In this document: positions 1 through 64,000 of the stretch, in pieces
Layout: every line of letters starts with the position of its first letter
Numbering within the stretch: position 1 is the first letter of the stretch
NCBI RefSeq assembly: GCF_964204645.1
Contig: NC_134029.1
Coordinates: 13,790,850-13,854,849 of the forward strand
Length of the DNA stretch: 64,000 nt
DNA from: Tubulanus polymorphus
Lineage: Eukaryota > Animalia > Nemertea
Reading direction: 5' to 3'
The notes under the pieces: model-generated
Databases searched by the model: none
What the model was told of the DNA's origin: nothing
Seen by the model: the letters and a program-made list of their open reading frames with translations, nothing else
Position numbers and translations under genes: made by a program

Positions 1-2
1 AT

Positions 3-221
3 GTCTATAAATTAGAAGATTTAGATGGTGAAGAAGTTGATGGTTACTTTTACGAAGAAGAATTAAGTTTAACTACTGAAAATCTAGAACAAGAATATAA
101 AATTGAAAAAGTACTAAAAACAAAAACTGTTAAAAGAAAAAAATATTCTTTAGTAAAATGGGTTGGATGGCCAGATAAATTCAATGAATGGATATTATCA
201 AGTAAAATTAAAAATATATAA
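3..221 (+). CDS. Polinton integrase, C-terminal chromodomain part (5' end outside window)
   Basis: Translates VYKLEDLDGEEVDGYFYEEEL...YSLVKWVGWPDKFNEWI, near-identical to the end of 53003..54118. Confidence 0.9.
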   Translation, partial: VYKLEDLDGEEVDGYFYEEELSLTTENLEQEYKIEKVLKTKTVKRKKYSLVKWVGWPDKFNEWILSSKIKNI

Positions 222-830
222 ATGAATAAGGAATTATTTATATTTGAGCCTCATAATATGTTAATTTCTGGCGTAACAAATTGTGGAAAAACTTATTTTA
301 TATTAAATTTATTAGAAACTGTTTATGAAAACTATTTTGATAATATAGTATTATTTTGCCCAACCTATGAATTTAATCAAACTTATGATAGAAATATTAC
401 TAGGAATAATAAATTTATTATATTAGATCCTAAAACAGTAAAAGAAAATTTAGATAATTGTATAAAAATAGCAATTGATATTTATAAAGGATCAAATACA
501 TTATTTATCATAGATGATTGTGCTAATCTACATGATTCAAAAGTTAGAGAAAGTGAGTTATGTTATTTAGCTTTCTCTGGTAGACATTTTGGGATAACAA
601 CTTGGGTTTTAAATCAAAAATATAATTCAATTGTTAAAGACTTTAGAGAAAACATTAGATTTCTAGTTTTATTCTACAATAAAGATAGAAAATCGATGAA
701 AAATGCACTTGAGGAAAATGATATTATTCCACATGATTTACATAATGAATATATGGATAAGTTGAAAAATATTAAAAGATCAAAATTACTATTTAGATTA
801 CAACACCCATTTAAATATGAATTTATTTAA
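222..830 (+). CDS. A32/FtsK-like genome packaging ATPase
   Basis: Walker A GVTNCGKT, Walker B LFIIDD, and the SGRH motif typical of Polinton/A32 ATPases; directly follows the integrase. Confidence 0.88.
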   Translation: MNKELFIFEPHNMLISGVTNCGKTYFILNLLETVYENYFDNIVLFCPTYEFNQTYDRNITRNNKFIILDPKTVKENLDNCIKIAIDIYKGSNTLFIIDDCANLHDSKVRESELCYLAFSGRHFGITTWVLNQKYNSIVKDFRENIRFLVLFYNKDRKSMKNALEENDIIPHDLHNEYMDKLKNIKRSKLLFRLQHPFKYEFI

Positions 831-1085
831 ATTCAACTAGCTTGTTAATCTAATTGAATTCTAGTTACATTCTAGTTGAATTCTAGTTGTTAGTAGTTGA
901 AACAAAAATCAACTAGATTTAACAATATTTCAACTAGCTTGTTAATCTAGTTGAATTCTAGTTGTTAGTAGTTGAAACAAAAATCAACTAGAATGTAACT
1001 AGAAATAAACAAAAACAACAATATTTCAACTAGCTTGTTAATCTAGTTGAATTCTAGTTACATTCTAGTTGAATTCTAGTTGCAA
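831..1085. repeat. Intergenic array of palindromic units (TTCAACTAG-n9-CTAGTTGAA)
   Basis: Three units of ttcaactagcttgttaatctagttgaattctag...; also present at ~28804-28980 and ~54726-54980. Confidence 0.85.
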
Positions 1086-1113
1086 CAACACAACTAATTT
1101 GTTTGTTATATAA

Positions 1114-1719
1114 ATGGGAGGTGAAAAGAAAATAAAATCTAAAAATGGTGATGTTCCAATTGAAAAAATTTTAGATGATTTAGGAATAACAGAAACAAAA
1201 TTAACTCCAGATGATGGTGCTTTAAATAATGTTACAACAAATAATAATTATGAATATTATCTTTATTGTAAACATCAATTAGAAATATTAATAGCATCTG
1301 GAAAATGTAAAAATTTTGTCGGTAAAAATTTAACTTATAATGAATTAGATACAATGAAATCAGATGAAATTATTAGATTATTTAAGATTTATGAATCCGC
1401 GAGAACAGCTAGAATTAATGACGCGATATCAGAAAATGTAGTAAAAGGTTATAGTAAATTATGTAATTATATACTACCAATTGAAGATGAAAATAGATTA
1501 TATTCTGATTTAAAAAATGATTATTTAGTTATGACTGAATTAAATAAATGGATTGGATATTTATCATTTCAATTAGGTGGATTTATGACATTATTATCAA
1601 CTGGAGTTATAACATTTTCAAATATTGAAAGTAAAAATATTTCTATAATAAATGAGCGAGGTGAAAGAAGTGAAGGAATTACCTGTGAAGAAAAAACCGA
1701 GAACTCAGAAACAAATTGA
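1114..1719 (+). CDS. Polinton hypothetical protein, 201 aa, hydrophobic segment near C-terminus
   Basis: Open ORF after TAAATG; disrupted homologs at 29010-29593 and 55008-55607. Confidence 0.75.
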   Translation: MGGEKKIKSKNGDVPIEKILDDLGITETKLTPDDGALNNVTTNNNYEYYLYCKHQLEILIASGKCKNFVGKNLTYNELDTMKSDEIIRLFKIYESARTARINDAISENVVKGYSKLCNYILPIEDENRLYSDLKNDYLVMTELNKWIGYLSFQLGGFMTLLSTGVITFSNIESKNISIINERGERSEGITCEEKTENSETN

Positions 1720-2020
1720 ATGGTCTCGACAATTAGGAATTAAATCACAAGAATATAAAAAAGCTGGAAAAGAAAAAATAAGTAATAAAAATGTTAATAA
1801 AAATGGTGAAAATATTGTTATTTCTACTCCTTCTGATAGTAGAATATTTGATAAATATCTATATTTTACAGTTGGATTTGTAATTGTATTCATTTTGATT
1901 GGGTGTAATTGGTATAAGAAATCAAATAAAATTCATGATATTAGTAATTCTGAACCAACTGCTATCAAAAATGAAAGTACTTCTGAAATTCCAAAATTTA
2001 TAATAAAAAAAATGGATTAA
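1652..2020 (+). CDS. Polinton small membrane protein, 122 aa
   Basis: TM-like YLYFTVGFVIVFILIGCNWY; intact homolog at 55540..55908. Confidence 0.75.
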   Translation: MSEVKEVKELPVKKKPRTQKQIEWSRQLGIKSQEYKKAGKEKISNKNVNKNGENIVISTPSDSRIFDKYLYFTVGFVIVFILIGCNWYKKSNKIHDISNSEPTAIKNESTSEIPKFIIKKMD

Positions 2021-2089
2021 TATTTTAGAAAAAAAAACAAAAAAATAATTAAATATCTCACTGTGGGGCAATTAAATTATCCAGATAAG

Positions 2090-2764
2090 TCATTTCGGAT
2101 CCTTGATATCAAATTCCTCAACGTATCGTTCATTATTTGGATTATTGTTCCATAATTCAATAAATTTTTTTGTTTTTTCCAGTTGATCTAAATATAATTT
2201 CATATCTAGTTTGTTAGATTTAATTATATTTTCTTTCTTTTCTAAAGGTCTTAAATTTCTCCAGTTCCAGATTAGCTTCTTATCATATTCATCATTCATA
2301 TCAAATTTAGAAATCGGCAACACATGATCAATATGAAAGTATTCACCATAATTATCTATATTCATTTTATCGTCGAATTGATATATTATCCATGATTTGA
2401 GAAATTCATCTGAACAACCCAACAAATTAGTTAATGTTTCTGAATGTGTTTCTTTGTTGAATAATTGTGTTAATCTAGACCGTAAACATTGTTTCAATCT
2501 AAAATTAAGATCTGTTTGATATCTTTCTCTCATATATTTTGTCATATAATCATTATAAGATTCTCTATTATCTTCTCGATATTGTTTGGTATATAGTTTA
2601 AAACAAGTTTTACAGCAATTTTGAAAACCATCTTTGCTAATCTTACGCTTACTAAATTCTGTAAATGATTTATCTAATTCACATTTAGAACACTTCTTGT
2701 AGTATATGTTTATAACAACAGTGTTATTTGTAATATTGATAGTTTGTGGTTGTTCTGGTTCCAT
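2090..2764 (-). CDS. HNH endonuclease with N-terminal Cys4 zinc motif
   Basis: CSKC...CKTC, then HIDHVLPI...NLRPLEKKENIIKSN (HNH core); preceded by the TIR-type leader; absent from copies B and C. Confidence 0.85.
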   Translation of the reverse strand: MEPEQPQTINITNNTVVINIYYKKCSKCELDKSFTEFSKRKISKDGFQNCCKTCFKLYTKQYREDNRESYNDYMTKYMRERYQTDLNFRLKQCLRSRLTQLFNKETHSETLTNLLGCSDEFLKSWIIYQFDDKMNIDNYGEYFHIDHVLPISKFDMNDEYDKKLIWNWRNLRPLEKKENIIKSNKLDMKLYLDQLEKTKKFIELWNNNPNNERYVEEFDIKDPK

Positions 2765-2923
2765 TTATTAGGGGGAAAAATTACTTGTGGTGATGAGTAT
2801 GAAAAAAAAATAATTGAATATCTCACTACTTTTGTCTATCTATGTGGAGCAATTAAATTGTCCAGATAAGTCATTTCGAATTCTAGATATTCATTATTTT
2901 TATTAATTTATTTTTTTTAAAAT

Positions 2924-3250
2924 TTAATCAACAATTTCTAAATCATGATGGCCATCTTCATTTTTTCCATGATAGATTATTTTAAATCCTTCTAAATCTT
3001 TTAATTCCTCTGTACTCAATGAAACCCATTTATCAGGTAAAAATACTTTAAATTCTCGCGATGTACTAACATTACAGTAGCTTAAATTAGCTGATACTTT
3101 CTCTCCATATTTAGTTTTTATCTTTTCTAATTTCAATATTTTATGTTCAATTTCTTTTGTAACATCAACTAACTTTTTTATTTCAAATTGTTTTTTTGCT
3201 GGTTTTATTCTGTTATTTATTGTTGCTAAGAATGCTTTTCTATCTCCCAT
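2924..3250 (-). CDS. Polinton hypothetical protein, 108 aa
   Basis: Open ORF after the TIR-type leader and TAAATG; homolog 56760..57038 has an in-frame 16-aa deletion. Confidence 0.75.
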   Translation of the reverse strand: MGDRKAFLATINNRIKPAKKQFEIKKLVDVTKEIEHKILKLEKIKTKYGEKVSANLSYCNVSTSREFKVFLPDKWVSLSTEELKDLEGFKIIYHGKNEDGHHDLEIVD

Positions 3251-3462
3251 TTATAAGGAAAACAAATTACTTGTGGTGATGAGTGGGGATTACTTCCCCC
3301 TATATAACAAGCACGCTATTAACCGTTCTCACCCAAGCCTCACAGCATCTATTTATCCGGGTACAGTTGACACGCAATCACTGTACTACAGTAATAGCAC
3401 ACACATTAATAACCGTTCTCAGTAGAGACTCACTGTAACGATCTATCCACACACAGCTGTTG

Positions 3463-3666
3463 TTACGCGCACTCACTGTTTATGTGTGTCACAATTTTAC
3501 TACGTAATATTTCTAAAATTTCAATTGTATCTTTTATTTCTAGTGAATCAATATAATTTCTAACATTTTCCATGTAAGGTTTATCGATGTATTTTTTACA
3601 ATATTGACAATAATATTGATTTTTATTGACATTATTGTTTTCTAGTTGGTGTTCATTCTCCCCCAT
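3463..3666 (-). pseudogene. Inverted, internally deleted copy of the pPolB 5' end inside the right TIR region
   Basis: MGENEHQ...KKYIDK joined to PYMENVRNYIDSLEIKDTIEILE, matching 38110 onward and 40715 onward. Confidence 0.75.
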
Positions 3667-6433
3667 TTATTAGGGAAAAAAATTACTTGTGGTGATGAGT
3701 GGTGTGTCTCGCCCTCACGCCCTCTGGCCTGAAACCCCACTTTTCTAATTACTTTAATTTACTAATTTGAATAAGCAGTTCAAACTTGGGACTCATAGGT
3801 GATGACCTTACATAATGTTTCCGCAGTTTGAGGCACCCAATAAGTCTGTTAAATCTATGGAATATATAATTTTTAGTATGAAACCATATAGGTCCCAATA
3901 GGTAAGTAAAGTCTACCATATGAATATATATAAAATTATGTACCGTACAGTAATATCAGGATACACAGCGGACATCGGGGATTCGTGATTAAATATTCAC
4001 ATCTTAGATGAATTTTAGAGGCCATAAGAGCTAATTTTGACCACTTTGACCAATTTTCTAGAGGCCATGAGCTAATTTTTTTTAAAATACATTTTCTTTT
4101 CTTCCAAATTTCCTAGATCCGCCTGGTAATGAAAATGTCATCTTAGGTACCGGGTATACGATTGATACTATTGAGTCAAAACTTCATCAAAATCGAAAAC
4201 AAATGGTTCAATTGGATCGAAGATTTAGATTTGTTTAAATCCGTTTACTGGGCAACTTTCATGAAAAAAACCTGCCTGGTTCAGTGCGGCCGCCTACCGT
4301 AAACACTCGTTTTTCTGGTCATTCCACCTGATGATGGCTGTGGTTTCACAGTAATAAATTTGATCGTATAATTTTAAATTTGAAGTGTGGGATTTCTTCA
4401 TTTATCTACAGTATACACGGATTATAGTGTTTATTCGACATCTATTAAGCAATCCTTTAGCTAAGACTATCTCATTGGTTATTATTGTGGCATTTCACTG
4501 TCAAAGGGCTATGCTTACAACAACTTAAATTGGACAGCTCATATATGACCAAACTCAAACTTGTTTTTGTTGCATGTGGCCCGTACACAGAAAATCCCAA
4601 CTGCTTTAAATGTCACCGTATTTGTGCCTCAGAACAAAATGCTGCTGTTTGCAATACGGACTAATTTGATACTCCCCCCTTAAATGCAGAATAACATTTA
4701 CTATGGCGTCTTGGGTTATTCAATTATTGGTGCGGCATGTCGCTTTACGGTCGCAGGTGGCACGTCCCTGATCGAGTAGCTAGGCGTTCGCGTTCGGTAT
4801 TTTTGAAAAGCGTCGGCGGTTTGCGAGGCCGGTAGTGTATCGGAGGGTGCGAGGCTGGTGGTGTATCGGGGGTGTATGGAGATGACTATTACAAAGGAAA
4901 CACACCGTTCTGTTGGTCTCGAAATCATATACCGGGTACCCGATATACCGGTATGCTATTTAAGTTTTATACAAGACCCAATAAGGACTGTCGTGCCCCC
5001 GAATTCTCTGCTGGTGCTTGAGTCCCAGGTCTCAAATGGTCGTTCTATCTATCATGTGGAATGGCATGCAATGGGCTATAACACATTGAAAACCCAATAT
5101 TCGACGGACTGTGTGTGTATGTGTGTGTGTGTGTGTAATGGTCCTATGGATCAGTTTCGTATAAAAACATGACCCACTAATACTGTATCAGATTAGTGTG
5201 GAGTATATATTTGTTATGAAAGCGTCGACTTATTATCGACATATTTGTATAACGAAATTGTCAACCGGTCGCATAACGAAGGCCTGGTAGGATACTTCGT
5301 AAGATGAATCTGGCTCGATGATATCGATATTATATTGATATTGATGATATTGCACTTATTTCAAGGGATTTCTGCTACTTTCATCTAATTTAAAGCTATC
5401 GCGACTACGGATACATGATCCTATCAACAAATCATATTATTAGAGAGCATTACTTCAATATTTGCACTTTTTGCACTTATCCAGATGTTAGAATTTAACG
5501 AAAAATGAAAGAAGGCAATAATGTACTCACAATAATTGTTGCATTTCTCCATTGCACACAGTAAAATTTTGTAAATTTGTTGGAAAAAAATAATGTTTAA
5601 TCATTATATGTTTATACTCTAGCCATGGTTACTGGTTTTAAACTGACAAGTCTGTGGTCCTCTTGAATCAAAAAAAGTATCAACTGTGAGCACTGTTAGT
5701 ACTGCGAGCATTTGGCCTCTAGAATTGTTCCAGATTGTATTAAAAAATCAGCGATGAATGAATCAAAACTGCAATGGAATCACGTTGCAGCCAATTCGGT
5801 ACCGTCACAAAAATAGAGCGGCTACCCAGATTTCCTGGATCCAGATACCTGCACGTTCGATATAGTCAAATTTTCTTAAAGCGGGTGAAAAAACTAATTA
5901 ATCCGACTGAACCAGCATCTATTTTGGCTTCAAGCTGGGATAGACCGATTCGAATTGAGCAAGCTTTGACTACTAACGATGACCAATGAAAAACGAAATA
6001 GAAGAAAAAGAAAGCAGAAAAGTTACGATCTAAATAATTATCACTCCATTTAATTGCAAAATAATATTTCCGTATAAAATATGGCCTCAAACAATGAAAC
6101 AGCATCAGGATGAAGGGGTAACACTAAAGTATATAGGCTACATATATCTGCATGACACACCTCCAAAATGAGATACAATTGGGATGCAGATTTTCGGATG
6201 CAGTTCCGGCCGCATCTTTAAAGCATTTGCGTGATGGAACGGCCAATCGGCGCGCACCATTGTATGCCAACGTCACGATATGATTTTTCTTACGTGACAA
6301 ATTTAGCCTGTACTAACAATTTGTGAATTCTCAGCAATCTTGCATTATGTGTCAGCGGCATTTTATTTAGATTACCCAAGCCCAAAATTAACTAGTTCAT
6401 CAATAATCATTTCGTTGGTCTAAGGATCTCTAA

Positions 6434-7221
6434 GGGGCCGTGCATAAAGTACGTACGTCCGTAGGGGGGTGGGAGGTTCTTAAAATCCGTACAAAAGCGT
6501 ACAGGGGGAGGGGAGGGGTCAGCTAAAAACGTACATACTTTCCAAGGGGGAGGGTTAATATTAATAGTACGTACTTTGTGCACTAAACATAATGTGAATT
6601 TCACAAATATCCCCGTTTGCCGACGATCTTAAGTGTGTCTAGTGAAAATAAAATGAATATATTACTTGAAGTTTGTTGGATTATTTTTTCACATTGGACT
6701 GTTTGGGGTTCGATCATAAGCCGTAGCTGTCGCTAATTGCTCATTTAAACATCCACTATTGTTTCAACATTGGTACTCTTTTTTTAATAAAGAGTACCAA
6801 TGTTGATAGTTTATTTTTATTGTGATCATTATTTTAATATAAACATCTATGTCTGTGGGTAACCTGTCTTCCTTTAATGTACAGCAAACACTGCCTTAAT
6901 TGCGAAACCGGTCTCCCTGGGTTTGTTGCATTCAATATATTTTATTTGGATCTCGGGAATTCCCCACTTTCAGTCTTTCATTTCGTCGCCATGGAAGATC
7001 GTTGATCAACGTCAGCGGGAACTCTGTTGAATCAGAGTGGATTTTGCCTTCTTTAAACCATTATTCCTGAAAATTCTGTTTTACTGGGGGGGGGGGGGTT
7101 ACCCCTAAAAGTATGTACGCAAGGGGGGGGGGTTATAAAAAAACGTACAATGAGCGTACAAGGGGGGAGGGGGGGTTAAAAATACCCGGAAGTCAAGCGT
7201 ACGTACTTTATGCACGGCCCC
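6434..7221. mobile_element. PIF/Harbinger-type MITE
   Basis: 24-bp TIR ggggccgtgcataaagtacgtacg / cgtacgtactttatgcacggcccc, flanked by TAA on both sides. Confidence 0.85.
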
Positions 7222-7577
7222 TAAGGCTAAGATAATGATACCATCTTTCCTTTTAAATTGGCCGAGTAATTTTGTAAACTGCAATAAAATATGTAATCTT
7301 TTCATTTCTATAGCTACCGGGTCTGTTATGGTTAGCTTGATGATGATTTAACGGAAATTTAATATTTTTTTTGTAGTACAAAATTTTAGGTGTGAAAGGG
7401 TTAAAGACCCAAAGGGATTACGGGGACAGGCCCAAAAAATCGCTCTGAAAGGAAAAGTCATTTTCATGAAGGGAAACATCGACTAACTGAAGTGATACAT
7501 CGTCTCTTCAGGTGGTTTTATACCAATTTGACTTTCATTGGTAGCTTAAAAACATGCCCTCCTACTAGGGCCCGATT

Positions 7578-7581
<4 letters not shown>

Positions 7582-7636
<55 letters not shown>

Positions 7637-7660
7637 TGTGTGTTTGTATGTATGGATTTC

Positions 7661-7750
<90 letters not shown>
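7582..7750. repeat. Compound microsatellite (GT)n-(GCGT)n and (AT)n
   Basis: Read directly from sequence. Confidence 0.97.
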
Positions 7751-7754
<4 letters not shown>

Positions 7755-7769
7755 ATATTATATTTTGAT

Positions 7770-8843
7770 TCTATAACAGCTGATACTCCAATATTATTAA
7801 AATATCATAATCAACTATTAATTAGAAGAATTTCAGAAATAATACCTAATCAAAATGAACTTTTTATTTTGTATGGTGAAAAAGAATTGATACAAATAAA
7901 TAGATTAATGGATGTTTGGACAAGAAATGGATGGAAAAAATTAAAGAATATTATTAGACATAAAACAAATAAAAAGATTTATAGAGTTAGAACTAAATTA
8001 GGGTTTGTAGATGTTACTGAAAACCACAGTTTAATTAAACGAAATGGTGATGAAATAACACCAACTGATATAAAAATTGGAGATGAATTATTCCATAAAA
8101 GATTTTACCCACGAATGGATCATATGTCATTTGTCATTTGATAAGATAATTGATAATAGAGAACCAGAAATATTAGAAGAAAAAGAATATTTTATTAAAC
8201 GATTTTTTATGGGAGATAGTTCAGCACGTGTGTATAAATCTGTTAGTGGAACTAAATATTGTTGGTATTTATGTAAACAAGATTTAAAATTATTAGAAAA
8301 CATTAAAAAATACAGTGAAGAAGTTTATCCAAATAAAACATTTAGAATCGTACATCATATGAAATCATCAGCTGTTCATAGAATACTTGTGAATAATCCT
8401 AAAGATTTTGCTATAAAATATAATTCTATATTCTATACGAATTCTATATTCATGCAATAGTGAAAGTTCTACTTCAACCAAAGAAAAGGTAGTGCCAGAT
8501 TATGCATTAAATGCAAAATATAATTTAAAAAAAATGGTTCTTCATTGGATTTTATGCTGCAGATGGTGCTAAGAAATTTGATAGATCTCCAGTAATAACC
8601 TTAGAACAAAAAGGAAAAGTTGCTATATCAGGGATAAATATATTATGCAATTCATTAGGTTTTAATATGAATATTGAATTGATTAAATCTAAACCAAATT
8701 GCATTAATTTAAGCCATGTAGAAAATGAGTTAACAGAAGAAGTTAGAGATTTATTTGAAATATATAACCCATCAGATTATGTTTATAATTTATCAACTGA
8801 AGATGTAACATTCAATTCTGGATTTCCATTAATAGCGGTCAAT
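7770..8843 (+). pseudogene. Frameshifted pPolB intein with LAGLIDADG remnants (copy B)
   Basis: YFD|SITADTPILL...VDVTENHSL...FFMGD...IGFYAADG...LIAVN|TDA. Confidence 0.85.
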
Positions 8844-9244
8844 ACGGATGCCTAAAGTCTATCCCAGCGGTTATGACCGCGGCATTTCACTCTCAAAGAG
8901 CCAGTATCAACAACAATTTAATTGATACTGACAGCTTTAAGTGGTCAAACTCACCATGAGCATCGCTGCTTCGCTGGACCTCAGCTGCTTGATACTATGG
9001 TTACAGGCAAGAGTGAATAAAGAGCAAAACTTTTCCACACTTAATCCAAGAAAATGAAGTATTAAGCAATGAAATTTCAGTTTTGAAGAGTGAATATTTT
9101 CGCTGGATGCTGAAGTCGGTGTTTACATTATGAAGTGTCAAAACCAATTTCCAAGTTGAAAGATTATATTTGGACGGTGTTTCAAGCAAAACAACAGCAC
9201 TCGACTCATGAGATAATTCCGATTATATATGCTCACACTCTGAT

Positions 9245-10136
9245 GTTTATAGATGTTATTTCACCATTTTTATTTTCTATCATTTTCATTTTTTCAAGCC
9301 ATTGCTTATATTCTGGTGTAAGATTTTCCATAGAAAATATCTTAAAAATTTCATCTACATATTTTGATTTTGGTTCTATACGAATATCTCTAAGTTTTTT
9401 CATCACCCCATGAATTTTTTTTGCCAACCACATTCATTACAAAATATCACAGAATCCTATTGTCTTAAGTACTCATGAATACATTGTGGGCATTTTTTTC
9501 TATCATATCTTGGTAATAGATCTTCATTAAATTCTTGGTATTTTCTTACGTTTTCTTTATGTTTTATTGTTCTATAATGTAGATTTGAATTTCTTGCTGT
9601 AATAATAAATTTACAATATTTGCAATAATATATTTTTCTTACTAATTCATTATATTGTTTTTCCAACTTTTCAAGCGTTTCTTTATTATCTGGTATCGTT
9701 TTCTCATATTTTATTTTTTCTAATATATTATTTTTTCTCTCATTAAATTCTGCTTCAAATTTATTAGAAATTTTACGAAATTGATGATTTTCCCAATCTT
9801 CTATATTTTCAGGGCTATATTTTATTCGACAAGGCTCACAGAAATGATCTTTTATATTATTCTTGTCATAAAATATAAAAGGTCTTTTCCAAATAATTTC
9901 AGGTTCAGTTTCAACAGAATTATTATTACTTTCTTTACTATCAACATTAACCGTTGAGTCATTAATTTTACACTTCTCTGAATGTTTTTTAACATAATTT
10001 CTTGAAAATAATTTATTACAATTTGGGCAGTTTATTTTAGGGGTTTATTATTTTCATCACGTTTTTTCATACGTCGTGCCATATTACTTTTTCTTTGAAG
10101 TTCACCACAAATTTCACATCCTATCTTCTCATCAAT
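9245..10136 (-). pseudogene. Zinc-finger protein remnant (homolog of 45631-46700)
   Basis: YCKYCKFI...HYRTIKH and CPQC match copy C; fragmented. Confidence 0.75.
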
Positions 10137-10204
10137 TTATTTAGGAAAAATGTTATTGAAATTAATTTTTAACAGTTCGAGGTAATTTTTTTGTGTTATA
10201 AATA

Positions 10205-10880
10205 ATGGTTGAATTAAAAGAATATAGAATATTTGTTGATTCTAGAAAACTTACAAATTATAAATCACATGATTTACTAGTACAATTAGATAGAGAATTC
10301 AAAAATTGTGTAGATTTAAAATTAGTAAATGTAAGTTTATATAACTCATTTTACAATATATCGAATAAAACTATTGAACATAGAGTCTTTTTGATTCACG
10401 ATAGATAGAGTTATAAACATATGGTTTCATCTTTATCTAAAACCAGGATAATATAATTTAGATACATTAGAGCAAGAAATGAATTCAATTCATGATGAAA
10501 GACATAAAATTTTAGTTAAAAAACCTGTAGCTGAACTGTTAGGAATTACGCCAGATACACTTTATTTAAATGTTGATACTACACCAAATATAATACCTTA
10601 CACACATTTCTATATTTATTGCAATTTAATTGACCCAACAAAAATATTCGAAGCAACTAACGATACATTTTGTAATTCTAGTATAGAAAATATTTTACCA
10701 TTAAAAAAATGTTAAACAATTTGGAACGCAAATAAATTATAATTTGGCTGAATGTGATTTTAAACCATGTATTTCACGATTTGATTATTTCAAATTAGAA
10801 GTAAGAAATCGTAATGGATACTTAATTGATTTACATAATTTTCCTATAATTTATGAATTAGTTATAAGATGTAGAGAGTA
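10205..10880 (+). pseudogene. Penton/minor capsid protein remnant
   Basis: MVELKEYRIFVDSRKL..., homolog of 46769..47512, frameshifted. Confidence 0.75.
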
Positions 10881-10897
10881 ATTTTTTCACTATATAA

Positions 10898-12363
10898 ATG
10901 AATATAACTGTAGGACCGAGTATATGTTTTGGATTTGATTTTAAACGTGAGAATGAAATGAAATTTGATAAAAATGATGTAATTACACATATTAAAAATA
11001 TTCCATTTTTTAATGAAACAACATTTGAGTATGAAAATAACAATAGATAAAGGAATTTATAATGTAGGAAAGATTACTGATTTAATTAGAGAATCTTTAT
11101 GATTTTATTATCGATGATATTAAAAAAATAATAACTGAAATATATAAAAATGAAACTAATAATAATATGAATGTTGAAATAATAATAACTAAGATAACTA
11201 AATATTTTGAAGATATTAATTTTCTTTCTAAATAAATGGCGGATCAGAAGTGGATTATGACTGGTTTATATTATGGAGCATTATTATCAGTGGGAACTGT
11301 TGGTTACACAAAGGTATTAAAAAATGTATTTAAAATGGGAAGTATTAATGTTGATAGATCTGATATCAATGATATTTTGAAATCAACATTAGCAGTTACC
11401 TTATCTAATTTAACAATTGAATATTTGGAAAAACAAAAAATATATTCCTCCTATTGATAGGTAATTTTTTTGTTAAATAAATGGCATCTGCAATTATAAC
11501 TATTATAGGATCGGCAATTGTTAACGCTTTAGCATTTACAGGTGGTGGTTGTTTATTTAAGCAAATTGATAAACATGGTTCATTATTAGATCAAAAAAGA
11601 CATAACTTAGCATTGGAAAAATATAATAAAGCAGCAGAAGAATATAGAGAAAAGAGACAAAATTACATGGATTATATTAATAAAGAATTATATAATCAGA
11701 AAATTTCACATAGAGATTTTCAATCAGTCGATGATGCAATGAGTTTATATAACGCAGTAACAAATCGTGAAAAACTACATCTATTTAAACCTAAATTATA
11801 AGATTATTATACCCCAAGTAAAGAACAACAACAATATGAAATAATTTGGATTTTAGGTGGAACAATTATTGTATTATTTGTTCCTTATAAATTTACTAAT
11901 TAGTAATTTTTTTACTCAATAAATGGATGATTAAGTTGATAATACTGATATTATTCCACATGATATAGATAAAACTAAATTAAAATTATATTTAGAAAAA
12001 CAAATACTAGAATTTGAAAATGATTTAAAAATTAAAAAGAAAAAATATTTAAAAAGTAAAATTATAAATTATTTTATTATAAGTAGTTCAATTACAGTTA
12101 CAATTAGTTCTGTAATAACATTTCTAGCGATATTCTCACCATTAACTCGTTTAGCTATCTCAATTGGAGCTTTAGGTTTAAGTTCAAGTGTATTAACCAG
12201 AATAAGTTCAAAATTAAATATAAAAAGTAAGAAAGAAAAAATAAAATCTAATATAAAAGAAATTAATAAATTGAAAAATAAATTAGATTATATTATTAGT
12301 TTAAATGGTAATATAACAATTGAAGAACAAGATAAATTATGAAAAGAATTAATGAACTATTAA
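10898..12363 (+). pseudogene. Four small Polinton genes (homologs of 47529-49014), mostly disrupted; 11236..11457 is open
   Basis: Collinear nucleotide similarity; TAAATG starts at 10898, 11236, 11481 and 11923. Confidence 0.75.
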
Positions 12364-12378
12364 TTTTTTATTATATAA

Positions 12379-15300
12379 ATGGCAGATAGTTTTCCAATAG
12401 CTTTCCAATATGATAAATCAATTAAATATAATATTCCAGCAATAGATCTTAATAAAAATATTTCGTATAGAAATGAAGTTTTAAATTCATTAATTAATTT
12501 AGATATTTATGACACTGAAAGTAATAATTTTAATGTAAAGATGGAAAATATATATCATGTATATGCAATTAATTTTAAAAATTTAAATGAGGTAAAACAA
12601 TGGTTATTAAAATCTAATATGAAGTATTGGCAGCACAAATTAAATTTTGCAGTTTATTGCGCAACAACCGGGTGTGGTATAAGTTGGAATGATCATTTAG
12701 ATAAACCAAGGTTACCATTAATATTATCACTTTTTAGATTTCATACATATTTTCAAATAAAATTAATATTAAATGAATTGGAATGTCCTTTACCGGGTTC
12801 AAAATATTTTAATGAACTAAATAAAAATATTAATTTTTCTAAGTTTTATAAAATATTTAATGAATTTAATATTAATTCAAATAATGATTTTAGAACAAAA
12901 ATTGGTACAAAGGTGGATTAAAAATATTATATACTAAAGAATCAGGTAAAATAATAACAAATACAGACAAAAGAACACTAAATTGGAATGAATTACCAAA
13001 ATATTATAATAATATACAACAACAAAACAATAATGGATGGATTAATTTCATTTTAGAAAATAGTGAAGGTTTTACAAAACCAGGTATACAAAGAATAAAT
13101 CAATCAATTAGAACTTATTTGATATGTATTCTAGGTGCTCAAGTTGAAACAAGATCAACAATAGTTGGAAATGATAATACTTCATTTGATGTGCAGAAAC
13201 AATTTAAAGTTTTATTTGAAGATTCTATTCATAATGATAAAAATAGATCGATTCCAGAAAATATAGTTAGATATCAAAATTATTAAGATAAATCACATAT
13301 TAGATTAAATTATTGTATAGGTCCTAATTAATTAATCATTTCTTATGATTTAGTATTAAAAATGGGAAATATAATTGGTTATTATAATCTAATTAAGAGT
13401 GGAACAATAAGTTTGGGTTAAATGATTTAAATAAAAAAACTATCACTGCTCCAAAACTAATGGAAGGTAAAAAAATTAAAAAATATATACAATCAACAGA
13501 AACTTAAAATATTAAATAAAATAATGATTCTAAAATAAAAGATATCAATACATCAGAAAATATAACAAGAGCCCCAAGGGGCACAATGGCCAACCTGTCA
13601 GATTTGCTTTTTATAAATGATGTAATCTGTGGGTTATTTATCAATATACACTCCCTGCTCAATGTCATTTACATAGTACAATCGTGTGTTAACACAGACA
13701 GCAGGAGCGAATGTAATATAGAAATACTAAGTTATTGTATTGTTCAACGCCCCTGGTGGCCATATACAAAAACCAATGAGCTTGAAACTCACCAAGATCA
13801 TAGACCATGTCATGAGCTACAACTTTCCAATTGATTGTGGTAGCAAAATATGCATAGGTACGAATGTAATATAGAAATACTAAGTTATTGTATTGTTCAA
13901 CGCCCCCTGGTGGCCATAAACAAAAACCAATGAGCTTGAAACTCACCTCAATCATAGAACATGTCATGAGCTACAACTTTCCAATTAATTATGGTAGCAA
14001 AATATGCTTAAGTATCAAAATGATGTGGCAAAACTTTTTTTCCACCTATGAATGAGTACTGATGACCCCAAGATGGCCGCCAATTGCGTCATAATTGCCT
14101 GGTCAAAAATACCCTCTCGGATATAAAAGATCCTTTTCCAAAGAATACCCATTACAAATTGCAATGAAAAATGGCACACCATTAGAAAGCTACAGGACTC
14201 AGAATTCAGGCCAAAATTAACATTTTTGGGAACAAAAAAGGTCACAGGACGGCCATCTTGAGTCCGATCGACCCAATTTTTCTCATGCCGATGGGCCCTT
14301 GGGGGATACAAATATATACGAATGATCAAGGTTATTGATAAAAGTGTCTTCAAAATTTCCCTCGAAAACTTCTAAAATGTGTAAAAAGTGCTGATTTTGG
14401 CGAACAACAATGGCTGCCAGTCGGCCATCTTGAATCTGACAGGGCCAGTTTTTGGCCTGAAGATGTGTCTAGGGTAGATACACATATAAACCAAATATCA
14501 AGACATTACCTTGAAGCGTCTTCAAAACTTTGGAACTCTCACGAACTATCTAGATGGTTATCTCTCGACTCAATAGCTTCAAGACCCATCTCAAAACAAC
14601 TTTGTTCCATGCAGCATACCATTAACTCTCGGAAAGCGAATTGGATTTAACATTTTTTTGGCGGAATAAAATTTGATTGAATTTGCAATTCGAGCACATG
14701 GCTTATTAGCATATCAAGTTCATACACTCGATTTGGGAAAAGAAATTTTTTGCGAACCTTGCGCAATTGTCAAGGATGAATTTTCTGTAGAGCAAATAAA
14801 AATTCCTCCCAAACACCAAATCAACTAAAGATTTCATAGAAATCGATCTTGAAATACGATTTTAAATCTTAAAATAAAACCCGGAAGTAAAACAATAGAC
14901 GATACCGCGGGTTCACGTGAACACCTGATTTCTGTAAACGAAATGTTGGTTGTGACAAAATTGTTCAGACGGTTTTAGGTGGTAATAAGTACGGAAACGT
15001 AACGACCATGGTCGACTTATTCGATGAAATCAGGCCTATGTGATATCCAAATTTTGACTTTTTTATTCTCCAGACCTCCCTGATATAGAAATAAAAAATT
15101 TTGGTGGTACGAATAGTGCAATCACAGCGCCGACGGCGACAGAGCCGTGTCAGAGATCGGCGGAGTGAAAATTGCGGAGGTGGACGAACACGAAGAAGTA
15201 GGCTATTGAGCTACTTGAATCGCGAAAACTCCTGGCGCGGCCCCGACGCTTTTCGTTGATTAAGTAGTACAAATATTAAGCAATGGGTTTTCACAATCTA

Positions 15301-16075
15301 CCGCCGGTGTTTACCGGATTTCAATATCACTCCAAAATTCAAAGAAACCTCGAAATATCGAACCGCAACACTTTCGGTAGATATCTGCAGCTGCCCAACC
15401 GGGAAACTTATTTGTTGATAGCATCGATAGGATCCATCATCTTCTCCCGTCAAGGGATTCGAACCCACTAAGCTAAAGCCATGCCAGAATCGGGTCGGGC
15501 CAATCACAGCGCTTGTAACAAACCACATTAGGCTTCTGTGGAATTTCCCAGTAAATGGGCCAATCAGCGAACACGTAGCGAACGCGGAAGTATTGTCGCG
15601 TGTTGATACATGACGTCATGCGCAAAAGCGCCAGTAATGAAATCGCGATAATTCACGTGAACAGCTGCTGATATTTTTAGATAAACCAATTACAGGGAAG
15701 ACACAACTTCCTGATTGGCTGATAAAAATTGAAATTTTCCCGATTTTATTTTCGTGAAAAATGCAGAAAACATTTTTATGAAAGCCTATTTCAAAATTCT
15801 GCTCGCTACGATTCCGAGAATGGATTACGCTTAAATACGTGATTTGTTCGAATATGCCCTCACCTGGCAAGCAAATGAGCCTTTTGTGTGGAAACCATGT
15901 CATTTAAATTCGCTCCATTTGTATAGTAATAGGCTCAGCCTACGGCTGGCCTAAAAACTGATAATATTCAGCATGAAATAATTAAAAGTAATAATGATAA
16001 TAAATCACATGAAAATATTAAATTAGTTATAACTTGCATAGGTATTATAATAGGAGGAATATTATATTTTTAATT
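12379..16075 (+). pseudogene. Conserved Polinton protein (LNFAVYCATTGCGIS motif), split by the 13564-15954 insertion
   Basis: Homolog of 49027-50413. Confidence 0.75.
13564..15954 (+). mobile_element. Non-autonomous Helentron-type (HINE-like) element
   Basis: Begins aacaagagccccaagggg, has two ~147-bp tandem units, ends in the hairpin taggctcagcctacggctggccta; inserted in an A-run without an evident TSD; closely similar copy at 38440-40672. Confidence 0.75.
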
Positions 16076-17314
16076 TTAATTTTTTTAAGATATAAATGGA
16101 AGTAGAAGGTGTGGAAGATTATGTAAGGTACTTTCGATGAACCCGGCATAACTGAGGAACCACAACCTGATTTTAATGAAACAAATTCTAATAATGATGA
16201 AACCGCATATAATAATAATAATTTAAATATGCCTGATTATATCAAAAATGCAGAATCACAATTAAATCCTGAAAATTTAGATTCAGATTTTGTAAAACAA
16301 GATTTAGATGATTTAAACAAAATACCTAAATTAGAACGTATAATTGAAAATTCTAAACTTAATATAAATGATGACGACGTTGGACCTTTGGCAGATCAAT
16401 TAAAATTTTTAGATAATGGTTAATGGTATTATCATTTGAAAGGTGATTATTATATTGATATCACTTATAAAAATAATAAAAATAAAATATTAGCAAAATA
16501 GAATTAAAAGAATAAGTATTAGTAATGTAATAACTGATGTTTTAAAACAAGAATTAACTAATGATGATATAGAGGTATTTAAACTAAGAATTAATGAATT
16601 ATTTGAAATAATCAAAAAGAAATCAGAAAGAGAAACAACTTCTGAACAGAATATAACTTTCAAAATTAGTAAACTTAATTCAAATAAAGTTCCAATTGAA
16701 AAACTTTTACCGAATGGATTAATTGATGCAACAGATCAAGAATTAGATTTAAATATATTTACTGATTAAGCAATTAGAGAAATTATTAGTATAAGAAATA
16801 AAGCTGATAAATTTGCGCATGATAAAAGTATACGAGAGTTTTTAAAATTAGAACTTTAGAAAAAGAAAAAACTGATAAAAATAAAGTTATTGAAGAAATT
16901 TAAAACAAGAGGCCCATGGGCCTTGAAGCATTGGTAGATTATACTGCGGTATTAAGTGGTTATAATGTTTTACATCTGCCGGCAAATCTTCTATGACGAT
17001 GTTAATTGGGAGGTGGCAATAAAGATGGCGGACAACTAGACGGTCGAGTGTTGATCGAGCTCCGTTAATTCTTAAATTCTGGAAATTCATGCATCCTGAT
17101 GGGACTTAAAGAATATACGTTAAGTCTGCAATTTTATATCAATTCTGCCGATGTCAAAATTTGTTTTGAATTCCGTCTGTGGACTTCTGTGGGTGACTTT
17201 AGACAGAATACATTTTAGATAACTCTGAAGCTCGGTACTGTGTAGTACACACCATAGCAGAACTTTTGTCACGGTCGACTGATTTTTGTGTGAATAACCA
17301 TAAACTATTACCGT

Positions 17315-18520
17315 ATGAACACTGACGGCACGCTTACGCCTGCACAGGCTGTTGGTCAGAAAACTAAACATAACCTGCTGTCACCTGACGGCGCTAGTCC
17401 TGAACAAAAACGACAAAATATAGATATGGAAGCAATCAGTGAAAAAATGGACAAAATTTTGACTGAACTCTCGGAGTCCAAAGCTCGACAAGAATCAAAT
17501 GCAAAAATTCTCCAGGAACTCTCTGATATTAAGCCCAAGTTCGAGTCAGTTGAAGGGGAACTCCAGTTCACTAAAATCGAGAATATCCGGCTATCTGAAA
17601 AAATCAAGTGTTTAGATGGCAGGTTGCTGAGAGCAGAGTCAGAAATCAAAGCTCTGCACGAATCTTTAATTGACCTGCGTACCCGCCAAATGAAAAAGAA
17701 TATCATTATAAACAATATTCCGGAAAGTGCGAATGAGAACATTGACCAAATTGTCGAATCCGTTTTCATTAACGACATGAAGATACCAAAAGAGGACGTC
17801 GACTCATCACGCGTTGACATCGATGTTACACACAGATTCGGTGGCGGTAATGCCAGGCCCATTGTTGTTAGCTTTGTGTCCAGGAAGAGCAAACTATTCG
17901 TAATGGGTTGCAGTTACAATCTTAAAGGATCCGATTATTACATGAAAGACCAGGTGCCGTATGAAATAGGCGATAAAGCTGCAGCCCAGTATCAGTCCTT
18001 CAAAGCGTTGAAATCAGTTCCCGATAACAAAGTGAAGCTAGTTAGGGACAAACTATATATAAATAACAAACTGATTGATCCTGGCTTCCTAAAAAATCCG
18101 TTCCAATTAACAACCGAAAACCTGTCCGATGTTAATTATTCTGATATCTACCATGCTCCAGTCAAGTCTGAAAGTGGTTGTAAGCTTCAGGCACACGTCC
18201 TAATTACAAAATACGAACGTGATTGTAAAACGGCGTTAGCAAAACTAATGGCTGTTCCTCAACTCGCTACAGCTGCTCACGACGTGTACGCATATAGAAT
18301 AAGTGATGGTGATTCTATGATCGATGGCTTCAACGATGACCGCTTGTATGGATGTGGAAAGATAATTCTCGACCTGCTGCAAAAAATTAATATTAACGGC
18401 ATAATTGCTCTGAGCGCTTCAGACGGCGTAAGACGACTTAAACAACGCGAAGGTGGTCGTATTATATCCGAAATCTGCCAGTCGTCCCTCACAACAGCAC
18501 GTGATATTAAAATGGACTAG
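17315..18520 (+). CDS. LINE ORF1: coiled coil, L1-type RRM-like region and C-terminal IMPACT/UPF0029-like domain
   Basis: RQMKKNIIINNIPE...VTHRFG...RPIVVSF; AAHDVYAYRI...NDDRLYGCGKIILDLL. Confidence 0.8.
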   Translation: MNTDGTLTPAQAVGQKTKHNLLSPDGASPEQKRQNIDMEAISEKMDKILTELSESKARQESNAKILQELSDIKPKFESVEGELQFTKIENIRLSEKIKCLDGRLLRAESEIKALHESLIDLRTRQMKKNIIINNIPESANENIDQIVESVFINDMKIPKEDVDSSRVDIDVTHRFGGGNARPIVVSFVSRKSKLFVMGCSYNLKGSDYYMKDQVPYEIGDKAAAQYQSFKALKSVPDNKVKLVRDKLYINNKLIDPGFLKNPFQLTTENLSDVNYSDIYHAPVKSESGCKLQAHVLITKYERDCKTALAKLMAVPQLATAAHDVYAYRISDGDSMIDGFNDDRLYGCGKIILDLLQKININGIIALSASDGVRRLKQREGGRIISEICQSSLTTARDIKMD

Positions 18521-19245
18521 TCCTGTCTAACAAATTATAAGCTACTTAATACTGTCCGGTAATCACAACTTAATAACTTACTGCCATTATCAATCGGAGC
18601 TCAGTACATACACTTTTATCTAATGTACTGCATGGCTCTCAAACAGACTTTATTCTGGTTCATATTGCTGTTACTGTATAACTTTATGGGAATTGTTTTC
18701 CCGAATTTAAGCACTGTCGATAGAGATGTCGTATATTTTGCTGTGTTAGTTATTCTTATCAAACCGTCGAAGGAATACAGGGTAGGCGTCGGCTGATATG
18801 ATGCCTGTTGATTACTTATCTCACAGGACCTTGACTGGTGTTTATGTAAATTCTGGCATCACCACATCAATGAAGCGAACCGTCCTAAATGGTGCGTTGC
18901 TTTTTCCCCCCTCGATATTTTCACTGGCTAATGGTATGCGCACTTGCTCTGCTGGCAACTGTTATTTTGCTTGAATTTCATACGGTATGTTTCCCAAAAG
19001 CGGTTCTACTTAAGTGGGTCTATGTCTCAGTAATTATCCTGCTATATAGCGTTAGTGTCACCATGTTAATAGCTGTCGTGAGTTATGGCTGGGTATTGTT
19101 TTACAACAGATATTTTTGTCACATATTTAACGCAAAATTTATGATAAATACGCTAGGTGCTTTGTTTTTCCTCCTTTTCCTTCCTGGCATCGGTAACTAT
19201 TCGTTTATTCTTACCACTAAATCGGTACTGCTCCTGCTCTGTGGA

Positions 19246-19269
19246 GATATTGAACTAAATCCTGGCCCC
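19246..19269 (+). other. 2A-like StopGo motif DIELNPG|P
   Basis: LLLLCGDIELNPGP matches the D(V/I)ExNPGP consensus. Confidence 0.85.
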
Positions 19270-20985
19270 TCAGTTGACCCCAACTGTCTTTTTGCCAATG
19301 TAAATAGTATCGGTGCAAATGATAACCAGCGTTTCAACTATTTAAAGACTCTTGTCTCGAAACATGAATACAAAATAATTGGTCTCTGTGAAGTAGGAAA
19401 CCTAACCGGGAAAAAAGAGGATTATGAACTTGATAATTATACAATGTTATACATACCAGAAAACCGAGGTATTGCACTTTACTATCATGACTCGGTTGTG
19501 TGTCACAAACTTGACAAAGTAATCAGATGGAGCAACTCTATCTGGGTGAAACTGCGCTGTAATTTCAATAACGCTATTTTAGGTGTCTGTTATAGGTCGC
19601 CCTCACAATCTGCAGACCAACGTAAAGATTACCTTAAAGAACTGAAAAACTCTATTTCTCTTGCTCAACATCAATTAAACACCGTTAACGACTCGCTTCT
19701 GATCTTTGGAGATTTTAACAGTAAAAATAATCTCTTTTGCAAATCTGACACTACTGACACTTCAGGTCGCCAACTTAAGATTTTAATAGACGACTTACAT
19801 CTTAACCAAATGATAAATGAACCCACCCGTATCACTTCAGATAGTTCTTCTTGCATCGACTTACTACTAACAGATTCTCCCGGTCATCTTCTTCAGCATG
19901 ATGTTATAGCCCCAATCGAAAAATCGGATCACTGCGCTCTCTCTGTTAAACTCAATTCGCGTTGTACCGCGCCAAACACAAACGCCGAAAAAATTATCTG
20001 GAAATATGACCAATGCAACCTGGCGGAGCTTAACCGGAGTATCAATACATACGACTGGAGCCCTATTCTCGACAAGAACGTGAATGATTGCACATTCCTA
20101 CTTTCAACTAAACTTATGAATTTCTTCAAAGCCAACATACCACACGCAATGAAAATCATTAAACCAAATGACCAACCGTGGTTCAGTCCGAAATTAAACA
20201 CGGCTATTAATAAGCGTCAACGTCTATATAAATCTTTTAAACGTACACAAAGCATCTTCCACCTAAATCGTTATATAGAACAAGATTCTCTAGTACAGGC
20301 TATGATTAAAAATTCGCGGATCAGCTACCAAAATAACTTGCTTGATCGTCTCGATCACGCCGCGACTAACGTTAAAGGTTACTGGTTCTTAATAAAGAAA
20401 CTAATGGGTAATAAATTCCAGTCTATTATTCCGCCCTTAATTGACCCTGTGTCCAACCGTACAGTTCATAGTCAAGTTGACAAGGCTCATTTATTCCTCA
20501 CTAATTTGATAGCGAAATATCACTTACCAGTTAATAACAACCCTGCACTCCCTGTTTTTCCAAATAAATGCCCCCATAATATAAACTTACCGCGAACTAA
20601 TCCAGATGATGTTCGCAAAGTTATCCTTAATCTTGATACAAACAAAGCATGTGGCCATGACCTAATGACAAATAAAATGCTGAAACTGTGTGTCGATAGT
20701 TTATCCCCTTTATTAGCACGACTTTTTAACAAACCTATTGATGATAGCTCTTTCCCTGAGTGTTGGAAACTTGGAACGGTCACTGTCATCTACAAGAAAG
20801 GCTCAGGCAGTAAATCTAACCCGGCAAACTACAGACCTATAACACTTCTACCCTCACTATCTAAAGTATTTGAAAGAATTGTGTACAACAGTATTAGTCA
20901 TCACTTACTAAGCAACGACCTTATTTACGCTAACCAATCCGGTTTCCTTGCGGGTCACTCGACAGCGGACCAACTTTTGGCTATA

Positions 20986-22037
20986 ACCCAGCTAGCACAC
21001 AACGTTCATACAACATTCGGAAACGTTCGTGAAAGTTGTGTGATAGTTTATAATGTAACGTTCAGGCGATAACGTTTTCTGAAGGTTTTTCTAAACGTTA
21101 TCATCCAAAAGCCTGCAGCAAATTATTAGTTAAGTCAGATATCATCAATATAGTCCGTTTTAAGCAAATCCCGACGTGGATTCCTACATTTTAATACCAT
21201 TTGAAAGCAAGATTCAAACTTTCGGGATAAAGAAAAATATGGGATTCGAAACCGATGGATATCGTGACATATCAAAGCAGGAAGTGTTCGCCATTGTTCA
21301 TTAATCAGCTTTAAGCGGCGTGTTTAAGGGATTTAAAAATCGTTTATTTACTAAGGTACGTTATTCAATCCACAAATTTTGATACTTTCAATATATGGAA
21401 AATTACCGATAGAATGTTTTTGAAACAATCTTTTATGTAGAAACCCACGTTAGAGACCTTTTCGTCGGGTTTTATATCAATGAAATGACCTAACTGTTGT
21501 TCTCCAATAACAAGCATAACAATCCCTGTATGTATGGATGAAATGAACTTCAAGGCTTAACACAACCATGAAAATAAAAGTTTCTGTATCATTTCCTTTT
21601 TATTTTAGGAATCACAAAGACTGCCAGCTACGCTGTAACGACGACGACTGGTGCACTGGAGAACTAACTTACGAGTGAATAATTTCGATATTATTTTATT
21701 ATACATGTATATATACGTAGTTACAAAATAAAAGTTAGGTAAAATAATTCAAATATTAGTTAGTTGAAAGGGATTTATTCGAGCTCGTGAAAGAGGACAT
21801 CATGGTTATAATGTAACGTCATACGAACGTTATTGGAATGTTTTTATCAAGCTCAATGGTTGCAGAGAGGTTGTGAAGTAACGTTCAGTCAACGTTATCA
21901 AAAACGTTCTGTGAACCTTAAAATACATTTACAAAAGAACGTTCCACAAACGTTGCACGAACGTTCAACATTAACGTTAAAACGTTAGTGAAAAACTTTT
22001 AGAAAACGTTCTTTGAACGTTTTTTTGTTAGCTGGGT
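20986..22037. mobile_element. Unclassified non-autonomous TIR element with subterminal AACGTT repeats
   Basis: Ends acccagcta...tagctgggt; many aacgtt motifs at both ends; interrupts the RT gene. Confidence 0.8.
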
Positions 22038-23939
22038 ACCTCCGTCTTATTCGATAATTTTAATCGCAACAAATATACTCGCTCGGTCTTCCTGGACATT
22101 TCTGCTGCATTGGACACTCTTCCTCATTATCTCCTCATCCACAAGCTAAAATCCTACGGTATTACTGGAAATGCGCTGTCTTTGATTTCAAGCTACCTCG
22201 ATAACCGCCGGATACGCATTAAAGTCGACTCAACTTGCTCGGACGTATCTCCGGATGGCTATATCAACACTGGTGTGCCCCAGGGTTCGATCTTGGGGCC
22301 TCTTTTATTCCTACTCTACATTAATGATCTCCCAGATAAACTCATTTCTAAAACGTTCCTTTATCCAGACGACACCTCTCTTTATATCCCAATTGACCCA
22401 GAAAACCCCGCAGCTGGAAACTCTATACTGCAATCGGACCTAAACAAGATCTTTGAGTGGTCGCAAACATGGTGCCTATCCTTTAAACCCTCGAAAAGCG
22501 TCGATATGATTTTTAGTAAGAAAGGCTCTAAAAAGTTTGCCGCGCTGAAGTTGGGAAACGAAGTCATTCCGAGCAAAAAAACCCACAAACATTTAGGATT
22601 CATCTTTGACGAGAATCTCTCGTTTAATGACCATGTGGAGTCTCTAGCAAATAAGGTGCAAAAATTGATAAATCCACTTAAGCACTTATCCCGGTTTGTT
22701 ACATCCCGTCATCTCAATAAAATTTACTCGTCCTTCATTAGCCCTCATTTCGACTATGGAGACATATTGTACAACAGTGCAAGTAAAGCCTCCCTCGCAA
22801 AACTGGACCGAGTCCACTACTCAGCAGCTTTTTGCGTTTCCGGGTGTATCCGTGGCTCGAATTATAGCAAAGTCCTTTCTTGTCTAAACTGGAAAACACT
22901 CGATACTCGTAGGAAAGAACGACTTAAAACATATATGTACCGAGTCTCATCAGGAAATATTCCCACTTACGTCTCTACTATCTTTAATACATACAAATCG
23001 GTTCGACCTCGCTTCATCAGAAATCCTCGACCCTTCACCATACCAGCCGGCACTAGTGCGAAAATTCGTTCGTCTCCCTCCTTTTTACTCATGGACACCT
23101 GGAACAACACCGACAATAATCTTCGCTCGCTGACTACGCTTTCCCTATTCAAGTCTCGTATCAAACATCAAGTTTCGACTGCTGTTCCAACCTACTTGAT
23201 TAAGGACATAAACCGCGCCGACCTCCTTTTAAAATCTCAACTTCATGTTCACAACTTTATTAATGTCCTTAATCCAACATGCAACTTGTGTAACAAACCA
23301 GCTAACACTAAACACTTTATGCTTAAATGCCAGTCACCTGGTCACAAAACAAAAATCGACGCGCTGTTTTCCTCATTCGACAACAAAATAACTGATCACA
23401 TCTCAAATCTCACTGAAACCAATAAGATAAACTTCCTACTTAACGGCAACATCTCCCTTTTCGACCTTCGCACTAACACTCAAATGCTAAAAAATGTTTC
23501 AAAATTTATTCTTAGTAACTACCAACAATTCCAACATTAGACACCTACACTGTACAGTACCTGCTCTGTTAGCCATCTCATATAAACCATCGTGTAACAT
23601 TTCTAAATTTATGTCTGGTTTACGCCGAATTTGTAACTTGTAAATGTTTAACTTAACCATTTTGCCTATAATGTACTTGTACCTTGGCACTGGAACTTAT
23701 ATTATAATGTATATCAATATTCGGAATAAACATCTTTATAACTGAAAAAAAAATGCGATTCTGTTAAAAAGACGAAACTAGTTTATTCTGATGTTTTCCA
23801 TCATGTCCCAGCCAAGATATTTATATCAATCAAGATTTGGATACAAAAAACCCATTTTTACGCATGAACTGATGCATGTACGCATGCAAAACGTCGCAGA
23901 GAGCGATGCCGGCGTTGGTGTCACTGAGGCCGGCTGATG

Positions 23940-24116
23940 ATTGTTTGTTTGTCTTTTTGTTTGTTTGGCTTTACGTACGTCGTTTGGATCTTGGTTTCCC
24001 AAGACTATTCCTATTGGACACACTGTTCGCAGCCAGCAGGACTCGAACCCACTTGTCACTCAGCATTGATAGTGGATTCAACAGCATCACGCCTTATCTC
24101 ACTGAGCTACCGAGGC
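23940..24116 (-). mobile_element. tRNA-derived SINE
   Basis: Minus strand GCCTCGGTAGCTCAGTG (A box)...GGTTCGAGTCC (B box)...(CAAA)n tail. Confidence 0.65.
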
Positions 24117-26059
24117 CCTCGATTCAAATCCAAAAAACTACAGCAGCGGCAAATAACCATCGCAATATTGCAATTTACGACAAAAAACGCGTAAATTCAA
24201 TCACTGTTGTTTAACGCATGGAAAAGATAATAAAAGGTATTTTTTCCCGGCGCGCATTACAAAGCGAATATCCGCCGAGTGTGTAAGAGGGCGCTACCGC
24301 CTTATGAGTGCGCAGCAGGCGGGTAGGGCGTCCTGAAGTGAAAACTTATATTAGAATATAGCCGAATCGAATTTTCCAATGTCAGTCAACTGATTGATGA
24401 TACAACATGGTTGTTTTCGGCGTACTTAACAATGATATTTTCCTCCAATAAACAACTCTGGTAAAATTGAATAAAATGATCTATCTTTATTGGTGATATC
24501 GTATCATGGTGGTAGCCTACCATTTACCGTTTGATGTTTCGTGTCATCATGAAATGGTTTTAACTTTAGTAAAGGCGTTCCCGCACGATCATATACGGGT
24601 TTCAGTCACGAGTAGGCTGCCGTTCCACTGCTCTAGAAATACGTATTCTGACGCTGAGAATTAATCCCAAATAATCCCATGGATACTTTTAGTTGGAATA
24701 ACAGTGATATCCAAACACTGTAATATCTATAAACCGGAGGTACATAATTTTATGTTTTTCTATTCAGAAGAGGCTGTTCCCCATTCTTTACTGCCAATGT
24801 CAATGCGGCATATCGCTACGCGATTGTTTAACCCACTCTCACCAGATAATGAACGAGAAAAATGCGATCGAATAACTTTTTGGACCACTCAATCAGAAAT
24901 CTGGCGACGCTATGTTGTGGGGAATAATTGAAACATTTTTTTTAGTCATTTTCAGCTGTTTCTAATGTTTTACGTGGACGGAGTGACAATTTGAAGTTAC
25001 TATGAAAATTAGAAGAGTCGGCGCTATTTTTTCGTACTACTATTTTCGATCCATTTTACTAGCATTGGCATGACGTCATAGATGTCAACCAATGCTAAAA
25101 ATGATGAATTTAGAAAAAAGAAATGCATATTTAGAAAAAGAAATTGAATTTAGAATATAATATAGAATTACAGAAAGAAGAAATTAAATTATTATCAAAA
25201 TCATACGATTATAATGTTAATAGATTAAAAGTTATTTTTAAAGATTTGTAGATAAAACCATATTCTGAAATATCATTGAAAGATAAAATAAAATTATTAT
25301 TTAAACTAGAAGGTATCACAATTCTTTCAATTCTAACAGCTGTAACTATGGTATTTACAACAATTGGTTAAGCTATTTCAAATTTATTTAAATCTATGTT
25401 TATGTGCAAATTGTAGCTTCATCATGCGGCTAAAATCTGTTGGAAATGGAATTTTGAATATCGCGTTCATTTAAGAGAAGTCGACGAATTTGTGGCGATT
25501 TTTCAAGAAACATTTTGTTTCATAAAACGGCTAGAAGGCCGATGTACAACGTTACATTGAAGTAAAATAACTGCTCCCTGCGGTTGGCTGAGCTCCCGCT
25601 GTCAATCAATGTAAGGGCATATTCGATTGACGCAGATAAACAGGTCTTTTAATCTTCTCATTTATCTGCTCGGTTCTAGTTTCTCATTTCCTAGTCATGG
25701 GAGTCTTATATGTTTATTTTTAGTTTGATAGCCGTAGTATCGATTCCGTCTCCCCAAATCTATTTCATTATGCAAATAACCGAAGATTCAATCGATACGC
25801 TACTTCACGGAAGATTATGCGCACACAATCGAATAGGCCCAAACCTCGTGTATTGCCGCGATGATTGCTGATTAGATTTCTATGATGTTGTTCACCGAAA
25901 TCAGCAGATTTTACACATCCATGAAGTGTTCAAGGAAAACCTTAAAGATGCATCAATCAGATGGCACCTATACATTACAAAGATAACATTCTGTGCCCGG
26001 AATATTAAGATCCGTGGATCTCTTGTTTATTTATGCATTACAAAGATTTATGGTTACAT

Positions 26060-26600
26060 TAAGAACATTATGAATAAGAATGTGGAAATATTTTACAGCA
26101 AATAATTAATACTTTTAAATGGATTGATGTTTTACCGAAATCGATAGAAGGTTATAATAATTCTTATCATTCTTCTATTGGAATGAAACCTATTGATGCT
26201 AGAAAACCTGAAAATGCTGAAATTGTTTGGAATAATTTATATGGAGCATTTCTTGTAGATGATTTTGGTGAACCTTAATTTAAAGTTGGTCAAAATGTTA
26301 GAATTTCTAAGTATAAAAAGATATTTGACATAGGGTAAGATCGTAATTTTACTAGAGAAATATATAGAATAAAAAAAATAATAACAACAAAACCATATGT
26401 CTATAAAATAGAAGATTTAGATGGTGAAGAAGTTGATGGGTACTTTTATGAAGAAGAATTAAGTTTAACTACTGAAAATCTAAACCAGGAATATAAAATT
26501 GAAAAAGTACCAAAAACAAAAATTGTTAATAGAAAAAAATATTCTTTAGTAAAATGGCCAGATAAACATAATGAGTGGATATTATTGAGTAAAATTAAAG
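26060..26600 (+). pseudogene. Integrase 3' half remnant (copy B)
   Basis: Matches 53570-54118, with stops. Confidence 0.8.
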
Positions 26601-26616
26601 TAAATTAAAATTAAAT

Positions 26617-28803
26617 CTGGCGTAACAAATTGTGGAAAAACTTATTTTATTTTGAATTTATTAGAAACTGTTTATAAAAACTATTTTGATAATATAGTAT
26701 TATTATAATTATTATCATTATTATGTAGTAAGATCCTAAAACAGTTAAAGAGAATTTAGATAATTGTATTAAAATAGCAATTGATATTTATAAAGGATCA
26801 AATACATTATTTATCATAGATGATTGTGCAAATTTACATGATTCAAAAGTTAGAGAAAGTGAGTTATGTTATTTAGCTTTTTCTGGTAGACATTTTGGGA
26901 TAACAACGTGGGTTTTAAATCAAAAATATAATTCGAATTGTTAAAGATTTTAGAGAAAACATTAGATTTTTAGTATTATAAAGATGAGATGAAATCGATG
27001 AAAAATGCACTTGAGGAAAATGATATTATTCCACATGATTTACATAATGAATATATGGATAAATTGAACTAGGGGTCCAGGGACACCATGCCCACTTGGG
27101 AAGTGGTTTCAAATGCTCAAAAATCTAACGATTTCAATACATAATGCCCCCTGGTGACAATAAACAAAAACCAATGACCTTGAAACCCACCACAATCATA
27201 GAACATGTTAGCAGCTATGATTTTGTAATTGATTGTGATAACAAAACATGCCTCGTTACCAATTTAATATGGAAACACTAAGTTATTCTACTATTCAACG
27301 CCCCCTGGTGACCATATGCAAAACCCAATGACCTTAAAACTCACCACAGTCGTAGTACATGTCATGAAACACAACTTTGCAATTGATCATGGTAACGAAA
27401 TATGCCTAGGTACCAATCTAATAAGGAAATACTAAGCTATTATACCATTCAATGCCCCCCTGGTGACTATATGGAATAACTAATGTCCTTAAAAACTCAC
27501 CACAATCATAGACGATGTTATGAACTACAACTTTGCAATTTATTGTGGAAACAAAACATGCATAGGTACAAATATAATATAGAACTACTAAGTTATTATA
27601 TTATTCAACGCCCCCTGGTGGCCACATACTAAAACCAATGACCTTGGAACTCACCAATATCATAGAACGCGTTATGGGCTACAACTTTACAATTGAATAT
27701 GGTAAAAAAAATATGCCTAGGTACCAATCTAATAAGGAAATACTAAGCTATTCTACTGTTCAACGCCCCCTGGCGTCTATGTGGAATAACTAATGTCCTT
27801 AAAAACTCACCGCAATCATAGACAATGTCATGAACTGCAACTTTGCAATTATTCTACTATTCAACGCCCACTGGTGACCATATACATTAACTAATGTCCT
27901 CGAAACTCACCATAATCATGGAAGATGTCATGAGCTACAACTTTGCAATTGATTGTGGTAACAAAATATGCATAGGTACAAATATAATATAGAAATACTA
28001 AGTTATTGTATTATTCAACGCCCCTGGTGGCCACATACAAAAACCAATGAACTTGAAACTCACAAAAATCGTAGAACACGTTATGGGCTACAACTTTCCA
28101 ATTGAACATAGCAACACATTATGCTTAGGTATCAATTTAATGTGGAAAAACTTTTTCCCACCTACGAATGAGTACCGATGACACCAAGATGGCCGCCAAT
28201 TGCGTCATAATTGGCTGATCAAAAATACCTGTCTCAGGTATAAAACATCCCTTTCCAAAGAATACCCATCACAAATTGCAATGAGAAATGGCAAACCAGT
28301 AGGAAGCAACAGGACCTAGAGTTCTGGCCAAAATTGACATTTTTGGGCACTAAAAAGGTCATAGGATGGCCATCTTGAGTCAGATCGACCCAATTTTCTT
28401 ATGCTGATGGGCCCTTGGTAGATTCAAATATGAACTAAAGATCAAGGTAATTGATCAAAGCGTCTTCAAAATTTCCCTTGAAAACTTCGGAAATGTGTAA
28501 AAAGTGCTGATTTTGGCGAACATCAATGGCTGCCAGTCGGCCATCTTGAATCTGACAGGGCCAGTTTTTGGGCTGAAGATGTGTCTAGGGTAGATACATG
28601 TATGAACCAAATTTCAAGACATTACCTAGAAGCGTCTTCAAAACTTCCCAAAATAACTGGATTCCGTCTACGGACGGACGGACGACGGACGAAAAGTGAA
28701 CGCAATAGCCCACTGGGACTAAAGTCCCAAGTGGGCTAAATATAATAAAAGGTCAAAATTACCATTTTGAATACATCACCCATTTAAATATGAATTTATT
28801 TAA
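26617..28803 (+). pseudogene. Packaging ATPase remnant (copy B), split by the 27067-28740 insertion
   Basis: tctggcgtaacaaattgtggaaaaact (GVTNCGKT) through catttaaatatgaatttatttaa. Confidence 0.8.
27067..28740 (+). mobile_element. HINE-like element with a ~147-bp tandem array
   Basis: 5' gcccacttggga, about seven units containing ttcaacgccccctggtg, a (gacg)n tract, and the 3' hairpin agcccactgggac...gtcccaagtgggct. Confidence 0.8.
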
Positions 28804-29009
28804 ACTCAACTAGCTTGTTAATCTATTCTATTTTTAGTCACATTCTAGTTAAATTTTAGTTATTGGTAGTTGAAAAAAATCAAATAAAATTCAACAAGAA
28901 ATAAACAAAAACAATAATATTCCAACTAGCTTGTTAATCTAGTATATTTTTAGTTACATTCTAGTTGAATTCTAGTAGCAACAACACAAATAATTTTTTT
29001 GTTATATAA

Positions 29010-31200
29010 ATGGGAGGTGAAAAGAAAAGAAAATCTAAAAATAGTGATGTTCCAATTGAAAAAACTTTGGATGATTTGGGTATAACAGAAACAAAATTAA
29101 CACCAGACAATAATGGTGTTTTAAATGATATTACTACAAATATTATCTTTATTGCAAACATCACTTAGAAATACTAATTGCATCTGCGAAATGTAAAAGT
29201 TTTATTAGTAAAAATTCAACTTATAATGAATTAGATACAATGAAATCAGACGAAATTATGAAATTATTTAAGATTTATGAAACTGCGAGAATAGCTAGAA
29301 TATCAGAAAATGTAGTAAAAGGTTATAGTAAATTATGTAGATATATGCTACCAATTCATGATGAAAATAGATTATATTCCGGTTTAAAAAATGATTATTT
29401 AGTTATGACTGAATTAAATAAATTGATTGGATATTTATCATTTCAATTAGGTGGATCTATGACATTATTATCAAATGGAGTTATAACATTTTCAAATATT
29501 GAAAGCAAAAATTTTTCTACAATAAATGAGCGAAGTGGAAGAGGTGAAAGGATTAACTGTGAAGAAAAAACCGAGATCAGAGAACCAAATTGAATGCTCT
29601 CGGCAATTAGGAATTAAATCACTAGAATATAAAAAAGCAAAAGAAGGAAAAAAATAAATAATAAAGATGTTAATAACTAGAATGTCACTGAAGACGACTG
29701 ATGCCCCCACATCAGGTGAAACGCCTGAGAGTAAAGTACACCTTGAGGATATATTGAATTGTATATGAAGCAGCTTAAATATTCAATAGTGAACAAATAC
29801 ATCATCAGCGAAAAATAGAGTAAAGTAACTCAATAGGAATAGTCGAATAGTGAACGAATATTTGATCAGCAAAAATAGAGTAAAGTAACTCAACAGGAAT
29901 AGTTTGAATAAGGAAATACTCCCTGAGTTAATGTACAGAGCATTCGTTGTTTGACAATTCTGGAAATATGCAACCATTAAAATTATTGAAGGCATATCAT
30001 ATAGTCACTAACATTAATGCTTGCCTGTAAACTCGATCAGGACTTATATCAGTTACTCACTTCTTCGAGCTGTGACATTGAACTTTGACCTACACGACTC
30101 AAAATTGAATCAGTTAGGCCTACTTATAGTCACAAGATTAATTCATTAATTATTTTACATAGTAATCGTAAACAATCAATGAATTAGCGCCCGGAAATGA
30201 AAATTCCAAAACAACTTCTGGTGACCTTGACCTTTGACCTACAGGACCCAACATCTAATCAGTTATCTATTTGCTCTAGGACAATCCATCAATTTAATTT
30301 CATCAAGTTATCTTAAACCATTTACGAGTTATAGCCCGGAAATGAAAATAGCGAAATAGCTTCTGGTGACCTTGACCTTAGACCTACAGGACCCGATATC
30401 TAAGCAGTCACTGAAGGTCTCTAGGGTAACCCATCCATAAAATTTAAGCAAGTTATCTTAAATCGTTCATGAGTTAGAGCCCGGAAATTAGAAATAGATA
30501 ACAGCTCCTACTGACCTTGACCTTTGACCTACAGGTTCGAAAAATCTAATCAGTTACCCACGGTCACTGGAATAACCCATCCATAGAATTTCACTGAGTT
30601 ATCTCAAATCGTTTATGAGTTAGAGCCCGGAAATTAAATTTACAAAATGGCTTCCTGTGACCTTGACCTTGGGCCTACAGGACCCAAAATCTAATCAGTT
30701 ACCCACAGTCTCTAGGATAACTCGTCCATTAAATTTCACCTAGTTATCTTAAACAGCTTATGAGTTTGAGCCCGGAAATGAAATTTACAAAATGACTTCC
30801 TGTGACCTTGACCTTGGACCTACAGGATCCAAAATCTAATCAGTTCCTAACCTCATCTAGTACAACACAGTTATTAAATTTCAGGAAAATTCGTCAAAGT
30901 GTTTGGGTGCTAGGGCACGGAAACCTCTGCGGACAGACGGACGGACAGACGGACGGACGACGAAGTGAATATAGTATGCCCCCCTCAACGCGTTGTGGGG
31001 GCATAAAAATGGTGAAAATATTGTTATTTCTACTCCTTCTGATTAAAGAATATTTGATATCTATATTTTGCGGCTGGATTTGTAATTGTATTAATTTTGA
31101 TTGGATGTAGTTGGTATAAAAAATCAAATAAAATTTATGATATTCATAATTCGGAAACTACTACTGTTGAAATTCCAAAATTCACAATAAAAAAATGAAA
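29010..31200 (+). pseudogene. Remnants of the 201-aa and 122-aa genes (copy B), split by the 29675-31006 insertion
   Basis: MKSDEIMKLFKIYE... is homologous to 1114-2020. Confidence 0.75.
29675..31006 (+). mobile_element. HINE-like element with a ~146-bp tandem array
   Basis: 5' gatgccccca, units containing tgaccttgacctttgacctaca, a (gacg/gaca)n tract, and the 3' hairpin tatgccccc...gggggcata. Confidence 0.8.
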
Positions 31201-31967
31201 ATATCTAAAAATATAATTTCGTTCAATGTTAAGCCGGAACCTTCAAAATATCTTTCTTCAATAACGTTTAAATTAATTAAATATTTTTTCTAATTTACTA
31301 ATTTTTGGATATTCAACATCTGTTACAAAATCCATTATTTTGTCCATTATTTCAATAAATTTATTATAATCTTCTATAGTTGTACCTTTAAAAAATCTAA
31401 ATATAATAGCTGCAGGACCAATTTTACTACGTAATGTTTCTAAAATTTCAATTGTATCTTTTATTTCTAAAGAATCGATATAATTTCTAAATTTTTCCAT
31501 ATAAGGTTTATTTGAAATAGATTTAGTTATTTTAATAGATTTTTTTACTTTTTGAGATTTATCATCAAAATATTGTTCCTAAAATATTTTTACTTAAATT
31601 TTGTTGATATTTTTTTGATTCGAGATGTCTATCATAATTCCTTTTACTTATAAATTCATTACAAACATCGTATTTAATTTCATATTTTCTAATTGTACTT
31701 TCTTTCATTTGAATTTTCTGGAGTTTCACAATCTGTTACATTTTTCTGTGATTTGCAGTTTTTTCATGTCGAGACTTTTGTGATTTATCGATGTATTCTT
31801 AACAATATGGACAATAATATTGACTTTTATCAACATCAATTTTTTCTGTCTGGAACTCACTGTCTCCCATTTATATAGAAAAAAAAAATTACTTGTGGTG
31901 ACGAGTGGTGATGAGTGATTTGTCGACCTCTCGACCTCTAATCTGAAAACGTCATTTTGCAATTACT
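31200..31967 (-). repeat. Extended right TIR of copy B containing an inverted pPolB 5' region
   Basis: Reverse complement matches 38025-38440 plus 40675-41115 (e.g. NYIDSLEIKDTIEILETL...IGPAAIIFRFFKG). Confidence 0.8.
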
Positions 31968-33159
31968 TATATATTCTTCTATTCAAGTTTCTCGTTTTGG
32001 CAATATTTATTGTGGGATTTCTCGAGTTTATTCATCATACTCGGATATTGTGTTTTCTTCTCATCTCATAGAGGATATAACGATTTTGAAAATATTCATT
32101 TCTATTTCTGCTCCTGCCTCGGGATTCGCCTAACTCGGAAAAAATTTGACGGTCCCACGAGATCCGAGGTAAGCGAGTTTTACTGTATTTAGAGTAATGT
32201 TAGTGACACTTGATGAATTTTTACATTTTATTCATTTAGTCCGTATTGGAAATCCCGATTGTGGCAATCAATTCAATTAAAATCAATAAATTCTCCGGTT
32301 CCCGATTTAAATCATCAAAAATATTATTATAAAACCCGTTTTCAAAGTCAACAAGGTAACTAATCAATTTATTTGAGTACAAAGGTTTGGTTTGACACTG
32401 AAATTAGTTGTTGCATTGCAAAAAACAGGAGTTAACTTCTATATGAGTTTGGCGTCAGACGTTGTAGGGAACCGTAACAACGAATGGTATTCAGACTAGT
32501 AGTTGAACGTTATTCTAGTAGCCATCCGCGACTCAACGACCTTGATTGAAACTTGATCAACTCAAAATTTATTAATTGATCTGTTACGAAAATTGTACAC
32601 ATGTATTTAGCTAAATACACGTGTAATTTGAAATTACATGTGTACTTTTGACACGTATTTTGAAGTACACGTGTAAAACACGCGTATTTCTAAAATACGC
32701 GTTTAGTTTGAACCTGTATTTTGAATTACACGTGCACTGAATCACGTGCACTGAAGTTGTGAATTTAAAAATTATGTGTAAATTCAGTGAAGCTTCTGAA
32801 ATACACAATTTGGATTTGCAATCTGGATGCATGTACTAGAGTAATAGGGGTAATGGGCTTTCAGATCAAAGGTCGAACGGTCGAGCTCGTAAAAAATGAA
32901 AAACATGAAAATAATAACAATTTCTACTTGAATTACTCGCGAAACTCATAAAAAATGAAAAATAATTCTCGCACACTCGAATTTATTTTTCATTTTCTAC
33001 TCGCTAGAAAAAGTGTGAGTAAAGTGTGAGTGAAATAGTTTATATTTTAAACATATTTCAATATTTATATTTGTATGAGTTAGATTTTTAAACATTAAAA
33101 GTGTGAGTAAAGTGTGAGTGAAATAATTCATATTTAAATCAGTGAATATTTATATTTGA

Positions 33160-33807
33160 ATGAGTTTTGATAAAAATTTTGTTATAAAAATGAAGGCAGA
33201 AGAAGAACCCAACTTTAAAATCGAAATCAATGAAACCAATAAATCATTTTCACAGTTTTACATTAAAAATTATATTTCAGCAACAAATTTAGTGTCCGCA
33301 AGACATTATAAAATTGAAAATATTACTGTAATTAATCAAATATTATCAAATGAAACATATTTAATTACTGAACTAGTAGAAACTTTTGATAATGGTGTTA
33401 AAAATCCTAAAGTATTCAATACAGTTTTAAATTTTAAAGGAACTTTAGATGAAAACATAATTAATATTCTTAAAACTCCTTTCAATGAAAGAAATGATGA
33501 TATAATACTTTCAAAAGATTACAATGATTTGATTAACTTAAGAATTGAAAAAAGACAATTATATTATTTCAATTTTGATAATAAACAAATTATCTATAAT
33601 GAAAATTCATCAAATATTGGAATTCAATGTGAATTAGATAATGAAAAATCATTTAAAGATATTGCAGTTCAATGTAAATTAGATGATGAATTTAGAAAAT
33701 TCAATCCTAATGAAAAAGTGCATTGTTATTGCGGAGGTAAATATTTAAAATCACATAAATCAAAGCATTATGAAACAATTAAACATAAAAACTGGTGTAA
33801 AGAGTAA
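33160..33807 (+). CDS. Hypothetical protein, 215 aa, C-terminal CxC...H...H zinc-finger-like motif
   Basis: Open ORF in very AT-rich DNA; VHCYCGGKYLKSHKSKHYETIKH. Confidence 0.7.
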   Translation: MSFDKNFVIKMKAEEEPNFKIEINETNKSFSQFYIKNYISATNLVSARHYKIENITVINQILSNETYLITELVETFDNGVKNPKVFNTVLNFKGTLDENIINILKTPFNERNDDIILSKDYNDLINLRIEKRQLYYFNFDNKQIIYNENSSNIGIQCELDNEKSFKDIAVQCKLDDEFRKFNPNEKVHCYCGGKYLKSHKSKHYETIKHKNWCKE

Positions 33808-33860
33808 CAATTCTACATTATAATTATTGAATTGAGTTAAATGATTTAAATATCTAATAG

Positions 33861-34134
33861 ACTGTTAAAATGATAAATTGTTTGACAGTTAAAATGATAA
33901 ATTGTTTGACAGTTGAAATGATAAATTGTTTGAAAGTTGAAATGATAAATTGTTTGACAGTTGAAATGATAAATTGTTTGACAGTTGAAATGATAAGACA
34001 GCTGAAATGATAAATTGTTTGACAGTTGAAATGATAAATTGTTTGACAGTTGAAATGATAAATTGTTCGAATGTTGAAATGATAAGACAGTTGAAATGAT
34101 AAATTGTTTGACTGTTGAAATGTTAAATTGTTTG
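33861..34134. repeat. 24-bp minisatellite acagttgaaatgataaattgtttg (12 units, two shortened to 17 bp)
   Basis: Read directly; mirror array at ~35177-35474 has one extra unit. Confidence 0.92.
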
Positions 34135-34232
34135 GTTGTAAATTTAATTGTTATTTGATTTGAAACATATAAAAGTTAAATATTTCTAAAATATCAAATA
34201 TTTATCAATTTAATAATTTTTTTCTTAAATAA

Positions 34233-34451
34233 ATGGATGGTTTCATTCCAACTGGGAAAAGTGATTTGAAACATTATTTAGTTGCTGGAGGTTTAATTTT
34301 AGCTGCGCTTTACTTTTATTATGAGAATATTTCAAAAGATTTGATGAATGAAAATAATAAATTGAGTAAAAAATTAAAGAAGTTAAATGGAAACAATCAC
34401 AGAAATAAAAAGAATAAAAAAGTTAATGATTTAAATGATTTAGAGGATTAA
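34233..34451 (+). CDS. Small membrane-anchored protein, 72 aa
   Basis: aatttttttcttaaataaATG start identical in style to the Polinton genes; TM-like YLVAGGLILAALYFYY followed by a charged tail. Confidence 0.65.
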   Translation: MDGFIPTGKSDLKHYLVAGGLILAALYFYYENISKDLMNENNKLSKKLKKLNGNNHRNKKNKKVNDLNDLED

Positions 34452-34859
34452 AACAGCATCTTTTAATTTCATATATTTTGACTATAAAAATGAGTGAAAA
34501 TATATTAAACTTATTACATCTAATATATAAAAATCAACAGAATATTAAATCAATTATTATGCTTACAGGTTTATTTTCATTCTCAGTTTATACTATAAAA
34601 CAGTTGTTGGAATTCTATGATTGCTGTAAAATTAGATACACTGAATTAATAGAAAATATGAATATATAATTTATATCTTTTATTACAAATTTCACAACAC
34701 TTAATATTATTCAATCTATCTGAAATATAATTCATATTTTCTATTAATTCAGTGTTATTGATTTAATATTCTGTTAATTTTTATATATTAGATGTAATAA
34801 GTTTAATATAATTTTACTCATTTTTATAGTCAAAATATATGAAATTAAAAGATGCTGTT

Positions 34860-35078
34860 TTAATCCTCTAAATCATTTAAATCATTAACTTTTTTATTCT
34901 TTTTATTTCTGTGATTGTTTCCATTTAACTTCTTTAATTTTTTACTCAATTTATTATTTTCATTCATCAAATCTTTTGAAATATTCTCATAATAAAAGTA
35001 AAGCGCAGCTAAAATTAAACCTCCAGCAACTAAATAATGTTTCAAATCACTTTTCCCAGTTGGAATGAAACCATCCAT
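34860..35078 (-). CDS. Inverted duplicate of the 72-aa protein
   Basis: Identical translation to 34233..34451. Confidence 0.65.
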   Translation of the reverse strand: MDGFIPTGKSDLKHYLVAGGLILAALYFYYENISKDLMNENNKLSKKLKKLNGNNHRNKKNKKVNDLNDLED

Positions 35079-35527
35079 TTATTTAAGAAAAAAATTATTA
35101 AATTGATAAATATTTGATATTTTAGAAATATTTAACTTTTATATGTTTCAAATCAAATAACAATTAAATTTACAACCAAACAATTTAACATTTCAACAGT
35201 CAAACAATTTATCATTTCAACTGTCTTATCATTTCAACATTCGAACAATTTATCATTTCAACTGTCAAACAATTTATCATTTCAACTGTCAAACAATTTA
35301 TTATTTCAGCTGTCTTATCATTTCAACTGTCAAACAATTTATCATTTCAACTGTCAAACAATTTATCATTTCAACTGTCAAACAATTTATCATTTCAACT
35401 TTCAAACAATTTATCATTTCAACTGTCAAACAATTTATCATTTTAACTGTCAAACAATTTATCATTTTAACAGTCTATTAGATATTTAAATCATTTAACT
35501 CAATTCAATAATTATAATGTAGAATTG

Positions 35528-36175
35528 TTACTCTTTACACCAGTTTTTATGTTTAATTGTTTCATAATGCTTTGATTTATGTGATTTTAAATATTTACCT
35601 CCGCAATAACAATGCACTTTTTCATTAGGATTGAATTTTCTAAATTCATCATCTAATTTACATTGAACTGCAATATCTTTAAATGATTTTTCATTATCTA
35701 ATTCACATTGAATTCCAATATTTGATGAATTTTCATTATAGATAATTTGTTTATTATCAAAATTGAAATAATATAATTGTCTTTTTTCAATTCTTAAGTT
35801 AATCAAATCATTGTAATCTTTTGAAAGTATTATATCATCATTTCTTTCATTGAAAGGAGTTTTAAGAATATTAATTATGTTTTCATCTAAAGTTCCTTTA
35901 AAATTTAAAACTGTATTGAATACTTTAGGATTTTTAACACCATTATCAAAAGTTTCTACTAGTTCAGTAATTAAATATGTTTCATTTGATAATATTTGAT
36001 TAATTACAGTAATATTTTCAATTTTATAATGTCTTGCGGACACTAAATTTGTTGCTGAAATATAATTTTTAATGTAAAACTGTGAAAATGATTTATTGGT
36101 TTCATTGATTTCGATTTTAAAGTTGGGTTCTTCTTCTGCCTTCATTTTTATAACAAAATTTTTATCAAAACTCAT
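35528..36175 (-). CDS. Inverted duplicate of the 215-aa protein
   Basis: Identical translation to 33160..33807. Confidence 0.7.
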   Translation of the reverse strand: MSFDKNFVIKMKAEEEPNFKIEINETNKSFSQFYIKNYISATNLVSARHYKIENITVINQILSNETYLITELVETFDNGVKNPKVFNTVLNFKGTLDENIINILKTPFNERNDDIILSKDYNDLINLRIEKRQLYYFNFDNKQIIYNENSSNIGIQCELDNEKSFKDIAVQCKLDDEFRKFNPNEKVHCYCGGKYLKSHKSKHYETIKHKNWCKE

Positions 36176-36586
36176 TCAAATATAAATATTCACTGATTTA
36201 AATATGAATTATTTCACTCACACTTTACTCACACTTTTAATGTTTAAAAATCTAACTCATACAAATATAAATATTGAAATATGTTTAAAATATAAACTAT
36301 TTCACTCACACTTTACTCACACTTTTTCTAGCGAGTAGAAAATGAAAAATAAATTCGAGTGTGCGAGAATTATTTTTCATTTTTTATGAGTTTCGCGAGT
36401 AATTCAAGTAGAAATTGTTATTATTTTCATGTTTTTCATTTTTTACGAGCTCGACCGTTCGACCTTTGATCTGAAAGCCCATTACCCCTATTACTTACTA
36501 GGCTAAAGAATTTTTCTCATATTCGGTCACTTTTGTAAACTGCAATAAAATTTGTAATTAATTCATTTAGCTTCATATGATTTCAT

Positions 36587-38024
36587 AACAAGAGGCCCAC
36601 GGGCCTTATACCTTCATGACGCAGTAGAAAAAGAATTCCGTATTCAAAGTTTTACAGAAAGATTTACATTGTAACGATGTAACAAGTTTTGAATAAGTAG
36701 AGATGGTATAGGCTACGATAATGTTCATTTTCTGTAAATATATCCTTACATGAAAAGACAAGCCCATTTAGCTCCCCCAAAGATGACACTACATGAAACA
36801 AGAAAGAAATTCTAAAAATGGGCTTGCTGACATTGTTGTACTGAAAGCTTGCTTTGTGGTTTTGTATTTCTGTAGTAGAATTAATCGAACTTCGAACTGA
36901 TTACATAAGAGATCGGTGTTGTCGTACATCGTACATGAAATGTTACACACGGGGACTGGGAAAATCGGAATGGTTTTATTCTAGACGTGGACCAAGTTAC
37001 TGCAAGCTTTTGGATAGTTGTTATTTGAATATTGTAGTGTCTTAACGGAATTTATCATCATGTTAATAATTGCTAGATTACATATCAGATTGTGTTGAAA
37101 TGATTTTGCATAGAAAAATTCACAGCTGAAAGAAAAAACGTGACTAACTCGAGTGACTTCAAGTGAATAGAATCCGCACATGAAAATAGATGCCCTCGGC
37201 CTGAAATTTACAGGCATATGTGAATTTACAGGGTCAACAATCGGTCAACAATTACGGCCTCTAAACTCTTAACGTCGTTTTTCATGTCGACCCCTGGTAC
37301 CTAAAATTTAAATCGAATCGACCCAATTCGAAATAGGGTTCTACCCCAAGTGATACCCTAGTTGTGTACTAAGATTTAAAACAATCGGTCAACAATTACG
37401 GCCTCTAGGCTGTTAACGTTGTTTTTCATGTCAGCCTCCTGGTGGCTAAAATTTAAATCAAATTGACCCAATTCTAAATAGAGTTCTACCCCAAGTGATA
37501 TCCTACTTGTGTACCAAGTTTTAAAACAATCGGTCAACAATTGTGGCCTCTAGGCTGTTAACGTCGTTTTTCATGTCGGCCCCCTGGTGGCCATAATTTA
37601 AATCGAATCGACCCAATTCTAAAAAGAGTTCTACCCCAAGTGATATCCTACTTGTGTACCAAGTTTTAAAACAATCGGTGAACAATTGCGGCCGCTAGGC
37701 TCTCAACGTCGTTTTTCATGTCGAACCCCTGGTGGCCATAATTTAAATCGAATCGACCCAATTTTAAATAGGGTTCTGGCCCAAGTGATATCCTACTTGT
37801 GTACCAAGTTTAAAAACAATCGGTAAACAATTGTGGCCTCTAGGCTGTTAAAGTCGTTTTTCATGTCGGCCCCCTGGTGGCCATAATTTAAATTAAATCC
37901 ACCCAATTTTAAATAGGGTTCTGGCCCAATTGATATCCTACTTGTGTACCAAGTTTTAAAACAATCGGTCAACAATTACGGCCTCTAGACTGTTAACGCC
38001 GCTTGCGGCAGCGGCGGCGGCGTA
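36587..38024 (+). mobile_element. HINE-like element, 5' part with a ~146-bp tandem array (split by Polinton C; 3' end at 57123-57190)
   Basis: Begins aacaagaggcccacgggcc; units aaaacaatcggtcaacaatt...; (ggc)n tract; after copy C it continues tacagacag...tatgccccc...gggggcataaaa. Confidence 0.75.
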
Positions 38025-38114
38025 AGTAATTGGGAAAGTAGGCTTTCATACCAGAGGTCGAGCGGTCGAGACACCACTCATCACCACAAGTAATTTTTTT
38101 TCCTAATAAATGGG
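38025..38114 (+). repeat. Left TIR of copy C (mate ~57034-57122)
   Basis: Near-perfect reverse complement of the right end up to the first ATG. Confidence 0.92.
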
Positions 38115-38439
38115 GGAGAATGAACACCAGCCAGAAAACAATAATGTTTATAAAAATCAATATTGTAAAAAATACATCGATAAATCCCAAAAATCACGAC
38201 ATGAAAAAACTGCAAATCATATAAAAAAAATGTAATAGATTTTGAAACTCCAGAAAATTCCAATGAAAGAAAAGAAAGATTAGAAAATATGAATGTGGAT
38301 GAAATAAAATGTGAAGTTTGTAATGAATTTATAGTAAAAAGGAATTATAATAGACATCTCGAATCACAAAAACACCGCCAAAATTTGAGTAATAATGTTT
38401 TAGGAAAAGATTGTTTTGATGATAAACCTCAACAAGTAA

Positions 38440-40672
38440 AACAAGAGCCCCAAGGGGCACAATGGCCAGCCTGTCAGATTTGCTTTTTATAAATGATGTA
38501 ATCTGTGGGTTATATTTATCAATATACACTCCCTGCTCAATATCATTTACAAAGTAAAATCGTGTGTTAACACAGACAGCAGGAACGAATGTAATATAGA
38601 AATACTAAGTTATTGTATTGTTCAACGCCCCCTGGTGGCCATTAAAAAAAACAATGAGCTTGAAACTCACCTCGATCATAGAACATGTCATGAGCTACAA
38701 CTTTCCAATTGATTATAGTAGCAAAATATGCTTAAGTATCAATTATGATGTGGAAAAACTTTTTTTCCACCTACGAATGAGTACTGATGACCCCAAGATG
38801 GCCGCCAGTGCGTCATAATTGCCTGGTCAAAAATACCCTCTCGGATATAAAAGATCCCTTTCCAAAGAATACCCATTACAAATTGCAATGAAACATGGCG
38901 CACCATTAGAAAGCTACACTACTCAGAATTCAGGCCAAAATTGATATTTTTGGGAACAAAAAAGGTCACAGTACGGCCATCTTGAGTCCGATCGACTCAA
39001 TTTTTCTCATGCCGATGGGCCCTCGGGGGATACAAATATATACGAATGATCAAGGTTATTGATAAAAGTGTCTTCAAAATTTCCTTCGAAAACTTCAAAA
39101 ATGTGTAAAAGTGCTGATTTTGGCGAACAACAATGGCTGCCAGTCGGCCATCTTGAATCTGACAGGGCCAGTTTTTGGCCTGAAGATGTGTCTAGGGTAG
39201 ATACACGTATAAAACAAATATCAAGACATTACCTTGAAGCGTCTTCAAAACTTTGGAACCCTCACGAACTATCTAGATGGTTATCTCTCGACCTCAATAG
39301 CTTCAAGACCCATCTCAAAACAACTTTGTTCCATGCAGCATACCATTAACTCTCGGAAAGCGAATTGTATTTAACATTTTTTGGCAGAATAAAATTTGAT
39401 AGAATTTGCAATTCGGGCACATGGCTAATTAGCATATCAAGGTCATACACCCGATTTGGTAAAACCTTTTTTTTCGCGAACCTTGCGCAATTGTCAAGGA
39501 TGAATTTTCTGTAGAGCAAATAAAAATTCCTCCCAAACACCAAATCAACTAAAGATTTCATAGAAATCGATCTTGAAATACAATTTTAAATCTTAAAATA
39601 AAACCCGGAAGTAAAACAGTAGACGATACCGCGGATTCACGTGAACACCTGATTTCTGTAAACGAAATGTTGGTTGTGACAAAATTGTTCAGACGGTTTT
39701 AGGTGGTAATAAGTACGGAAACGTAACGACCATGGTCGACTTAATCGATGAAATCAGGCCTGTGTGATATCCAAATTTTGACTTTTTTATTCTCCAGACC
39801 TCACTGATATAGAAATAAAAAATTTTGGTGGTACGAAAGTGCAATCACAGCGCCGATGGGGACAGAGCCGTGTCAGAGATCGGCGGAGTGAAAATTGAGG
39901 TGGACGAACACGAAGAAGTAGGCTATTGCGCTACTTAAATCACGAAAACTCCTGGCGCGGCCCCGACGCTCTTCGTTGATTAAGTAATACAAATATCATG
40001 CAATGGGTTTTCACAATCTACCGCTGGTATTTACCGGATTTCAATATCACTCCAAAATTCAAAGAAACCTCGAAATATCGAACCGGAACACTTCCGGTAG
40101 ATATCCGCGACTGCCCAACCGGGAAACTTATTTGTTTCAATAGATATTGATAGGATCCATCATCTTCACCCGTCAAGGGATTCGAACCCACTAAGCTAAA
40201 GCCATGCCAGAATCGGGTCGATCACAGCGCTTGTAACAAACCACATTAGGCTTCTGTGGAATTTACCAGTAAATGGGCCAATCAGCGAACACGTAGCGAA
40301 CGCGGAAGTATTGTCGCGTGTTGATACATGACGTCATGCGCAAAAGCGCCAGTAATGAAATCGCGATAATTCACGTGAACAGCTGCTGATATTTTCAGAT
40401 AAACCAATCACAGGGAAGACACAACTTCCTGATTGGCTGATAAAAATTGAAATTTTCCCGATTTAACTTTCGTGAAAAATGCAGAAAACATTTTTATGAG
40501 ACCCTATTTCAAAATTCTGCTCGCTACGATTCCGAGAATGGATTACGCTTAAATACGTGATTTGTTCGAATATGCCCTCACTTGGCAAGCAAAAGAGCCT
40601 TTTGTGTGGACACCATGTCATTTAAATTCGCTCCATTTGTATAGTAATAGGCTCAGCCTACGGCTGGCCTAA
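38440..40672 (+). mobile_element. HINE-like element, same family as 13564-15954 (one tandem unit)
   Basis: Same termini and internal sequence; interrupts the pPolB 5' region. Confidence 0.8.
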
Positions 40673-43600
40673 AAACCAACTTCAAAAACTAAATCCATTT
40701 CAAATAAACCTTACATGGAAAATGTTAGAAATTATATTGATTCACTAGAAATAAAAGATACAATTGAAATTTTAGAAACATTACATAATAAAATTGGTCC
40801 TGCAGCTATTATATTTAGATTTTTTAAAGGAACAACAATAGAAGATTATAGTAAATTTAATGAAATAATAGAAAAAATACTAGATTTGATAACAGATGTT
40901 GAATATCCAAAAATTAGTATCTCTGGGAAAGTAAGTTTTATAAAGTCAGAAGAAAAAATGAATTATAATATTCAAACACACTCTGAAGAAATAATTTCAA
41001 AAACACAAATAAAAGAGAAGTTAGAAAAAATATTTAATGAATTTAAACGTCATATTGAAGAAATATATTTTGAGGGTTCTGGCTTAACATTGAATGAAAT
41101 TATATATTTAGATTTAAATGTTTACAATACAAAAAGGAATAAAACATCAAAAAGTAATAAAATGTTTAAAAATGATTCAAACTTTACAACAGAAAAGGAT
41201 ATTAAAGCATCATCTTATATTAAATTACCATTTACAACAAAAGCAGTAATAAATGTTCAAAATGAAGATAATAAATGTTTTCTATGGTCAATTATTAGTT
41301 GTTTACACCCAACAGAAGATATGACGCATAGTTTTAGAATAACAAATCACCGGAAATATGAAACATTATATAAAATTGATCAATATCCAGTAACTATAAA
41401 AATGATTCCTAAAATAGAAAAAGTTAATAATTTAAAAATAAATGTATTTGAATTAATGCAATTACAAAAGACAAAAGGTGAAAATATTAAAGATTATACA
41501 TTGGAAGCTTTATATTTAACAGAATATTATGATGATGAAAATGCTATAGATTTGTTATATTACAAAAAAGATGAAAATGAACATTATATGTGGTTAAAAC
41601 AAATTGATTTATTCTTTAGAACAGAAAGTGATCACCATAATAAAATTTATCTATGTAGAAAATGTTTATCTTCATTTATGACTGAGAATAAATTATTAAA
41701 ACATAAAGAATTATGTGATAATAAAGATTTTTGTAAATTAATAATGCCAACAGAAAAAGATTATAAATTGAAATTTACTAATCATAAATTTAAGAATATT
41801 GTTCCATTTGTAATTTATGGGGATTTTGAATCGTTGAATAAAGAATTAACTGATCAAGATAGAAAAGAAATATATAACAAAAAGCAATTATTAAAATCAA
41901 TGGAAAAAGGAAATGAATTAAATGAAGACACAACACAAGACCCACCCATTATAAATACAATTAAAAAAGTTCACCAAAGAGCTGCTGCTTATGGAATTTA
42001 CATCAAATCAAATTATCCTGAATTATATGAAAGGGTAGTTAATGATTTTTGTGACAAAATGATTGAATTAGAAAGTGATTTTGCAAAATTATTAAACAAA
42101 AATAAAAGAATAGTTATGACAAAAGAAGATGAAATTGATTTTAATTATGCAACTCATTGTTGTTATTGTGAAAAACGTTTTTATTCATTTGATAAAAAAG
42201 TTAGAGATCATGATCATTTAAATTCAAAATATCGTGGAGCTGCTCATGAAGATTGCAATTTACAAGCTAAGAAAGTTAATTTCGTACCAATATTATTTCA
42301 TAATTTATCAGGCTATGATACCCATCTATTATTTATAAAACAATTATCGGGAAAATTGGGCACAATTAATCAAGAAATAGAAGAATATAATGCTATGAAT
42401 GGTGTAAATGTAAGAAAATATGATTTTAAACTATTAGCTAAAACATCTGAAAATTATATTTCATTTCAATTTGGTTGCATTAGATTTTTAGATTCTTATA
42501 GATTTCTAGCAAGTTCATTAGATAATTTATCAAAAAGTTTAGTTGATAATGATTTTGTTATCACTCGATATTATTATCCAAATGAACAAGATTTTAAATT
42601 ATTGAGATATAAAGGCGCAATTCCTTATTCATTTTATGAAACACACAATGATTTCAATGTAACAGAATTATTAAAAGATCAATTTTATGATCAATTAAAA
42701 GAGGAGTATGTGAAAGACGAAGTGTTTAATAGAACATTAAATATTTGGAACCATTTTAAGATGAAAAATCATGGCGAATTAGTTGATTTATATTTAAAAT
42801 CAGATGTTATGATATTGGCTGACATATTTGAAAAATTTAGAGAAGTTAATTTGAATCATTTTAATGTTGATCCTTGTTATTGCTACTCTAGTCCTGGTTT
42901 AACCTGGCAATGTGGTTTAAAATATACAAATGTAGAATTAGATTTATTAAAAGAACCAGATATGGTTTTATTATTTTAAAAATCAATTAGAGGTGGAATT
43001 AGTGGTGTTATGGGAGATAGATATTTTAAAGCAAATGATGAATATAAATTATTATATATTGACGCCAATAATTTATATGGTTGGGCAATGATGCAACCTC
43101 AACCATATAAAATTTTTATATTAACAGAAGTTGAAAATGGTGATAAAACTGATTGGGAAAGCGCAATTTCGAGTTTAAAAGATGAAGCACCAATTGGTTA
43201 TTTCTTTGTAGTTGATTTAGAATATCCTGAAAATATAAAGTTTAAAACAAGAAACTTACCTTATTGCCCAGAACATTTAACTGTAGATGATAGTTATTTA
43301 AGTGAATACCAGAAGAAAATAAAACCGAAAGATCATGTTTTTACAGAAAAATTAATACTTACTCAAAATAAAAAATACAATTATATTGTTCATTATAGAA
43401 TGTTAAAATTTTATCTAAAACAAGGAATGAAATTAAAGAAAGTACATAGATATATTGAATTTAATCAATCGAAGTGGTTAGAAAAATATATAGATTTCAA
43501 TACTCAACAGAGAACAATATCAAAAACAGATTTTGAAAAAGATTTCTTCAAATTAATGAATAATAGTTTTTATGGTAAAACATGTGAAAATATAAGAAAT

Positions 43601-43855
43601 AGAAATGATATTGAATTAGTAAATAATTCTGAAAGATTAAGACATTTACAATCAAGTCCTAGACATTGAGGAAATAAAAGATTAGAAGATTATTTAACAG
43701 CAGTTAAATTAAAAAGAACGTCAATGAAATTCAATAAACCTATATTTATTGGTTCAACTGTTTTAGAAGTATCAAAATTATTAATGTATGATTTTTATTG
43801 TAATGTTTTACAACCACTTTTTGGGGAAAAGCATATTGAAATATTATATTTTGAT

Positions 43856-44919
43856 TCTGTAACAGCTGACACCCCAATATTATTAAAATGTAATGATAAA
43901 ATATTGATAAGAAGAATTTCAGAAATAATTCCAAAACAAAATGAATGTTATATTTCATATGGTGAAAAAGAATTAATACAAATAAATGGATTAATAGATG
44001 TTTGGACAAGAAATGGATGGAAAAAATTAAAGAATATTATTAGACATAAAACAAATAAGAAAATCTATAGAGTTAGAACTCAATTAGGATTTGTAGATGT
44101 TACAGAAGATCATAGTTTAATTAACGAAATGGTGATGAAATAAAACCAACTGATATAAAAATTGGAGATGGATTATTACATAAAAGATTTTTCCAAAGAA
44201 TGAATCATATGTCATTTGATGAAATAATATATAATATTTATAATATAGAACCCGAAACATTAGAAGAAAAAGAATATTTTATCAGAGGATTTTTCATGGG
44301 TGATGGTTCAGCAGGTGTGTATAATTATGTTTGGGGTAATAAATATTGTTGGTATTTATGCAATCAAGACTTAAAATTATTAGAAAGAATTAAGAAATTC
44401 TGTGAAGAAGTTTATTCACATAAAACATTTAGAATCATGGATCATATGAAATCATCAGCAGTTTATAGAATACTTGTAAATAATCCTAAAGATTTTGCTA
44501 TAAAATATAATGATGAATTCTATATTCATGCAATAGTGAAAAGTAATACTTCAACTTAAGAAAAGATAGTACCAGATTATGTATTAAATGCAAAAAATAA
44601 TTTAAGAAAATGGTTCTTTATTGGGTTCTATGCTGCAGATGATTCAAAAAGTTTCAAAAACCGCAAAACGATATCTTTAGCTCAAAAAGGAAAAGTTGCT
44701 ATATCAGGATTGAATATATTATGCAATTCATTAGGTTTTAATATGAATATTGGATTGATTAAATCTAAACCAAATTGCTTTAATTTAAGCCATGTAGAAA
44801 ATGAGTTAACAGAAGAAGTTAAAGATTTATTTGAAATATATAACCCAACAGATTATGTTTATGATTTATCAACTGAAGATGGTACATTTAATTGTGGATT
44901 TCCATTAATTGCCAAAAAT
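43856..44919 (+). other. Intein (~355 aa reconstructed) with LAGLIDADG homing endonuclease in pPolB motif C
   Basis: Block A SVTADTPILL, block B VDVTEDHSL, FIRGFFMGDGS and FLIGFYAAD LAGLIDADG blocks, block F/G YVYDLSTEDGTF...LIAKN, +1 Thr; one frameshift (~44125) and one stop (44557). Confidence 0.92.
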
Positions 44920-45371
44920 ACGGACGCCTACATACTAAAAATCAAGACAAATGACATAACAAAAGACTTAAAAACATTAAAACATCATTTTGATTTTAGC
45001 AATTATCCCAAAGATCATGAACTATTTAGCAATGATAATAAAAAGATTCCTGGTAAGTTTAAAGATGAATTAGGGGGCGATGAAATGATTGAATTTGTTG
45101 GGATAAGAAGTAAAATGTATAGTTACAGAACAAAAGATCATGAAGCTAAAAAGTTAAAAGGAATAACAAAACATGTGGTTGATAAACATATAGAATTTCA
45201 AAATTATATAAAGTGTTTATATAACTCAATTGTAATGAAACATAAAATGAATTGTTTAAGATCAGAAGATCACGAGATGTACATTAATGAAGTTGAAAAA
45301 ACTAGTTTAAATCCATTTGATGATAAAAGACATATTTCAGATGATGGTATAAAAACATTACCTTATGGCCA

Positions 45372-45650
45372 TTAAAACAGAAAATCAATATCATCATACT
45401 CGAAATCACTATTGGCTTCTTCATTTTCATTTAATTGTTCTTGTATAATTTGTTTAGGTTCTTCCATTTCATTTTTCTCATTTAAATAAAGTTCTATCTT
45501 GTGCCACATTTCATCTCGCTCTCTTTGTTTCTTTTTGTTTGTTAATTCGTCAAATGGAATTATAATATCGATGTTTAAATAATTTACAATCTTATTTAAA
45601 AAGAATTCATAATTAATTGAATCTGTTATTCTATTTTCCAAATGATACAT
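45372..45650 (-). CDS. Hypothetical acidic-tailed protein, 92 aa
   Basis: Open ORF packed between the pPolB stop and the zinc-finger gene. Confidence 0.5.
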   Translation of the reverse strand: MYHLENRITDSINYEFFLNKIVNYLNIDIIIPFDELTNKKKQRERDEMWHKIELYLNEKNEMEEPKQIIQEQLNENEEANSDFEYDDIDFLF

Positions 45651-46700
45651 TAATATTTGTTTGAATATTTTTTTTTATATTTTCCATATCTTCTTCTGTT
45701 AATTTAGGTTTTTCATAATAATCGTTAAATAATAAATATAAATACATTTTCTTTTGTTTTGTGTTAAATGTTGACGGAATCATTGTTTTTATAATATCTT
45801 TTTTAGTTATTTCACCATTTTTATTTTCTAATATCTTCATTTTTTCAAGCCATTGCATATATTCTGGTGTATGATCTTCTATAGAAAATATTTTAAAAAT
45901 TTCATCTAGATAATTTAATTTTGGATCTATGTGAAAATTTTTAGGTTTTTCTCCACCCCATAAATTCTTTTGCCATCCACAATCAACACAAAATAACACA
46001 GTACCTTCTTGTCTTAAGGTCGCGTAATTACATTGTGGGCATTTTCGTTTATAATTTATTGGTAATAGATCTTCATTAAGCTCTTGGTATTTTCTTACGT
46101 TTTCTTTATGTTTTATTGTTCTATTATGTAGATTTGAATTACTTGTTGTAATAAATAATTTACAATATTTACAATAATATGTTTTTCTTGTTAATTCATT
46201 ATATTGTTTTTCTAACTTTTCAACTGTTTCTTTATTATCTGGTAACGTTTTCTCATATTTCATTTTTTCTAATAAATTATTTTTTCTTTCATTGAATTCA
46301 GTTTCAAATTTATTAGAAATTTTATCTATATGTACTTTACGAAATTGATGATTCTCCTAATCTTCTATATTTTCAGGGCTATATTTTATTCGACAAGGCT
46401 CACAGAAATGATCTTTTATATTATCCTTATCATAGAATAAAAAAGGTATTTTCCAAATAATTTCAGGTTCAACTTCAACAGAATTACTATTACTTTCGTT
46501 ACTATCAACATTAGCCGTTGCGCCATTAATTTTACACTTCTCTGAATGTTTTTAACATAATTTCTTGAGAATAATTTATTACATTTTGGACAGTTTAGTT
46601 TGGGGGGTTTATAATTTTCATCATGTTTTTTCATATGTCGAGCCATATTACTTTTTCTTAGAAGTTCACCGCAAATTTCGCATGGTATCTTCTCATCCAT
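45631..46700 (-). pseudogene. Multi-zinc-finger protein (C2H2 plus Cys4 ribbon), split into 94-aa and 210-aa pieces
   Basis: CEICG...HMKKH, CPKC, CKYC...H...H, CPQC...CVDCG; TAAATG start at 46700. Confidence 0.7.
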
Positions 46701-46768
46701 TTATTAAGGAAAAATTTTATTAAAATTAATTTTTAGTGATGAGCGGTAATTTTTTTATGTTATAAATA

Positions 46769-47512
46769 ATGGTAGAATTAAAAGAATACAGAATATTTGT
46801 TGATTCTAGAAAACTTACAAATTATAAATCAAATAATTTAATAGTTCAATTAGATAGAGAATTTAAGAATTGTGTTGATTTAAAATTAGAAAATATAAGT
46901 TTATGTAACTCATTTTACAATATATCGGATAAAAGTCTAGAACATTTAATTTTTTCAATCTTTTACAAAAAGAGGAATAAATGGTTTTTTATATATTTAA
47001 AACCAGGATTATATAATTTAGATACATTAGCACAAGAAATTAATAGAAAAGCTCGAGCTAAATTAGGAAGTGATTCCGGATTTAGTATTAGAATTTTAAA
47101 AAGTGATAGTTCTAAAAAAATAAAGATTAGGTTAGCTAATGACGAACAATTTAGATTTACAGTAAGAAAACCTATAGGTAAACTGTTAGGAATTAACCCA
47201 GATATTGTTACAGCATACGCAGAAGGTAAATCAAACTTAATACCTTTTACACATTTTTATATTTATTGCAATTTAATTGACCCAACAAAAACATTTGAAG
47301 CAACTAAAGATACAATTTGTAATTCTAGTATATTAAATATTTTACCATTAAAAAATGTTAAACAATTTGGAACGCAAACTGAATGTGATTTTAAACCTTG
47401 TACTCCACATTTCAATAATTTTAAATTAGAAATAAGAAATCATAATGGTTATTTAATTGATTTGAATGACTTTCCTGTAATTTATGAATTAGTTATAAGA
47501 TGTAAAGAGTAA
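46769..47512 (+). CDS. Penton / minor capsid protein
   Basis: IFVDSR...NSFYNI...PGLYNLDTL...LLG...IYCNLI...IRNHNGYLIDLN pattern and 247-aa size resemble Polinton-type pentons. Confidence 0.7.
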   Translation: MVELKEYRIFVDSRKLTNYKSNNLIVQLDREFKNCVDLKLENISLCNSFYNISDKSLEHLIFSIFYKKRNKWFFIYLKPGLYNLDTLAQEINRKARAKLGSDSGFSIRILKSDSSKKIKIRLANDEQFRFTVRKPIGKLLGINPDIVTAYAEGKSNLIPFTHFYIYCNLIDPTKTFEATKDTICNSSILNILPLKNVKQFGTQTECDFKPCTPHFNNFKLEIRNHNGYLIDLNDFPVIYELVIRCKE

Positions 47513-47528
47513 TTTTTTCACTATATAA

Positions 47529-47885
47529 ATGAATATAACTGTTGGACCGAGTATATGTTTTGGATTTGATTTTAAACGTGAGAAAGAAATGAAATTTAAC
47601 ATTAATGATGTAATTACACATATCAAAAATATAACATTTTCTAATGAAACAACATTTGAGTATGAAACAACAATAGATAAAGAAACTTTAAATGTAGAAA
47701 AGATTACTAATTTAATTAGAGAATCTTTAAGATTTTATGAATTAGATGAAGATTTTATCATAGATGATATTAAAAACATATTAACCGAAATATATGATAA
47801 TCATAAAAGTAGCAATGAAATAAATGTTGAATTAATCATCACTAAAATAACTAAATATTTTGAAGATAGTAATTTTTTTGATTAA
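47529..47885 (+). CDS. Polinton hypothetical protein, 118 aa
   Basis: Open ORF, TAAATG start, homolog in copy B. Confidence 0.7.
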   Translation: MNITVGPSICFGFDFKREKEMKFNINDVITHIKNITFSNETTFEYETTIDKETLNVEKITNLIRESLRFYELDEDFIIDDIKNILTEIYDNHKSSNEINVELIITKITKYFEDSNFFD

Positions 47886-47888
47886 TAA

Positions 47889-48110
47889 ATGAGTGATAAT
47901 AAGTGGATAATAACTGGATTATATAATGGCGCATTACTATCAGTTGGAATTGTTGGTTATTCAATGTTATTAAAATAAGTATTCAAAATGGGAAGTGTTA
48001 ATGTTGATAGATTTGATATAAATGATATCTTAAAATTAACATTAGCAGTTACTTTATCTAATCTAACTATTGATTATTTAGAAAAACAAAAATATATTCC
48101 TCCCATATAA
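47889..48110 (+). pseudogene. Small hydrophobic protein (homolog of 11236..11457) with an internal stop
   Basis: Nucleotide similarity to the copy B ORF. Confidence 0.65.
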
Positions 48111-48134
48111 ATGCATAATTTTTTTGCTAAATAA

Positions 48135-48557
48135 ATGGCTTCTACAATTATAACTATTAAAGGATCGGCAATTGTTAACGCTTTAGCATTTACTGGTGGT
48201 GGTTATTTATTCAAGCATATTGATAAAAATAGTTCATTAGGAGAACAAAGAAGACATAACTTAGCATTAGAAAAATACAATAAAGCAGCAGAAGAATATA
48301 GAGAAAAGAGGCAAAACTATATGGATTATATTAATAAGGAATTATATGATCAGAAGATTTCACATAGAGATTTTCAATCAGTTGATGATGCAATGAGTTT
48401 ATATAACGCGGTAACCAATAAAGAAAAATTACATCTATACAAACCTAAATTATCAGATTATTATACCCCAAGTAAAGAACAACAGAAATATGAAATAATA
48501 TGGATTTTAGGTGGAACTGTTATTGTTATATTTGTAGCATATAAATTAACTAATTAG
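48135..48557 (+). CDS. Polinton protein, 140 aa, hydrophobic ends with a central coiled coil
   Basis: SAIVNALAFTGGGYLF...RHNLALEK...IWILGGTVIVIFV; homolog at 11481. Confidence 0.75.
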   Translation: MASTIITIKGSAIVNALAFTGGGYLFKHIDKNSSLGEQRRHNLALEKYNKAAEEYREKRQNYMDYINKELYDQKISHRDFQSVDDAMSLYNAVTNKEKLHLYKPKLSDYYTPSKEQQKYEIIWILGGTVIVIFVAYKLTN

Positions 48558-48578
48558 TAATTTTTTTTTGCTAAATAA

Positions 48579-49014
48579 ATGGAAGATAAAGTTGATAGTA
48601 TTGATATTATTCCTCATGATATAAATAAAACTAAATTAAAAATATATTTAGAAAAACAAATATTAGAATTTGAAAGTGACTTAAAGATAAAAAAGAAAAA
48701 ATATTTAAAATCTTAAAATTATATATTATTTGATTATAAGTGGTTCGGTTACAATTAGTTCTGTAATAACATTTCTAGCAATATTCAGTCCATTAACACC
48801 TTTAGCTATATCAATTGGTGTATTAGGATTAAGTTCAAGTGTTTTAACTGGTATAAGTTCAAAATTAAATATAAAAGGTAATAAAGAAAAAATTAAAACA
48901 AATATAAAAGAAATTAATAAATTGAAGAATACACTAGATTATACAATAAGTTTAAATGGTCATATAACAGTTGAAGAACAAGATAAATTATTAAAAAAAT
49001 TAATAAATTATTAA
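48579..49014 (+). pseudogene. Two-TM small protein, frameshifted
   Basis: Homolog of 11923-12363. Confidence 0.65.
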
Positions 49015-49026
49015 TTTTTTAAATAA

Positions 49027-50413
49027 ATGGTAGATGGTTTTCCAAAAGCTTTCCAATATAATAAATCCATTAAATATAATATTCCAGCAATAGATTTTAA
49101 TAAAGATATTACTTATATAGAAATGAAGTTTTAGATTCATTAACTAATTTAGAAACTTATGTTACTGAAACTAATAATTTTAATGCAAAGATGGAAAATA
49201 TATTTCATGTATATTTAATTAATTTTAAAAAATTGAAAGTTGAAAAACAATGGTTATAAAAATCTAATATGAAGTACTGACAGAACCAATTAAATTTTGC
49301 TGTTTATTGTGCAACAACAGGATGTGGAATTAGTTGGAATGATCATTTGAATAATTCTAAATATAAATTAATTCAAAGTTTATTTAGATTTCATACATAC
49401 TTTCAAATCAGAATAATATTAAATGAATTAGAGTGCGCTTTACCAGGATCTAGGTATTTTAAAGAATTAGATAATAATATTAATTTATCAAAGTTTTATA
49501 AAATTTGTAATGAATTTAATATAGATATAAATAATTCTGATTTTAGAACAAAAATTGGAACAATAAGATCACTTCCTTGCCCTAAAAAGATTGCAGAATA
49601 TTGTGCACTTCCCATACCATCTAATAGTTTTTATAATATCTATAGTAATAAATTAGGTTATGGTAAAATAGAAACTAAAGATTTAGAAACATTAAATTTC
49701 AATAAATTACCGACATTTTATGATAATTTAAAACAAGAAAACAATAATGGTTGGGTTTATTTCATTTTAGAAAATAATGAAGGTTTTACAAAATCAGGTA
49801 TACAAAGAATAAATTAATCTATTAGAACTTATTTGATATGTATTTTAGGTGTGCAAGTTGAAACAAGATCCCCAATAATTGGAAATTTAAATACATCATT
49901 TGATGCACAGAAACAATTCAAAGTATTATTTGAAGATTCTATTCATAATGATAAAATAAATCGATTCCAGAAAACATTGTAAGATATCAAAATTATTTAG
50001 ATAAATCTCATGTAAGACTAAATTATTGTATAGGCCCTAATCTATTAATTATTTCTAATGATTTAGTACTAAAGAAGGGAAACATAATTGGTTACAATAA
50101 TCTAATTAAAACTGCAACAATAAATAATTCATTTGGATTAAATGATATAAATAAAAAGATTATTACCGCTCCAAAATTAATGGAAGGTGAAAAAAATAAA
50201 AAACATATTCAATCAACAGAAACTAAAACTAAGAATATTAAATTAAATAATGATTCTAAACCGGATTATAATACATCAGAAAATATTAAAACTGATAATA
50301 TTCAACATGATATAATTAAAACTGATAATGATAATAAATCCCATGAAAATACTAAATTAGCTTTAACTTGTATAGGAATTGTTATAGGAGGAATATTATA
50401 TTTTAAATTTTAA
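49027..50413 (+). pseudogene. Conserved Polinton protein (LNFAVYCATTGCGIS), C-terminal TM, disrupted
   Basis: Pieces 49347..49817 and 50180..50413; homolog at 12379. Confidence 0.7.
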
Positions 50414-50429
50414 TTTTTTTATTATATAA

Positions 50430-51893
50430 ATGGATGTAGAAGGTGGAGAAGATATTGGAATGGATAATTTTGATGAACCTGGCATAACTGATGAACAACA
50501 ACCTGATTTTAGCGAAACAAGTTATAATGATGGTAATGAGCCAGGATATAATAATAATTTAAATATGCCTGATTATATTAAAAATGCAGAATCACAATTA
50601 AATCCTGAAAATTTAGATCCAGATTTAGTAAAACAAGATTTAGATAATTTAAACAAAATAGAGAAATTAGAATATATAATTGAAAATTCTAAACTTAACA
50701 TAAATGATGAAGACGTTGGACCTTTAGCAGATAAATTAAGATTTTTAGATAATGGTGAATGTTATTATCGTTTGAAAGGTGATTATTATATTGATATCTC
50801 TAATCAAAGGACAAAACTAAAAAAAATATTAGCGGAATCAACTTTGAAAAATTTAGAAACATTTAGAATTAAGAGAATAAGTAATAGTAATGAAATAACT
50901 GATGTTACACAAAAAGAAATAGATGATAATATAGACGTATTTAAACAAAGAATTAATGAATTATTTGAAATAATCAAAAAGAAATCAGAAACAGAAACAA
51001 CTTCTGAACAGAATATAACTTCCAAAACTAGTAAACTTAAATCCAATAAAGTTTCAATTGAAAAACTTTTACCGAATGGATAAATTGATGCAACAGATCA
51101 AGAATTAGAAGGTTTAAATAATATATTTTCTGTTGAAGCAATTAGAGAAATTAAAAGTATAAGACTTGCATCTGATAAAATTGCACATGATAAAAGTATA
51201 AGAGATTTTTAAATTAGAACTTTAGAAAAAGAATTAACTGATAAAAATAAAGAAATAGAACAATTAAAGTCTGATTTAGATCATCAAGTAATTGATGAAA
51301 TAGAGTATAGGCAAAAAGAATTACGATTAGAAAAAGAAATTAATAATTTAAAAGATAATTTAGAAGTACAGAAAGAAGAAATTAAATTATTATCAAAATC
51401 ATATGATTATAATATAAATAGATTAAAAGTTATTTTTAAAGATTTGTTGATTAAACCAAATTCTGAAATATCATTGAAAGATAGAATAAAATTATTATTT
51501 AAATTAGAAGGAATAACAATTCTTTCAATTCTAACTGCTGTAACTATGTTATTTACAACAATTGGTTTAGCTGTATCAAATGCTTTGAAATCTACTCCTA
51601 CTCCCAATAAACCAGATAAACCCCCAGATAATAATTCTATACAAGATAAAGTTAAAGATGGTTTAAAGAAATTAGCAAAATATTTATGGGAACTATCTAA
51701 AAAATCTGCTGCAGCTTTACCAGGAATTATTGCATCAATTGTTGGTTTTATATTGAAATCTGCTGGGAATATTCTTAACTTTGCTGCTGAACATATTATT
51801 TTATTTCTAATTACAGTTGTAAGTGCTATTATTTTTGGGTTAGTGAATATGATATCAAAAAGATATCAAGAAAAAATAATAAAAAATGAATAA
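50430..51893 (+). pseudogene. Acidic/coiled-coil protein with C-terminal membrane segments, disrupted
   Basis: Pieces 50430..51083 and 51444..51893 (GITILSILTAV..., ALPGIIASIVGFIL). Confidence 0.7.
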
Positions 51894-51913
51894 TTAATTT
51901 TTTTGTTAAATAA

Positions 51914-53112
51914 ATGAGTGGGAGTTATATAAGTCCTTCTAAGATTTCTAGAATATCTAATGCTATTAAAGCAGAAAGATCACATCATATAATTACTCAT
52001 AATCCTTCAAATATTAATCCCGATGAAACTTTATATGTTAGAATTCCTCGATTAACACAAAATACTTTTTATGTTCCAAATAGTATTTATTTATCAGCTG
52101 ATATAAAAGTAACTGGTTATGATAATAATTATGTTGTTGATAATGTTGGGAGATATTTGATTAAAAAATTAACCTTAAAGATTGGTCCAGAAACAGTTTT
52201 CTCATTAGATGATTATAATTTATTTATGCATTATAAAGATTTATGGTTAACTAAAGAAAATAGAAATAATATGATATTTCAGGGTATTCAATCGGAAAAC
52301 GATAATAAATTAAGATCAGGAGCTAATGACGCAATAGTAACTCGTGCCACAGATAATTTGATTAAAAAGATTTATGGAAGCAAATATAAAATTCCATTAG
52401 ACTTTGAATTGATAAATAATAATGCACATTTATATAAATACGCAATTCAAGAAGATATTATATTTGAGATAACATTTGCTCCTGTAAATGAAATTGTATT
52501 ATCTAGCGTTGTTAAAGATATGTGTGATAAATTATCGAATATATGTTTAGAATATGACACAGTAATGAAAATATTGCTAGCACAATTCAAACTCAATACA
52601 ATCAAGGATTTTCATTATTATATGATTATATTGATAAATTTAAAACTGTAACTATTAATGCAAATGATGAAATAATTAATGAGAATATTAACTTCCCAAG
52701 AAGATCTATTAAAGGTATATTAATATTTTTTACCATTGCAACATATTCTAATGGTGCAATAAAGGTAGATAATTATTATAATCCTGAAATAACAAAAGTA
52801 GAAATAACTATCGAAGGAATAGCAAATAAAATATTTTGTCAAGGAATGAGAATGATAGATCAGTGGCCAGAAATTAGAAAACATTTTATGAATGAAAAAG
52901 TAAAATCATTTGAAAATTGTAATATTAATCAAATTGATTATTATTCCGGCAATAAATATGCATTATGGTTAGATTTTAGAACAACAGAGGATAATTCATT
53001 ACATGGTTCTGGGAAAAAACTACAGAACACTAAAGATGGAATACAATTATTCATGGCGAAGAAAAGAGGAGACAAAAATTTCAAAATGCACATTTATATT
53101 AAAACAAGATAA
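51914..53112 (+). pseudogene. Major capsid protein (putative), frameshifted and 3'-truncated
   Basis: HNPSNINPDETLYVRIP, IPLDFE, LSNICLEYD, YNPEITKVEITIEG, ALWLDFRT...LHGSG resemble invertebrate Polinton MCPs as I recall them; ~400 codons; adjacent to the integrase. Confidence 0.7.
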
Positions 53113-54118
53113 ATTAGATAAGATAATCCCACAAAATTTAGTTAAATATAAAGATATAAATGAATTTATGTTAGAACAACCAACATACACAACACATAAA
53201 AAAATTGTTAGAAAATATAAAACTCGTAAAACTATGGTAAGTTATGTAGATCAACAGTGGCAAGGAGATTTAATTGATATGAAAAATGTTAAGAAAGATA
53301 ATGATGATTATTGGTGGATATTGAATATAATTGATATTTTTAGTCGTTATGTATGGAGTTTCCCACTTTATAGAAAAGATGCTGTACAAACATCAAATGT
53401 TTTAAGAAAATTTCTTTCGGATGATAAACTAAAACCAGAAAAAATACAATTTGATGATGGAAAAGAGTTTGATAATTCACTTGTTCATGAACTCTTAGAT
53501 AATCATAATATTAAATATTTTTCAACAAAATCGGATAAAAAAGCAGCAATTGTTGAACGATTTAATAGAACATTAAGGACAAGAATGTGGAAATATTTTA
53601 CAGCAAATAATACTTTTAAATGGATTGATGTTTTACCAAAATTGATAGAAGGATATAATAATTCTTATCATTCTTCTATTGGAATGAAACCTATTGATGC
53701 TAGAAAACCTGAAAATGCTGAATTTGTTTGGAATAATTTATATGGAGCATTTCTTGTAGATGATTTTGGTGAACCTAAATTTAAAGTTGGTCAAAATGTT
53801 AGAATTTTTAAGTATAAAAAGATATTTGATAAAGGATACGATCGAAATTTTACTAGAGAAATATATAAAATAAAAAAGGTTATAACAACAAAACCATATG
53901 TCTATAAATTAGAAGATTTAGATAGTGAAGAAGTTGATGGCTACTTTTACGAAGAAGAATTGAGTTTAATTACTGAAAATCTAGAACAAGAATATAAAAT
54001 TGAAAAAGTATTAAAAACAAAAACTACTAAAAGAAAAAAATATTCTTTAGTAAAATGGGTTGGATGGCCAGATAAATTCAATGAATGGATATTATCAAGT
54101 AAAATTAAAAATATATAA
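53003..54118 (+). CDS. Retroviral-type (rve) integrase with C-terminal chromodomain; native N-terminus probably lost
   Basis: DDE triad WQGDL / QFDDGKEF / IVERFNRTL; chromodomain YKIEKVL...LVKWVGW; the first ~33 codons are off-frame MCP sequence. Confidence 0.9.
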   Translation: MVLGKNYRTLKMEYNYSWRRKEETKISKCTFILKQDKLDKIIPQNLVKYKDINEFMLEQPTYTTHKKIVRKYKTRKTMVSYVDQQWQGDLIDMKNVKKDNDDYWWILNIIDIFSRYVWSFPLYRKDAVQTSNVLRKFLSDDKLKPEKIQFDDGKEFDNSLVHELLDNHNIKYFSTKSDKKAAIVERFNRTLRTRMWKYFTANNTFKWIDVLPKLIEGYNNSYHSSIGMKPIDARKPENAEFVWNNLYGAFLVDDFGEPKFKVGQNVRIFKYKKIFDKGYDRNFTREIYKIKKVITTKPYVYKLEDLDSEEVDGYFYEEELSLITENLEQEYKIEKVLKTKTTKRKKYSLVKWVGWPDKFNEWILSSKIKNI

Positions 54119-54725
54119 ATGAATAAGGAATTATTTATATTTGAGCCTCATAATATGTTAATTTCTGGCGTAACAAATTGTGGAAAAACTTATTTTATAT
54201 TAAATTTATTAGAAACTGTTTATGAAAACTATTTTGATAATATAGTATTATTTTGTCCAACATATGAGAATTTAATCAAACTTATGATAGAAATATTACT
54301 AGAAATAATAAATTTATTATATTAGATCCTAAAACAGTAAAAATTTAGATAATTGTATAAAAATAGCAATTGTTATTTATAAAGGATCAAATACATTATT
54401 TATCATAGATGATTGCGCAAATTTACATGATTCAAAAGTTAGAGAAAGTGAGTTATGTTATTTAGCTTTCTCTGGGAGACATTTTGGGATAACAACTTGG
54501 GTTTTAAATCAAAAATATAATTCAATTGTTAAAGATTTTAGAGAAAACATTAGATTTTTAGTATTATTCTACAATAAAGATAGAAAATCGATGAAAAATG
54601 CGCTTGAGGAAAATGATATTATTCCACATGATATACATAATGAATATATGGATAAGTTGAAAAATATTATAAGATCAAAATTACTATTTAGATTACAACA
54701 CCCATTTAAATATGAATTTATTTAA
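54119..54725 (+). pseudogene. Packaging ATPase, frameshifted
   Basis: Near-identical to 222..830 with indels near 54268 and 54342. Confidence 0.88.
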
Positions 54726-55007
54726 ATTCAACTAGCTTGTTAATCTAGTTGAATTCTAGTTACATTCTAGTTGAATTCTAGTTATTGGTAGTTGTAACAA
54801 AAATCAACTAGATTTAACAATATTTTAACTAGCTTGTTAATCTAGTTTAATTCTAGTTACATTCTAGTTGAATTCTAGTTGTTAGTAGTTGGAACAAAAA
54901 TCAACTAGATTTAACAAGAAATAAACAAAAACAACAATATTTCAACTAGCTTGTTAATCTAGTTGAATTCTAGTTGCAACAACACAACTAATTTATTTGT
55001 TATATAA

Positions 55008-55607
55008 ATGGGAGGTGAAAAGAAAATAAAAATCTAAAAATGGTGATGTTCCAATTGAAAAAACGATTTAGGAATAACAGAAACAAAATTAACTCCAGAT
55101 GATGGTGCTTTAAATAATGTTACAACAAATAATAATTATGAATATTATCTTTATTGTAAACATCAATTAGAAATATAAATAGCATCTGGAAAATGTAAAA
55201 ATTTTGTCGGTAAAAATTTAACTTATAATGAATTAGATACAATGAAATCAGATGAAATTATTAGATTATTTAAGATTTATGAAGCCGCGAGAACAGCTAG
55301 AATTAATGACGCGATATCAGAAAATGTAGTAAAAGGTTATAGTAAATTATGTAATTATATACTACCAATTGAAGATGAAAATAGATTATATTCCGATTTA
55401 AAAAATGATTATTTAGTTATGACTGAATTAAATAAATGGATTGGATATTTATCATTTCAATTAGGTGGATTTATGACATTATTATCAACTGGAGTTATAA
55501 CATTTTCAAATATTGAAAGTAAAAATATTTCTATAATAAATGAACAAGGCGGAAGAAGTGAAGGAATTAACTGTGAAGAAAAAACCGAGATCACAGAAAC
55601 AAATTGA
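55008..55607 (+). pseudogene. Homolog of the 201-aa protein, frameshifted near its 5' end
   Basis: Matches 1114..1719. Confidence 0.8.
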
Positions 55608-55908
55608 ATGGTCTCGGCAATTAGGAATTAAATCACAAGAATATAAAAAAGCTGTAAAAGAAAAAATAAGTAATAAAAATGTTAATAAAAATAGTGAAAA
55701 TATTGTTATTTCTACTCCTTCTAATAATAGAATATTTGATAAATGTCTATATTTTACAGTTGGATTTGTAATTGTATTCATTTTGATTGGGTGTAATTGG
55801 TATAAGAAATCAAATAAAATTCATGATATTAATAATTCTGAAACAACTGCTATCAAAAATGAAAATACTTCTGAAATTCCAAAATTGACAATAAAAAAAA
55901 TGGATTAA
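55540..55908 (+). CDS. Small membrane protein, 122 aa
   Basis: Homolog of 1652..2020. Confidence 0.75.
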   Translation: MNKAEEVKELTVKKKPRSQKQIEWSRQLGIKSQEYKKAVKEKISNKNVNKNSENIVISTPSNNRIFDKCLYFTVGFVIVFILIGCNWYKKSNKIHDINNSETTAIKNENTSEIPKLTIKKMD

Positions 55909-56213
55909 TATTTTAGAAAAAAAGCAAAAAAATAATTGAATATCTCACTACTTTTGTCTATCTATGCGGAGCAATTAAATTGTCCTGATAAGTCATTTCG
56001 GATTCTAGATATTAACATGGTAATTGATTACTAATTTGATTTAAAATTATATCATAATTAAGTTAGAAATCCATAATTCATTTATCAGTTTTCATTCCTA
56101 TATTCTTTTCATTCAGAATAATTTATAATTTCAAATTTCACATATTTTTTTAGCACCAGCAACATTTACTTAGGTGTTTTAGCTAAGTATATAAGGCAAT
56201 TCATTCGACCACT

Positions 56214-56524
56214 GGAGTGCCGCCTGGCTTGGCTTGCAGGGGAATTTCGAAAATGCACCTTTGTCCACCCTCCGTGGTTCTCCTTCAGTTTCGACTTTCG
56301 ATCCTCCTTTCGGGGGTAAGGGGTTGATAGGAAATGCATTATGCGCCTTAAATATAATGTGTTTCCTGTCAACCATTGAAGGAGAATTGGTGAGGCGTGG
56401 GTCACAGGGGTGTAAGTAGAAATGCTTGGGGATAGGTATCTCGTGGCGCCTCTCAATAACGGGATGCTTATCCCCTAAAAACTCTGCGAGTCAAGTCGGG
56501 TAAAAACATTGAAATATTCCTTTT
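56214..56524 (+). ncRNA. Putative Pol III-like structured RNA, ~310 nt
   Basis: TATATAAG at 56188; first T4 run at 56521; nested long stems in which almost every non-Watson-Crick position is G-U on the + strand. Confidence 0.7.
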
Positions 56525-56759
56525 AATCACGAGAGAGAATGTATCCTCCTGTCCTGTGTGTGTTGTATGTACTGCGTGCTTATTATATAACTGCTATAAC
56601 AACAACGTTGAATTGCAACACCTGTTTGATCCATCAATATTCAAATGAAGCACTCTCTTATAATAACATGTAACAGATGTTTGACTGTATGATTGTAGTT
56701 GTTTGTAAAACGACTAAGGTTATTTTGGATTCTAGATATTCATTATTTTTATTTTTTAT

Positions 56760-57038
56760 TTAATCAACAATTTCTAAATCATGATGACTGTCTTCATTTT
56801 TCCCATGGTAGATTATTTTAAATCCTTCTAAATCTTTTAATTCCTCTGTACTCAATGAAACCCAGTAGCTTAAATTCGCTGATACTTTCTCTCCATATTT
56901 AGTTTTTATCTTTTCTAATTTCAATATTTTATGTTCAATTTCTTTTGTAACATCAACTAACTTTTTTATTTCAAATTGTTTTTTTGTTGGTTTAATTCTG
57001 TTATTTATTGTTGCTAAGAATGCTTTCCTATCTCCCAT
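56760..57038 (-). CDS. Homolog of the 108-aa protein with an in-frame deletion (92 aa)
   Basis: Matches 2924..3250; starts at the inner edge of the right TIR. Confidence 0.7.
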   Translation of the reverse strand: MGDRKAFLATINNRIKPTKKQFEIKKLVDVTKEIEHKILKLEKIKTKYGEKVSANLSYWVSLSTEELKDLEGFKIIYHGKNEDSHHDLEIVD

Positions 57039-58260
57039 TTATTAGGAAAAAAAATTACTTGTGGTGATGAGTGGTGTCTCGACCGCTCGACCTCTGGTAT
57101 GAAAGCTACTTTCCCAATTACTGGCGTATACAGACAGGGGTAAATCTATATGCCCCCTCTAAACTTAAGTTGAGCCGGGGGCATAAAAATATAAATTTTC
57201 ATACAGAGATTTTTCAAATGGCCGCTAACGCAAACCCCCAATGAAAGTAAAAGAGAATTAGAAGAATTTTTTTTAAAACATGAAATTAAATGTTTTATTG
57301 TGTCAATAAAGAATGAATTGAATTGTCGGCAGGACTATGCCGCGCATGAATACCAATTTCAAGACTGATCACGCATGCTCAATCAAGGTTGGTGTGCGCT
57401 GCTGAAATAACAAAAACGATTAAACGAAATCTTAAAACAATGAAAACAACAAACGATATAGCCAATATACGAAAGGAACCTAGATTTTATTACTGCATTA
57501 AATGTGTGTAAATATCAGAGCACAAGAAAGCATGCAAGCCCATGAGATTGCATCAAGAATTGGTGTAGGCAGCGTAGTGAAAAGAAATCCAAGATGGATG
57601 GCAACCCTGGTCGCCATACTTGATATCAATTTTCAATAAGGGGTAGACATTTCACCTAGGCCTACCAAAATTCTTACACCTAGTATCATGAAAATGCATC
57701 AAGAATTGAAGGCCGTTTCGTGCTAGAAACTCAAAGTGGCTGACCTGGCGGCCATATTTGAAAGCCGATGAATTCCATATACAAAAGGCATGGACAGCTT
57801 ACCTACTCTGGTCCTCACACCAAATTTTGTGGAAATCCATCAAGAATTGCAGGCTGCATCGTGCAAACAAGAAATTCAAGATGGCCACCCCAATGGCAGC
57901 CATATTTGATCACCAATGACATTTTTTACAATAGGGGTGGACATCTCGCCAGACCCCCAAAGCTAATTTTCAATAAATTGCCCATGGGCTAAGTGTGGTT
58001 TACCTTGAAAGCTAGAGGTTGTTTGGAATAAGGGCATTGCTTGAAAAATCTTTTTAACTCGTGACTTCAAAGTTCCACGAGTTTATATTGTATTTTATCT
58101 TTCTTAAATAATTATTTTGTAGTCAAATAAGACCAAAGATAAACATTTGGTTACGGTCCACGTCCAAAAGTTTGTAGAGTACACGAAGGCGCGGCAGGGA
58201 AACTATTTCATATTTTCAAAAAAATATGTTTCATAATATGAAAAAAATTTGTTCAAATAA

Positions 58261-58805
58261 GGCCATCCCAAAATAATTGTCTGTTTGCCGTAACACCGTC
58301 TCAACTTTTCAGGATGAGTCGGTAGGTAGGTAGAAATATTTTGGGCAAAATTTTTGGGCAAAAAAAAACAAATTTATCACCTTTTTTACATCGAAACAAT
58401 ATCGCAAAAATCATATATGTTGTGCACGGGAAATTGGTCTAATAGCGAAGATTTCAGAGCGTCATCTCTGTGTTAAAAATGAAACAGTACCTTGAATATA
58501 TGTGCGCGCTTTTACGTTACCAGCTTTAATATAGTCGTTATGAGAATGAATGGCAGCTTATCGGAACACTGCCAGTTTCCTGGAAAACTTAAATTAGGCC
58601 ACATGTCAAGGCATGTTTTCACACGATGCACACTTGAATTCAAACATACGTAGCTCACACTTCGGCAGTTGGTCGGTCGGTCGGTCGGTCGACCGGCCGT
58701 TTTTATCAAAAAAAAATTTATTTCGATGAATCCCAGAGAAAAAAGTTTTCACTCGGTACCTTTGACGTCGGGTCACGGCAAACAGACCATTAATATGGGA
58801 TGGCC
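58261..58805. mobile_element. PIF/Harbinger-type MITE
   Basis: TIR ggccatccca...gtctgtttgccgt / acggcaaacagac...tgggatggcc, with TAA on both sides. Confidence 0.8.
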
Positions 58806-59619
58806 TAAAATTCATATGATGTCACATATCAGAGGGTGAATGAATATTGGGTCTTGGAAATCTCTTCCAATGTTGGCCGCGGAAGTTAGAATACCGGTAC
58901 GGAAGATATCGGTTATTAGATCGTTTTAAATCCTGGAACTTACGACTACAATATTCAGACCTCGACCCATACTTGTAGTTTGCTGCTTAATATTTTCAGG
59001 TCACAAGAAATAACAATTTATTACAAATTCTATCAAACAGAAAACACATCGCTCATCTTCTGCAACGATAATTCAGCCTATTTTCATGTCAAACGTTCAC
59101 GCGTTGAATCGCTAACTTTTCGGGTTTTGAATTTTCATTTTGTGTTCTCAGAGGTTTGAGAAAGCTGTCAACGTTTCATGTACTAGTTTTATAATTCTGA
59201 AATCACGGAAGATATTGCAACATGGTTGATGGGGAAATATTAAATTACTGGCATACTCAGTGAGTATTTTATACTATTTGCAGTGTTAATTTAGTAGATT
59301 ATGGTGTAATAACATAAGAGAATATTCCGTAGTATAAGAGTATAACATAAATCAGTGAAATAGAGAAGTAATTCCATTAAATTAAGGCGAAATATTATGA
59401 TGCAAGATAAAGGTTTATTTTGTATTGCGCAATCTAGAAATAGCTCAGATATTATAAGTTTGTATTATCTGTTTACAGATTTGAATCGTCCAAAATCCGT
59501 TGAATAAAGAAATATCAATTTGATATCCAGAGTTTGTTATTTGTCGGACGTATTCAAAAGCCACCACTTGAAACCCCATCGAGCCATTTGATTCAAATTG
59601 AGTCTCACCTAGCGTCATC

Positions 59620-61410
59620 ATGGCAGATCCTGAGAAGACAACAACAACAACACTTAAGAATAAGCGTCGGGCAGCTAAGTCAGCATTTACGCGTGTCGAA
59701 AATTCGCTGAGTGAGGCTATTGTGGCAAATCGTACGCCAGCCGAAATAAGTTTTGAGCTAGAAGTGTTGAGGGAGAAACTGTCAGCTGCGGAAAAAGCAC
59801 ACGAAAATTACACAGAAGATATGAATGATGACGAATACGAATTGGAAGAAGCGTGGATAAATAATGTTCAGAAACAATTCGATGTCGCTCGAGTCCGGGT
59901 AACCGATTATTGTTCGAAATTTGCCGTGTCTCCGGTTAAAACAAGAAACGATGCGTTGAATATGCCGAAAATTCCGATCCCGAAATTCTCGGGGAAAATC
60001 GATGATTATTTAGCGTTTCGAAGTGACTGGCAAAGAATAGTCGAGCCTCGATACGGAATCGCCGATGATGTTTTGTATTTACTGCGAAATGCGTTAGAAA
60101 ACACAAACCCGGCTTATAACGCGCGCAAGTGGATAGATGGCGTATTCGAATATGCAGAAGCATGGGCGAAACTGGATCAAGTTTACGGAAATCCACGTGA
60201 AACTAGCGATTTTGTTATTGGTGAACTGGAAAAGTTAAAATCGCTGGGTGAGAATGAATTTTTACGGTTTGTAGAGCTGTTCCATAAGATAAAAAAGGCT
60301 GAAATGATAATGTCCGAAATGGAACGAAAAGAAGATCTCGACAATTCAACGACGTTAGGGGTTCTTGAACGGAAACTGTGTAATAGTGATAAATTGAAAT
60401 GGGCAGAATGTCAGCTCCGAGATCAAATCAGTCCGAATATCGATACGTTCTTGAATTGGATGTGGAACCAGATTCAGATACACAAAATTGCTGGAGCCGA
60501 TATCCGTAGTTCGACAAATGTAAAGAAGGGTTCAATATTAGCCGTAGAAGTGGACAGTGGGTCAAGTACCGCTGCGAGAAATACCATGAACAATACTCAA
60601 GTTTTTCCGGGCTCTACACAAACGCCTTCGTGGCATCCGCGACCGGAGGGTGCTCAGGGAAATTACTATGTGACGTCGTGTTGGTATTGTAAAGGGGAAC
60701 ACAAAGTAGATGACTGTAAGCGTTTCAAGTCATTGTCGTCGAATGACCGTTTGAAGGAAGTACGTCGTGTTCATGCATGTTATTTTTGTCTGCGTAGACA
60801 TAAACCCCCATGTCGTGCGCGAAGGGTAAAATGTCCTGAACCTGCATGTCGATATTCACATCATATTCTGTTACATGGAGCAAACTTCGAGAAGACTTCG
60901 GGAACCGAAAACGACCCTGGTCATACAGTAAGCGGAACGGTCGGAAATTGTCGAAATAAAAAAGGAGAATGTCTACTACCGATTTTGCCGGTAGTGGTAG
61001 CAAATAAACGCGTGCGCTGCCTCCTAGATAGTGGATCACAGTTAACACTAATTCGTCAAGATTTGGCTGAAGAGTTGGATTTAGAAGGCGACGAAATCGA
61101 AGTGGAGATTGTCACGGTTGGAGATTCGGTGCAAAAATTAAAAACGAAACTATACGAAATTGAAATTTCAACAATCTCCGGAGATAAAAGTCGTAAAATT
61201 GAAGCGATAGGCTTTCCGAAAATCTGTGAAAATTTGTATCATGTTGACAAAGCGGAAATATGCGATTTGTTTATGATTCAGTCGGAAGATATTGATACTG
61301 AACCTGGTTCGGTTGACATTTTAATCGGCGTCGACAATATCGAATTTCATACTGGTTTTATAATTCACAAGGGTGATTATGGTTTGCGTGAAACAATATT
61401 CGGTCTGTAG
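59620..61410 (+). CDS. BEL/Pao Gag-protease portion (ends at a premature stop)
   Basis: IPKFSG...YGNP, CWYCKGEHKVDDC, CYFCLRRH, CPEPACRYSHHILLH, LLDSGSQLTLI. Confidence 0.85.
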   Translation: MADPEKTTTTTLKNKRRAAKSAFTRVENSLSEAIVANRTPAEISFELEVLREKLSAAEKAHENYTEDMNDDEYELEEAWINNVQKQFDVARVRVTDYCSKFAVSPVKTRNDALNMPKIPIPKFSGKIDDYLAFRSDWQRIVEPRYGIADDVLYLLRNALENTNPAYNARKWIDGVFEYAEAWAKLDQVYGNPRETSDFVIGELEKLKSLGENEFLRFVELFHKIKKAEMIMSEMERKEDLDNSTTLGVLERKLCNSDKLKWAECQLRDQISPNIDTFLNWMWNQIQIHKIAGADIRSSTNVKKGSILAVEVDSGSSTAARNTMNNTQVFPGSTQTPSWHPRPEGAQGNYYVTSCWYCKGEHKVDDCKRFKSLSSNDRLKEVRRVHACYFCLRRHKPPCRARRVKCPEPACRYSHHILLHGANFEKTSGTENDPGHTVSGTVGNCRNKKGECLLPILPVVVANKRVRCLLDSGSQLTLIRQDLAEELDLEGDEIEVEIVTVGDSVQKLKTKLYEIEISTISGDKSRKIEAIGFPKICENLYHVDKAEICDLFMIQSEDIDTEPGSVDILIGVDNIEFHTGFIIHKGDYGLRETIFGL

Positions 61411-64000
61411 TGTTTGGTCGTTCTGATAAAGAAGATAAACGTTGTAGTCCGGGAAAAGTAATTTTGACAAAATTACACGACCCTACAGACATGTCGAGAT
61501 TCTGGGAAACCGAAGAAATGGGTGTTTGTTTGAACTGGTGCTGTCACGAAATACAACTGGGCGAAAAAATCAAAACTGCGATCGAAGGGAAAGAAGAATT
61601 AGAGATTCGTTCGTCCGCCATTCGAATCGGAAATCGGTGGCAAATTCCGTTACCGTGGAAAAAGGATCCAAATCAGCTACCAGATAATTATTATCAAGCA
61701 TTTGCGAAATTGCGCGGTTTGGAACAACGATTGCAGAAATCCCCGAAATTGGCTGAGATTTATAATGAGCAAGTTGAGCAACTAGTGAAGTCCGGTTCGG
61801 CAAAGAAAATGACGGCTGAAGAAATCGAAAATTATCGTGGGCCTGTTCATTATATGAGTCACCATGCTGTAGTTCGACCAGATAAACCAACTCATCCGTG
61901 CCGTATGGTTTCAATCAAGCTGAGAACTATAGAGGTCATGTGATAAATGATTATTTGAGTAAATGCGGTGATCATCTCAACAATTTACTCGGAGTGTTGA
62001 TTCGCTGGCGTGAAAGAGAGTATGTATTGGTCGGAGATGTCAAAAAGATGTACCATCAAGTTCTCGTTAGCCCAGGTATCGATACTCAAACGCATCGATT
62101 CTTATGGCGAAATTATGAGTCGAATCGAGATCCAGATATTTACGTCAAGATGGTCTTAACATTTGGAGATGTATCGTCACCAGCTCTCGCAAATATTGCA
62201 ATGGATATGACTGCGGATCAATATAAAACACAGTATCCAGATGCCGTCGCAACGATTAAGCAATGTCGATATATGGATGACATCGCAGATAGTGTGAATA
62301 CCGTTTTCGATTTAGAAAAGCGTTGTTGTTAAAGGGAAAATCGGACTGCAGGAATTATGGCGAGTATCAACCGATACCAGAGAAGATGCAAGACAAATGG
62401 TTAAGATGGATCGAGGAAATTCGTAAGCTGGAAACACGGAAGTTTGATCGATGTCTAACTCCGGCAAATGCGGCGTCAGATCCAGACCTTGTCATTTTCT
62501 GTGATGCATCAAATGTCGCTTTCGGGAGTGTTGCATATTTACGTTTGATATGTGGAGATGGAAAGGTGGAGATAAAGTTTGCGTTGGCGAAGTCGAGGAT
62601 TGCACCTATTCGTACGATAAGTCTTCCACGAAAAGAACTACAATCATTGGTATTGGGCTGTAGAATTTATGAGACTATCAAGGTTGAATCGAGACTCGAA
62701 ATCAAGAACGTTTACATTTTTACTGATTCGATGATTGCTTACTCGTGGATTCAGAATGACTCGCGGGTATATAAAACATTTGTTGCGAATAGGATCGGAG
62801 AAATTCTGTCTAAAACTGAGCATAGTTATTACGGCCATTGTCCGTCGACTGAGAATGTGGCCGATGATATTAGCCGTGGAATCAATGAATCCGATTTAGA
62901 TGTTCGCTGGGTTGGTGGGCCAGAATTTCTGCGTCAACCGAAAGATGTATGGCCAGTGTCATATCCTACCGAAACAACCGAGATAGATGATTCCGAACAA
63001 AAACTAGGGTGCGTTATGGTCACAAAACCAAGATTCGAGATAAGTGCGTTGCAGAAAGTTAGCACGTTGAATCGTCTGATACGCCTCGTTGCAATGGTTC
63101 TGCGATTTGTGAAAAATTTGCAGGCGAGAGTTCGGAATAAGAAAGAACAACTTCAAACGGGAGAAGTTACTGCAGCCGAATTAAAGTGCGCGAAAAGCAC
63201 AATCGTGATATTGGCACAAACCGAAGTTAGAAATCGGAAATATGAAGTGGAATTTCGGAAATTATCGCCGGTTGTAGATTCTGCAGGGATTATCCGAGTA
63301 GGAGGTCGACTTGGAAACGCTGATGTAGCTTATGATCAGAAACATCCCGTTCTATTACCAAAGGATCATTTCATATCGAAACTTATCGTGGAACATCAGT
63401 ATCGATATGGTCATCCTGGAGTTGCAGCGACAACCGCGAAGGTCCGACGAGGATTCTGGATAATCGGGTTGAATCGGTTAGCTAAATCGGTAGTGCGCAG
63501 TTGCTTATTTTGTCGTGAAATGTGTGCAAAAGTGGAGGATCAGTACATGGCTGACCTTCCGAGTATTCGATTGAATCCGAGCCCTCCGTTTCAACATACC
63601 GCGTGCAATCTTTTTGGACCGTTTAACGTCCGAATCAAGCGAATGACAACAATGAAAGTTTGGGGTGTTATTTTCACCTGTCTCGCGACTCGTGCAGTGT
63701 ATTGCGATATCGCGCTTGATTACTCGGCACAGGAATTTATTCAAACCTTTCGACGTTTTCTATCTGTAAGAGGAAAACCGGAATCGATGTAGAGTGACAA
63801 TGGGTCTCAACTAGTAGCTGCACAGAAGGAAATTCGGGTCTGGTACGCAAATCACGAAATTTCGTGGCAGTTCATTACACCGATAGCGCCGCATCAGAAC
63901 GGTTGCGCTGTAGCGTTGGTGAAATCCGTTAAAAGGAATTTGAAAATTGTGATTGGAGAACAAGTAGTTGCGCCGTTTGAACTTCAAACTATTATATTTG
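61410..64000 (+). pseudogene. BEL/Pao pol remnant (RT, RNase H, integrase) with frameshifts, an internal deletion near 62325 and stops
   Basis: ORF pieces at 61410, 61898 and 62323; stop at 63790 before SDNG. Confidence 0.85.

Follow-up and report, generated by a model that had tools for sequence, protein, structure and literature searches.

A near-complete palindrome with Polinton-type ends in Tubulanus polymorphus: a candidate fold-back genome of a Polinton virus

Introduction

How does a short DNA element that encodes no polymerase, integrase or capsid come to possess the ends of a Polinton and a target-site duplication (TSD) of its own? The question is raised by a locus of the nemertean Tubulanus polymorphus, found in a 64,000-nt stretch of contig NC_134029.1 (hereafter, the window). 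Four Polinton-related insertions lie inside 57 kb of this window: three Polinton copies, referred to as A, B and C, and a fourth, palindromic element that is the subject of this work. Non-autonomous Polintons are already known, as are gene-bearing terminal inverted repeats (TIRs) of 2 kb. A literature search revealed no integrated, whole-palindrome derivative of a Polinton; Repbase and Dfam entries and supplementary files may alter the novelty of the finding.

Ends and target site of the element

The boundaries, AG...CT ends and flanking direct repeat of the element (Table 1) are just as they were originally predicted. A 6-bp match between flanks is expected by chance with a probability of about 4.5e-4, computed at flank composition, and the flanks are unrelated to each other. 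The element thus displays the 6-bp TSD expected of a non-autonomous Polinton derivative, with TACTAG on both sides, together with TIRs that have Polinton-family ends.

The ungapped match of 37/46 positions claimed between the first 46 bp of the element and the left end of copy C was reproduced exactly; apart from Polinton ends, no site in the window exceeds 25/46. Relative to the ends of copies A and B, the element's terminus matches at 31/46 positions. Since the termini of copies A and B themselves match that of copy C at 36 and 35 positions, respectively, the element is equally close to it. Similarity had been predicted to cease after these 46 bp, and a BLASTN alignment to the end of copy C does indeed halt at base 46, but the start of ORF72, deeper in the arm, has a Polinton gene-start motif.

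Table 1. Positions in the window of the palindromic element, its parts and the neighboring Polinton copies
Feature	Position	Strand	Remarks
Copy A, right end	3492..3753	-	inverted copy of left end and polymerase start
Copy B, right end	31203..31967	-	inverted copy of ~765 bp of family left end, into polymerase gene
Left TSD copy	32834..32839	+	TACTAG
Palindromic element	32840-36495		3,656 bp; AG...CT ends, TACTAG duplication
Left arm	32840..34663	+	alignment to right arm
Polinton-type terminus	32840..32885	+	46 bp; putative origin and integrase site; 37/46 to copy C left end
ORF205	33190..33807	+	intact (215 aa from ATG at 33160); C-terminal CxC...H...H zinc-finger-like motif at 33724-33786
24-bp tandem array, left arm	33860..34134	+	12 units
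Polinton gene-start motif	34211..34235	+	T-tract, AAATAA, ATG; score 14.1
ORF72	34233..34451	+	small protein; hydrophobic stretch (by eye)
ORF59	34490..34669	+	stops one codon beyond inner stem
Left-arm-specific sequence	34555..34637	+	82-83 nt; gap in right arm
Inner stem	34638..34663	+	26 bp; perfect pairing with 34730-34755
Loop	34664..34729		66 nt, unpaired; ORF59 phase open across loop on minus strand, with CxxC
Right arm	34730..36495	-	alignment to left arm
Right-arm ORF59 copy	from 34821		broken
Right-arm ORF72	34860-35078
24-bp array, right arm	35177-35475		13 units
Right-arm ORF205	35528-36145
Right-arm terminus	36450-36495
Right TSD copy	36496..36501	+
Copy C	38025..57122	+	TSD GGCGTA; TIR ~93 bp

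Palindrome structure

The two arms share about 99.7% identity over 1,741 aligned columns, and the inverted repeat accounts for about 98% of the element. With 1,741 paired columns around a 66-nt loop, it is a near-complete palindrome of one genome end, the feature by which snap-back genomes are recognized. A 202-nt spacer obtained from an ungapped search was rejected in favor of this loop, which is given by the gapped alignment. The prediction that the entire element is an inverted repeat therefore stands for nearly all of its length, but the pairing is imperfect: apart from the loop, the arms differ by four substitutions and two indels, namely an extra 24-bp unit and the 82-83-nt gap, both in the right arm. 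A mismatch at 34637 was considered a scar of the gap edge and excluded, lowering the substitution count from five to four. A single strand could nevertheless fold into a hairpin, as proposed, with the pairing of the arms making one long stem possible.

The arm differences are unevenly distributed. The outer 1,094 bp of both arms are identical, and three of the four substitutions fall within the innermost 85 or so of the 1,741 columns (P 4e-4 to 2e-3, in a test chosen post hoc). This bias towards the center suggests that the inverted structure is older than the present insertion. Microhomology at the loop is limited to 4-5 A/T bases.

Coding content and relatives

The predicted absence of polymerase, integrase and capsid genes was confirmed across the element. 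No protein-primed polymerase gene is present, the longest ORF (215 aa) being devoid of family matches; the retroviral-like integrase domain (rve) detected in copy C (E 4.3e-10) was not found in the element; and the element is unmatched to the capsid and packaging ATPase genes of copies A-C or of L001, a related Polinton. No remnant of any core gene is left. Likewise, no homologue of the element's ORFs was found in the three Polinton copies, as had been noted, the best tblastn match in the rest of the window having an E value of 0.14. The predicted reliance on helper enzymes follows from these observations, since an element with Polinton-type ends and its own 6-bp TSD, but without enzyme genes, would depend on a helper.

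Searches beyond the window yielded few leads. For the 215-aa form of ORF205, none of 444 candidates passed an E value of 0.01. In a library of representatives, ORF205 obtained 14 matches (E 2.7e-7 to 8.2e-4), all centered on the finger and essentially without names (10 of the 14 were looked up), and no relatives were found beyond the finger. None of eight candidate stretches in viral contigs held up for ORF205, phage records contained none, and the best score of an Atlas search, 0.88, is a lead at most. No homologue candidate was found for ORF72. NCBIfam and PHROGs gave no meaningful match for the element's proteins, the only PHROGs hit for ORF72 being a weak one of unknown function (E 5.7e-4), and Rfam gave no match for the element. 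A single-sequence structure model of ORF205 was set aside (mean pLDDT 34.5). An ATPase-anchored scan of metagenomes provided 20 related Polinton loci, while the same scan of viral contigs gave no usable locus. ORF205, ORF72 and ORF59 are absent from these 20 loci (best E 0.023), a weak test, as the loci have no visible Polinton end. The element's exact end was present in 0/20 of the loci, and its terminus pattern had no matches in viral and metagenome contigs.

The arms themselves are far from empty. Each carries two ORFs, one of 205 aa with the zinc finger and one of 72 aa, as well as a tandem array of 24-bp units. The intactness of ORF205 would occur by chance with a probability of about 1e-10; its GC content by codon position (0.32/0.22/0.13) resembles that of copy C genes, and similar Cys/His fingers are encoded by copies B and C. 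Using a start-motif matrix trained on copy C and copy A starts only, the ORF72 start scored 14.1, a value reached by 0/2,000 resamples, versus 7.6 for the best of 735 non-Polinton ATGs. The motif is matched at 22/22 positions in L001 and is conserved in L001, L003 and L005. Starts of ORF205 and ORF59 scored weakly (4.8 and 4.5, respectively; the mean maximum of the resamples was 4.4). At the center, the ORF59 phase meets a plus-strand stop just past the stem and is open on the minus strand across the whole loop; this open frame of 22 codons is weak evidence, with two of the six loop frames being open. Truncation of a reading frame at the center is what would be expected if a gene had been cut by fold-back.

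Taken as a whole, the gene-start motif, codon-position GC profile and zinc finger indicate that the arms probably carry Polinton-style genes. Together with the ORF cut at the loop, they point to the arm as the probable gene-bearing terminus of a sister Polinton. The claim that the element keeps only a cis-acting origin/integration signal must therefore be abandoned: with a zinc-finger ORF, an array, ORF72 and a frame cut at its center, it resembles a folded-back viral end rather than a bare signal.

Neighboring Polinton copies

In copy C, the integrase ORF is whole, whereas the capsid, ATPase and polymerase-region genes are broken, making this copy an unlikely helper at present. Its polymerase region was matched by no profile and is presumed to be such from family-B motifs. 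Two of the three Polinton copies in the window, A and B, terminate in an inverted duplicate of the left end. With the left ends and TSDs of these two copies out of view, each inverted end could represent a truncated insertion in its own right.

Origin of the element

On balance, the element is probably a fold-back (snap-back) defective genome that was integrated by the integrase of a helper Polinton. A related Polinton likely supplied its terminal 1.9 kb, which was self-duplicated by fold-back copying. While strand-displacement synthesis was under way from a protein primer, the growing strand would have halted after about 1.9 kb, turned back on itself and served as its own template to the end, thereby doubling the terminus. 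A strand displaced from such a molecule would pair along nearly its entire length, re-creating a double-stranded origin at its open end from which a helper's polymerase and terminal protein could copy the hairpin anew, round its loop. Because a 6-bp TSD implies two joined ends, the integrated form would derive from the complete palindrome in its double-stranded state. Replication and integration are more likely to be parasitized than packaging, as the element is only about one-fifth the length of copy C; sizes of vertebrate Mavericks, as given in PMC8097293, vary by just ~10%, which also argues against packaging in helper capsids. In favor of fold-back are the ends, the TSD, the start motif, the intact ORF205, the cut ORF59, the inverted ends of two of three Polinton copies and the clustered substitutions. 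Against it are the single copy of the element seen in the 64,000-nt window, the failure to find a parent element, the weak start scores of ORF205 and ORF59, and the small microhomology.

The same final structure is expected from a deletion inside long TIRs, and this is the rival that deserves the most attention, even if it appears rather unlikely. Here, a full-length Polinton with TIRs of at least 1.8 kb containing accessory genes would have suffered a one-off internal deletion after integration; the full element would have generated the TSD, and the shortened version would never have moved. Precedents are at hand in butterfly Polintons, described as having gene-containing TIRs of ~2 kb (10.1101/2025.02.07.637071), and in vertebrate Mavericks, for which TIRs of up to 1,447 bp and a core flanked by accessory regions are reported (PMC8097293). 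The 765-bp inverted end of copy B is in keeping with such TIRs, and the crowding of arm differences at the inner end also fits an old, long TIR. However, the deletion must have removed every core gene, leaving no remnant, yet left the arms separated by no more than 66 unpaired bases, and a further loss of 82-83 nt is required 26 bp away. Because the arms are identical over their outer 1,094 bp, both events would also have to fall within a short time.

The remaining alternatives carry far less weight. Amplification is reported to create artificial palindromes in long reads (PMC6218980), and the locus might be an assembly artefact from fold-back chimeric reads of the whole-genome-amplification type. 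This is most improbable, as the symmetry ends exactly at AG...CT with a direct 6-bp repeat outside and unrelated flanks, element ends that a read chimera would not respect; furthermore, one arm has an in-register repeat unit that the other lacks, and the two are also set apart by a long gap and by substitutions that cluster. It is just as doubtful that the host maintains the locus, whatever its origin, to generate hairpin RNA directed against Polintons. The element does sit in a cluster of decayed copies, and a read-through transcript would form a 1.7-kb duplex, but it matches the neighboring family by 46 bp and a short motif only, and it appears too recent to bear a legible mark of selection. 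Rfam gave no match. Least credible of all is that a different DNA-transposon superfamily supplied a non-autonomous element of foldback or MITE-like type (cf. Foldback/Galileo), which lies among Polintons by chance. Although long arms with a 24-bp array recall the internally repetitive TIRs described for Galileo (PMC3573991), this idea is largely refuted by the 6-bp TSD, AG...CT ends, 37/46 terminus and gene-start motif, all of which indicate Polintons.

Significance

From sequence data, it has been proposed that animal Polintons replicate via a single strand annealed to itself (a model redrawn in 10.64898/2026.07.28.741278), and such a route would be expected to leave behind a fold-back product that is integrated and flanked by a TSD of its own. 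It is tempting to go further and propose, tentatively and at somewhat less than even confidence, a family of Polinton parasites of the snap-back type, integrated in multiple copies and including this element. These would be heritable defective-interfering genomes, hairpin-copied by the protein-primed polymerase of a helper, re-integrated by its integrase and retaining two small genes, both intact, governed by the gene-start signal of the helper. Were this so, Polinton enzymes would be shown to act in trans on the 46-bp end, which the element marks as the probable minimal signal. The family would also represent an undescribed class of Polinton parasite, missed by design in gene-based surveys: surveys built on core genes, such as that outlined in PMC10748475, are blind to such elements, as are those demanding a gap of many kilobases between TIRs (PMC11131425). 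A single deletion remnant, on the other hand, would be a mere curiosity.

Comparison with known systems

The element shares its terminus type and gene-start motif with the local Polinton family. The 'N' in Repbase names of Polintons denotes a non-autonomous element, and palindromic derivatives may be included among Repbase entries. As described in PMC8097293 and PMC10748475, Polintons/Mavericks have 6-bp TSDs, TIRs, AGT-type ends and accessory genes near the ends, all of which are seen in the element, its end (AGTAAT) differing at a single base from the doubled AGT that is common. Unlike these 13-25-kb elements, it is 3.7 kb long, lacks polymerase, integrase, ATPase and capsid genes, and is almost wholly an inverted repeat.

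Also comparable are the non-autonomous Polintons, for which the name Polinton-1N1_DR is on record (PMC9341505), and the TIR- and TSD-bearing fragments of Halocafeteria, possibly dependent on complete copies (10.64898/2026.07.28.741278). As in the element, ends and TSD are kept, core genes are lost and helper dependence has been proposed; a whole-element palindrome is not among the features given for either in these accounts. Butterfly Polintons, as presented in 10.1101/2025.02.07.637071, have arms of comparable length with each gene present twice, but are full-length, with core genes both between and within their TIRs, whereas a mere 66 nt separates the arms of the element.

Palindromic left-end derivatives of protein-primed linear replicons are exemplified by the pGKL1 hairpin plasmids of yeast, which are free molecules. 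Snap-back and copy-back defective viral genomes, an established class (PMC13506859), are likewise portrayed as helper-dependent, inverted duplicates of one end around a small loop. They, too, are free molecules, while the element of T. polymorphus is integrated in a chromosome with a TSD of its own.

Structure of the element

As the original prediction had claimed, the 3,656-bp near-palindrome, which carries no enzyme genes, begins with AG, ends with CT, and is flanked on both sides by TACTAG, a 6-bp match with a chance probability of ~4.5e-4 at the flank composition. It lies un-nested, outside Polinton sequence, ~870 bp from the end of copy B and 1,530 bp from the start of copy C, which together with copy A make up the local Polinton family. 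In a gapped alignment, its arms form 1,741 paired columns with four substitutions, and they are 100% alike over the outer 1,094 bp. The right arm lacks 82-83 nt that the left arm has and carries one unit more of a 24-bp tandem array (13 versus 12). At the centre, a perfect inner stem of 26 bp closes a 66-nt loop, and computed folding agrees with the predicted fold.

Each arm also bears an intact ORF205 (205 aa, or 215 aa if an upstream ATG is used), a 72-aa ORF (ORF72), and, nearest the loop, the beginning of a third, ORF59. Read along the plus strand, ORF59 ends one codon beyond the inner stem, and its right-arm copy has an early stop and the 82-83-nt gap. The same phase on the minus strand has no stop through all 22 loop codons and includes a CxxC resembling fingers of the Polinton family; two of the six loop frames are open. 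The centre is consistent with a gene cut by fold-back (i.e., the inverted duplication of one genome end around a small loop), albeit weakly if taken alone.

Features of the element and its surroundings
Feature	Position	Remarks
Element	32840-36495	
Left arm	32840-34663	
Right arm	34730-36495	
Arm substitutions	34009, 34496, 34500, 34535	
Mismatch	34637	gap-edge scar, excluded from substitution count
Copy C	38025-57122	Polinton, TSD GGCGTA, TIR ~93 bp
Copy C TIRs	38025-38117, 57031-57122	end at the ATG of both terminal ORFs
Copy C intein	43724-45375	in polymerase region; N-terminal splicing region TIGR01445, 34.1 bits (curated cut-off 24.5), then LAGLIDADG-like stretch (E 0.0011)
Copy B counterpart of intein region	7747-8854	
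Copy A inverted left end	3492-3753	
Copy B inverted left end	31203-31967	~765 bp
Element with 154-bp repeats	13550-15958, 27143-28646, 38426-40676	inserted in B and C; two long copies 95.6% identical across 2,109 bp
145-bp tandem arrays	30179-30923, 37236-37998	in copy B; just ahead of copy C
LINE-like element	17315-23540	endonuclease and reverse transcriptase; breaks up copy B
Pao-type LTR element	59620-64000	downstream of copy C

Ties to Polintons

The reported resemblance of termini was reproduced: of the first 46 bp of the element, 37 agree with the left end of copy C and 31 with the end of either A or B. By comparison, the A and B termini match that of C at 36/46 and 35/46, respectively, and every other site in the window reaches at most 25/46 against the element. 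The claim that its ORFs have no visible homologues in the three Polinton copies also held, and none turned up elsewhere in the window (best E 0.14) or among 20 related, ATPase-anchored metagenome loci (best E 0.023).

A gene-start motif, consisting of a T-tract, AAATAA, and then ATG, is the element's strongest tie to Polintons; in copies A, B, and C it stands ahead of many of the genes. Under a matrix trained on 18 starts of C and A, 10 of which have no clear motif (leave-one-out score <6), the ORF72 start scores 14.1, ranking first among the arm's 74 ATGs; 735 non-Polinton ATGs reach at most 7.6, and none of 2,000 composition-matched resamples attained 14.1. The ORF205 and ORF59 starts score 4.8 and 4.5, about chance level. 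The motif recurs in three of the related loci (L001, L003, and L005), and 22 bases of its ORF72 version also stand ahead of a gene in L001. In that locus, a 213-aa ORF under the motif (10340-10981) looks, by eye, like a deoxynucleoside kinase. Given where the copy C TIR ends, it itself bears the motif of both terminal ORFs.

All 14 matches to ORF205 centre on a zinc finger, and similar Cys/His fingers are encoded by copies B and C. Its GC content by codon position (0.32/0.22/0.13) agrees with that of four copy C genes (0.30-0.39/0.23-0.29/0.11-0.13). The ORF72 motif, codon-position GC, and fingers make it likely that the arm derives from a sister Polinton, as the end that bore its accessory genes. 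Related loci have core genes in common with copy C and differ in accessory genes, so a missing parent is plausible.

Copy C retains a whole integrase ORF (rve with a chromodomain) and has broken genes for the capsid, the ATPase, and the polymerase region. The capsid match is weak (Capsid_N), and the family's ATPase is recognised by a Pox_A32 match in copy A. No profile bore out the polymerase label of the family, which we assign from family-B motifs. Copy B parallels C to 55899 and then continues with an inverted left end into the polymerase gene; copy A has C's right end, followed likewise by an inverted left end into that gene. If these ends are parts of A and B themselves, two of the three copies have undergone left-end copy-back, and the element would be an extreme instance of it in a sister family. 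With the TSDs of A and B not visible, the ends may also be separate truncated insertions. The mix of LINE-like, Pao-type, and Polinton elements in the window suggests that the host is an animal.

Origin of the element

The element is real and young: a Polinton derivative that is non-autonomous and has the shape of a fold-back. It is not a member of the autonomous Polintons, and is at most a candidate satellite. Judging from sequence, it probably arose by fold-back and was inserted by a helper. During protein-primed strand displacement, fold-back would yield a molecule with one end present twice, whose single strand could self-pair over nearly its full length, restoring a duplex origin; a helper polymerase could therefore recopy it, and the double-stranded form would be inserted by a helper integrase, generating the TSD. 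That such elements form a spreading family is a tentative reading, and a single fold-back event is rather doubtful.

Three of the four arm substitutions fall within the innermost ~85 columns (post hoc P of 4e-4 to 2e-3), a pattern expected neither from a fresh fold-back nor from a read chimera. An artefact is very improbable. The clustering could reflect many rounds of copying corrected from the open end, mutagenesis at a palindrome centre in the host, or an old long TIR, three causes between which a single copy does not discriminate. Deletion in place within a long-TIR Polinton, with which the last of these would agree, is unlikely. A host silencing role is very improbable, and membership in another transposon superfamily, set beside the gene-start motif and termini, is the least probable of all.

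Comparison with known systems

In the literature searched, leaving aside the founding Polinton papers, Repbase entries, and supplements, no integrated whole-palindrome Polinton derivative was found, and the available portions of PMC6431247, PMC5499653, PMC1864894, and PMC11296320 hold nothing direct for the element. Other sources give TIRs of 46-1,447 bp and 6-bp TSDs for vertebrate Mavericks (PMC8097293), a quoted Polinton TIR range of 100-1,500 bp (PMC10748475), and gene-bearing TIRs of ~2 kb in butterfly Polintons (10.1101/2025.02.07.637071). The name Polinton-1N1_DR occurs in PMC9341505. In Halocafeteria, there are fragments that have both TIRs and TSDs and may depend on complete copies (10.64898/2026.07.28.741278), and snap-back defective genomes are defined in PMC13506859.
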